Source: Tubulanus polymorphus (taxonomy: Eukaryota; Animalia; Nemertea). Taken from it: a DNA stretch of 64,000 bases. This document shows, piece by piece, positions 1 to 64,000 of this stretch (its first letter is position 1; each line of letters starts with the position of its first letter). Both the position numbers and the translations under genes were made by a program. The stretch is taken from contig NC_134029.1 in assembly GCF_964204645.1 (NCBI RefSeq), positions 18,656,950 through 18,720,949 of the forward strand. Direction: 5' to 3'. The notes beneath the pieces were generated by a model. The model saw only the letters and a program-made list of their open reading frames with translations. It was not told where the DNA came from and did not search any database.

Positions 1-97
1 ATTAATTCATAAAGGATCATTGAGTCTTAGTTCACTTTCTCATAGGCAAGATACTTTAACTTTATCGAATAAACGAAATACGTTTTTACACCTGTAG

Positions 98-3000
98 GTG
101 TTGCCCATCTCTTTTGAATGCGTCGGACCAACCATGGGAAGCCAGATGGAAACAGTTCCGGGTTGTCACCAGTAAAGTTGTTGATCATAAAGCTTTCGAA
201 ACTTTCATATTGCTGCTGATTGCCGCAAGCAGCATTTCACTGGTAAGTTTATTACGAAATACGAATTGAACGCCTTCAAAACACTTAATCAAAAGTTTCA
301 TCTTTGGCCATCCCCATCCATCCTTGCATAGGATAATTCGCCAGGTTTAAAGCAAGTTTCGATAATGCTCTCAAGATACCTTGGAGTTGTAGCTTATGAT
401 ATGTTCTATGATTGTAATGGGGTTATTTGCTCCTGGTCACATTGACCAGAGGGCATTAAGATTTTCAGATCACCGAGCACTTGACCAAGTTCCTAGATCC
501 CTAGTTTCATTAATTCTTAACCCTTCACGCAAGTTCATTATCTACTTTAGTCGGTTGAAAGCTGTGGGCTTGCTGGTATAGTTATTGTGATTATCGATGT
601 TTTCAGGCTGCCGAAGATATCTACATGCCTTTGGATGCAGTCAGAGTCGAAGTTCTTTACTACCTGAATATTGTTTTCGCCATTTTGTTTACGATCGAGA
701 TGTTTCTGAAATGGATCGCGTACGGTTTCAAAAAATATTTCACAAGTTTCTGGACAATCTTGGACTTCATTATCGTAGTGGTAAGCATTGCCAGTCCCAT
801 TTTTTAAAGACCGCACTCAAAATAAGATTAGTAATGATGAGACTTATAACTCCAATGATGAAAAAAAAACGATTATAAAAGTCTGATGCTTTTAATTTTG
901 AATGATTCCGAACTAGAATATGTCAAGCAACTTATGAGAACAACTGTTCCTTATTTTGGACCAAGATCCCCCTTCTTGCGAATATAGAATTTCCGTTGAG
1001 AAGGACTTAAAAAAACTGAAAATGTTTCTTGCAATGTATTTTGAAGGTATCGATAGCAAGTTTGATAGCTGAACATGCAATGCCAGACGGTGCCAATATA
1101 TCGGCATTCCGTGCTTTACGAACGCTGCGGGCATTCCGTCCGCTTAGGGCCGTTTCAAGGTGGCAAGGAATGAAGGTATATATTGCAAACGTCCTATAAT
1201 CATTTTGTTATATTTTGAAACTCATATCGGTATTCCGTATTTACGTTTTAACGTCTGAATGCGATGCTAAGGATATTTGAATTCAACTGAAATCATTGCT
1301 CCACAAATTTAATATTAAAATATTTCATTTAACTTCATTTTTATAATGTATAATGATATATTGTAATATTCAGTGGAAATAAAATATATTGCATTATATT
1401 AAATTATAAGAAATTGAAAGCCTTCCATTCTCATGCCAACATACACTCATGTTGTATCCTTTTGAAGTCCCTCGTGAAGCTACTACGTAATTTAGAAATT
1501 TCAAATTAAAACCTTTTTCAAACTTGACCTTTACACTCAGAAATACAGCAGTACGGATTTGACATTTAATTGAATGCGTCGTTTTTTAGATTGTCGTGAA
1601 TGCGTTGGTTTTCGCAGTACCGTCCATTTTCAACGTGCTAGTCGTATGCGCCATATTCTGGCTCATCTTCAGCATAATGGGCATGAATTTATTCATGGGT
1701 AAATTTTACAAGTGCACCCACGTCGACAATGGACGATTCGAGACGTCAGTCGTCGCGAACAAGAGCCAATGCCTAGAGCTTGCGGCCAATGATTCGAAGA
1801 TCCGATGGCAGAATTCGGATGTGAACTTTGACAATGTTGGTAATGGTCTCCTAGCGCTGCTTCAGGTGGTAAGTATTAATGCAGAGGAATCCGGACATTG
1901 CTGTCTACTCATTGACATCGATACGCACATACTCATAATCGGATAGAAATACCACACGCTCCACGTGTTCTATTGTTTCAATGTTCGATTATCAATTTTC
2001 AGGCCACGTTTGAAGGATGGATGGAAGTAATGGCTGACGCTATCGATTCGAGAGGGGTTCGTGAATAAGATATATTGAAATTCTCTTCAGATTGTTATTC
2101 GTCTCGTCGTGATTATTTCAAATTCGTATATGTCAATTTTTATGCTGTTTCTTTTAGAGAGACCTACAGCCGACTAAAGAAGCCAATCTGTTGTACTACA
2201 TATATTTCGTGATTTTCATCATTTTCGGATCGTTTTTTACGTTGAATTTGTTTATTGGTGTGATCATCGATAATTTCAACATGCTGAAGAAAAAGGTTAG
2301 TGCACCCTTTCGAGCTCACGCCTTTCCGCGGCTTTTTAACACCGGAATTTCGACGCAAGATTACTTCTCTGGTTCATTATCATGAAATAAGTTTGACTTT
2401 TGAAATTCATTTCTATCATGGTTGATTTCAGTACGAAGGAACGTACCTGGATGTATTCTTGACGTCCAGTCAAAGAAACTATTACAACACCATCAAGAAA
2501 TTGGGAAATAGGAAGCCACAAAAGACTATCAAGCGGCCTAAGGTACAGAATGCAACCTCATATAACGATAGGTTAACAAAAAGAAAGTTTTATCGCAGAG
2601 GCGGATTTAGGAGTGGTCATGGTGGTCCACACCCCTGTTTTTCAATCTAAAAAATACCAATACCGGGTGAGGTACCGCACCAGTGGTCATTGGCATGAAT
2701 ATCCGAGAAATGTCTTTCCTGTTCCTCTGGACCCCTAAATCTGCCCCTGAATCGAGATATTCTATTCAAGTCACCACCGGATCATTGATTTTATATGAAT
2801 TAATGTTGTAATCAGTTTTGAAGCCAGATTTTACAGTCAGAAACTGCATGAAATTTCGGCATAACGCTAACCGAGTAATATATAAATCGTTTTTCTGAAG
2901 AATTGTAAATTTTTACCGGATATATTTCTTTATCGAAATACTTCTATCTCGGTTGGCTCGATTTGTCTAATTCACCTAGATATTCAAATACGGTAGAAAT

Positions 3001-6000
3001 GAATTGGAAATATTTAACAGTAACTAATCAGTTCTGTTGCTTGGACGTGGTGTTATATTGTACTGTAGGAAAATCCGAATGAATTCCCCTTAAAGCTCTT
3101 TAAGCTAAAGTACAAAATATACGTATCGTGGTTCTTTTTCAGAACAAAGTAATGGGCTTTTTCTTCGACATCGCAGTCAGCACGAAATTCGAACTGGCCA
3201 TAGTCGTGTTGATTTTCCTGAACATGTGCGCCATGGCTGTCGAGCATTACAAGCAAACCCAGACGATCACAGTCGCGTTAGACATCATCAACGTAATCTT
3301 CACGACAATTTTTACCCTGGAAGCGGTCATCAAGATCATCGGAATGAGATACCACTACTTCCGTAGAGCTTGGAACGTGTTCGATTTCATCATCGTTCTG
3401 CTGTCGATTATCGGTAGGTTATTCCGGAAGTCTGTTCGTCTAAACACGCGAGAATGAAAAAAAAAATGAACATGTTCTTTCGCCCCTAATTTCCGCTCAT
3501 GAAAGCTAAATAATTCTATAAGATAATTCGAAGGCTTTCAGAATGTCATAGTTGCACAGTTGCTGGTTGAAACAACTTTGATTCATACTCATTTCAAATT
3601 AACTACAACTGGATCGTATCCTGCAACTGCGTAAAACTGGGTTCAGAATATCCGTACGATGATTTAAAAGCCCAGCGTATGTCGTTTCATTTCATGATAT
3701 ACGATGATATATTACAGCTGGTCTCGGCGTACTTATGAACAAAGGTGATTGTGTGAAACTGTTGTTTTTTGCTGCGAATTCTATTCTAATCAGTATTCAT
3801 TCTCTTATTACTACGTTTCACTTCCTTCTATGATCGCTGATCAGTAATAGGCGAAAAAGCTTCTAAAAGTAAGGAGAAATCCGTACTGAATTTAACGTAG
3901 CATCTGTCTGTTCTAGTTATATATTGGACGTTAGGTTTGATATGAGAATCACTGTTTTGAAAGTAAATGCACGTGTCGACTGTTTCCTGAAGGTTTCCAT
4001 AGACGTTTTCCCACCTCCGGATGAATAGAAAATGATATACATTCCTCCAATTTTGGATATAGAAAAATCGAAAAAGGAGACTCCGTATTTCAAAGGGCTC
4101 AGTTCCACGGCCATGGCTTAAATTCAAGACCAGTCTAAAACCAACTCTTAGTTCTATTACTAATCTAACAACTTAAGACCAGTCTCAAGATTTAAGACCA
4201 CGTTTGGACTGAGGTCAAGACTGTGAAACTGGGCCCTGGTCTCAACAATGTCCAGTTTATGCGTTGTTAATTGGGTTGGGGGTGTTTAAGAAACCATCAA
4301 AATTTCCACTGATAGTATTCTATATCGATCCTTCAAGATATATCTCTAAACTCTGTGAGAAGGTAAACAATTTATGTCAAATCTTTGAAACACCCTCCTC
4401 CCACCGGAACCATGTTTTCCAAATGTTTTACCAGTGTTTCTTGAGAAAATATTTACTCCGTTACCGATGACGAAAATATTTGATTTTCCTTTAAATCATG
4501 CCTCGTTTACTGAGAAAGTCGATTGTCATAGGTCTAATCAAGACATAATTAAACATCTATCGATTACTATCTAGAATTAGCAAAATCTGATTGTGGTAAA
4601 TACTGTACTTTTCTACCGCTAAATTTTCTTTCTGATTACCTAGAATTTCAACTGAATCTGAAATGTTTCCGAGCGTCGTTGTTTTCGATCGGGAGTAGAT
4701 TTTTCTTGTTATCAGAGTGGCACGTCTTCTGGTGTTTTACTGTAGCCACTTTAAGATATAGGTTCACCCAAAAAAAATAGGAAGAATCGAAATTTGCACC
4801 ATATTTAGATCGTGGATTTTATGGCTGCTGTTTGTTTTATAAACAAACAAAAAAGAAAAATAATTTCTGATTGATTATTTATTTACAGAGACAGCTGCAG
4901 GTAAATGTGACATCTATAGCCATGTGTTTCTTGCGTAACATCACTTGATGTGCAAAAGCCATTTCACAAACAATTTCACAATCAATTTCACATTTCATTA
5001 AAATGTGAATTCGGAGATATTTTCATTTGAATCGTCATGTTGCTTCGCGCTTGTGAACCTGTGTCGTGGGCTAGGCTTTCAAAAGAAAGAGAATCCGAGC
5101 TTACTCTTCACTTGCACGAGAATATGATGACAAAATGTCTCGGTCGATGTCTCGTACAAATTTGAGTTCCAAGTTTAAAGGAGTCTTTGAGAATGAAAAA
5201 TGTGAAAATTTGTATCTCATCAGCACAAATGTTATCAAAAATTGATACCGATACATACAAATTGTGCGTGTTCACCTTTACAAAAAAACTTATCAATATT
5301 TATCGACTCATTTGTCTCACTCATCTCTGGAACTCAAACGTGTCCAATGGAACCGACTGAGATATTTTTGCTTCCTCGAATGCAACTTGTCTATTGTTGT
5401 TGGGGAAAATGTGAAGTTGACAATCCACTGAATATTCGGAATTTTGAGCTCCACTTTCGTATGTGAAATGGTTCGATGACTCGTCAGTCATTTCGGCCTT
5501 TGTACGTCCACTGATGTTATAGATGTTAGTTGTTATACGTTGTATATTCTATTCATATATTTATAATCCCGAGTGTGAAGCTTCATTAGTAGCGCATTAG
5601 TTTACAATCACAGTTCATTTGGCAAGCTCAAGGTCTACAATTTAGACAATATGAGTTAAAAATAGAATTCATTATACAAAATAACATAGCAGCGAAAATG
5701 AAAACAGATTGTGTTAAGATGGAGTTTTGATTGTTCAGCTTAGAAGTTGGTTTTATGCAAGAACGAAGGATATTGGTAATAGGTCACATGTATGGGGAAA
5801 CCCCTTAGATGTACGCTTATTCTAGTCGTAGTAACGAAACCCACCTCGACACCCTCGTGAAACGGAATGAACTTAAAACCCACTATATTCCTAATTTGAC
5901 AATGGAAACATTTATCGAAAAGAAAATCGATTGATATAAAAAATAAGAAAACGTCTGTAGATACTTGTGATGAATAAATGATTTGAAATCATTTTGAAAC

Positions 6001-7670
6001 ATTTCTAGAAATACATGTAAAAATAGTGGATTTCATGCTCATTTTCGTTATCGTAATTCTTATCCATTTTTCTCGAAGTTACCGATGACATGCAAAGTCC
6101 CCTATCATCTATAAAAGACTATCTTCCTTTCGTATCCATTCTAAACCAGCTCAATATCGTAACCTGGATCGAGTTACGTTCGAAAATGTAACGGTGTGTT
6201 CTGTAAAGTAAATGTGTGTAAATACAGGTTAATTCTACATTTTTCGTAGATGCTCTACTTTTCCTTTCTATTCTTTTCCTGAACATTATTGCCAAAATGT
6301 CAGTCTTTATCCGTATAAAAAATATTTGTTTTTCGACTTCTGTTGAAATAGTTGTATATATCTCTAAGTTGTACATTTTTGCAAAACTTGCAGTGTATAT
6401 TAAGATAATGTGCAGGAGTATGTAAGTTTATATTTCCATGTATTTACTTTTGACTTTGTGCTCGAAAAATTGTTAATGATTTGGAGCAATAAAGAATCTA
6501 ATCTGTAATCTATTCTTATTTTTAGGGGTGATCCTGGACGACTTGTTGAAAGATATTTTCATCACACCGACGTTGTTACGCGTAGTAAGAATATTCCGGA
6601 TCGGACGCGTGTTACGCCTGATCAAGGCGGCGAAAGGCATCCGCAAATTGCTGTTTGCGTTGATAATATCCGTACCAGCCTTGTTCAATATCGGCGCCTT
6701 GTTGTTCGTTGTCGTTTTCATATTCGCAATTGTCGGAATGTCGTCGTTCGGCCGCGTCAAACACAACGGCTTCATCAACGATTTGGTGAATTTCGAAACT
6801 TTCGAAAGGAGCGTTTTGGTGTTGTTCCGTTTGACCACGTCAGCCGGTTGGAATGACATCCTCGGCCCGTTGTTCGTGCAGCCTCCCGATTGCAACGATA
6901 CGCATTATATCGACCCCCGCGGGGTGCCGATCGCCGAATGGAACGGCAACTGCGGACTGCCGTGGTTAGCGTCCGGCTACATGATCTTGTTTGTGATGAT
7001 CACATTTTTGATCGTTATAAACATGTACATAGCGGTGATTCTAGAGAATTTCAACCAGGCACACGAGCAAGAAGAAGTCGGAGTTACCGAAGACGATTTC
7101 GAAATGTTTTACGTGATCTGGGAACGCTACGATCCGCACGCTTCACAGTTTATTAAGTACGAACAGTTATCCGATTTCGTCGCGGACTTGGACTTACCGC
7201 TAGGCTTGCCTAAGCCTAACGATTTAGCGCTTGTCGCATTCAATCTACCGATCGTCCAAGGCGAGAAATTGCACTGTTTAGACATTCTAATGGCGTTAGT
7301 AAAACGCCTGCTAGGCGACCCCGAACAGTCGAAAGAATTCGACGAGTTGAAAGTCGAAATGGAAGAGAAGTTCAGAGATACGTTCCCGTTCCGTGTGGAA
7401 ACCGATGTCATTGCGACTACTATGCAGCGTAAAAAAGAGGACGTGGCCGCTAAAACCCTACAGCGGGCTTGGAGAAAACACAAGGCCCAACAGAAAATTC
7501 GTAATATCACTGCATTGGCGCTTGCGCAGCGGCCAAACAGCAGTAACTTGAACAGCGCTACCTCAAGTTTAGCTAATACTCCCCGACGCGGGCTCAGTCC
7601 AGTCAGCCGGACATCGAATAGAAGTGCGACATTACAGGTTCCTACTCCCTCCAAAAATTCCAAGAGCTGA
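98..7670 (+). CDS. Voltage-gated sodium channel alpha subunit, Nav2 (DSC1/NaCP60E-like) type; domains III-IV and C-terminus, 5' part outside the window
   Basis: GT-AG exons joined in frame: 98-242, 607-780, 1047-1175, 1590-1868, 2003-2056, 2158-2295, 2432-2542, 3143-3413, 6526-7670. DIII S4 [18 protein letters not shown]; DIII pore ATFEGWMEV; III-IV linker [14 protein letters not shown]; DIV S4 [17 protein letters not shown]; DIV pore TTSAGWND; EF-hand region WERYDP; IQ-like [12 protein letters not shown]. Confidence 0.95.
4096..4236. repeat. Short interspersed MITE-like repeat with internal AAGACCAGTCT motifs
   Basis: Clearly related copy at ~37224-37360 and a diverged copy at ~56865-57080. 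Confidence 0.55.
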
Positions 7671-10600
7671 GAAAATACCGTAGTCAGTTGCTGAGATGTA
7701 GTCTGATTTCCTATGCGCTCGTCCATTTCCTATGCGGGGAACGAAGCTTGACATTGATTCCCGCCATTGAATCCGTCCCAAAGATGAAAATATTTACACG
7801 CAATTCGTTATCATGTACGTTTTATATAATATACTATGTTATGTTTGTAAAGAATTTTTAATTTTAAGATTTTCCTTAGGGATGTTTTCGACATGAATGA
7901 CAAAATTGTTAGAAATCTTGGGAAAAGTGGTTTTTCTCTTGTTGAGTACCAAACGGCGAACTTGGCCCGATTTGCAGCCATAGGTGTGTATGACTATAGA
8001 ATCGCCGTGCCTTGATAACTGATAGCGCTTATCTGTGATACAAAAAACAACATTTCAAACATAATGCAGAGTTACGGCTATAACTGTGATCATTGAAACC
8101 TTGGGGTTTGCATATTCGGAACAATACGCCGGTTCTAGCGAATAATAATGTTTAACTACTTCTCTTTTTGTGTGCACGTGAAATTCATTATGTTTCGTCG
8201 TTACTTAAAAAAAAGATGTGTATTTCGACGACGATTTCTATCGAAAACGATAACTCCTCGTGTACGCATACGGTTTGTCCTAACAACATACCTATTCATC
8301 ATGGTTGTTCGTTTATTTTGTTGTGGTCTTTTTCTACTGTTGTTGTGCGACCGTTCGATACGTGAAATGTATACATATATATTCCGTCCCAAATGTTCTA
8401 AAATCTAAAAAATCCTCCACGGAGTAAAACTTTTTTTCGAGAGATGCACTCGTCTGAGAGTGTTCGGTTTATTGCCAGCGATATGATCCAAGAATCGAAG
8501 ATATCCTAACGATTAAAGTTATTTTCAAAAATCAACACAACTTGTTTCAGAAATTGGACAGCTCGAAAGCCCGTTGGTTGTGGGTAATTTAGTAGAGATG
8601 ATAACCTACGGAGATAATGATTCGTAATCGAATTTCTGTAGGTTTTCTCCAAATATTCCTCTCTCCACTAGCAATATGCGAATGAATAAACTGCTGAAAT
8701 ATTCAACTGCTCAACTGTTAGATAATGATGATAATAAGTAGCTTTATCGTTAATATTGTCGCTGTTTTATAAATAGTAAATAAATATGTTGAAAATCAAG
8801 ACGCGGTGCTATTGATCGGCGCTGATAATATAGACGTACTCTATAATTAAGCAAGTAGATAACGGTTAAATATGTTTCGTTTCTTGTGTTTCTTGTGCTA
8901 ATAGCAATCGGTTTTATCAGTAAATGGGTAATATTTGGCATTCAGCGAAAATAAATCGACAAACAAACAGGCAATGGGTGGGAGACTGCTCTTTGACTCT
9001 GATTCGGATAACAGGGCCGGGCGGGTCCAGGGGGATTCTGGGGTGTCTGGAATCCTCTCTCTGAAAAAGATTTCTTTTTCATTTAACACAACTATTCCAA
9101 ATCCAACTGAAAAAAAATCAGTAGTAAGTCCTACGCCAATGAATGTTAAATGTTACTGGTTAAACATGGTTAAATGCAGGAAAATCCATCTGCAGGCTTC
9201 TACTTTTTAGACCCCCTTTGGCGCTGGCAGTTGCTAAACACAGCCGATTGAATTTACATTGGAATCCCCCATCTCTAATCCTGGATCCACCTCTGGCGAA
9301 AGATATCCGAGATAATTCCCCAAATTCATCCTAGAAATTCATATATGTAGCCAATTCGGTGGTACATTTCGAAAACTTATTTGACGCAAACTGGTTTTCT
9401 AGTCCCTAGCCACCACAAATGCGAAGCACCTACGTTATCATGCAAACTTTGCTTATTTAGCTGTTCATTCATAATATAACCTTGATATATGAAAAGAAGA
9501 ATATCAAGATGCTGATGAAGTTACTATGCAAGATAAAGACCTGCTGCGTACAAGTATTAAGCACTAATAGGGCTGGTCGCACTTCAGGTCATGACTAACA
9601 TACGTCAAAAAGAGGACCTGTCTTAATTCTTTTGGACACAAACTTGACAGTGCGTGGACGGGTCTTACCAGATGAATAGTCTTATTGTAAAACTAAGCAA
9701 TTACTTGATCTACATTCGTTTCAGAAATTATGATTATCATCATTAACGGTTTGGTTATTTCTTGTTGAATTCTCTAGTTTATATTTGTGTCTAGTCATGT
9801 AGAGAGTTTAGTGCGGTATCGAATACTCCTAGAGAAGAATTTTATTTTCTTGATGACAAAGCAAATGACATAAACAAACACGAATTAACTTCATCATCAT
9901 TATGGTATACATGATACATTTGTTATTGTAAATAAAACTTCATAATTATGATTTCCATAAAGATAGTTCGTCAACATTCTTTTTTTCACGCAGGCTTTTG
10001 CTTTGAATTCTGTACCAAGACATCATTCCTCATAAGCTATAAAAGCGGAACTCATTCATCCCAACCAGTTTGCGCAAAATATATATTTAGTTATGTAACT
10101 TGGTATTTACGCAGAGGAATAGATTTTTTCTTGTAAAGATAACAATTTATTTGGGTCTAGGGTCTAATATCGCTCGAAATCCTCAAAATCCCAGTAGATT
10201 CTTGAAGTTGGTAGTAGATGGCGTGTGTGTGTACAGCGTATAGATTACCTAACTCTAAGTATGACTGACCTGGACGAGCGCAGGAAAGCTTGCATTGTTA
10301 ACCGTGGAAAGTAAGCTGTGGTTCGGCGTAAATAGGCGCTGGAAAAAGCTTAGTTAACTACGATTTCGTGTGGCTTCTTATTTTAAGTTAAGTTGTTTAA
10401 GTTTAAGTTTAAGTTAGTTTAAGTTGGTTAGACTAACCACGGATAAGCCACTAACAACGGTAAGGTTAACGAGGTTTCCTGCGCCCGCCTCGACTGTTAC
10501 AGCGTTGGGGTGACGTGTTTGACTTCGACCCAATCTGCACCCGATGAGATTCGATCACCGCGGACCAGATTCTTGTTAAGCATAGTATGGTCTGGGAATA

Positions 10601-11586
10601 GAGGGCATGTCGAGAAAGAGACTACTCGGCTTCTAGGAGGAAACATTGCTTGAGTTTTGATTGGAACGGTCAATCAAAGATCACCAAAGGGATTTTATTA
10701 GGCTGACATTTAAGGAGCCCATCAAATTGGGAGGCATCATGTGCTCCTTTGAAATCCACCTTAACCCAGCCTGCATTTTCTACTTAGCTCCTCTGTCCAA
10801 CCCATCGAGGATGGGTATTTTGTTAGTACATGCGTGTCGTCTGTCCCGTACGTTGACTATCCTGTGTGAAAGAAATACATCTCCGAAACATGCGCTATCT
10901 CCTTGTATCCGCGAAGTATGATATTGTTGATACGTCAAGGGGTGCAATTGGTTCCTCGCATCCGGAGCTGCTTTTGCCTATACAGTGTAGAATAAAGACT
11001 GTCGGCCTAGCGGGAACTGTAGTGACCTACCTATACGGTTCGCCGCCAGTTACCGTCATTTCTACCGGACACAAGCCTACTTAGCGCTAACGATGCATCC
11101 CTGCGCCGACTAACAACTCCTCGTCTGTCATATCGCGCCAGTTTTTTCCTCCAGCCTTAAAATTATGGGTCAGTTTCATTTTAAAATCTTATGATCAATG
11201 TTTAAAGAATCCCGCTGGAAAACGTCAAATATATTTTCAATGCCACCAAATCAGCCACAATATTTTTTTGAAAAGATGAATAAATGAGCAAAAATTAGTC
11301 CGAAAATGTATGACGTTTATTCTGATATCAGACACGAAAATCATAAATTTTACAAACTCATTATTTATTCTAACCACGACGATTCTGAAAATATGATATC
11401 TTGAAAAATCTACTTCGATACTACACTGAATAATTATTTCCTAAATTTTCTGGGAAAAGTTTATCACGGTCTACAATTTGATGGTCCTAGTACTGGCACA
11501 CTTTAAATTTGTCTGATTCAAACATTTTCGTGCACGAGGGACTTTCACCAATGGAGCCGCGACAGCAGTCTGAATCGGACATGCAT

Positions 11587-12021
11587 TTAGAATACCGACC
11601 CACATCTGTTATAGAACGAATCGCAAGAAGACGCTTTGCCATTCACTGTGCAACATTCCGAGGCATAACGACAAGGAACTCCATTCTGCTTACACCTCCG
11701 TGCCTTGCAAGTATTTTGGCCGCTAGCACCAGTTCGTGCGCATGTCACTTCAATCCCACGACGACCATGATCGCAACACTCGGTGGCCGTATCACAACCC
11801 CGGTTGATGAGCGTGCATTCCGATGGTAGACAGGCCCTTATTCCACCCAACGCACCCGCTCGGCAAATCACTTTTTCGTCGGCACCATCAGCTGCCGCGC
11901 AACAATCTGCGTCGGATTCGCAACGTCTATATAATCCCTTGCATTCTTTCGCGCCGACTTGCCCTGCAATAATGACCAGTAAGAAACTGCTTATTGCAAG
12001 CATATTCATTTTGCGAAACAT
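11587..12021 (-). CDS. Secreted cysteine-rich protein with 3 tandem knottin/ICK-like domains
   Basis: ATG at 12021 or 12009; signal peptide MNMLAISSFLLVIIAGQVGA; three C-x6-C-x5-CC-xn-C-xm-C units (18 Cys); TATATAAA at 12139-12132. Confidence 0.85.
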   Translation of the reverse strand: MFRKMNMLAISSFLLVIIAGQVGAKECKGLYRRCESDADCCAAADGADEKVICRAGALGGIRACLPSECTLINRGCDTATECCDHGRRGIEVTCARTGASGQNTCKARRCKQNGVPCRYASECCTVNGKASSCDSFYNRCGSVF

Positions 12022-12131
12022 AATGAATAGATCTTGTACGTTGATATAAAAATCGAGATAATCAAGATAATCAAGAACAAACACTCCAGCTAATATAAAC
12101 AGCCAATGCCACGACTACGGCCAATAGTGGC

Positions 12132-12139
12132 TTTATATA
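12132..12139 (-). promoter_or_regulatory. Putative TATA box of knottin gene 1
   Basis: TATATAAA ~110-120 nt upstream of the ATG; the same motif occurs at 26881-26874 upstream of knottin gene 3. Confidence 0.45.
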
Positions 12140-12179
12140 TGTATATGTCACGTGTTTTATTCATGCGCGTCATATTGGG

Positions 12180-12392
12180 CGAATTTGGGGGAGGTTTTCG
12201 GAGTTAGTCGACTATAGTCGAACTAATGTGAAACCGGTTTGGAAATGGTCGACCACGCAATTGATCGCGGTCGCTATGGTTCGGACCTAGGTTCAAGATG
12301 GCCGACACTGTGAAATACATTAAGACCGAACTAAGGGTTCGGTTATTAGTTTCGACCACTAGTCGACTAGCAACGAAAACCGAAGTTCGCCT
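12180..12392. repeat. Dispersed repeat family rich in GTCGACTA/CCGAAC motifs (MITE-like)
   Basis: Related copies at ~12550-12710, ~22590-22745 and ~55750-55995. Confidence 0.6.
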
Positions 12393-13060
12393 TGTCTGTT
12401 TTATGGCAGTCGTCCGTTACCATTACTTCAAATAACCGCCAGGAAATTGGCGGACATTAGGACGATTGTGACCACGCCATTTAAAGCCAAAGTACGTAAA
12501 AGATATTATCAAACGACGAATAGAATAAGCTGAAAAGCCTGACTAAAAAGCCAGGACCAAATTCGGTTATCTGAGTTTGTCGACTATAGTCCAACTATGT
12601 AAAACCGAATTTCAGTTAGACGGAACTATATTCCGGAAATAGTTCAGAAATTAAACGTATTCGGTTATCAGTTCCGACCACCAGTCGACTAGAGATACAA
12701 AAACCGATTTAATTGTGCTCGTTGAAAAATTTTATTATTTGTTGTTGTTGTTGTTTCTTTTTTGCTGTTGTATTTTCTATCCTTTTTAATCTCTGTATAT
12801 AGCCTACCTATATGCTTTCCGTGAAATAGATTTGAAATTGAACTCGAACAACCATTACAACGCTACGGACGGAATTCTGTCATACATGTCACACATGCTC
12901 TTCATCATTATTCATTTTCCAAATTTCCCATCAGTTGATGCCATACACACATTTGATAAAACGTACAACGATAATGAACTAGTTGATAATGACCAGTAAA
13001 AACACGTCGATGAACAGTGCGGGTAACGCAGTAAAACTATGCAATCAATTGCGAGAGACG

Positions 13061-13220
13061 AATAGAATAAAATCCCACAATCACGAGATCGAGGTTTTTT
13101 TATAAAATCGAAACTATTAAAATTTATGAAAAAACGAAAATTCAGGTTTTTGATAGATTTTGATAGTTTCGATTTTTTAAAAACTTTTTCGATCTCGTGA
13201 TTGTGGGATTTATATTCTAG
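13061..13220. repeat. Imperfect ~160-bp palindrome (foldback repeat)
   Basis: TAGAATAAAATCCCACAATCACGAGATCGA ... TCGATCTCGTGATTGTGGGATTTATATTCTA arms. Confidence 0.7.
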
Positions 13221-15611
13221 GTGCGGGTATTCACTGTTCGCTGTGTAAGAGAGGTCAAATGATCATTTAGTACCATAAAGTGTTAGCTCTTCGGTTTTAC
13301 TTCAAAATGAAATAAGAACGTTAGGCTCCAAGTTAAAGTGTTCGTTTTTGAAAGGCGTTCGGTTGTAACGATACAGTTATCGTCACATTACAATATAATG
13401 TGACGTTGATAGTGTTGATATGAATCTATATATATATAGATACATATCAATACTATTGTCTTATTGATTCATGCATTGCAAGAATTCCATATTTAAAAAA
13501 TGCCATCGTTTACAGTGGAGCACGTGCTATGGTCGCGAGAATTTCGTGCCATTATCATCGCTAGGAGATTGAACTAAAAGAAGGCACATTCAGTCGTCCA
13601 TCAATTCCGAAAACGATAGAAAAGACAAGTTCAGTCGTCTTTATCAATCACAAAAGTAGAAAAAGGCACATTTTCATAAGACGATGCAGATAATTTTCAA
13701 CAAATAGGCACACCATCGTCAGGATTTTTGTTTCCTATTTATGGCCTGGAAACTATCTGAATGCAGTAAAAATCTATAAGTTCTGTTATCCTTAGCAGTG
13801 GCGCCTGGATCCGCCTTTGGTTTATAGAATTCCGCTGAATCATTCTGTTGGCCGACCCCTAACTGAGAACATCCAGTTATTGATTATTTCGTTTATTTGA
13901 AATTACTGAATAAGGTCATAATGATAAATTGATATAGAAAGGCCCGATTTAAAGTTACAATTTAATAGTTAAAAATTTGATAGAGCTTCGGAGAATTTGG
14001 GAAGAGTCTCACAACAAAGAGCTGAGCAGAGCTTTACCATGCAGATAATATATGTGGTAAAGTGAAAAGAAGACGATGTCTTATTGCAAACAAACCTATC
14101 TAAACAGGGATGATTTGTGCACTTAAAATCCAAGAAGAAGATATCAGTATCCATAATTCTGTTAAATTCAGGTTAGATTGTATATAAGTAAATGACCCAG
14201 AGGTACCGCGTTTTTGGGGAATGCCCCAAACAACAATGTCCCACGAGAGGATGAGTTGTTATGGACATGAGATAATATTTTCTATACAATGTTGACAAAA
14301 GAATTTTCTCAACCCCTTCCAGGACTAGGTGAAAATAATCTATGCTGATTTGTTGGAGTACTTCGTTGTTTGGTGGTTAATATTTTTCTGGAAGTACGTC
14401 GAAAAAGCAATGATGTTACATTCGTAACGCCTTTATTTTTTCTATTTCAATTTTTTCTATTTCTATTGCACTGACTGGTCCAGGCTTCTGGAAATATCCC
14501 GTTATACTAACTTGTACATAAACCATATCGGACTATGCCCTGTCAACTTGCGCGCCAAGCTTGTTTGGACAAATCAGATATTTCACAGCCAGTTAGTTCT
14601 TAAAAGTCCTAGGAATATTCCAACGACAAATTCTGTATTGTGCAGTTCAGTTTAGAATATTGCCAGTACAATCGGCGGTCATTTCAACGGATGATAGACT
14701 TGTGTAAGACACCATTGAAATGCGGAACAACAAATTCTTTTCACAGCTAGCGGAGATGGCCTTTCAGGCCTTTCCTTTGTCCCCTTTATTTCTGCATAAG
14801 TTCGTAACCTGAACAGAATTAAAAGACAATCAAGCGCGGAAATTAATCGTGCTAACACGTCTATAGGCAGACATTTTGCCAGCCAACATGCGTGACTGGC
14901 TTAAATTTGAAGTGGGGAAGAATATAAAAGTCACGTATGGCTCGCGAAATACCAAAAGAAAATGTGAACAATGATTTACCTTATGAACTCCCCATCGGAA
15001 AAGTACTGGTGTTGTCTGAATGGAGTAGCCGAGTCACAACCATTTTGTGTTTGACTACTGGTGTAGTCAATTACGACCTAAGTGTTAAGAATACCACACT
15101 AACCGTACTGCCGTGACATTCTCTCCGGAACACACGACACACTAAAACACGGTAAAATATCAATTACTTCTATACGTTTTTCTTCGATTCTTATTATTCT
15201 TATCTGTATTTATAGTCAAATTAGTTTCGTTGATATTCTAATTATTTTGACTCATTAGCACATTGTGCAAATTCATCTATAAGAATATTTGACAGATTTC
15301 GCGCATGAGATATGAAATAGTGAAATTGGTGCTACGTATCAGCCTGGAAAGTGCGATAAACGCTGTATTTCACTCTGATAACGTGACTTTTTTGATTAAT
15401 TAAAAATCTCTTTGAATTAAGGAAATTTGATACCTTGTTTCTCCTTTCTGGTTAGCTTAAAAGTTGACCCGGCCGGCCGCCTATCTACCATATGTATCAC
15501 TTTTTTTTATCAGATCCAATCAATTTTACAACAACACCCCCGGCAGCTATAGAAATGAACTGATTACGTTATTGCATTTTACAAAAATGTTTGACTTACT
15601 CGTTTCAGAAA

Positions 15612-16181
15612 ATGAATGTTTATGTGGTAATTTGCTGTTTGTTGGTCCTCGCAGTATCCATCGATACCGCCTCCGCTTGCCAAAAAAGTTATGAAAAATG
15701 TGAATCGGATGCTGATTGTTGTGAAGGAACCAGAGGTCCCGATCGTAAATTGATATGCAAAGAATATCTCAACAAGAGAGATAATAAATTATGTTTGTAC
15801 GTGCCGGTGGCAGCGACATGCAGTAAAACCTACGAACCGTGCACCACGGACGAAGAATGCTGCGAAGAGGATGGCAAGGTAATAACTTGTCAGCTGCGCC
15901 GTGGGAAAAATGTCTGTCGTGAGAAAAAATGCAAGAAGACATACGAAGAATGCGAATCGGATTCCGACTGTTGTCCAAGCGAAGATTCCGCTAAGGAATC
16001 GATTTGCAAAAATATCTTTTTAAACAAGAAAAAGATGAAGATTTGCGCGTTCAAGCGTGTAGAAAAGTGCAAAAGAACCTATGAACCATGTCAATCCGAC
16101 CAGGAGTGTTGCAAGGAAGGAAATGGTGAAAGCCTAATCTGTGAGAAGTATTATGGCCAGAACGTCTGCATGAGGCCTTAA
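15612..16181 (+). CDS. Secreted cysteine-rich protein with 4 tandem knottin/ICK-like domains
   Basis: tttcag|aaaATG context; signal peptide MNVYVVICCLLVLAVSIDTASA; four C-x6-C-x5-CC-xn-C-xm-C units with consensus C-x-K-T-Y-E-x-C-x-S-D-x-D/E-C-C; AATAAA at ~16401. Confidence 0.88.
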   Translation: MNVYVVICCLLVLAVSIDTASACQKSYEKCESDADCCEGTRGPDRKLICKEYLNKRDNKLCLYVPVAATCSKTYEPCTTDEECCEEDGKVITCQLRRGKNVCREKKCKKTYEECESDSDCCPSEDSAKESICKNIFLNKKKMKICAFKRVEKCKRTYEPCQSDQECCKEGNGESLICEKYYGQNVCMRP

Positions 16182-17634
16182 ACATGTGCTTCGCGGTTGA
16201 AGCAATGCGATGATTTGATGGGTAGCAAAAAGATGGGTAGTTTGTCAATGTGCACGGCCAGTCGAAGGAAGTAACAACCTAGGCAATATTCACTTTAATT
16301 AGCAAAAATAATTCATTATCCCGTACATACGTAGACTAATTGATTGTTTTTTCTTTTCTGAGTTTGCAGTATATAGTTTTTGTCTAACACAAAGAAAAGA
16401 AATAAAGATGTTTGACTTCAGTATTTTCTCGTATGTTAATTTGCTTTGGACTGATACGGATTCGCTGAAATATATTTATCTAAATAAGGCGATTGGCCGC
16501 TCGAGTATGCAGATGGCTACTTACTTCCAATAAAGGAAAGGTTGTGGACGGTGTTAGAAAACGAAGCAAACTATCGACTTGTTAGTTGTGCTCCATCTTC
16601 ACCCGTCGAGGGATTCGAACTCACTAAGCTAAAGCCGTTTAATTCCCGAACCCCTTTGGAGTCGTTACTATCCGACTAGAATCCGGTCGTACCAATCACA
16701 GTTGCTGGAAGCGAGTTCGGGGAGCAATACCGGACCCCTGGCAAGCGGAGATGCTTGTGCTCAGACTTTTCGAGGGAGAAGAATGCATTCAGGTAGTCCT
16801 GAAAATTAAGTTTCATCCTTGGCAATTATTATATTACAAAACGAATGTGAATTCAAAGACAATTTCGCAATTCCAATTACAAACATAGCGATCATATTAA
16901 TGGAGACAAAGATAAACTTTAAATCGGTGACATTAAACAAAATTACCAAATGCCTACCCTTTTTATTTATTATTGCCATGCGGCAAGCATCCTATTTCTA
17001 TTCTCACTACGTAGCGCTGCGGACACACGAAAGAAAAGTTTGGTTTAATTTGTTTTTCTTGCTGCCGGACGTACTAGTGCGTTGTGGTTGTTCACGGCTT
17101 GGCTTTGCTACCAGTTCTGTGTGATCTAAGAACTTGATGATGGTGTGTCTTTCTGTGTGCAGTCTGGAGGCTGTTGCCCAGGGTATGGTCAAAGATAGCC
17201 CGTTGTGTGGTGGTCGTCCTCTGTATGTGGTCACAAAGAGTAGTCCACTGTGTGTGGTCAGGAGGCTGTGTGCCTCTCGAGACTGTCCCGTCGCTGTGTG
17301 TGGACTGGAGGAATGTGCCTCTTATGACTGTGTCTTGTTTCTTGTTGCAGGCTATAGGGCCGAGCTCTGGAGTTGATGGAGAGAAATATGGTTCTGGGTG
17401 CAATATTTCCGAATCAAACGTGTCATTTGATTGTTTCTGTATCTATGCGTTTCTCCCTGCATCATGTGCGTTTAGCTTTAGATTGTACATTCACACGAAG
17501 ATCTAAAATGCTATCAAAATGATGTTTTGACAAGTAAGGCGAGTAACTTCCAGGATCAGTTGGCATACATATACAGTAAGTAACGAGACGAGTAAGGTTA
17601 ACTATTTATTTGACGCACGAGCTTTCGCTACTAA

Positions 17635-17856
17635 GGCTAAACAAAAATGATACCTTGTTTCTCCGCAGCGGCCGGGTCATTTTTGTAAAATATGATAAAA
17701 TTTATAAACAGTTCATTTCTATAGCGGCCGGGTCTGTTATGGTGAAATTGATCACGATTTAAAAAAAAAGTAATGTATAGGGTAGATAGGCGGCCGGCCG
17801 GGTCAACATTTAAGCTCAGCAGAGCGGAGAAACAAGGTATCAATTTTTTTTTGGCC
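17635..17856. mobile_element. PIF/Harbinger-type MITE
   Basis: TIRs GGC...TGATACCTTGTTTCTCCGC / GCGGAGAAACAAGGTATCA...GCC, flanked by TAA on both sides; a truncated inverted copy lies at ~15427-15589. Confidence 0.7.
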
Positions 17857-18374
17857 TAATGTATAGAAGCTTCATCGGGTGAAGCCACTCATAACCTATT
17901 TAGTACTACTCGTCTCGTTACTTATTTCAAACCAGATTAACACGGCTAATCTACGAATATTTCCATACATATTACAGAACATGACCTGTGCTAAAATTTG
18001 GCACAAGCCTATGAATGTTAGCCCGGTCAGGCAAAATTTAAGCTTTGTCAAACCATGGACTCCAAAACGATTCGTTTTAGAATCCATGGTCAAACAGGCA
18101 TGGGTCCATCGAGCACCAGCGTGATCGCAGATTATGTTCATGGTCAGGCATTATATAGCGATGAAAAACAAAACTGCAAAATTCTTACTTCAAATCCGTT
18201 AAAATCTTTATTTTATCGAAACTCTGAAAAATTCGTATTAAAAAATGTAAATATTTTGCGATCATCGTCGTTTAAAATACTCGATATTTATGTAAAAATG
18301 CATATGATCTAAAAAGATCTAAAACCAAGCCGCGTGTCGCGCTAAAAGGATTAGAAAAATACGGCTTCACAGAT

Positions 18375-20338
18375 TTAAACTATTTGAACTTCGACTTCTT
18401 CTCCAACTGTAACGCTAGATGTCTCGTCATTCTTATCTCCAACTTCTCCGGCTGTACCGGTATTTGTCTCATCGTTTTTAACTTCGTCAACATCAATTCT
18501 AACTGCAACTTCTCCGATCGTAATGGTGGTTGTCTCTTTATTTTCAACGTCCTCAACTTTATCGTTTTGATTTTCGTATTTCACGGCGGTTTGAAACGTA
18601 AGGCGTTGTTGCGAACGTCGTTGCTCGCAAAAATACGTGACGAATTTATACAACTGGAAGAATAAAATCAGCCCGTTTTTCAACATGAAAAATAGGATCG
18701 AGTTGTCCACTTCGTTGAACGCGTAGATCACGTAGTTTCGAACGCCGAAGAACGGCCGTCGATGAACACACACGACGCGATGATACTCCATCGTTCGTCT
18801 GCCAGAATCGGGTATTTCTTTGCATTTCTGTTCTTGTTCGCCGTCAAAACGAGCGTGAACAACATTAAACTCCACGTCCAGACGCCCAATAGAGTATAGG
18901 TCAGGTGGTATCGATGTTTCCTCGCGTCGAGCTCCATGAGCGTTTCGTAGAACTCGACGATATCGGCGCCGCTTCCCAGATACACGAGCAGCAGGTCGGA
19001 AAGCTGACGATGCGACAGAGATTTGTTCGGCAATACCAAACGCGCGATCGTCAGAATGATCAGCATGAATTGTTCGATCGTGATGATCCATTTTTCGGTC
19101 GTGAACTCGAACGGCAATTCTAAATCGAGCTGTAATAAATTAAACAGAAAAGATGCATCATTTCGTAGCGCGTTCAGATATTTTTAGGTAGATTCAATTT
19201 CGATCGAAATTCAAGTCATTTCTTGTCGATTAAAGCCACGAAAACAGGAAGTGTTTGGTCCAAATTTGGCCTGCACCACATAAAGCCGGGATAGTCCATC
19301 CACACGGGTGCCAATAGGATCACGCCTGAACCTGAGCCAAATTTGGTCAGTGGTCAAAATTTTTGAAACTGGTTCCGGTAAATGACTCACTTTGCTTTGT
19401 TCAAACATTGTATTGAGTGGTGTAATTTGGCACTGGCTAAATTTGACTCGGGCCTGATCTGGGTCGATTTTACCGGGGCCAAATTGTTTCTATGTGATTG
19501 CGGCTGAAGAATAGGAGCATCGCCGCTGGCTAGGGTTTGATCATCCAACGCCAACCCTGGTAAGCGAGGGTGGAACTGAGAAACTTAGATTCCGCATCAT
19601 CGATAATCCAAGTTGCACATTTCTGTTTGGTCCGAATTGGTTTTTTAAATCCAATTTACTAAATGTCAGTTGTGATTTAGATGAGTGGTCGATGGAACGA
19701 CGGTGACTTGGACTGGAACAAGTCAACAGTCAAACAACTCGGAACATTTCCAAACTATAGGCCTACCTTATCACTGACTTCACGGATTGCCGTTTGGATA
19801 TTCTTGTTTTCTTTTTTCGCCGAACTGTGATCGTAATGTATTTGCAGAATCCAGATGCAAGTGACATTTGGTATGAGAAAGAACAGAAAGCAATAGCAGA
19901 ACCTAGAAAAGAAACAAACATTATCGATATAAATGCTGATAATGGTATAGTCAAACGTGCTAAGGTCTTTATCTGATAAATCATCACTTAAGTCATAAAT
20001 CATCTCGTAAGTCATCTCTATTTTCGAGTCCTTTCAATTTGCCAAGTGTAAGTTCATTAGTTATAGTGATTGAAGCTAGTTTGGCTATAAGTATACATCA
20101 GTATCATACAAACGTTTTTTTTTTACCATTTACTCTCTACTCCTTTGTATTTGACGACGCGTATAACGCCTTCGATCGCTAACGGTAGAAGTAATAGCGT
20201 AAAAAGCCAGCCGGACTGGTAAATATCCGTCACCCTCCATATACTAACTAACGCGGCCGACGCAAGAACAGCCCTGACCGTCACTGCTCGAATTATATTC
20301 GCGAAATCGGTAGAACAGTTCTTTCTTCTTTCCACCAT
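18375..20338 (-). pseudogene. TMEM26: TMEM26-like membrane protein with a 1-nt frameshift (pseudogene or assembly error)
   Basis: Exons 20338-20127, 19902-19767, 19129-18375. Motifs IEQFMLIILTIARLVLP, LSDLLLVYLGSGADIVEF, VWTWSLMLF. The conserved DGPF motif is broken at ~18755 (GAC GGC CGT instead of GAC GGC CCG TTC); FFMLKN...QLYK continues in the other frame. Confidence 0.85.
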
Positions 20339-21565
20339 TATCCTCCTCGCTTTCTGTTCTGCTGATATATATGAATTTGTTTCTAAAATGTTACTTCTCT
20401 AAAATGTTACTACTGTATAAGCCCCGTCCTGAGACTAACTTATGTTGTATTCTGCTAAGACTAGAATAGTAGCGGCAGCCACGCATGGGTAGCTTTATTT
20501 ACTCGACCGGTCAACTATAGAGTTGCAATATTCATATCTATCTTTATTGTCTCTTTTATGGTTTTACAACATTTAGCGAGATTTACACAAAACATTACTC
20601 AATTCGTTTCACCTGTATGATTTGCAGTGCTCTCTGGATCACAAACTTCCACATTGAACTTTTCACCAATAACTGTTTCGCCGCCCTGGCTTTGTCTTAA
20701 GCTGGTCAATAAATGGAATAGAATCTTTTGACTTTAAACGTGATGGCCTTCTTTTACTAATTAACTAACAGGTAGATGAACCCTAGTGTAGGTACAGGGT
20801 GTCATAATACATTCAATGTAGGCTATGAATGCACGAGTCATTTAATACAGTGGAACCTCCAATGCAGCAGAAAACCCTAACGATGCTTTATGACATGCCA
20901 AGGAAACACAGTTAAGTAAGGTGCGTCATATACCTTCAGTAAATTCAATGTCATACTATTGATGTTTTCACATACAATATTCATTTCATGAAGAATGACA
21001 TTTTACAAAAAAAAGTGATATGCGTCTTACGACACGCCATACAGACATTATAGCAAAACGCAAAATACATGTTATACAAATAAACAAGGATTAACAAAGA
21101 GGTAGATAGCAGTCATTGAACAGGGAATGAATGCTGTATGAATAGATACATACATGGCTTGCCTTACAGCGTATCATAATTCGATATGAATTTGAAGGTT
21201 ATTGATGATATCTGAATATTCTTATCAAAAGTGTGATCTTAATGGCCAGATTCGAAGGAAGTCACATTTTGCAGAGATACTGCTGAGAAACTTCAATTCG
21301 AGGTCTTCCAATCATTACCAAATGGGTTTTTTTCGTGTCTACGTTCAGGTATCCGGTATTGAATAGAAGAATGCTTTGTTAATATTCTGACATTGCAGAA
21401 ATTACAAGTAATGATATTGATAATAATAAAAATGATGATAATCCAGAGTGGAAACGTGGTTTCCTGCGACTGAGAGCAACAGAAAAACTCAATCAACGTC
21501 CTTTCATAAAAGAGTTGACTTTTGACGAGTAGACGAATTTTTTGCCGAAGCATAGTGTCCGTATC

Positions 21566-24500
21566 TTATCCAGATGGCCGTGGGCAATCTAAAAAAATCC
21601 AAAACATCCAAAGCTTAAAATAGCATTTCAAATACCTTCTACACTTGTTCCTAATCACAAAAGCGAGTATTATTTAATACAGCAATCAGTATTTTGTATT
21701 CATTGTTTTCTATACTGTATATCTTCATCATAGATAGAAAATCCCACACTGATATGGTGAAAGATGATGCCGAAAAAATTCACTATGGCTAACGATATAT
21801 TGATTCGACGTTTCGACTATAATCTAATAGTCATCGTCGGGAATGAAGATGACTATCTTGAAGATGACCAAGATGAAGATGACTATCTTGATGATGATGA
21901 TCTTGAAGATGAAACGTCGAATCAATAAATCCTTAGCTATAGTGAAGCTTTTCGAACGGGATTCTCTATTTATCGTCACAACATGGAATAATGTATCTTC
22001 AATGGGTTATATCTTCATAAACTAGATTGTATTGTGATTTCACTACAACATAACCTTAATTTCCCTTCCATTTTCTTTCATGAAAACAAAATTTCAAAAA
22101 AACTGTATGAATGTGGAATGTGAAGACTTGTAATTTTGACTTATCAATCTTTTAACTTATCAATCAGCCTTATCTGGTGGACTTATTCATTGACATCACC
22201 AGGTGGTGAACTGGGATGTGAATAATCCCGTTCTAGAATCCCGTTCTAGAAAACACTTATCGGCAAATGTTTTTAACTTTCCTTGGTGAGGGTCTGAAAC
22301 TCCCTCTATGAATATGCCACCACTACGGAGGCGTCATGGCGGCAAACTGTTAGAAAAAGATTTTCGAGGTATTCTCGACCTGATTTTACTTGAAATACAC
22401 TTCGAATACAACTTTTAATCGAGAAAAATAGTAGTTCGATTAGACTAAGTTATGGATAGAGTCGAATTACTTCCGCGAACACGTATGGGCCCAAATGCTG
22501 TTGGCTGTCGTAATTGATGAAATTGGCGATTTAGAGTCAATGATTTGACCAATGATATCGCGCAGATGTTTACGACTCTTGGCCCAAATTTGAGTTTCGT
22601 ACCTATAGTTGACTAGTGGTCGGAACTAATAACCGAATGCGCTTAATTTCCGAACTATTTCCGGACTATAGTTCCGACTAACTGACATTCGGTTTCACTT
22701 AGTTCGACTATAGTCGACTAACTCGCTAACCGAAGTTAGCCTTGGCTGAATTGTGACTGACGCACAAGTAGGTTTCCGAATTATCATTTAGTCCCCAATT
22801 ATGCGAGGCTGGACTGTACCATATAATACAAATTATTATTTCCCGTATGTACGTTTGGGGAAAATATTGTTCTGTCTTGGATCATGTTAACAAGTGTCTG
22901 TGCTGTTTGATGTTTTCAATTCCAATTTATCATAAGAAAGCATGGTTTAAAGATATTTACAAACAAAACAAAAATACGATTGAGAAGGCCTAAGAAATAT
23001 ATATGAGCTTGCGTATGAACACTGAAATATGAACTCGCAAACCGAGCTCATAAACATCGTTGTTAAAGGTTTACTAGGGTAGATTTAAATAGTAAGACTT
23101 ACGAAGGCGCCGCTCCACAAGAACATCTTTGACGCTCCTTGTCGTGTACGCGAAACGATACACGCAATTATTGTCATCCCTGTATTGGCATAATCTGTGA
23201 GAGCGATCGTTTTCTGGAGTGAAATGATAATTAAACATAATATGATATGCCAATATGCACCTTTGAGTCGCCAAATGATATTTCTAACCTTGCATGTTGA
23301 ACATGTGGAAGTTGTTACAAAACATTTCTATGCAAACGCGATTTCGTGAATCAGATTCGCAATGTATGATGGCGTAGCCATCTCTGTTCAACAAAAATCT
23401 TTAGTAGCAATCCACACGAGGATTTTTACGGAAGAGCATTGCGGCCACATGACAATTTTTTTGTAAACTCGAGATTTCGACTTTTAATCTCGAAACTTTA
23501 CACGCATTCGACGAATATTCGGTCACTTAGAATGACGTTATCGTGCTTGCTAAGGCAGTATCGTATTTCGGCATTATTTAAACTTAGCTTGAAGAGAGAA
23601 AGATAAAACTGATCTCGTGCCATAGCGTGAATATAACAACATACTGTGCGCACATGTGTTAAAAAGTAAAAAGTCGAAATTTCAAGATTAAAAGTTGAGA
23701 TTTCGAGTTTCAAAGTCAAAATTCCGAGTTTCAAAGTCGAAATTTCGACCTGAAAAAAAATGTTCATGTGACCGTAGATTTAAGTAGGGCACTAAGCGTT
23801 CTCATGTTTAAATATTTCGAGGATACGCCGCTTATTCAATTGAGTACCGAAACACCAGGCCGAGTAAGCGCGGGAAGCGTATTCCCCCTGACGGTATATG
23901 TAGGCTACGGCTTGATTTAAAACATCATGTCCCATCGGTGAGGAGATGAACTGTCTGAATTTATTGAAATTATGAAGATCACTCCTATGACTGAGAACAG
24001 AGGTCCAATTAGCGCTACCTGGTAAGTTGTCGACTGGAAGCATTCTTAAATGGCGGCAATTAGAACGACAATCTTCTGCGTTGTATCTCGCTGATCCCCA
24101 AATCATACATTCTACGCAATTTCTGAGACGTGCACACTGACCCGGACATGTCTTGAAATAAAGGAATCAAAAGGGTACATATTTTATGTATATTCATTTA
24201 ACTGATATACATCGCAATTTAATAGACTATTTCAATAACCCCTGGATTGTGAAACCATGTTAAACTACTTTCGATCTTTCTGCTTAAAGTCTTTTCGATC
24301 GTCCAATCTTTCAATCACAATGTAGTGAGGGTTTTCGTTGAAGCAAATCCTCTAAACATGTCTGACTGACCACCGTCTGGGTCATTTGACTAAAGGTTTT
24401 TCACTAAAAGATAACTTAAAGGGACAATAATCAGCTTTTGAGGGGCCACCAGACTACGTGGCCATACCTAGCATCTATAAAAGGTATAGAACAAATCGAT

Positions 24501-25324
24501 TCAATTTGCACAGAGCATATTCCCCCTTAGTCAATGGACGTCACCCAATTCGGACCATTCCAACTTCTTGGCTAATGACGACACAATTATTGTCTGGCTC
24601 AAATAAACTAATACAAAGTTATTGCTTTTCCGCGTACGTAGACGACACCAAAAGGTACCTTGGAAAATTGGAACGACGAGAGAGTTTTTACTGATAGTAC
24701 TCCTGAAGTTTCGTTGATAACTAATTTCTATAAGTTATCAATCTAAAACATTTTTACAAACCTCCTTTTTCAGTTAATGTACATACCGGACAGTCTTCGC
24801 AAGTAGATCCCATGTAATAGCTGTTACGATGACACAAACATTTTCCACATATGCAGTTACCTTTGCCATTGCAAAGCATCTGTAATTGAACAATTATGAA
24901 TGAAGATTTACATGATGATGAATGAAATTTTTTTTCATTTGACACTTGAAATCAAAATGCCATTTTGGTCGATCGATGCTCTATGTGTTATAAATATTAT
25001 GATATCCGCTTGTTCAACCGATGCTGAATTTGTTTCAGATTTCACTATGGGCTTTACTGTGGAATCGCCATAAGTATTCTTTCTTATATGCTGTATTCGT
25101 TTTTAGAGAAGTGACAAGTACCCCGTTTGTTGAAAGGCAGTTTTCGACCGATGCGTGGCATTCGTCGCCTACAAAAACAAATTCTGAAAATCGTCCCTCG
25201 TTGAAAACAAAAACATTTATGCAGGAAAATGCTGACAACGATTGATAACGAATCACCTACCTAGAACGGAACGCCCAAAATAGCAGAAAACGGAAAAGAA
25301 TATGAGTTTCTGTGACAATGCCAT
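21566..25324 (-). CDS. Secreted integrin-beta-derived mini-protein (signal peptide + I-EGF4 + beta-tail domain), 156 aa
   Basis: Six GT-AG exons with compatible phases: 25324-25261, 25168-25122, 24879-24787, 24151-24019, 23213-23103, 21588-21566 (471 nt). Translation MALSQKLIFFSVFCYFGRSVLG-DECHASVENCLSTNGMLCNGKGNCICGKCLCHRNSYYMGSTCEDCPTCPGQCARLRNCVEC...LCQYRDDNNCVYRFAY...ERRLHCPRPSG*. Confidence 0.8.
21736..21968. repeat. Penelope-like palindromic repeat remnant
   Basis: Inverted GATTCGACGTTTCGACTAT / GAAACGTCGAATC arms around (GAAGATGAC)n; related to 63281-63453 and 63490-63600. Confidence 0.5.
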
Positions 25325-25962
25325 CTTCACATTTATTAAACAGACAAGCGATTCAGTGATCGCTTTGCTAACTGTTTGCGGAAATTAGTTGACCTCAATT
25401 ACTACGTTGTTTTGGCTACTCATGATCAGGATAAGTGATTGATTGTGTCCCGTAATGCTTATAATGACAGTGTTGTTATCTTTAATTTGCATGAATATCC
25501 TAATTTTTAGGTTGTGGATATAAACGGTGGTGGTTTGGGATGTGATATTATTACTTGTTTTGATCATGGAAGCGTTTCTGATTACTTTGCGTGTATAATG
25601 CGAACAACCGCAGTCAATATTCATTGAAAAGTCCATCGGGCAGTCTAGAGAAATTATCTTCAAAAAATGCCAGTGCAATCGGCGGTCATTTGAATGGATA
25701 ATAGACTTAAGATTACCATTATTAGAATGCAATACAATATATTCTTTTCATTGATGGAGGAGGTGCCTTTTTAAAGAAATGACTATACAGAAATAAAAGC
25801 TGCTGGTCCAACTAACACTTTATTTTTGCTATCATACTACAAATTAGAAATCAAAGCATTAACGATCTCAATACAAATCATAGTCGCTGGTAATGGAAAC
25901 ACAAACAACATCAAGAATAGATGTATAAATCTGTTGTGCATAAACCGAATCACCAATTCTGC

Positions 25963-26658
25963 CTATATAGGTCCAACGCTATCGCCTTTCTCGCCTTTCT
26001 TCTTCGGATAGCAAGCCTTTCTTGATTTGCCATTGGTACTATTGCCATACGGCAAGCACTGAACGTCCATTCCCAGACGCTTACAACAGTCGGAATCGCT
26101 TGAACAATTAATGTTAACGCAGTCTAGTCGACAACGCTTCCGTCCCAACAATCCCTTGCACACCGCGGAATTGCCACTGCGGTCGCTACAACAGTCCGAA
26201 TTGTCACTGCATTTCGAAAAAATACGTTTGCAATCCGGTCGACGTCGACAGGTGCCGCTTTTTCCATCCCCGATGACGCAAATTGTTGCCTTACCGTCGT
26301 TAGGACAACATTCCGAATCTGTGGTACACGGTTTATCAATCGCGCTGCACTCCTTTGCCTTTGACAGCTTACACACGGCGCCACTGCCTCTTACCTTGCA
26401 TGTAGCTACCATTCCAGGGCGATCGTCTGCTGCGCAACACTGATCATTAGATTCACACGATTCGTATCTAACGCGGCATTTTGACGGCAGACAGAATTTG
26501 CTTGCATCCTTCGAATTCATGAACGGTTTTCGGCACGTCACTCCATCTCCACAACACTTGTCACCCAAAGAACAAACGCTTCTATATTCTTTGCATCCCT
26601 GCGCGCTGATGTGCGCTACTACGAAGAGCAATAAACAGCTTCTCACCAACGCAGTCAT
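25963..26658 (-). CDS. Secreted cysteine-rich protein with 5 tandem knottin/ICK-like domains
   Basis: tttcag|aaaATG context as in gene 2; signal peptide MTALVRSCLLLFVVAHISAQG; five C-C-CC-C-C units (fifth has C-x4-C); 231 aa; upstream TATATAAA and a candidate 5' UTR donor at ~26822. Confidence 0.88.
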   Translation of the reverse strand: MTALVRSCLLLFVVAHISAQGCKEYRSVCSLGDKCCGDGVTCRKPFMNSKDASKFCLPSKCRVRYESCESNDQCCAADDRPGMVATCKVRGSGAVCKLSKAKECSAIDKPCTTDSECCPNDGKATICVIGDGKSGTCRRRPDCKRIFSKCSDNSDCCSDRSGNSAVCKGLLGRKRCRLDCVNINCSSDSDCCKRLGMDVQCLPYGNSTNGKSRKACYPKKKGEKGDSVGPI

Positions 26659-27007
26659 TTTCTGAAATAAGAAGGACGAACAATGTTAGTAACTTTGTCG
26701 AATCGAGAAATAATGTTCAACTTTGAGAGGAATAGTTCAACTTAACGAACATGAATTGAATATTCGAAAGATCCATTACTGATTCTATGTCCATATTCAG
26801 TAATTTCCATGATATCACATACCATATGTTTCTCAAGCCGATGTCACCCAGGGAATGTCGTGAATGCAACGGGTTTATATATATATATATACATCGTAAA
26901 CAAAGGAGCATTCATGCTTATCAGCATTTCGCGTAAAGCCGTAATATGCTTTAAACGATTGTGTAGTTGCAGTGAACGAGGACAATCTTTCTTTTGACTA
27001 GAATATC

Positions 27008-27801
27008 AGTAATAGGGGTAATGGGCTTTCAAGCCAAAGGTCGAACGGTCGAGCTCATTAAAAAACAAAACATTAAAAGTAATTTAAAACTATAATATAT
27101 TTTCATAACCGTGTGTATTTTATATTATAACTAAATATTTATTCTAAGATATCAATAATTTAAATTTAAAAAGCATATTGTATTAAATCAATTGGTCGCT
27201 CCACTTCGCTACCGCTCCGCTCCGCGACCAATTGATTTATTTACAATACACAAATTCATATAATCAAATATATTTTAATAATGATAATTATTCTATTATT
27301 CAACTGAAATACACACGGTTATGAAAATATATTATAGTTTTAAATTACTTTTAATGTTTTGTTTTTTAATGAGCTCGACCATTCAACCTTTAACCTGAAA
27401 GCCCATTACCCCTATTACTCTTAAAATAATCATGTACATGAATAACATTTAAATTGACAGATTATTCAATATAAAAGTATATATTTACAACATTATTTCA
27501 ATATTCATATTTGTGTGAGTTAGATTTTAAACATTAAAAGTGTTAGTAAAGTGTGATTGAAATAATACATGATATAAATCATTGAACTTCTAAAATCAAT
27601 ATAGTAAAAAAATATGTATAATAAATGGAACCAGAACAACCACAAATTATCAATATTACCAATAAGGGTAAAAAAAATATTTTAAAGCGTAAGGTTTCAG
27701 CGAACTCTAACTCTTTTTGAATTTTTACCTATTTTAATAAAAATTTGATATATAAATGTGCACAAGATTAATTAAAGTTCCCGCGAAAGACATGAGTAAT
27801 A
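27008..27801 (+). repeat. Left terminal inverted repeat; outer 412 nt form a fold-back hairpin
   Basis: Arms 27008-27120 and 27307-27419 are complementary (5 mismatches); central perfect 15-bp stem 27185-27199/27224-27238 with a 24-nt loop. Confidence 0.9.
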
Positions 27802-28605
27802 AATATATAAATTCAATATTATATTATTTAACTGTTAACAATAATTTAGCAGATATTTCAGGAGTAAATATAAATAGGTATTATAAATCTGAAAATAATG
27901 AATTAATTGAAACATCAGATATATTTTGCGATAATATAATGCTATATAAAATCATGTTAGAAAAAGAAATTATAAAAGAAAATAGAACAACTTTTCTAAA
28001 CGTTAATCAGAGAAAGATAACACATTATGAAATTATAGAATGTTTTAATCAAGGAGATATTATATTGGATAACTTAGCTATAAAAGTTACACGTTTTTTA
28101 ACAATTCATGATGATAATTCAAAATCATATATATTAAGTAGAATTAATCAAGAATTAAAATTAACAGATTATATTGCTGTATTTAAAATTTCATTATGCA
28201 ATCAAAATTTAAATGAATTAATACAGAAAATGGATAATATTGAAAAATTATTAAATGAAAAAAATTACAATATATTAGATGTAGATGTGACACAAGATTT
28301 TAAAGGATCATTTAATTCAGATGAAATAAAATCAATGTTCGAAAATAGAAAATATAAAGTTCTAAAAGAATTCTCCAATGGTTGTGTTTCAGCATTACAT
28401 AAGGATGATGAAATAAAGATCTATAATAAAACAGCATGTCAATTCAAATCTCCTGGTGTAAATATAAATTTCGGTTCAAATTTAATGAGTTACATAAATT
28501 GCTATCAAGAGAGGAGAATCATTTGAAAAATCAATTGAAACAGGATTAATTAGAATTGAAATAACAAGTATTTCATATTACTCATGTCTTTCGCGGGAAC
28601 TTTAA
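27756..28605 (+). pseudogene. Rep_trans (pT181 RepC/RepD-like) replication-initiator-like gene, frameshifted and 3'-truncated
   Basis: 256-aa ORF 27756-28526 with ILDVDVTQDF and IKIYNKT; the +1 frame from 28516 continues ESFEKSIETGLIRIEIT, then runs into the right TIR. Motif order matches Rep_trans (R)xDxAxD, IRIYNK, RxE. Assignment is from remembered motifs only. Confidence 0.55.
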
Positions 28606-29368
28606 TTAATCTTGTGCACATTTATATATCAAATTTTTATTAAAATAGGTTAAAATTCAAAAAGAGTTAGAGTTCGCTGAAACCTTACGCTTTAAAATAT
28701 TTTTTTACCCTTATTGGTAATATTGATAATTTGTGGTTGTTCTGGTTCCATTTATTATACATATTTTTCTACTAAATTGATTTTAGAAGTTCAATGATTT
28801 ATATCATGTATTATTTCAATCACACTTTACTAACACTTTTAATGTTTAAAATCTAACTCACACAAATATGAATATTGAAATAATGTTGTAAATATATACT
28901 TTTATATTGAATAATCTGTCAATTTAAATGTTATTCATGTACATGATTATTTTAAGAGTAATAGGGGTAATGGGCTTTCAGGTTAAAGGTTGAATGGTCG
29001 AGCTCATTAAAAAACAAAACATTAAAAGTAATTTAAAACTATAATATATTTTCATAACCGTGTGTATTTCAGTTGAATAATAGAATAATTATTATTATTA
29101 AAATATATTTGATTATATGAATTTGTGTATTGTAAATAAATCAATTGGTCGCGGAGCGGAGCGGTAGCGAAGTGGAGCGACCAATTGATTTAATACAATA
29201 TGCTTTTTAAATTTAAATTATTGATATCTTAGAATAAATATTTAGTTATAATATAAAATACACACGGTTATGAAAATATATTATAGTTTTAAATTACTTT
29301 TAACGTTTTGTTTTTTAATGAGCTCGACCGTTCGACCTTTGGCTTGAAAGCCCATTACCCCTATTACT
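28576..29368 (-). repeat. Right terminal inverted repeat with terminal fold-back hairpin
   Basis: Reverse complement of 27008-27801; hairpin spans ~28957-29368. Confidence 0.9.
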
Positions 29369-30518
29369 AATATCAACGTCCAACGCTCCACCAGCTCTGC
29401 AATAGCCGTTACATGTTGTACTGGAACACGAAAAGCAGCCATCCACACGCCAAATACTTTTTGCCCGAAATCCAATATCTGTTGATGAATGTTTGTACTC
29501 TAGATAACACTGGACTTGAAATTTTTCATGGGAAAAAAATATTGGGAACCAAAATTCAAGAACATTCGTTTGGATTAAAGACATCAAAATCAAATCCAAA
29601 CTGGATACCAATTAATGCCACAAGAAAATAGGTTCACTGTTTTCGATAATATCATTTTAACATAAATCGTAATGTCTGGAATGACTAAATCTATGAATCT
29701 ACTTCGATATATACTAAACATAATTATAATGATCATCGTATATATTCTCGGAGAAAATTTTTGGTTACCATTCGTCATTTGAGTGCGTTGCGCTCTATTG
29801 GCATACCTCTATTGCCATTTTCAAATCAGATACACGTCGGGAAACGGCAATGGAAATTGAAAAAAATGTGTGTTATCTATCCGAAATCAAGCCTATATTC
29901 GCCGAACTGACCAAGACGTCTGAATGTCTGAGCCCTCCGACTTCGTAACAACCGGTTCAGAGTTACCCTGGTCGAATAAATAGAGTCAATTTTCAGTTTA
30001 GTTTTTGTTCACCATTCAATCAAATCACATGATTGATCAATTCAAACAAAAAGGCAAAAAGAGAATCAACAAGAAACAATAAAAAGATTTAAACAAAGCA
30101 ACAAAAAGACAAAACATATATTCACTTTATTTACAGTTGTCAACACACATCAAGTTATTATAAAATGCCGATCTAGCCTCCCCAAATCTATTACTTCTCA
30201 TTTACAGCAAGTTTTCCAACGATGCGCTAGTGCGAGAACAAGATATATCATTATTATCATTGTTGGTATGCATGTTGTTATACAACAATATCATTGCTTT
30301 TTCCAACATTTTTTACAGGCCATGTGGTGCGGTACGGAGACTGATTTTTGCGATGTTTTATCAACCGCCGATTTCTAGACACTGTGGCGCGGCGGCGGCA
30401 ACTAACTAACGAAGTCCGCTGTGCAGTCCGCATCAGCAGAGACTGTGCAGTCAACCCCAAGGTCGTTGAACCAGTTTAGATCGGTTTGGTTTCGTTTGAA
30501 GCGATTTAACGCGCAGCA

Positions 30519-33500
30519 ATGAAGAATACTCGTTCAACTGGTTATTTGTTGATGATATTCTTGATAATCTTTGCATCAAACGTTGAACGAAATGCTGTTG
30601 AAGGGATTGGTCCATTGGCACCAGCTGTAGCAGTGGGTACTGCAGCTATCACGTCGTTTTTGTTGACAAGTTACGATTCGATCAAATGTCAATTCGTCGA
30701 ATGTTGTACGAATTCGTGGATCGATGCAAATATAACTGGTGAGTTTCATGGATAAACTATTTAAATGAATGCAGTGGATATTTTACTGCACATCATCGCT
30801 GATTGGCTGATTTACACCGCATGCGCACAGAGGTGCGCGACTTAGAAAATTCAAGGAAAGTGTGGAGAAGAGTTAGAGAAAATAGAGCGGATAGAGCGAG
30901 ACTCGAACCCGGGCCAGTAAATTACTAGTGCAGCGTCTTCCCACTAGACCACTGAGCTCGCTGAGAAGCAACCGAAGGTTTTAACCATCTATACTAGTAC
31001 CTCACCTTTACCCTAATCCTATCCCTAGGGGTAAAACGGACCCTAACCCTAATCCTAACCCTCTGGGTCGTTTAGACCCTAAACCCATAGGAACCCTAAC
31101 CCTAAACCCAATAAAATGATTTTATTGTTGCTTTTATTGATTAATGCTATAATTTATAGTATTGATGGTATGGTAAAATAGCGGAAGTGTACACTTTGCG
31201 GTATACGTTTAATTATCCACTTGGTGAAATGAACGCAGTGGATATTTTACCGTATACGGCAGAGTCTTTACTTCTGCTATTTTACCGTACATCGTCGCTG
31301 ATTAGCTGATTTATGCCGCGTATCCGCACTGAGGTGCGCGACTTAGAAAATTCAAGGAAAGTATCATACCACTAGAACAACGAGCTCGCTAAAAACCAAT
31401 CGAATGTTTTAATTAGATATTGCACCTAACCTTACCCTAATCCTATCCCACGGGTAAAACGGCTGCCCGTGCAACGGTGGATTGTCTCTGCCTTAATTAG
31501 GTGAGTAATTGATGGTCAAGAGCCCCCAAATCTCTATATGTGATCCTAACACTTGCCTGTGCCAGAAGGCTTTGAACGAATTGAGAGTTCGGGCGAAAAC
31601 TTGCAAGTCACCCCTATAGCTCAAGTGGTAGAGCAATCGCCCGGCAAGCGAGAGATGGTTCGAGTCCCGGTCTCAGTGGTTGACAGATTTCGCTCATCCG
31701 CTAGTACTTCACTAATTCTTTAATCACACACATGATTATAATTAGTTACAAGCTCTACCGCTGCCCGTGCAATGGTGGGGTGTCTCTGCCTTATTTAGGT
31801 GTGTAATTAATGGTCAAGAGCCCCCAAACTTCTATCTGTGATCCTAACCCTCTGGGTCCTTTTGACCCTTAACCCATCGGAGCCCTAACCCTAAACCCAA
31901 TATAATGATTTTATTGTTACTTATTAGTTAATACTATAGTACATAGTAATGATGTACAGTAAAATAGCCCTAGCGGAAGTAAACACTTTATCGTATATGG
32001 TTGAATATCCACTTCGTAAAATGAAACAAAATTTCAGATTTGCTATTTATGATATCATCTACCGTGGCGAGTCTCGATGCCATCAGGTTTAGATCCTTGC
32101 TGTTGAGGATGTACCTGCACCTGCCAGTTGGCAATCCAATGAGATGCGCAAGTTCTACTTTCTGCATCACGATCGTCTTTCCCAGTTACAACTGTCTGAC
32201 ATTGTGACTGACAGAGACTATAATATAATTGCACACTATCGCCGATGTTCACATCTCAGTCCACCTAAGGCTGACCTCCGCCTTGCTTAAGGTTCTCAGT
32301 GAAATCAAATACACGTCTTTGAAAAACTAGGCAAATTATCATTCTATGGTTGCATTAGTGTATAGGTATTTCAACAATGATTGGGCCTATAAGACTTAGT
32401 TGATCATTGTCAGTTTATTCTTGAGGCAGAGAAAGAAATTATTAGAGTTAGATTGTGTCAATATTATGGATCCTAAAAGTTTTTCTATTGGCAAATGATT
32501 TAACATGTTTACCGGTAGTTTGCCAGGCAGAATTTGTAAAGCTACACTGAATATGCTTCATTTTCATCAAACCAAACCTCAAATCTTGCTGTATACATAA
32601 ACAACTTGAATTGTACAAAAATGAGAATTAAATGATTAGCTCCAGTACAAACTACATGGAAATGCAGAAACATAACCACTAGGCCTGCATCGTTAATTAA
32701 TATGGGCTTTTTGTTTCAGGGTTGTCTCGTTCATTGAACACAAGACTACACGGGCAACACCTGGTCATAGGAGCAACTCTTAAGGCAGTTAAGGTAAAAT
32801 GATTTCATAGAAGTAGATATTTTGACAATGCGGCTATTTTGCCAATGGCTCATTTTGATTTGTTACTGGCGTACATGCACCCTTCAGAGAAATTACTGTA
32901 CTTCACTAAAACAGGCTTCAAACCCACCACCTACTGTCTCAAAAAGAACTCACGAATGTCAACTATCATTATATTAGGCCTCATTCAACCAATAGGCCTG
33001 TAGCCCTTAAGTAAATCCTTTTGTTTGAGTCCCGGTCTTGGTGGTGGACTGTTCCCCGATGCCACAAACATCGATACCTTGCGACAACTGGGAGTTAGCC
33101 TTCTTTACTGCTGTCTGTGCACTAGTGGGTGAAATGAAGAAATTCCATGAAATGCCAGTTGTTCATTGGTTATTTATCCAATGGTTAAACTGAAATCAAT
33201 TTTCGAGCAACTCAGCTCTGGACACTGTGGCTTTACAACTAACTGACATTGAAATTTCTACTGCGTGTTTATTTCAGGCGCATGTTAACAATCCTGACCC
33301 GAAGAAAGCTTTGACGCTCTCGTTTCACGGGTGGACGGGAGGCGGTAAGAACTACGTCAGTCGAATGATTGCTGACCATCTGTACGTGAAAGGAATGCAA
33401 AGCAGATACGTGCACCTGTTCATTTCAACGTTACACTTTCCTCACAAAAGTGAACTAGAAACGTATAAAGTAAGTATGTCAGTTGATGCCCCCCATAATA

Positions 33501-36500
33501 TGAAGGCAGTGTCATAGAGGGCTCATGTACCAGTGAAATGTGTGAGCGCAAATTAGATACAAGCACAGATTTTAAGACTGGTATTAACTTTAACCCGGGC
33601 TAACTAACTCCAGTTCCCGGTTAATTCCAGTCTATAAAATCAGGCCCTGGGTTCTGGACTAAAAATGCATGTTTATGAATTATGTTTCCATTGCAAAAGG
33701 TCCAACAAGAATTTTTTATTTTCTATCTGACTTATATTCTGAGGGGCCCTGCAACAAAATTCAGGGGTTTGGATCCCTTGGACACCGTTCCTTTTTCAAA
33801 TGAGCAATTTTCAGTTTTTATTTGCCCACTTGGGACTTTAGTCCCAGCAGGCTATTGCGTTCACTTTTCGTCCGTCAGTCTGTCTGTCCATCCGTAGACG
33901 GAATCCTGTTATTTTGGGGAGTTTTGAAGATGCTTCAAGGTAATGTCTTGATATTTGGTTTATGCATGAATCTACCCTAGACACATCTTCAGCCCAAAAA
34001 CTGGCCCTGTCAGAATCAAGATGGCCGACTGGCAGCCATTGGTGTTCGCCAAAATCAGCACTTTTTACACGTTTTTGAACTTATGAGGGAAATTTTGAAG
34101 ACGCCTTGTTTAATTACCTTGATCTTTTGTATATATTTGATCATCTTGGTGTCATCAGTACTCATTCGTAGGTGGGAAAAAGTTTTTCGACATTTTATTG
34201 ATACCTAAGCATATTTTGTTACAACAATGAATTAGAAAGTTGTAGCTTATAACGTGTTCTATGATTTTGGTGAGTTTCAAGTTCATTGGTTTTTGTATAT
34301 GGCCACCAGGAGGCGTTTAATAATACAATATCTTAGTATTTCTATATTATATTTGTACCAACACATATTTTGTTACCACAATCAATTGCCAAATTGTAGC
34401 TCATGACATCATCTATGATTGTGGTGAGTTTTAATGAAATTAGCTATTCTATATGGTCACCAGGGGGCGTTGAATAGTAGAATAACCTAGTATTTCCTTA
34501 TTATATTGGTACCTAGGCATATTTTGTTACCATGATCATTTTGTAAAGTTGTAGTTCATGACATGTTCTATGATTGTGGTGAGTTGCAAGGTTATTGGGT
34601 TTTGAATATGGTCACCAGGGGGGGGGGTTGAATAGAAGAATAACTTAGTATTTCCATATTAAATTGGTTACGAGGCATATTTTGTTATCACAATCAATTA
34701 CAAAATCATAGCTGCTGACATGTTCTATGATTGTGGTGAGTTTCAAGGTCATTGGTTTTTGTATATGGTCACCAGGGGGCGTTGAATATTGAAATTGTTA
34801 GATTGTTGAGTATTTGAAACCACTTCCCAAGTGGGCATGGTGTCCCTGGACCCCTAGTATAAGTTAAAATATGCCAAAACTTTTCCATGCTGACTAAAAA
34901 GACTACAAGTACTAAACAAAGAATGAATATTGATAAACTGCTGTGTCGATTTATTTAGGATCAGTTGCGGGGATGGATAAAAGGGAATGTGTCGATTTGT
35001 CCACAGCAGTTGTTTATTTTTGACGAAGTCGATAAAATGCACGAATCGCTGATAGACACGATCTCGTCGTATCTCGATTATCACAAAGAAATCAACGGCG
35101 TGAACTATAGAAAATCGATATTTCTTTTTCTGAGGTAATGTTAAAAAGTGTATCTCGAAAATCATGAAATCTTAGCTAGGCAAAACCTTCTAAAACCTTA
35201 CTCTATTAAGGTCCGATGCATGTGATGCGGGAAAACATGGAAACAGGAGATAGAAACATATTTCTCTGAGTGTTTTGCTGCGTCGTCTACAAGAAACGAG
35301 AGACATGGTTTGGGAAAACAATGTTTCCAGGATAAAAAATGTTTGGCTCCATGTTTCTGTGTTTCCCTGCCTTTGGAATTGGGCAAAATTGATGGCCCCA
35401 GTTTATGATATCTTATATTTATTAGTCTAACAGAACGCAGAGATTAATCAAATAATCTTATTGAAACTGTTATGATTTGATTACTGTTTCTCTGATGATA
35501 AGATTTGGATGATTCTCAAAAACTTCTTGATTGAAAAATCTTTATCAAGTGTGGGATTATTCATTAGCTTCTACACCGAGTATAGTGAGAATACTGTTCT
35601 CAGTGTAGAAGCTAATGAATGATCCATATCGGTCTATCTGTCACGCTTGAGCTTAATTTGACCGTAACAATTTCTTAAAGTCTAATCTGCCTTCGTATTC
35701 TAATTCGTAGCAACACAGCTGGAAATGATATTTCGAATGCAGCCTTCAGTCACTGGCAGGATGGGGGCAAAAGAGAGGATATTTCATTCAAAAAAATGGA
35801 AGAGATAATTACTCTTAATTCATATAATGAAAAAGGTCAGTACTTAGTGCGACATTCTTGATAGACGTACATGTGGCGTGTTAGCTCATAGAAAATGAGA
35901 TCCCATGATTAACCCTTTCAGTGCGTCTACACAGCGATGCGGTGTATAAATCGGTGATGGATTTTGCTTGTACAAGCAGCTTGTACACTGCACTGCAGTG
36001 TATTGATGTAATTAGTTATTAGTCTTACCCCTATTGAAAGATGGCAGCACCTGTCAAACATAGTGACATATTAGTAACTAACAATACACTGCGTAGCGGT
36101 GTAGACGCACTTGAGTGGTATTCCCATTATTTAACACACTAGGTTGGAATTTTTCAAAATTATCAAATTATCTCCAGCACTATAGGGTTTTAATTAGTTA
36201 GCACTGAAAGGGTTAAGCTAAGAATAAGCTAAAAAAGATTATTGAGTTTACCCAGTAAGTAGTGATGCAGAACGTTGTGGCATTGTCAGGTGTCTACTGG
36301 GATAAACAGTTGGAAAATATGTTTTTGACAGCCCAGAGTTGATATCTTACTTAGAAAACAGATGCTGAATCAGGTGTTTATATTGCTGCTTGAATTTTGA
36401 TTCAATGCGTTTTACAGGCGGTTTGTGGCATAGTTCGTTGATTTCGAAAAATCTGATCAACGCGTTCATTCCGTTCTTGCCGCTGGAGCGTATTCACGTG

Positions 36501-36674
36501 AAAATGTGCATCAAAGACGATTTATTATCGAAAGGGCACCGCCATCCGTCCGAAGAACTGATCAGTTCAATCGCCGACGAGATGCATTATTTCCCGAAAG
36601 AAGTGAAATTATACTCGACATCCGGCTGCAAACGGGTGACTGAAAAAGTGGATTACGTAATGGAAGAAGTGTGA
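30519..36674 (+). CDS. Torsin-1-like ER-lumenal AAA+ ATPase
   Basis: Exons 30519-30738, 32720-32793, 33278-33469, 34959-35134, 35711-35835, 36418-36674. Signal peptide and hydrophobic segment, ECC, LHGQHL, Walker A GWTGGGKN, Walker B FIFDEVDKM, sensor-1 FLSNTAG, PFLPLE, redox sensor-2 SGCKRV. Confidence 0.95.
30764..32020. mobile_element. Two tandem copies of a non-autonomous TIR element with CCCTAA-like repeats and tRNA-derived segments (torsin intron 1)
   Basis: Shared blocks AAATGAA-GCAGTGGATATTTT...GAGGTGCGCGACTTAGAAAATTCAAGGAAAG at 30764 and 31227; ends TAGCGGAAGT...TATCCACTT; tRNA-like A/B boxes at ~30890-30960 (-) and ~31615-31670 (+). Confidence 0.6.
33820..34858 (+). mobile_element. 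Helentron-associated non-autonomous element (HINE/DINE-1/pearl-like) with internal tandem array
   Basis: Subterminal inverted repeat TGCCCACTTGGGA / TCCCAAGTGGGCA, (CTGT/CCGT)n microsatellite near the 5' end, about four ~155-bp tandem units (34205-34790), short 3' stem-loop. Confidence 0.65.
35913..36212. mobile_element. piggyBac-type MITE
   Basis: TTAA|CCCTTTCAGTGC...GCACTGAAAGGG|TTAA; second copy at 49539-49826. Confidence 0.8.
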
Positions 36675-38306
36675 GCGGATAGCAGACGTATTTTTCTAAA
36701 TAACAATCTTTATCATGTGTGAAAAAATTATCTTATTGCGATATTTGATGTATGGTAATAACCATAATTGTGGCTCCGAAATTTAGATATTTTCGTATGT
36801 GGAATTTTATGTGCACAGTAACTATAAACAAGTTCCTTTACTGCTTGTTTCGGTTAGATTCTCAATGTTTTTCATTGCTCTTTCGATGCTCTTTGGGATC
36901 AATCTACTTCCTATGGTATCAATATTTAGGTCATGAATTTAGTTATCAAAAGTAACCGTAGTATGAATCACTGGTATACAATGAATGTATAGTTCTGTAA
37001 AAATGTGTTCTTTAGTCTCAGAATTACGTTCAGGCATAGTGGGAACTCCCCTCTCTGCTGTGCTAGAAAATGAATGCATTTTTCAATGTACTACCATATG
37101 ACCTTGTATGCGTATGTACTAATTGAATGAAGTTAGTATATGGAAGATGTCGACTACTGCACTGTAACTTGTGTTTTTATTGGTAATTCGATAAGACGTA
37201 TTCAATCCATTAAGAAACCAACCAGGGGCCAGTTGCATAGTCATGGCTTATATTCAAGACCAGTCTAAGACCAACTTCGTTTTATAGCCAATCTAACACG
37301 TTGAGGCCAGTCTCAAGTTTAAAGACCACTTTTGGACCAGAGTCACGACTGCAACTGGGCTTCGGGGCCTTTAGCCTTACTGGTAATGCTTAATTATTTG
37401 AGGAATATTCTCCTTGTGCCAAATTGTTCCTTTTATGATTTTAGTTGAAGATAATAGTAAGATCAATGTGAATTTAAACACAATGTGGACCTAATACTGG
37501 GTAGACTGGGAAGTCAATGATTTAATGATATTTTCTGTTATCTGCTGCTGGAAATAAATCGAAAACAAAGTTAAGTTATTGAATCGATGAATTTTTTAGT
37601 TTTATTCTCGGGATGTTTTCCCAGATTTTCATGTCGAATTGCCTGTACAGGTAAGCATCAAGGCGTTTGGACGATCCAGTCTTAGTACAGTAAACCTCAC
37701 CCAACTTGGACCAACTAGGACTGGCAAATTTTGTCCGAGGTAAGCCAATAACCGAGTTAAGACTATGAAAATATGTTAGCAAGTCACAAAAATTATTTCA
37801 TTTTTCTCAGAGATAATCAAATGTCTACGATAGCCATGTCCGAGTAAACCAAGGTTTGCTGTAGTTTAGCAGTGATTATGAATAATCATGGCTACGTAGA
37901 TTAACAACCGAAATCTTAACCTATCTCCAGATCTTCAATTTACGAAGCAATGTTGAACTCGACAGACCATGCCGCTTTATTTGAGATAAATGGGACTAGA
38001 GACGCAATCACTACAGAACGTATGGAACATATTGCTGTAAAGGGATCACTACATGTGTAGTTTGGGCTTGCTGTTTGTAGACTGGATATTTGTAGTTTTC
38101 TCTTGAAAATAATGATTTTTTTAGATTTAGATTTAAATTTATTGCTCCAGAAAATTGTACATTTTTTGCGAGCACAGGATACATACAAAATAAACAGTTT
38201 GCAGTTATACAATAACAGTTGCTAGTCATACAATAACTAGTTATATTTACAATTGAAAAGTTATTTTGAAAAGTTCGTGTATACCAGGAACAGCGATGAG
38301 GTGAGG

Positions 38307-41300
38307 CTAGATAAGGCTATGTGCCTTTTTTATAAAAACTGCAAGATTCCTTAGGACGTTTGGGTTTTCTGACGTAAAAAGGTTCATTAATTTTCTTATA
38401 TTAGGAAACGTTACTATTTGTTGCGGTATGTACCGACTTCTTAAACTTTCGAAAAAAGTACACTCCATTATAAAATGGTATTCGTCGCCGATTTGCCCTA
38501 GGTTACATTTGGTACAAAGTCGTTCATTTCGGGGGATATTTTCATATCTTCTTGTTTCAATCGGTAGATTATGATTAGAGCAACGAAACCGTATTACATT
38601 TGTCCTGAGGTCAAATGGTAGTGCTAATGAACATACTTCCCGCCCCCAATTCGGCTTAATAATTCTATAGGTATCTAGTTTTGTTGAAGCTGCGATAGTC
38701 TGGTGCCATTTCTGTTTGAATTGATCTTGTAAACATAATTTAACAGTTTCTGATAAATACCGGATATTCGGGAAAGATTGTTCGTACCAAATGTAACCTA
38801 GACCACAGTTTTCTAAGATAGACTGAATACAAGTGATCCATTTACTGGTCTTACCATTTACATGATTTTTTATTAGGATACGATACATTTTACTAGAATG
38901 AGAGTTGCTCTCTGTGATCAGATGTCCCCAAAACTTAACCATTCTGACTTTTATTTGTATTTCAAAAGGAAAACGACCTAATTCTCCATAAACCATAGCA
39001 TTTGGAGTTGCACGTTTCAATTTCAATAAGTATTTGCAGAACATTAGGTGTATTTTCTCGATTGCATCTAAGTTCGAGAAACCCCATATTTCACTACCAA
39101 AGGTAAGGATCGATCCCACCATTGCATCAAAAATTTTAAATGCAATGTCTATAGTTAGGGAGTATTGCTGTACTTTTTTAAGAACAAAAAATAGTGTTTT
39201 TTTTGCTTGGTCACAGATATCTTTTTTGCATTTAGCGAAATTTCCAGTATAATTAAAGTGTACTCCCAAATATCTAAAGTCAGATACTGTATCCAAGGCT
39301 ACCCCCTGATATAGAAAATGGGCTGTCTGTTAGATCGTCTTTTTTCGAAAACTATGGCTTTGGTTTTTTCGACATTGATTACTAACTGCCATGTTTGGCA
39401 GTAATCCACAACATGGTCAAGTATATTATGCAGTTTGGAAGCATTGTCAGATAATAATAAAGTATCGTCGGCATATAAAAGTATTAATATGTTAAACCAG
39501 AAATCATCCAGCTGGAAATCTAATCCTTGACACCCTTTCTCGTATAAGAAAGACTCGAGGTCATTGACAAATATGGAGAAAAGCACTGGTGACAGATTTT
39601 CCCCTTGACGTAACCCAATTTGACTATCTATGCTTTCTGATAATCGATCGTTTACCTTGACCTTAGATTTAATATGTTGATACATGTTATGAATCACTCG
39701 GAGGATATTTCCTGTAATTCCCGTTAAAATTAATTTATGCCACAGTGCTTTTCTCCATATTGTATCGAATGCTTTTTGGTAATCAATAAATATACAGTAA
39801 AGCTTCCGCTTATTACTAGTCAGAATATCTATAAGGGAATGCAATGTGAAAATATGGTCCATGATACTACGATTTTTTCGAAATCCAGCTTGATTTTCAT
39901 TCAGTAATTGGTTATCCATCAAAAACTCCTCTAAACGTTTATTAATCAGGCTCGTAAACAATTTGCTCATACAGCTTAATAGAGTAATTCCTCTGTAGTT
40001 ATCCGGATTGGAAGGGTCTCCCTTATTCTTAAAGATTGGAGTGATAATACCTACAGCCCACTCTTCCGGAATGCAGCCAGTTTTCAAAATATTGTTAAAC
40101 AACAAAACGAGGGTAGGCATGATTTCATTTTCTGCAGTTTTGAGGAATTCGTTTAAAATTTCGTCGTTTCCAGGGGCTTTATTATTTTTGAGGCATTTTA
40201 TACATTTAGATATTTCTCCCTCAGTGATTAGCCTATTAAGTGCATCATCATTGTGGTCATGAAGGAAGTCATTCACATTGAAAAAATTACGATTATCATT
40301 TTCTGCACTACGGTTTTGGTTAATGACGGAAAAGTGGTCAAATAAATCATCTAGCGACGCTTTACATTCATTTGGTTTTTCCTTTCGGAAATATTTCCAA
40401 AAAGCTTTTGGATCGTCTTTTGCTAACTTTCCTATTTGGTCATTGTGCAATTTAACTTTCTTTTGTTTTGATATCTTTATCGATGTTTTATACCTCTTAT
40501 ACGCCGAATTCAGATTAGTTCTATTTTGGACGGATCGATATCTTTTATAATTTCTTTTCGCTTTCCTATAAATTCTACGGTCTCGTTTCACTTTATAGTC
40601 ATGTAACAAAGTTTTTGGTTTGTCAAAGTTAACCCGGCTTCGGCCCATTGTGGCCCCTGCCGCCTTATTTAAAATGTCGCATATACGCTTATTCGCACAG
40701 GCGCTGTCTATTATATCATTTTGAAGTTCGATATTTATTTTATTCAATTCGGTTTGGTTGATTGCCTCTCTAAAAACATCGCTTCGACCACTGTTCCATT
40801 TAATTTTACCTGTTATGTTAGGCATGTTTTGTACATTTGTATATGGACTTCTCGTGTGTGAAATAGAGAAGGAACACGTAACAGCACAGTGTACGTCTGA
40901 AATCATTTGGTCATAGTCGTTTACATTGAAGTTCACGCATTTTGACAACAAATAGGGAGACATAATAAAGTAATCAATAACATGGTTATTTTCCCCTTTG
41001 ATGCACGTGTACTCACCGATTCCTTTATCCCTACCTAATCTGCCATTTGCAATGAACATGTTGTGATTTTTACAAAAGTCTAACAAACGATAACCCCAAT
41101 TATTGATAGAGGAGTCTTTGTTTTTCCTATTGAGTAGACCTTGTATTTTTAGTGCATCAAGGTTATGACGATCTTCCACAAAAACTTCGTCTAGGCCTAG
41201 GAATTCCATGAGTATTTCGTCATGGGGTAAATAGTCTAATAACTGCTTTGTGTAGGCATTGAAATCGCCACATAGACAAAAATAAGCATCGGTAGAACTC

Positions 41301-41743
41301 ATTCGGTTTATAACGTCAGTGTCGAGTTCATCGAATAAGTTAATATTTCCATATCTACTAGTTTCTGGGGGAATATATACTCCTCCAATTAACAAATGTT
41401 TTTTCCACCCTAGGAATCTCTTATCAATTTCAATCCATTGAATGATATTGGTTGATTTATGAATAGTTTTAATATATCTGTTTAGACTTTGCTTAAAAGC
41501 AACCAGGATTCCCCCAGATTTCCTTATAGCTAGATTTGATCTGTTATTCATGACTACTTCGTAACCGACACTTTTAAAATACTCTTTTACCCACAATTCA
41601 TCGGAATCATCAAGTTTGGTTTCAGAAAAAACTAAAATATCAGCTGACTTGCATAAACTATCAAACTCTAGAGTATATGATCTAGATTTCAAACCACAAA
41701 TATTCAGACACAGGATACTAATTTCTCCTGGCTCGGCGCAATC
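38307..41743 (-). CDS. LINE ORF2: AP endonuclease + reverse transcriptase + C-terminal CCHC; 1-nt frameshift at ~39302
   Basis: LNICGL, SETKL, GDFNA, IDYF, SDVH (APE); KAPGND, NYRGITLLS, DYQKAFD, GLRQG, YADD, YLG (RT); CTKC...DEYHFIMEC. One extra G in the G5 run would restore IRGVALDTV. Confidence 0.9.
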
Positions 41744-41965
41744 CTATTCTGGAGCTGTTGCTAGCGGTTGGGATAGATGTAATCCACTGTCCATATCCAA
41801 GACGAACCTGGCGTCTCGGAGCGCTTCGTTTACTGATGATTGTTCAGGTTCAGACGCTACTCTGGCTCTTTTTTCCGGAGGTCTAACGGTATCCCGTTTA
41901 CGATTTCCAGCAGGCACGGTTTTACGGGTGCGCGATTTCGTAGAGTTGGTCAGTGTGGCGTATTC

Positions 41966-43078
41966 CTAGCGGCTGGTTGTTTCGTTCGCACCAGATGTTG
42001 CATCATTATTAACAGCAACTTGAAGTGGCAGGGTAGGTGAAGCTCGAAACGTAAAACCAGAAAAAGTACTTTCATCACGGGAAGGGGTTACAACGGGCTC
42101 TGTCGCTGGGGTTCGGTTTTTTTCATCATTACTTTCATCGCGGGCAGGGGTTACATCGGGCTCTGTCGCTGGGGTTCGGTTTCTTTGAGCCGGCGCGTTG
42201 CGGTTTATCGGTTGCCTATGTGGCACGGAGCGACTTATCAATCGCCCATTACTCGCTATTTTAAGTTCTTTCTTGGCTTCTGGTATAAAATCTAGAACTC
42301 TTCGGAAGTTTATGTCATTGAGACGTTCCGCATGTGATTGGCTTGATCTCAACCAGACATCAGTGAACTTAGGATTTTTTCTAAGATTATGTTTCTTTCG
42401 CAAGACATCGATTTTAATGGCTTTTGTTTTCAACGCGACCTTTACAAGCGGATTTCTCTGACCATTTCTAATCGGCAATTGCTTGTGAGCTGTGATTGCT
42501 TGTTTATGGCCAAGATAGTCAAACATTTCTTCGCATGTTTTTTGGAGATCAGATTGGAATTCTTTCTTCAAGTCGCTCACGATAATGCAGAGTTCTGCAC
42601 AGTCTAGTGGGTCGGGGCAGTTTGCAGTGAGGCCTGAGTTCACTTGGCACTGCAGCTCTATGCAGAGGCTTTCTAATTTTTTTATATCTGCCCTTGCGGC
42701 TTTAAGGCTTGTGGTGAGGCTGTTTACTTTCCCTGATGTGAAGTTCAAGTCTGAGATCAACTTTTGATTTTCATTTTGAAGGTCGTCGTAGGATTTGCTG
42801 GTGTATTGAACCGAGTCAGCGAGCTCGTCGATAGTTTTTGATTGGTTTTGTAGTTTTTCATTAATACTACTTATGTCAGTATCATGGACACGAACTGTGG
42901 TTTTCAAAGAATCGAAACTATCGGTCATTTGTTTCTGCTCAAGTTGAATATCATTCAAGCGCTTCATGATGTCAGCGACTGAGCTTTTCATAAAAGATTC
43001 AAAATCTGATACTAAGTCTGATTCTGGTTTATCACCAGAGCATCGGTTGTTTCGTTCCATTTTGTAGTCGCACGTCAA
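41966..43078 (-). CDS. LINE ORF1 (coiled-coil, RRM-like region, low-complexity tail)
   Basis: 370-aa ORF upstream of ORF2 with a heptad-rich N-half, PLVKVAL...KIDVLRKK..LR motif, and duplicated NRTPATEPxVTPxRDES. Confidence 0.8.
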   Translation of the reverse strand: MTCDYKMERNNRCSGDKPESDLVSDFESFMKSSVADIMKRLNDIQLEQKQMTDSFDSLKTTVRVHDTDISSINEKLQNQSKTIDELADSVQYTSKSYDDLQNENQKLISDLNFTSGKVNSLTTSLKAARADIKKLESLCIELQCQVNSGLTANCPDPLDCAELCIIVSDLKKEFQSDLQKTCEEMFDYLGHKQAITAHKQLPIRNGQRNPLVKVALKTKAIKIDVLRKKHNLRKNPKFTDVWLRSSQSHAERLNDINFRRVLDFIPEAKKELKIASNGRLISRSVPHRQPINRNAPAQRNRTPATEPDVTPARDESNDEKNRTPATEPVVTPSRDESTFSGFTFRASPTLPLQVAVNNDATSGANETTSR

Positions 43079-45510
43079 GCAGCCGAATAAGTGTTACACA
43101 ACGAGTTAATACACACTACGCAGTTAGACCACAAAACTCCGGGTTGTAATCCTTCGAGCGTGACGGTTCACCGGTCGTGCACAGGTTATATATCACCAGT
43201 ACTCAAATTTATAGCAATTTGCGACAACTTTTACGATCGAAAATAATGTACATACTCAATTTCCACGACGCTAAAACACGGTTGTACAGTAGTATCCTAT
43301 GAGTTCTCGCTACTGACCGCGTTTGGTACTGTATTTCCAACCGCTGACAGACGAGAATCGGAGTTTTTAGCAGCACTAGAAATTTCAAGAACCAGCACCC
43401 GCCATATTGAATCTATAAGATTAGGTTAGTCCTCGGGGCATAATCCAGTTACTCAATCTTGATGCTTAAAGAGTTACCAATTGAAATACAGCTACGTTTT
43501 ACTCATATTGCTAACTCTCAAAATGGCCCTTGGTTAAAGAATAATCCTTAAATTTCTTCTTAAAATGTTCATTCTATAGACACCAATCACCAAAAGATAT
43601 AAACGAATGCATTGTACATAAACTGGGATTTATTTCAACAATCATATTTATATACATGAATAATTACTCAATATACAATACGCTCATTATTGAGCTATAA
43701 GGTCGGATAAATAGAAATCTATTTCACGTCAATCGAGCGCTGCACAGTTGATCAACAATCAAGAATGATCGAGCAGTTGATCACAACAATCACGAATGAT
43801 CGAGCACAGTTGATCAACAAAAAAGAATGACTAGAGAAATTTCAAGCTCGAATGAGTTAAATATACATTGTATATTCCTTCCATAACCATTTGTAGAGGT
43901 GTCAAACTTGGCACATTTTTATGGAAATCGTCATTAAGATCTCAAAACTGTGTACATTGTTTGGCCCTATCTGGGGATGCAGAATACATTTGAACTACAT
44001 AGCCTCCAAATTTTGACATTTCCCCGAAAAAGTAATCTAAAACACGGCATTATCTATTATGCTGTAATATAATCATCAGATCATCGGGAAATTTTCTAAA
44101 ATGGCCTTTGAAAAGAAATGATGCATAATGCTTTCTACGAAAGACTACGTATGATATTTCATAGATTTTCATAAATTTTGTCCGAGGTAAGCCAATAACC
44201 GAGTTAAGACTATGAAAATATGTTAGCAAGTCACAAAAATTATTTCATTTTTCTCAGAGATAATCAAATGTCTACGATAGCCATGTCCGAGTAAACCAAG
44301 GTTTGCTGTAGTTTAGCAGTGATTATGAATAATCATGGCTACGTAGATTAACAACCGAAATCTTAACCTATCTCCAGATCTTCAATTTACGAAGCAATGT
44401 TGAACTCGACAGACCATGCCGCTTTATTTGAGATAAATGGGACTAGAGACGCAATCACTACAGAACGTATGGAACATATTGCTGTAAAGGGATCACTACA
44501 TGTGTAGTTTGGGCTTGCTGTTTGTAGACTGGATATTTGTAGTTTTCTCTTGAAAATAATGGTTAGTCCTCGGGGCATAATCCAGTTACTCAATCTTGAT
44601 GCTTAAAGAGTTACCAATTGAAATACAGCTACGTTTTACTCATATTGCTAACTCTCAAAATGGCCCTTGGTTAAAGAATAATCCTTAAATTTCTTCTAAA
44701 AATGTTCATTCTATAGACACCAATCACCAAAAGATATAAACGAATGCATTGTACATAAACTGGGATTTATTTCAACAATCATATTTATATACATGAATAA
44801 TTACTCAATATACAATACGCTCATTATTGAGCTATAAGGTCGGATAAATAGAAATCTATTTCACGTCAATCGAGCGCTGCACAGTTGATCAACAATCAAG
44901 AATGATCGAGCAGTTGATCACAACAATCACGAATGATCGAGCACAGTTGATCAACAAAAAAGAATGACTAGAGAAATTTCAAGCTCGAATGAGTTAAATA
45001 TACATTGTATATTCCTTCCTTAACCATTTGTAGAGGTGTCAAACTTGGCACATTTTTATGGAAATCGTCATTAAGATCTCAAAACTGTGTACATTGTTTG
45101 GCCCTATCTGGGGATGCAGAATACATTTGAACTACATAGCCTCCTAATTTTGACATTTCCCCGAAAAAGTAATCTAAAACACGGCATTATCTATTATGCT
45201 GTAATATAATCATCAGATCATCGGGAAATTTTCTAAAATGGCCTTTGAAAAGAAATGATGCATAATGCTTTCTACGAAAGACTACGTATGATATTTCATA
45301 GAACACTTCGCTATCGTAAATAATGCTGTCATGGCATGAGAACATATCAGTCGATAAGAACTCAACGATTTTAGCCACATTAGTCGATACGCACAATTCG
45401 TGTTCAACAGTTTTTATCAGCACAAATGTTCTTGTTGTAAGCACCATTATCATTAGAATATCCTGAGCAGAGTTGAGTTGTTGATTATTTAGCGAGCGCT
45501 TTTTCGTCGT

Positions 45511-63753
<18,243 letters not shown>

Positions 63754-63866
63754 CTGAAGAATAGGTAAGACGCTTATCAAATAATTCATATGACACTGAG
63801 TGCAGTATTACCCAACCAACACCAAGTTACACCGAGCAGCTAATAAGCGCTGAGGAGTCATCTATC

Positions 63867-64000
63867 AGGCCAGGTACCCATTTACTCTTGAGTGGAGAAA
63901 GGCAATGATGATAAGTGTCTTGCCCGAGGACAGTACGGTAATGTACAGGATTCAAACCCACACAACCTGGTTTCCCACCCAGAGCCGAACACTCTAACCA
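63867..64000 (-). mobile_element. tRNA-derived CORE-like SINE
   Basis: CCAGGTACCCATTT...AAGTGTCTTGCCCGAGGACA...GGATTCAAACCC; homologous to 57970-58075. Confidence 0.6.

Follow-up and report, generated by a model that had tools for sequence, protein, structure and literature searches.

A six-exon gene encoding I-EGF4 and a beta-tail

The window, by which we mean the whole 64,000-nt stretch of contig NC_134029.1 from Tubulanus polymorphus, a palaeonemertean, analysed here, carries on its minus strand a gene of six exons and five introns, the mini-gene, whose product we call the mini-protein. The coding part of exon 1 (25261..25324) holds the ATG and a predicted signal peptide (residues 1-21) and ends in a phase-1 donor. 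Exon 2 (25122..25168) encodes the predicted cleavage site and cysteines 1-2 of I-EGF4, exon 3 (24787..24879) the remainder of I-EGF4 and the first cysteine of the beta-tail, exon 4 (24019..24151) the beta-tail helix region and exon 5 (23103..23213) the beta-tail sheet. The coding part of exon 6 (21566..21588) supplies the final Cys-Pro of the beta-tail and a stop codon where a membrane helix would be expected. Every intron runs from GT to AG; the phases are 1, 0, 0, 1 and 1, and the sizes 92, 242, 635, 805 and 1514 nt. The 471-nt coding sequence yields 156 amino acids with 19 cysteines, one in the leader and 18 in the mature part, and the main ATG lies in a strong context (A at -3, G at +4). 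The leader was called on hydropathy and pattern only, from a 10-residue hydrophobic core with V at -3 and G at -1; no hydrophobic stretch follows it in the mini-protein, and RGD, KGD and LDV motifs are absent. After the leader the mature protein would comprise 134 residues (15 kDa) with nine predicted disulfides. The mini-protein is identical letter for letter to RefSeq XP_074650314.1 (P0001), labelled integrin beta-PS-like isoform X2. Because that record was probably derived from this same assembly, we do not treat it as independent.

An earlier note, made from the letters of the window, had described six in-phase exons joining a signal peptide to I-EGF4 and a beta-tail, and the same exons, GT-AG introns and 156 amino acids were recovered here with the signal peptide still a prediction. 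Its cysteine pattern is borne out as well: the 18 mature cysteines follow the spacing C-x6-C-x7-C-x5-C-x-C-x2-C-x-C, and all match the integrin register. So is its placing of a stop instead of the membrane helix, since the stop falls 5 residues past the last cysteine and no membrane exon occurs in the spliced contig described below. Hydrophobic stretches that lie 3' of exon 5 in other frames were considered as a membrane exon and rejected; they fall in the intron, in the 3' UTR or past the transcript, and none is joined as a coding exon. The intronic stretch coincides with a simple repeat.

Profile searches agree with this domain order. Pfam Integrin_B_tail (PF07965) covers residues 73-154 (E 4e-17, 62.9 bits against a cut-off of 33.6), EGF_integrin covers residues 29-65 at E 1e-4, which is under its cut-off, and neither Pfam Integrin_beta nor PSI matches the mini-protein. 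With phmmer, residues 25-153 align cysteine for cysteine to residues 560-689 of human beta3, its I-EGF4 and beta-tail (E about 1e-18). The mini-protein has a single I-EGF, whose best match is I-EGF4. An AlphaFold model built on a 65-row alignment has a mean pLDDT of 85.6, with 98 of the 156 residues at 90 or above and residues 1-20 at about 50. At E < 0.001 Foldseek gives 23 matches, every one of them an integrin beta chain. The top VIA-align match is again beta3 (Z 12.1, rmsd 7.6, 122 residues aligned), and nothing unrelated rises above Z 4.3.

The fold also raises the possibility that the beta-tail serves as a protease inhibitor of the cystatin type. The inhibitor loop motif of cystatins is QxVxG, and the sequence of the mini-protein does not contain it. 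The fold of the beta-tail is called cystatin-like in PMC1538996, and weak NTF2/cystatin-like VIA-align matches do span residues 71-156, but their Z of 4.3 or less is the background level. True cystatins are absent from the 50 VIA-align rows listed, which does not by itself speak against the fold. I-EGF4, moreover, is kept in every leg-only member of the set described below, and we regard a protease inhibitor as very improbable.

Transcripts and the knottin gene upstream

Contigs from six sequencing runs (X1-X6) bear on splicing. In run X4, one contig of 1732 nt at depth 78 joins all five introns at the predicted GT-AG edges. All 1732 letters map, from 25596 to 20576, and since pieces and joints account for every letter there is no extra exon within the contig. 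Spliced support thus amounts to one contig from one of the six runs; X4 is not recorded as RNA, and its RNA nature is inferred from the GT-AG joints. Runs X1, X2 and X3 have none of the five joints, their contigs lying within or across introns (X1 and X3 were compared only over 24900-31000, which includes complete intron 1), so that no DNA copy of the joined form was seen. The 3' UTR of about 1 kb (20523..21565, minus strand) has an AATAAA at 20548. The X4 contig reaches 20576, and in run X5, from a different study, short contigs within the 3' UTR extend to 20523, which is 20 nt beyond the AATAAA. X5 has no spliced contig of the mini-gene, and X6 has no contigs here. Junction support for the five introns, which the earlier note had named as a check, is therefore present for all five in the single X4 contig.

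That note had also held that transcripts with integrin head exons or a downstream membrane exon would speak against it. The X4 contig has neither. When 15 integrin-beta and beta-like proteins were compared with the 64 kb by tblastn, no match with E < 0.5 appeared outside the region of the mini-gene, and therefore the window holds no head, membrane or cytoplasmic exon. These results bear on whether a full-length integrin beta gene exists of which the mini-gene is an annotation fragment or a short isoform. The RefSeq label names an isoform X2, and an isoform X1 could differ. Against this, the contig maps in full and leaves no room for further exons, the tblastn found none of the missing parts, and the mini-gene is hemmed in by a knottin gene and TMEM26. 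A search with exon 4 among proteins of 78-2000 aa in a 5.8-billion set, a weak test, retrieved P0001 only and so no longer protein. We consider a fragment or isoform the least probable of the readings weighed here.

The gene immediately upstream is a knottin ORF of 231 aa with five knottin-like units (25963..26658, minus strand; Pfam Toxin_12, 21.3 bits against a cut-off of 21). Its stop lies 638 nt upstream of the ATG of the mini-gene on the same strand, and it has its own AATAAA at 25824. A 5' exon of this gene, corresponding to 276 unmapped letters of the knottin X4 contig, could not be located. Three multi-knottin ORFs occur within 15 kb of the mini-gene; the membrane-protein gene TMEM26 is located amid the same knottin genes, and torsin, ion-channel and PI3-kinase genes flank the cluster.

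Overlooked by the earlier note, a single unspliced X5 contig extends from the knottin ORF as far as 25283, within exon 1 of the mini-gene, and a promoter of the mini-gene's own is therefore only presumed. In the spliced contig exon 1 is extended 5' over 25325..25596 (minus strand), a segment that is either 5' UTR or knottin read-through and contains four upstream ATGs, an observation that speaks against translation of the mini-gene. In X4 the knottin contig ends at 25765 and the mini-gene contig starts at 25596, leaving a 168-nt gap. We rejected this gap as proof of separate transcripts. It overlaps a 103-nt stretch, of which a 74% copy lies at 14661-14764, and breaks near 25582-25606 occur in X2 and X3 contigs as well. 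Because it coincides with a dispersed repeat fragment, the gap is uninformative. An AATAAA at 25337, just before the ATG, was also discarded as a functional signal, another allele altering it in four runs. The mini-gene may have its own promoter, be read through from the knottin gene, or both; the contigs are compatible with each.

Relatives, phylogeny and selection

Searched without an index, 1.84 billion cluster representatives gave 382 matches at E <= 0.001, of which the best 150 were examined. By a heuristic classification, 13 of these 150, the query included, have a leg-only design, that is, a hydrophobic leader followed directly by I-EGF4 and a full beta-tail. A further such protein, P0156, came from a separate search and brings the leg-only set to 14; P0129 was left out of the count, its beta-tail being incomplete. 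Pfam on five leg-only proteins gave beta-tail and EGF only, without beta-I. A strict word-indexed search among proteins of 85-273 aa had matched P0001 to itself only, whereas the unindexed search found these relatives. Within the best 150 of 382, the top non-self match is 38-48% identical, and no close full-length parent was found either there or by the exon 4 search, a weak test.

Three of the 14 end within a few residues of the last cysteine: P0001, P0005 and P0070. P0005 (XP_074648909.1) is a Tubulanus paralogue encoded on a different contig (27.4 Mb, that of the mini-gene being 24.9 Mb) that has a leader, I-EGF4, a beta-tail and a stop, and P0070 (XP_070188649.1), from the gastropod Littorina saxatilis, also stops after the beta-tail. 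The pI values of these soluble members are 8.1, 9.3 and 4.6, and both Tubulanus proteins are basic and cysteine-rich. In the other 11 a linker follows. By visual inspection, seven have a GPI-signal-like tail, one a membrane-like end, one an odd long extension, and two have no hydrophobic end. Linker-bearing members from bivalves come from Sinanodonta, Dreissena (two clusters) and Potamilus, with KAL3859937.1 (Sinanodonta) and KAH3775915.1 (Dreissena) adding a long linker and a hydrophobic C-terminus; four further linker-bearing members come from ENA or Logan, and the contigs of three are of transcript size. XP_074648909.1, XP_070188649.1, KAL3859937.1 and KAH3775915.1 carry automatic names only, and a literature search found no function in print for any of the four. 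Longer headless forms with several I-EGFs occur in Lineus longissimus (336 aa), Pecten, Octopus, Lottia, Solemya and fishes. Among 14 picked headless proteins, Pfam found a beta-I or cytoplasmic domain in none and a beta-tail in 13. The earlier note had proposed looking for the same architecture in other genomes, and it is there, in the Tubulanus paralogue, Littorina and bivalves; the uniqueness that the note implied for the mini-protein is not supported, as the paralogue, the gastropod and several bivalves share its passage from leader to I-EGF4.

The relationships among these proteins were examined in a careful tree of 52 of 90 rows (135 columns, LG+G4), from which 38 long-branch, repeated-domain or redundant rows were excluded; the 90-row tree was run in quick mode only. 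P0001 and P0005 are sisters (99/93), separated by a path of 1.05 changes per site, and the 11 proteins with a linker group together (87/93). The careful tree has no resolution in its backbone and gives P0070 no definite place. The leg-only proteins are not one clade in the free tree, and constraining them to a single clade is not rejected (p-AU 0.51 for the 14 leg-only rows, 0.50 for the three soluble ones). Headless forms of the longer kind fall at various points among true integrins, with 11-14 changes over bootstrap trees. This suggests that the integrin head was lost repeatedly, although the headless labels include possible gene-model fragments.

P0005 keeps all 18 mature cysteines of P0001, while the other sites are identical at 43 of 107 positions (40%). 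Where relatives have lost cysteines the losses come in twos (four in P0070, two in P0079 and two in P0156), and these paired losses presumably match beta3 disulfide pairs. In a neutral simulation of point changes with 20000 draws, the frame and the 18 cysteines survived in 3.3%, 0.14%, 0 and 0 of draws at 0.05, 0.1, 0.19 and 0.3 changes per base, respectively. An old decaying fragment is thereby excluded, and a very recent loss of function is compatible with the result.

The same data weigh on the idea of a transcribed relic, in which integrin-derived exons would be spliced within the read-through 3' UTR of the knottin gene and translated little or never. The 5' end of the spliced contig does lie in the downstream region of the knottin gene, the upstream ATGs fit, and the X5 contig bridges the knottin ORF and exon 1. 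Yet the frame, the 18 cysteines, the leader and the 10 splice sites are intact at a divergence of at least 52% from the other matches among the best 150 of 382, the paralogue shares the design, the knottin gene has the AATAAA of its own, and the main ATG is in a strong context. With the simulation ruling out an old relic, though not a very recent loss, we find a relic very unlikely. It is highly probable, in our estimate, that translation of the mini-gene does occur and that purifying selection has acted on it for a long time. Because the paralogue keeps 18 cysteines and there are relatives in Littorina and bivalves, the gene is not a one-off, and long-term selection is well supported. The earlier note's view of an intact, secreted protein rich in disulfides, as opposed to a fragment in decay, is supported by the spliced X4 contig, the paralogue about one change per site away with the same two truncation points and 18 cysteines, and the mean pLDDT of the model. 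As to origin, the mini-gene probably derives from a duplicated integrin-beta or beta-like gene in which the leader exon and the I-EGF4 exon, both of phase 1, were brought together and the exon for the membrane helix disappeared.

Possible functions and comparison with known integrin derivatives

Since its sequence includes neither a beta-I domain nor a cytoplasmic tail, the mini-protein cannot bind ligand via MIDAS or signal inward as an integrin receptor. By analogy, we place first the reading that the spliced mini-gene makes a secreted, disulfide-bonded binding protein, an ITGBL1-like modulator that would act on cell adhesion from outside the cell; we hold this tentatively, at a little under an even chance. 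The leader would be cleaved and the 134-residue, nine-disulfide protein secreted. That the cleaved mini-protein then binds surface or matrix proteins, most plausibly integrins via leg or hybrid contacts, and damps or tunes adhesion as vertebrate ITGBL1 does is, by the same analogy, a proposition on which we are evenly balanced. In the relatives that end in GPI-like tails, the same I-EGF4 and beta-tail module would be tethered to the cell surface.

We rank a modulator first because the secreted integrin-stalk protein ITGBL1, whose function has been tested, inhibits integrin activation (reported in PMC8921176, citing Berg 1999 and Song 2018), because the truncated beta1 chains of zebrafish are proposed to act similarly, and because surface-tethered versions in bivalves suit a role at the cell surface better than a toxin. 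These zebrafish proteins, beta1tr-1 to -3, are paralogues of beta integrin that are expressed but have neither a membrane nor a cytoplasmic domain, and the authors of PMC1538996 propose them as secreted regulators. Language-model features also cluster the mini-protein nearest to ITGBL1 (score 0.84), which we take as a lead only. Several observations sit less easily with a modulator. ITGBL1, from which no beta-tail is known, acts through I-EGF repeats; no RGD, KGD or LDV motif is present; and the wide spread of charge in the soluble members (pI 4.6-9.3) speaks against one conserved binding surface.

The neighbourhood of the gene gives rise to another reading. A secreted disulfide-rich scaffold for mucus, venom or defence, co-expressed with the multi-knottin neighbour and possibly arising from read-through, would accord with the three multi-knottin ORFs within 15 kb, with the nearest knottin 638 nt upstream on the same strand and bridged to exon 1 by the X5 contig, and with the basic, cysteine-rich character of both Tubulanus proteins. 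Knottins are among the nemertean toxin candidates in PMC7460313. This role is drawn solely from the neighbouring knottin genes, however, and a contig that spans two genes does not prove a single transcript. TMEM26 sits inside the same cluster with torsin, ion-channel and PI3-kinase genes around it, and the relatives with GPI-like tails include filter-feeding mussels. No integrin-like secreted protein was found in the toxin papers examined, the search for proteomic evidence of such a role came up empty, and the mentions of 'integrin' examined in the supplements of PMC9415933 and PMC7460313 do not concern the mini-protein. We judge a mucus, venom or defence role unlikely, if worth keeping in mind. 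What probability remains falls to other binding or structural roles.

Returning to an adhesion modulator, a broader and more speculative possibility is an old, overlooked lophotrochozoan family in which the lower leg of integrin (I-EGF4 and beta-tail) serves as a free module. Ribbon worms and a snail would secrete it, bivalves would carry it on a GPI anchor, and it would bind integrins in trans and set their bent or extended state. We regard this as doubtful. Such a family would have escaped notice because a beta-I profile is what at least one survey uses to find beta integrins. In PMC7390872, an oyster survey, beta candidates were retrieved with the beta-I profile PF00362, and 9 of 12 were excluded for having no membrane helix; as the survey used PF00362, headless genes would be invisible to it.

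A full-text literature search, in which few subscription journals were covered, gave no title or abstract on a leg-only family of I-EGF4 and beta-tail. The beta-tail is not generally known to do more than contribute structurally to the leg of integrins. That proteins consisting of I-EGF4 and beta-tail only are under selection in nemerteans and molluscs, both soluble and apparently GPI-anchored, implies that the module may have a binding function of its own, and a natural 15-kDa version makes that function testable. If the function is structural or generic, the finding would be a modest addition to integrin domain shuffling.

Compared with integrin beta chains (beta1, beta3 and betaPS), the mini-protein shares I-EGF4 and the beta-tail, with 18 cysteines in register and the same predicted fold, but lacks the PSI, hybrid and beta-I/MIDAS domains, I-EGF1-3, the membrane helix and the NPxY tail. 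Like ITGBL1/TIED it is a headless, anchorless integrin-stalk protein, secreted in the one case and predicted to be so in the other. ITGBL1/TIED, however, consists of ten I-EGF repeats, whereas the mini-protein has one I-EGF and a beta-tail, and ITGBL1 is not known to have a beta-tail. The likeness to zebrafish beta1tr is that both are integrin-beta derivatives without membrane and cytoplasmic parts. According to PMC1538996, the beta1tr proteins keep the head, including the A domain, and end four residues past EGF-4; the mini-protein, with the head absent and the beta-tail present, retains nearly the complementary part. By the defining features of ITGBL1 and beta1tr, it is a member of neither. 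Secreted derivatives of integrin beta were thus already known from these two systems, and what the mini-protein adds to them is a leg-only design of I-EGF4 and beta-tail, which it shares with mollusc proteins.

Multi-knottin genes and a duplicated stretch

Three single-ORF genes in the window are built of tandem knottin-like units, with three units at 12021-11587 (minus strand), four at 15612-16181 (plus strand) and five at 26658-25963 (minus strand). The Pfam Toxin_12 cut-off was reached by only one of these three ORFs, 26658-25963, and an exact protein look-up, in which different starts were tried, matched none of them. It is possible that all three encode undescribed multi-knot secreted proteins of nemerteans. 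A 103-nt stretch at 25668-25770 has a copy at 14661-14764, with 74% identity, and a knottin gene lies near each copy. The stretch at 25668-25770 coincides with a coverage gap in sequencing run X4.

A repeated element and the remaining genes

An AT-rich element of 2.37 kb occupies 27003-29373. It has terminal inverted repeats of about 800 nt (99% identity; arms of 683 + 131 nt), and each end forms a hairpin of roughly 430 nt. Its single ORF, of 256 aa (27756-28526), had no Pfam match above cut-off and none in PHROG or Atlas. Contigs of the sequencing runs show very high depth at the ends of the element, and in other copies 5 nt are inserted at 28514. The element appears to be a multicopy transposon, as yet unclassified. 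Elsewhere, the window contains part of a voltage-gated channel gene, namely its 3' end (1590-7670, plus strand; Ion_trans, SCN5A-like IQ), TMEM26 (18375-19183, minus), torsin (30520-36674, plus), a LINE-like endonuclease/reverse transcriptase element (38307-43093, minus) and a PI3-kinase gene (48008-63211, minus; Vps34-like).

Database relatives with other architectures

Among database relatives of the predicted secreted integrin-beta protein, a group of seven leg-only proteins (P0051, P0060, P0062, P0079, P0095, P0109 and P0135), bivalve members included, have a long linker after I-EGF4 and the beta-tail, and their C-terminus resembles a GPI signal. The genes for three related Dreissena proteins, P0083, P0099 and P0154, lie on a single contig, and their locus numbers are close. 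Three further proteins of 446-453 aa, P0159, P0161 and P0162, end after the beta-tail, and two of the three are fish entries named integrin beta-1-like. In P0161 and P0162, Pfam finds PSI, I-EGFs and the beta-tail, but no beta-I domain. This architecture is unlike that of zebrafish beta1tr, truncated beta1 paralogues described as keeping the head with its A domain and ending after EGF-4 (PMC1538996).

Follow-up and report, generated by a model that had tools for sequence, protein, structure and literature searches.

A 2,361-bp insert (27008-29368) in the stretch of Tubulanus polymorphus DNA analysed here (the window, 64,000 nt) raises the question of what kind of mobile element combines long inverted repeats and a 6-bp target-site duplication (TSD) with fold-back ends and a gene for a predicted Rep_trans-fold nickase. 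The original prediction for this locus was of a recent insertion of a deletion derivative from an element that replicates by rolling hairpin with a non-HUH nickase and integrates by means of an integrase, a combination of traits that would set it apart from the described mobile elements of eukaryotes. We address that proposal through the structure of the insert, the abundance of its ends in public reads, the protein family to which its gene belongs, and the metagenomic elements in which that family also occurs.

Architecture and decay of the insert

Re-measurement of the sequence bears out the AT-rich insert, exact TSD and AGT...ACT termini from which the prediction started. GC content in the insert is 0.236 as against 0.33-0.44 in the remaining 1-kb bins of the window, and AATATC abuts it on either side (27002..27007 and 29369..29374, both given on the + strand), an exact duplication that has a probability of ~5e-4 by chance given the composition of the flanks. 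The terminal inverted repeats (TIRs; 27008..27801 on the + strand, 28576..29368 on the - strand) are near-identical, as proposed, with 99.24% identity over a 794-bp alignment (5 substitutions and 1 indel). The unique core between them measures 774 bp, matching the ~775 bp claimed, but the one gene assigned to that core is a broken fragment whose ORF begins 46 nt within the TIR; the right inverted repeat is the left end inverted, these first 46 nt of the nickase gene included. Genes for pPolB, integrase, ATPase, protease and capsid are absent from this defective copy.

The gene fragment (27756..28526, + strand) encodes 256 aa of a nickase-like protein with a predicted Rep_trans fold, shares 46-51% identity with the N-terminal portion of proteins of 616-1,051 aa, and keeps the motifs FCDN, DxDxTxD and KIYNK. 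Intact relatives span 600-1,080 aa, and the window ORF is a frameshifted, shortened 5' part: the frame is lost near 28512-28514, and an out-of-frame remnant with the R-x-E motif, recovered by tblastn at 28513..28576 (+ strand), is cut by the right inverted repeat. Other copies have neither of these breaks. Because those copies run past 28576 into different sequence and lack the frameshift, the insert looks like two left ends joined within a decayed nickase gene. A further ORF of 31 codons, identified by translation (27625..27720, + strand), starts in the TIR and is likely the start of another gene, since most family copies diverge after 27665. Both ORFs start with TAAATG, a poxvirus-like late start, to which we give no weight, since the DNA is AT-rich and metagenomic relatives have this start inconsistently.

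Copy number and family ends in public reads

Public runs holding part of the stretch number five, four of them labelled as one organism, and no RNA run holding part of it was listed. X6 consists of raw whole-genome shotgun reads from another sample and study, of which ~12% were used; X5, a marine metagenome (share 0.07), holds scraps only and provides no evidence of habitat. Mean depth in X6 is 6.8 in the left flank (averaged over 9 of 11 bins after removal of the two at the edges), 33 in the core, 731 in the inner TIR and 1,275 at the hairpin centre, ratios that correspond to ~5 copies of the core gene per genome and ~100-190 related ends. The reads place the family terminus at 27007/27008, where 1582 reads have loose flanks (1,273 at 27008 and 309 at 27007). 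The low agreement among these flanks (0.35) points to an exact terminus at many insertion sites, and the 309 reads are explained by flanks that end in C by chance (0.195 vs 0.21). A multi-copy family with a precise terminus is thus supported.

The high-copy family end is shorter than the TIR found here. At 27665, ~700 reads (692) exit the repeat into other sequence, and past this point depth is at core level; the drop indicates that the family end is ~658 bp (27008-27665 only) and that the last 136 bp of the repeat, which hold the first codons of the gene and the sequence upstream of them, are duplicated. Further reads exit near 27600 (322-343 reads) and at 27064 (437). The left TIR-to-gene join is backed by 32 reads. 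Past 28576, 30 X6 reads as well as X2 and X4 contigs continue into other sequence, and the frameshift near 28514 is absent from 22 of 29 X6 reads and from the X1, X2 and X4 contigs. A real insertion and, as predicted, a deletion derivative are likewise supported.

These same counts bear on whether the gene belongs to the element at all. The ends might be those of an ordinary pPolB Polinton, or of another DDE family with TIRs, that carries fold-back modules, in which case the nickase would be cargo of a minority subfamily and would not drive replication. The strongest point against the explanation we prefer is that more than 90% of the ends reaching 27665 lead elsewhere (~700 exits against 32 reads at the join), so the gene is possibly a passenger. 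The small ORF at 27625 is, moreover, interrupted where the gene segment begins, and the 437 reads that leave at 27064 share the first 57 bp only, as families with common TIRs do. We return below to three observations on the gene family that speak against this account, the chief competitor of the one we prefer, which we judge somewhat unlikely overall.

The reads also bear on whether the inverted structure is genuine. No displayed read spans the right junction of the insert, from core to right TIR, and X6, X2 and X4 run into other sequence there, which would suit an artefact of assembly or a fold-back chimera. However, the flanks are unique and not mirrored and bear an exact 6-bp duplication, and a chimera would not be expected to yield TIRs that differ at 6 sites, with the read majority agreeing with the right TIR at 4 of them. 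An X1 contig also leaves the flank and extends into the TIR for 24 nt (a length under the 31-letter bar, in a run that may be the source sample). An artefact is in our estimation extremely unlikely. Agreement of most reads with the right TIR at those sites is what mutation after insertion would be expected to give; the claim of a recent insertion holds only moderately, the TIR pair being already different at 6 sites.

In X1 the core contig is ~36 times as deep as the flank contig, compared with ~5 times in X6 and 2-4 times in X2. Contig depth is not copy number, and the excess in X1 could reflect amplification or free copies.

Terminal fold-backs

Each TIR ends in a fold-back of the proposed ~412 nt (27008..27419 at the left and 28957..29368 at the right). 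The left one is an imperfect palindrome, itself bounded by AGT...ACT, with 113-nt arms and an asymmetric centre of 186 nt. The predicted folding energy of the terminal 412 nt is -139.9 kcal/mol (z -27), and none of 100 shuffled sequences was equally stable. Outer arms of 113 nt with 5 mismatches lead into an asymmetric AT-rich bubble and then an inner stem and loop (27184..27239), predicted to fold as a 16-bp stem and a 24-nt GC-rich loop with short GGAGC-like repeats, possibly a protein-binding or nick site. Against an expectation of 0.05, the window holds four occurrences of the terminal 18-mer, one at each end of each fold-back. On one strand, each of the five mismatches in the arms is a G-T pair (p ~1/16), which we did not use as evidence. 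With regard to flip/flop isomers, the hairpin has one orientation only, at both ends of the insert; the 150-nt reads barely cross the 113-nt arm and report on the top joints only. A search of Rfam returned no match, nor did a scan of IMG/VR with the terminal 19-mer. The fold-back at 27008-27419 is read deeper than the TIR behind it and, given this coverage and its own AGT...ACT bounds, may also be mobile alone as a MITE-like unit.

Predicted fold and catalytic residues of the protein

The designation of the protein as a Rep_trans initiator draws support from the predicted fold, modelled for homologues and not for the broken window protein, and from the D-D-Y-E motifs, but not from Pfam. The 256-aa ORF has no meaningful Pfam match, the 25 families listed across 47 members do not include PF02486, and a PDB sequence search found no match for the family. 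In the alignment of 47 sequences, Y252 is conserved in all 47, D66 and D188 in 46 each and E301 in 44 (P0016 numbering); rows lacking a catalytic residue are shortened sequences, with the exception of one D-to-N change. This retention of catalytic residues argues against a gene that is only cargo. In an AlphaFold2 model of homologue P0016 (pLDDT 86.9), D66, D188, Y252 and E301 each lie on a beta strand. Rep_trans proteins are characterized, in PMC5714925 and PMC13107129, by a beta-strand tyrosine, D, D and E ligands, and YxK and RxE motifs; we equate the D-D-Y-E residues of the two groups from their order and their placement on strands rather than by superposing individual residues.

Foldseek with the P0016 domain model ranked RepDE, RepD and RepSTK1 chains first to sixth (E 2.0-4.4e-4), followed by TBP, at modest structural scores (TM 0.24-0.30 by query). 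With VIA, RepSTK1 scored Z 7.2-7.3 at an rmsd of 5.3-5.6 with 179 aligned, a score that TBP and ribosomal S6-like chains equalled. The full-length model agreed more weakly with Rep_trans; in BFVD it matched an inovirus Rep and a phage SSB, the latter no more than a lead to the extra domains. An Atlas feature search gave Phage_CRI as a lead (0.92, 18% of members); Atlas returned no result for homologue P0003, and for P0018 it placed RdRP clusters on top (0.93), an assignment that the fold search did not support.

The family thus shares its predicted TBP-like fold with the Rep_trans proteins RepD/RepDE (4CWC, 4CWE) and RepSTK1 (4CIJ), with Phage_CRI (PF05144) and with the archaeal Rep-Arvir (PMC13107129), and has in common with these groups the strand tyrosine, the acidic order D, D, (Y), E, and the YxK and RxE motifs. 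It differs from Rep_trans in its motif I, which is D-x-D rather than R-x-D; in its length of 600-1,080 aa, which includes additional domains in the middle and at the C-terminus, and no Pfam match to Rep_trans among 47 members; and in its setting, since it is found in animal and ciliate genomes and is tied to linear fold-back ends, not circles. A conserved His pair is lacking among the family's invariant columns, and no HUH or SF3 Pfam domains were found in the full-length homologues. The absence of that pair and the TBP-like predicted fold agree with the earlier claim of a non-HUH protein, and the homologue models suggest that the protein, though outside the Pfam family, likely acts in the manner of a Rep_trans nickase.

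Distribution of the family

The protein family, which has no name, is found in insects, a ciliate and metagenomes. We obtained 40 relatives by phmmer at E<=0.001 and 30 matches of a more distant clade by a search from homologue P0018; a profile search with A2, in which 7,988 candidates were scored, added 2 proteins. Named carriers are six Schistocerca species, Planococcus citri, Cacopsylla, Aphis glycines, Tetrahymena utriculariae and a Baumannia MAG contig, and a quick, midpoint-rooted tree places the window protein in a clade of 7 rows. No family member was found by tblastn in 72,556 plasmids and 50,697 phages or in scans of IMG/VR, and GTDB yielded a single locus, L011, which is identical to L006 and lies on a 3.6-kb MAG contig.

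In the six Schistocerca species (P0072, P0084-P0088) a homologue of 771-778 aa lies on a large chromosome and forms one 90% cluster, possibly a domesticated copy. The members on bacterial MAG contigs, P0058 (Baumannia, 60 kb) and L011 (Terracidiphilus), reflect either binning contamination or transfer.

Metagenomic elements carrying the gene

A scan of metagenomes found the gene family at 10 loci, which represent 8 distinct elements once L002/L003 and L009/L010 are merged. All are AT-rich and most are multi-gene, on contigs of at most 7 kb. Two of the eight have terminal fold-backs, a feature that at contig ends can arise as an assembly product: L008 terminates in a fold-back of 930 nt, whose arms measure 257 nt and whose centre is asymmetric and pairs in part, and L002 in one of 800 nt with 104-nt arms. 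L003 ends exactly at the inner edge of this arm, and two isomers would split the assembly where it stops. The other six have no terminal fold-back, most of their contigs stopping short, and in L005 the gene is folded on itself at 86.5%. The occurrence of the gene family beside terminal fold-backs in two unrelated elements, and the fact that none of the metagenomic contigs that carry it shows pPolB, are the remaining observations against a nickase that is merely carried by a Polinton.

Neighbouring genes encode C2H2 zinc fingers, an HNH nuclease bearing the C-terminal module of the family, and a PriCT-2/SF2 helicase. Neither Pfam, for 14 neighbour ORFs, nor PHROGs, for 10, identified an integrase, pPolB or capsid; these scans left out low-complexity, antisense and duplicate ORFs and covered contigs of at most 7 kb. 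The PriCT-2 and SF2 helicase gene (L010:4164-7073, - strand) faces the nickase operon and is accompanied by repeated intergenic blocks; IMG/VR holds no close relative of this helicase, and a search there with the HNH neighbour from L003 gave 4 loci, with the nickase in none. An ORF of 175-187 aa lies within the loop of the terminal fold-back of L002 (L002:4692-5494), and because of this position L002 may have an end that can invert and that carries a gene.

One end leading into several inner sequences, together with the many homologue-bearing contigs of 2.4-4 kb, is also what might be seen in a segmented virus-like system, in which segments share a hairpin end and differ in their genes and the insert would be the replicase segment. 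A precedent for such an organization is Vesanto virus, with up to 12 segments of 3.3-5.8 kb and shared TIRs (PMC8363768). However, contigs of 2.4-4 kb fit mRNAs equally well, in both L003 and L010 the gene is part of a multi-gene unit of at least 7 kb, no capsid was seen, and IMG/VR scans returned no family member; we consider a segmented system very unlikely.

A proposed model of hairpin replication and integration

The explanation we prefer, and to which we would give an even chance, is that the insert is a defective two-left-end copy of a multi-copy, Polinton-like linear element with a predicted Rep_trans-fold nickase. The element likely replicates by nicking its terminal hairpins and copying them, and the insert likely owes its integration to a retroviral-type integrase acting in trans. 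Under this model the terminal palindrome would fold and self-prime synthesis, the nickase would cut opposite the hairpin base and remain linked to the 5' AGT end, and a host or element polymerase would copy the hairpin, giving an extended palindrome whose blunt end finishes in ACT-3'OH. The ACT-3'OH ends would then be joined by an integrase with a 6-bp stagger, and a template switch within the gene would produce the two-left-end structure. The ends do have the form of an extended palindrome with AGT at the 5' edge and ACT at the 3' edge, which is how hairpin transfer leaves them. For the rolling-hairpin replication of the original prediction the evidence is indirect, namely fold-back ends here and on two of the eight metagenomic elements with the gene family. 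Against our explanation stand the small share of ends that lead into the nickase gene (~5 of >100) and a TSD seen for one copy.

A nickase could in principle also be the transposase, a dimer on the 5' ends nicking the target 6 bp apart and exchanging strands without an integrase, and among the neighbour ORFs no integrase was seen beside the gene. The exact TSD and TIR termini nevertheless fit DDE chemistry, the contigs lack the length needed to exclude an integrase, and to our knowledge tyrosine nickase transposons generally have no fixed TSD. We regard this route as decidedly improbable and retain integration by an integrase supplied in trans. PMC10045372 gives 6 bp as the characteristic TSD of Polintons while also recording 6-bp TSDs in IS3EU, GingerRoot and IS481, PMC4028283 describes Tlr elements in which the Polinton integrase can accompany another replicase, and PMC4028283 and PMC11296320 report that Polinton-like elements exchange replication modules.

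We put forward more tentatively, at somewhat under even confidence, that these elements may constitute a distinct and widespread class: hairpin-ended linear replicons of animals and protists that use a Rep_trans-fold nickase for rolling-hairpin replication, have a Polinton-type 6-bp TSD, and form a eukaryotic branch of a bacterial and archaeal enzyme family. According to a 2026 paper (PMC13107129), Rep_trans enzymes are confined to bacteria, to which that paper adds a branch in archaea, and our literature search, with Repbase, Dfam and subscription journals outside its scope, found no eukaryotic Rep_trans element. The family would extend the Rep_trans class to the mobile DNA of eukaryotes, in grasshoppers, a mealybug, a psyllid, an aphid and Tetrahymena. 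If the nickase drives hairpin replication, rolling hairpin would have emerged with another nickase, unrelated to the first, and a further replication module would be added to those of Polinton-like integrating elements. In L002 an intact gene adjoins its own fold-back end, which makes the mechanism directly testable.

Comparison with known systems

Polintons/Mavericks and Tlr elements resemble the insert in the 6-bp TSD (seen here for one copy) and in their long TIRs (794 bp here, ~658 bp family-wide). Polinton termini are AG...CT. The elements described here differ in that no pPolB, integrase, ATPase, protease or capsid was seen in the insert or the 8 metagenomic elements, and in the presence of a predicted nickase-type gene and 412-nt terminal fold-backs. 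Parvoviruses and densoviruses also have palindromes at their ends, within the inverted terminal repeats, and use a tyrosine nickase (a predicted one in our case). By contrast, their Rep is an HUH domain fused to an SF3 helicase, whereas the window family has neither the HUH motif nor a fused SF3, and no capsid was seen for the window element; parvoviruses also have, as far as we know, no fixed TSD. Helitrons and Replitrons are likewise eukaryotic mobile DNA with a tyrosine nickase (PMC6431247), but of the HUH type, and without long TIRs and 6-bp TSDs. Bidnaviruses and the Drosophila Vesanto virus are similar as linear units with shared TIRs and different cores (PMC8363768); unlike our elements they encode pPolB, and the TIRs of bidnaviruses form no hairpins (PMC4061559).

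Other features of the window

Three single-exon ORFs with a signal peptide and Cys-rich repeats (11587-12114, - strand; 15564-16181, + strand; 25963-26685, - strand) look like multi-knottin proteins. The last of them lies ~320 bp from the insertion and has a weak Pfam match to Toxin_12 (E 2e-4). A region with long ORFs of 375, 814 and 340 aa (38307-43093, - strand) we take, by eye, to be a LINE-like element; it is adjoined by repeats at 37726-38117, 43424-44165 and 44173-45302, comprising 742-bp and 392-bp units at 99.6-99.7%. Exons at 6480-7670 (+ strand), 30510-30755 (+ strand) and 54025-54420 (- strand) appear to resemble, respectively, the C-terminus of a voltage-gated sodium channel, the N-terminus of torsin, and a class III PI3K. 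The putative sodium-channel exon and the LINE-like ORF, both picked out by eye, give the window an animal appearance. Finally, a cluster of 80-95% direct repeats at 30763-31553, which includes a 123-bp palindrome (31168-31290), likely represents small non-autonomous elements.

Follow-up and report, generated by a model that had tools for sequence, protein, structure and literature searches.

Polintons (Mavericks) are elements of 15-20 kb with a 6-bp target duplication, AG...CT ends and long inverted repeats, and target duplications are a hallmark of staggered cuts by DDE enzymes. The Drosophila elements FB and Galileo have very long arms, with tandem subrepeats or membership of DDE superfamilies. 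The inverted terminal repeat (ITR) of AAV, a palindrome of ~125 nt with a GAGC Rep-binding element and a trs, works with an HUH nickase and an SF3 helicase. Helitrons and IS200/IS605 are HUH tyrosine-nuclease transposons that have neither inverted terminal repeats nor target duplication, and in IS608 imperfect hairpins are recognised on one strand only. The Rep_trans initiators have a catalytic domain of TBP-like fold, as described in PMC13107129. In RepDE, according to PMC4797284, the catalytic Y191 is flanked by R189 and K193, and D46, D142 and E214 are the metal-binding carboxylates. The account in PMC5703833 has a Rep dimer nick a cruciform, after which Rep remains on the 5' end. According to PMC13107129, a paper of 2026, Rep_trans nucleases had been regarded as confined to mobile elements of bacteria, an archaeal sister family being a very recent find; the same source gives Rep-Arvir (DUF7845), of archaeal viruses and plasmids, a TBP-like fold, a conserved tyrosine and a downstream DNA hairpin as origin.

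Here we describe an AT-rich insertion of 2,361 bp (27008-29368), flanked by the 6-bp target duplication AATATC, in a window of 64,000 nucleotides from the nemertean Tubulanus polymorphus (GCF_964204645.1, NC_134029.1, forward strand, 18,656,950 to 18,720,949). On balance we lean towards the view that the 412-bp nested palindrome at each of its ends is the hairpin-forming end module of a many-copy transposon with long inverted repeats, likely bound and nicked on one strand by the element's own predicted Rep_trans-like tyrosine nuclease. The palindrome likely marks a kind of mobile DNA undescribed outside bacteria and archaea. The features, in positions of the window, are as follows.

27002-27007, no strand, left target-site duplication AATATC, by direct reading, identical to 29369-29374
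27008-27419, no strand, left terminal nested palindrome: outer arm, AT-rich spacer, GC-rich stem-loop, spacer, inner arm
27008-27120, no strand, outer 113-bp arm, beginning with the terminal motif AGTAATAGGGGTAATGGGC
27185-27238, no strand, perfect 15-bp stem with 24-nt loop, whose complement is GGAGCGGAGCGGTAGCGAAGTGGA
27307-27419, no strand, inner 113-bp arm, followed by CTTAAAAT
27008-27801, no strand, left long inverted arm of 794 bp, 99% complementary to the right arm
27756-28526, plus strand, 256-aa open reading frame (P0001), predicted N-terminal part of a Rep_trans-like, TBP-fold protein
28514-28575, plus strand, frameshift region; 5 bases absent here are present after 28514 in 16 of 20 reads of other copies
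28576-29368, no strand, right long inverted arm of 793 bp, repeating 27008-27801 in inverse orientation, the first 46 nt of the ORF included
28957-29368, no strand, right terminal nested palindrome, carrying the five mismatches of the left one; its G-T strand is the plus strand
29369-29374, no strand, right target-site duplication AATATC, by direct reading

The element termini read 5'-AG...CT-3'. By our own arithmetic the AATATC duplication, observed in the window copy only, would arise by chance at ~4e-4 given the local base composition. GC content is alike low in ORF and arms (22-26%) and 35-50% in the flanks. Rfam and tRNA scans across the window found nothing, and a look for RNA evidence listed no RNA data set. 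The window copy is dead, by frameshift, truncation and palindromic rearrangement, and would depend on intact copies; the window itself contains no full-length one.

The arms 27008-27120 and 27307-27419, of 113 nt each, differ at exactly five places (27032/27395, 27034/27393, 27035/27392, 27042/27385 and 27046/27381), all of them transitions and two of the five at CpG sites. The preliminary description, made from the letters alone, had claimed these five differences and their recurrence at both ends, and direct reading and script confirm both: the right unit, 28957-29368, has the identical five mismatches, and the six differences between the left and right long arms (27072, 27283, 27601, 27607, 27670 and 27726, by script comparison) fall elsewhere. 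On the plus strand the inner arm carries A, A, A, A and C at 27381, 27385, 27392, 27393 and 27395. Folded as single-stranded DNA, the left unit has no pairing at the five places in its plus strand (-128.5 kcal/mol, z -24.6), whereas in the minus strand, whose 3' end is the left terminus, all 113 positions pair if G-T is counted (-139.9 kcal/mol, z -27.0), and for neither strand did any of 100 shuffles fold as well. The claim that the five mismatches become G-T pairs only on the strand with its 3' end at the terminus thus holds for the window copy, and a palindrome this large is far beyond chance.

The stem (27185-27199 / 27224-27238) and its 24-nt loop TCCACTTCGCTACCGCTCCGCTCC at 27200-27223 are likewise as first described. 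This stem-loop, 27185-27238, is a GC island within sequence of ~24% GC, and the complementary strand of the loop region has GAGCG three times, a repeat found nowhere else in the element. The repeats had been likened to the Rep-binding element of AAV; this analogy is not supported, AAV Rep being an HUH protein unrelated to that of the element. The terminal motif AGTAATAGGGGTAATGGGC contains two TAAT(A)GGG repeats, and as a 24-mer it occurs four times in the window, exclusively at the four arm ends, with 0 expected from 100 shuffles. The proposed nick junction, TTAAG|AGTAATAGGGG, is present at 28952-28967, and its complement at 27409-27424.

Copies were studied through pile-ups of raw reads of the same species (a WGS library), which combine the two ends and every copy of at least 90% similarity and are not resolved per copy. 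Copies related to this one, their ends exactly the same but their flanks varied, are of the order of a hundred or more. Read depth is ~5x (13 flank bins, 1.9-8.3) or 7x in the flanks, ~1,000-3,000x in the unit and 23-44x in the ORF region; 144 of 6,938 placed reads fit two places. That the unit is a true element terminus is borne out by 1,584 reads (309 + 1,275) that break exactly at 27007/27008 into unlike flanks (flank agreement 0.35) and by 305 that break at 29368. Depth is continuous across 27419/27420, where ~1,320 reads run on into subterminal sequence, and none of the loose-end piles listed (the smallest of 208 reads) lies there, as against 1,584 at the outer end. Among the joints listed (15 of 22), none of the 15 is on opposite strands. 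Solo or flopped units make up at most ~13% of ends, and the nested palindrome has a fixed orientation at both ends. No molecule-end pile-up was seen at the termini in this WGS library, which is no proof against rare free forms, and no empty-site joint is among the joints listed, the flanks being only ~5x deep. Inward of 27665 most other copies no longer match this one (395 reads), and the ORF is missing from most copies. A short subfamily has only the outer 57 and 46 bp in common, with loose ends at 27064 and 27374 (437 and 208 reads), and the terminal 50 bp are ~2x as deep as the remainder of the unit.

How far does the G-T polarity extend beyond the window copy? In one copy, five transitions of the same-strand polarity give p = 2 x (1/2)^5 = 0.06 by our own arithmetic; in the commonest letters of the family, read from the pile-up, eight of eight mismatches are G-T on the strand with its 3' end at the terminus (p ~0.008). 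At four of the five mismatch places of the window the letters are kept in at least 77-85% of reads, and at three more pairs much of the family has C.A (27054/27373, G>A 83% vs <15%; 27071/27356, 78% vs 29%; 27116/27311, 55% vs 26%). The claim that all mismatches are G-T is therefore true of the window copy and of the commonest letters but not of every copy, since minority copies have non-wobble mismatches (A>T at 27032, 22% of reads; A>C at 27381, 23%). One minority mismatch has the opposite polarity (27057 A>G, 16%). The arms also co-vary at mirror places (27018/27409, 20/22%; 27023/27404, 29/30%; 27112/27315, 22/21%). The GC-rich stem-loop is conserved among copies: of 33 variable places in the unit (at least 15% other letters), one falls in its 54 nt (27203 A>G, 33%). 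The polarity is equally compatible with C-to-T change on a single exposed strand and with selection for pairing.

The only sizeable ORF of the 2,361-bp element encodes the Rep_trans-like fragment; an open frame this long occurs in none of 2,000 shuffles, whose longest frame has 142 codons. P0001 contains the motifs FCDNIML (D59), DVDVTQDF (D177, D181) and IKIYNK (Y223). After the frameshift the next frame reads ESFEKSIETGLIRIEITS, the R-x-E motif in the alignment with homologues, and at 28575/28576 the inverted left arm truncates the coding sequence. The internal ORF is thus a frameshifted, truncated copy of a ~700-aa protein. Homologues at 50% identity lie on contigs of 3-6 kb, one of them, of 716 aa, on a contig of 3,828 nt, and the nearest full-length relative is a single gene filling its 3.8-kb contig. 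We find 175 relatives at E<=1e-3. Members of the family, among them XP_065207965.1 of Planococcus citri, occur in eukaryote-type genomes including insect genomes and in giant-virus-like contigs; proteins of the family have 700-950 aa, with additional beta-rich and C-terminal repeat domains. None of 20 long members has a Pfam match at E<=0.01, and Pfam detects no DDE, integrase, polymerase, HUH or SF3 helicase domain in P0001-P0004 or in the 20 long relatives. On the three relatives' contigs that were read (L001, L002 and L005) there are no terminal palindromes comparable to those of the element. L001/L002, a multi-gene virus-like contig, came from a search with P0172, and L002 ends with a 104-nt inverted repeat around a small ORF; L005, the one contig found in prokaryote genome contigs with A4, has 3,575 nt and a 5'-open ORF of 1,040 aa, without inverted ends. 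A search of metagenome contigs with alignment A1 returned no DNA of relatives, viral contigs searched with A1, P0011, P0157 and A4 gave none, nor did phage records by tblastn; PHROGs gave 2 trivial matches in 19 proteins, and the profile against PDB sequences gave low-complexity matches only. The marine metagenome run X5 held only short, unrelated-looking pieces.

The AlphaFold2 model of the family protein (pLDDT 89.7, pTM 0.88; an earlier model from four sequences, at pLDDT 36, was not usable) points to the TBP-like fold of the Rep_trans superfamily. Its best Foldseek matches in the PDB are the RepDE entries 4cwc/4cwe (E 7e-4, prob 0.92-0.97), with low TM-scores to RepDE of 0.19-0.30. More than 30 TBP chains match model residues 38-278 at Z 6.9-7.7 with ~150 residues aligned, a Z that is middling by the tool's note, and RepDE, aligned over 167 residues, reaches Z 5.3, a value that the same tool's note places among those which chance arrangements give. 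In BFVD an Inoviridae G2P is matched (E 4.8e-5, prob 1.0), and the ESM Atlas gives only low-TM leads, to Phage_CRI and Rep_trans clusters, with none for the C-terminal part.

Within the family D46 is invariant in 49 of 50 members, D158, K202, Y204 and K206 in 50 of 50 each and E251 in 45 of 46 ungapped rows. The motifs FxD46, D158xTxD162F, K202-I-Y204-N-K206 and R249xE251 follow the order of those of pT181 RepC (SFD46, RLD142LAFDF, R189-I-Y191-N-K193, RVE214), so that, judged from aligned motifs, the invariant D / DxTxD / RxKxYNK / RxE are colinear with RepDE D46, D142, R189-Y191-K193 and E214. The tyrosine is flanked by basic residues in K202-I-Y204-N-K206, by motif order and not by superposition, and D46, D158 and E251, colinear with the RepDE carboxylates D46, D142 and E214 and set in similar local motifs, are candidate metal ligands. 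Comparisons of sequence give no family link to Rep_trans: the PF02486 (Rep_trans) HMM finds none of 50 members at E<=10 (pT181 as control scores 36.5 bits, cut-off 29.6), hhalign against RepC or Rep_trans alignments is not significant in three tries (P 0.09-0.15), and an HMM of the family alignment A2 aligns with RepC in low-complexity parts only. With a 12-sequence Rep_trans alignment the non-significant local path of hhalign crosses DxxxDF and (K/R)IYNK in register. From model and motifs we predict that the ORF family is a Rep_trans-type DNA-nicking enzyme.

A mechanism based on nicking is plausible, given an ORF family that shares its predicted fold and its active-site motifs with the nicking enzymes of Rep_trans type. 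By analogy with pT181 RepC at its origin, a protein dimer would bind the end module and drive a cruciform or hairpin. The conserved tyrosine would then cut single-stranded DNA and stay linked to the 5' phosphate, leaving a 3'-OH. At each terminus it would be the strand ending 3' there that is exposed or folded, which would explain the one-sided C-to-T / G-T pattern, and the 6-bp duplication would arise through gap repair after two strand transfers at target positions six bases from each other. Going further, and as a tentative proposal, the element may stand for the first mobile class of eukaryote type that runs on a tyrosine nuclease of the TBP-fold, Rep_trans type, a transposon of ~3.8 kb with a single gene, in which strand-specific hairpins of 412 nt, with G-T pairs on the 3'-ending strand only, would be origin-like nick sites that tell the enzyme which strand to cut and a dimer would copy the element out and join it into a target staggered by 6 bp.

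We think it rather unlikely, if still to be reckoned with, that the unit is an ordinary long-TIR transposon end moved in trans by a DDE-type enzyme, such as the rve integrase of a Polinton-like element, with the palindrome serving as four binding sites, the Rep_trans-like protein acting in replication or in nothing, and the polarity due to chance and CpG decay. The 6-bp duplication with 5'-AG...CT-3' termini matches Polinton/Maverick ends, and a target duplication is what DDE staggered cuts leave. To our knowledge, known Rep_trans and HUH nickase elements have no target duplications and no long inverted repeats, so the 6-bp duplication is more in keeping with an enzyme of DDE or integrase type. 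CpG sites hold two of the five mismatches, five of five gives only p = 0.06, and most copies are without the ORF. Against this, neither the element nor the 20 long relatives show a DDE, integrase or polymerase domain by Pfam, the nearest full-length relative is one gene filling a 3.8-kb contig, the ORF has the base composition of the element, and eight of eight mismatches of one polarity in the commonest letters (~0.008) are hard to obtain by chance.

The preliminary description had favoured a terminus in the manner of parvoviruses or poxviruses, by snap-back priming of the 3' strand or a covalently closed end, resolved by a nick at TTAAG^AGTAAT, genomic copies then being integrated duplex forms. 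Part of this stands: the 3'-ending strand forms a 113-bp stem that is paired throughout, and one strand is special; the inner junction repeats the terminal motif, so that one enzyme could cut both; and the element encodes a predicted nickase that would remain on the 5' end as Rep does in the account of PMC5703833. The rest makes such a terminus improbable. Flip/flop orientations, which it would lead one to look for, are absent or rare, the loose-end consensus at 27008 differs from the inner flank sequence, molecule ends do not pile up at the termini, and Pfam detects neither an HUH nor a helicase domain. Since five to eight arm mismatches are retained across the family, one arm does not serve as template for the other in every round, and the 6-bp target duplication of the inspected copy together with about a hundred dispersed copies indicates a transposon and not a free telomere. 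We rejected a protelomerase-type hairpin telomere, in which the tip of the palindrome would be the end, yet the flanks begin at the outer arm, and a mitochondrial linear-plasmid insert, given the lack of polymerase genes and the presence of a target duplication. A composite of two independent 412-bp MITE copies around captured DNA, also raised at the outset, would account for the unit's own 113-bp inverted arms, for the short subfamily and for the terminal 50 bp being about twice as deep. It is hardly credible, as neither unit by itself is flanked by a target duplication (AATATC / CTTAAA on the left, TTTAAG / AATATC on the right) and fewer than 208 loose ends at 27419/20, where ~1,320 reads run on, face 1,584 at 27008. 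Nor do we give much credit, though a shade more, to the 794-bp palindromic layout of the window copy being an assembly artefact, with a copy of normal or other structure at the true locus: the element is not spanned by any Logan contig, and one contig of run X2 departs at 28576 and continues with 265 unlike letters, which a full-length copy elsewhere explains equally well, whereas contigs cover both outer junctions with unique flanks. The 412-bp unit, confirmed by reads, would be unaffected.

If the fold and motifs of the family are a true guide, enzymes of Rep_trans type also power mobile elements in genomes of eukaryote type and are present in giant-virus-like contigs, and an enzyme family thought prokaryotic would extend into the third domain. 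We know of no tyrosine-nickase element with long inverted repeats, nested terminal hairpins and target duplication, and our search of open-access papers and bioRxiv found no description of such an element. It would form a transposon class of its own, new next to the DDE, tyrosine-recombinase, HUH (Helitron) and Polinton ones, and a compact one-protein system for nick-and-join integration of double-stranded DNA, with the one-sided mismatch pattern as a built-in record of the exposed strand.

The element has what characterises class II TIR transposons, namely inverted repeats, many copies, varied flanks and, in a single copy, target duplication. It shares with Polinton/Maverick the 6-bp duplication, the 5'-AG...CT-3' ends and inverted repeats of several hundred bp, but has 2.4 kb (~3.8 kb in the contig of the nearest full relative) against 15-20 kb, and genes for polymerase B, integrase, ATPase, protease and capsid were not detected in it. 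With FB and Galileo it shares inverted arms of great length and a large number of derivatives that are palindromic or have lost internal sequence; unlike them, each arm starts with one nested palindrome and the gene shows no DDE domain by Pfam. With Helitrons and IS200/IS605 it has in common an enzyme derived, here by prediction, from a rolling-circle initiator, and IS608 is a precedent for strand-specific hairpins, whereas their enzymes have the HUH fold and their ends lack inverted terminal repeats and target duplication. Parvovirus ITRs resemble it in terminal palindromes within longer inverted repeats, a foldable 3' strand, GAGC-like repeats and an internal nickase gene (here predicted); the element differs in its 412 nt against ~125 nt, in the absence of flip/flop, in a TBP-like protein in place of HUH and SF3, in GAGCG lying in the hairpin tip ~190 nt from the proposed nick, and in having no capsid gene, dispersed copies and, in the inspected copy, a target duplication. 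Rep-Arvir, as characterised in PMC13107129, is likewise tied to Rep_trans only through the TBP-like fold and the conserved tyrosine; compared by this description, it is archaeal and has its tyrosine in KHYYM, against (K/R)-I-Y-N-K here. The Rep_trans initiators themselves (pT181 RepC, RepD/RepDE; PF02486) give no significant sequence or profile match and belong to circular DNA in bacterial plasmids, phages and ICEs, whereas the proteins described here, of 700-950 aa with extra domains, occur in eukaryote-type genomes and virus-like contigs and the element sits as linear DNA within a chromosome, bearing inverted repeats and flanked by a target duplication. What the two would have in common is the TBP-like pseudo-dimeric catalytic fold, the colinear motifs and an action, known there and predicted here, at a palindrome that exposes a loop.

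We find that the 412-bp palindrome is an integral end module of a larger element and not a free-standing MITE. The insertion is 2,361 bp long, begins AGTAAT, finishes ATTACT and lies between direct repeats of the 6-bp word AATATC, a target duplication inspected in one copy; it is 20-26% GC, whereas its flanks are 35-50%. The units form the tips of long inverted arms separated by 774 bp, and the window has the terminal 24-nt word at the four arm ends and nowhere else.

Features of the element (window positions)
27008-27801: left long inverted arm, ~794 bp, 99% complementary to the right arm
28576-29368: right long inverted arm, ~794 bp, 99% complementary to the left arm
27008-27419: left unit, imperfect palindrome of 412 bp (sequence read and comparison)
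27008-27120: outer arm of the left unit, 113 bp
27307-27419: inner arm of the left unit, 113 bp
27185-27199 and 27224-27238: perfect 15-bp stem in mid-unit, enclosing a 24-nt GC-rich loop
28957-29368: right unit, inverted, its five arm differences identical to those of the left unit
27756-28526: central ORF, 256 aa

The arms of the unit differ at five positions, all transitions, and the left and right long arms differ at six, none of them at the five palindrome mismatch places. AT-rich, poorly paired spacers separate the arms from the central stem-loop, and GAGCG occurs three times on the complement of the loop and stem foot and at no other place in the element. When the left unit is folded as single-stranded DNA, its + strand reaches -128.5 kcal/mol (z -24.6) with the five places unpaired; the - strand reaches -139.9 kcal/mol (z -27.0) with all five paired as G-T. 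At the left end it is the - strand whose 3' end forms the terminus, and at the right end it is the + strand. Direct comparison of both units and folding of both strands thus uphold the preliminary description, which had placed the same five mismatches at both ends and had them pair as G-T on the strand ending 3' at the terminus; its account of an AT-rich poorly paired region, a 15-bp stem and a GAGCG-bearing loop was correct in every detail.

Public raw reads under the same species label, mapped on the window, give a depth of ~5-7x in unique flanks, ~1,000-3,000x over the unit, where both ends and every copy at least 90% alike are pooled, and 23-44x over the ORF region; this means that element copies number on the order of a hundred or more, and those bearing the ORF a handful. 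Reads break into unlike flanks at the outer left boundary 27007/27008 (309 and 1,275 reads; flank agreement 0.35) and at the outer right boundary 29368 (305 reads). At the inner boundary 27419/27420 depth is unbroken (~1,320 reads) and no pile of loose ends reaches 208 reads, the smallest among the piles listed, and it is this continuity that makes the unit integral. Occurrence of the unit alone as a MITE with its own target duplications, considered in the preliminary description, was not borne out and is rejected: the unit has no duplication of its own, and depth runs on inward. Reversed ('flop') units would give diverse flanks at 27419, and given the lack of a large pile there they make up at most ~13% of ends; the expected flip/flop loop orientations were not found among the copies, whose orientation is fixed, and none of the 15 joints listed, out of 22, connects opposite strands in the read mapping. 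Most copies diverge from the window sequence inward of 27665/28711 (395 and 293 reads) and others carry subterminal deletions of 125-130 bp, a range of deletion derivatives that is the usual DNA-transposon picture. A short subfamily matches the unit in its outer 57 bp and 46 bp alone (27008-27064, 27374-27419; loose ends of 437 and 208 reads) and has a roughly self-complementary interior of its own.

About 350 bp away from the insertion, where GC is 45-50%, a cysteine-rich ORF of 231 aa opens with a signal-peptide-like sequence (25963-26658, - strand). The surroundings also hold dispersed ~90-nt repeats with telomere-like CCCTAA runs (31043-31133, 31459-31553, 31757-31922), and tandem arrays at 34155-34797 (~155-bp satellite, four copies, 75-85% alike) and 51166-51534 (123-bp unit, three copies, 94-96%). 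Direct repeats of 100% identity, at least 300 nt long, occur as two pairs (37726-38025 / 44173-44472 and 43424-43723 / 44561-44860) and point to recent duplication or another mobile element.

Are the mismatches peculiar to the window copy? The pile-up lists places with at least 15% other letters, its frequencies being pooled and variants unphased within single copies; so few of the mapped reads (144 of 6,938) fit two places that misplacement is of limited concern. Outer-arm places 27035, 27042 and 27046 and inner-arm places 27385, 27393 and 27395 stay below 15% variation, C stands at 27034 in 83% of reads, and A at 27392 in 80% and at 27381 in 77%. Since these letters are kept in most reads, four of the window's five mismatches are family-wide; that at 27032 is not (A 41%; G 37%, restoring the pair; T 22%). 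Much of the family has C.A at 27054/27373 (G>A 83%, opposite place unchanged), 27071/27356 (G>A 78% vs C>T 29%) and 27116/27311 (T>C 55% vs A>G 26%). By commonest letters there are eight arm mismatches, and each of them reads A/C on the + strand and hence G-T on the 3'-ending one, a polarity with a chance of 2 x (1/2)^8, ~0.008, by our own arithmetic (0.06 for the window's five). Given that each of the eight can be written as C-to-T on the 3'-ending strand, a mutation bias of a strand exposed as single-stranded DNA fits as well as selection for one strand's hairpin; whichever cause holds, the two strands of the unit are not equivalent. Random mismatch types, which the preliminary description would have counted against its hairpin, are absent from the commonest letters. 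Minority letters speak against a strict rule: transversions appear at 27032 (A>T, 22%), 27381 (A>C, 23%), 27378 (A>C, 22%), 27059 (T>A, 26%) and 27085 (T>A, 31%), and at 27057 a change in 16% of reads (A>G) has the reverse polarity. Mirror places vary at like frequency (27018/27409, 20/22%; 27023/27404, 29/30%; 27112/27315, 22/21%), which suggests that pairing, or a repeated terminal motif, is maintained. The 54-nt stem-loop holds one of 33 variable places against ~4 expected, a weak sign of constraint. At 27203, G replaces A in one third of reads, adding one more AGCG word on the complementary strand of the loop.

The length of the ORF is beyond chance at this AT content (0 of 2,000 shuffles; longest shuffled frame 142 codons). 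The window copy lacks 5 bases after 28514 that are present in 16 of 20 reads of other copies; past the frameshift the next frame reads on as ...GLIRIEITS, and the coding sequence ends at 28575, where the inverted left-arm copy starts. Frameshift and truncation make the window copy a dead palindromic deletion derivative. Three relatives at ~50% identity lie on contigs of 3-6 kb, and one relative cluster includes a 716-aa form on a contig of 3,828 nt, the size needed for a single gene and two ~0.8 kb arms. A profile search of 1.84 billion representatives returned 175 relatives at E<=1e-3, of which 54 reach E<=1e-10. Lengths of 800-950 aa are frequent among them, and one relative, from the mealybug Planococcus citri (XP_065207965.1), is annotated 'uncharacterized protein'; none of 20 long family members has any Pfam match at E<=0.01. 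The readable contigs of relatives (L001, L002, L005), incomplete or of another kind, have no such terminal palindromes. L001 is a virus-like metagenome contig (stretches 346-1494 and 2468-5263). A 382-aa ORF on it opens with a domain resembling the repeat found C-terminally in the Rep_trans-like proteins, after which comes a Cys-rich, HNH-like part; TTTATGGTAAAAT-type words stand ahead of its gene starts, and its ORF at 1619-2326 consists of 12-nt tandem repeats. On L005 (205-3573) a palindrome-like ~26-nt word of CCACCTCGTCAAATTTTTGCATAGGC type recurs at least 10 times within the relative's 1,040-aa ORF.

The protein family was aligned as 50 sequences, the four close ones and 46 of the 150 matches listed, these picked for covering most of the profile. 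AlphaFold2 on this alignment confidently modelled the first 427 residues at pLDDT 89.7 and pTM 0.88 (on four sequences, pLDDT just 36). The top solved structures in Foldseek were 4cwc/4cwe of RepDE, the Rep_trans initiator of rolling-circle replication in staphylococci (E 7e-4, probability 0.92-0.97, TM 0.19-0.30), followed by TATA-binding proteins (TBPs); VIA-align gave TBPs Z 6.9-7.7 over ~150 residues spanning model residues 38-278, and for RepDE a Z of 5.3 with 167 residues aligned. Matches in the viral models include G2P, the initiator of filamentous phages (E 4.8e-5), and several uncharacterised giant-virus proteins (770-860 aa; E 2e-5 to 4e-4), with mimivirus R327 as an example; the family may pass between viruses and animal genomes. 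Passages of PMC4797284 identify Y191 as the catalytic residue of RepDE, with R189 and K193 beside it, and D46, D142 and E214 as ligands of the metal. The equivalents in pT181 RepC are SFD46AM, RLD142LAFDF, R189-I-Y191-N-K193 and RVE214IE, and the family has, in the same order and at similar spacing, FxD46NIM (D in 49 of 50), D158xTxD162F (50 of 50), R200xK202-I-Y204-N-K206 (K, Y and K each in 50 of 50) and R249xE251 (E in 45 of 46 gap-free rows). The window ORF keeps the first three in frame and the fourth behind its frameshift. The sequence methods tried, a PF02486 HMM (0 of 50 members at E<=10) and hhalign against RepC or Rep_trans (P 0.09-0.15, no significance, although the path of a 12-sequence Rep_trans alignment crosses two motifs in register), gave no significant link. 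With fold and motifs in agreement and no significant sequence match, we class the family as probably related to Rep_trans at the level of structure and motifs, and leave it outside PF02486.

The main rival to a nickase of this kind is a long-TIR element of the ordinary sort, mobilised in trans by an enzyme of the DDE or integrase type. Polintons have a 6-bp duplication and AG...CT ends, which the present ends recall, and we hold this rival to be unlikely. The self-priming or rolling-hairpin telomere of the preliminary description is improbable: flip/flop is missing, the arm mismatches persist, the copies are dispersed and molecule ends were not found in the reads. These weaken that reading without killing it, because the copies seen were chromosomal only. 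Two minor rivals remain, an assembly artefact of this copy's layout, which we consider very improbable, and a composite of MITEs, which is scarcely credible.

How would a Rep_trans-like protein most likely move such an end? The anatomy, copy number, fixed orientation and strand polarity of the element stand as observations, and so do the modelled fold and the motifs of its protein; the steps below are drawn by analogy from pT181. In pT181, as passages of PMC5703833 describe it, a Rep dimer bends the origin into a cruciform, nicks the exposed loop and remains on the 5' phosphate. By this likeness, binding of the protein to the terminal module would come first, with four TAAT(A)GGG-containing terminal motifs and the conserved GC-rich stem-loop as candidate sites. 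Next the palindrome, extruded or folded on the strand ending 3' at the terminus, would be nicked by the predicted catalytic tyrosine. The free 3'-OH would then prime copying, or join a target in which both active sites of a dimer had made cuts staggered by 6 bases, and gap repair would yield the target duplication. The weak point of this mechanism is the target duplication itself; we know of no tyrosine-nickase element that makes one. A full-text search found no description of a eukaryotic Rep_trans-type element in the titles, abstracts and passages of open-access papers and bioRxiv preprints that it covered. Passages of PMC13107129 assign Rep_trans enzymes a TBP-like fold, exactly the fold type matched by our family. 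By the same account these enzymes were believed to exist in bacteria alone until 2026, when structural evidence of a like kind revealed a sister family in archaea.
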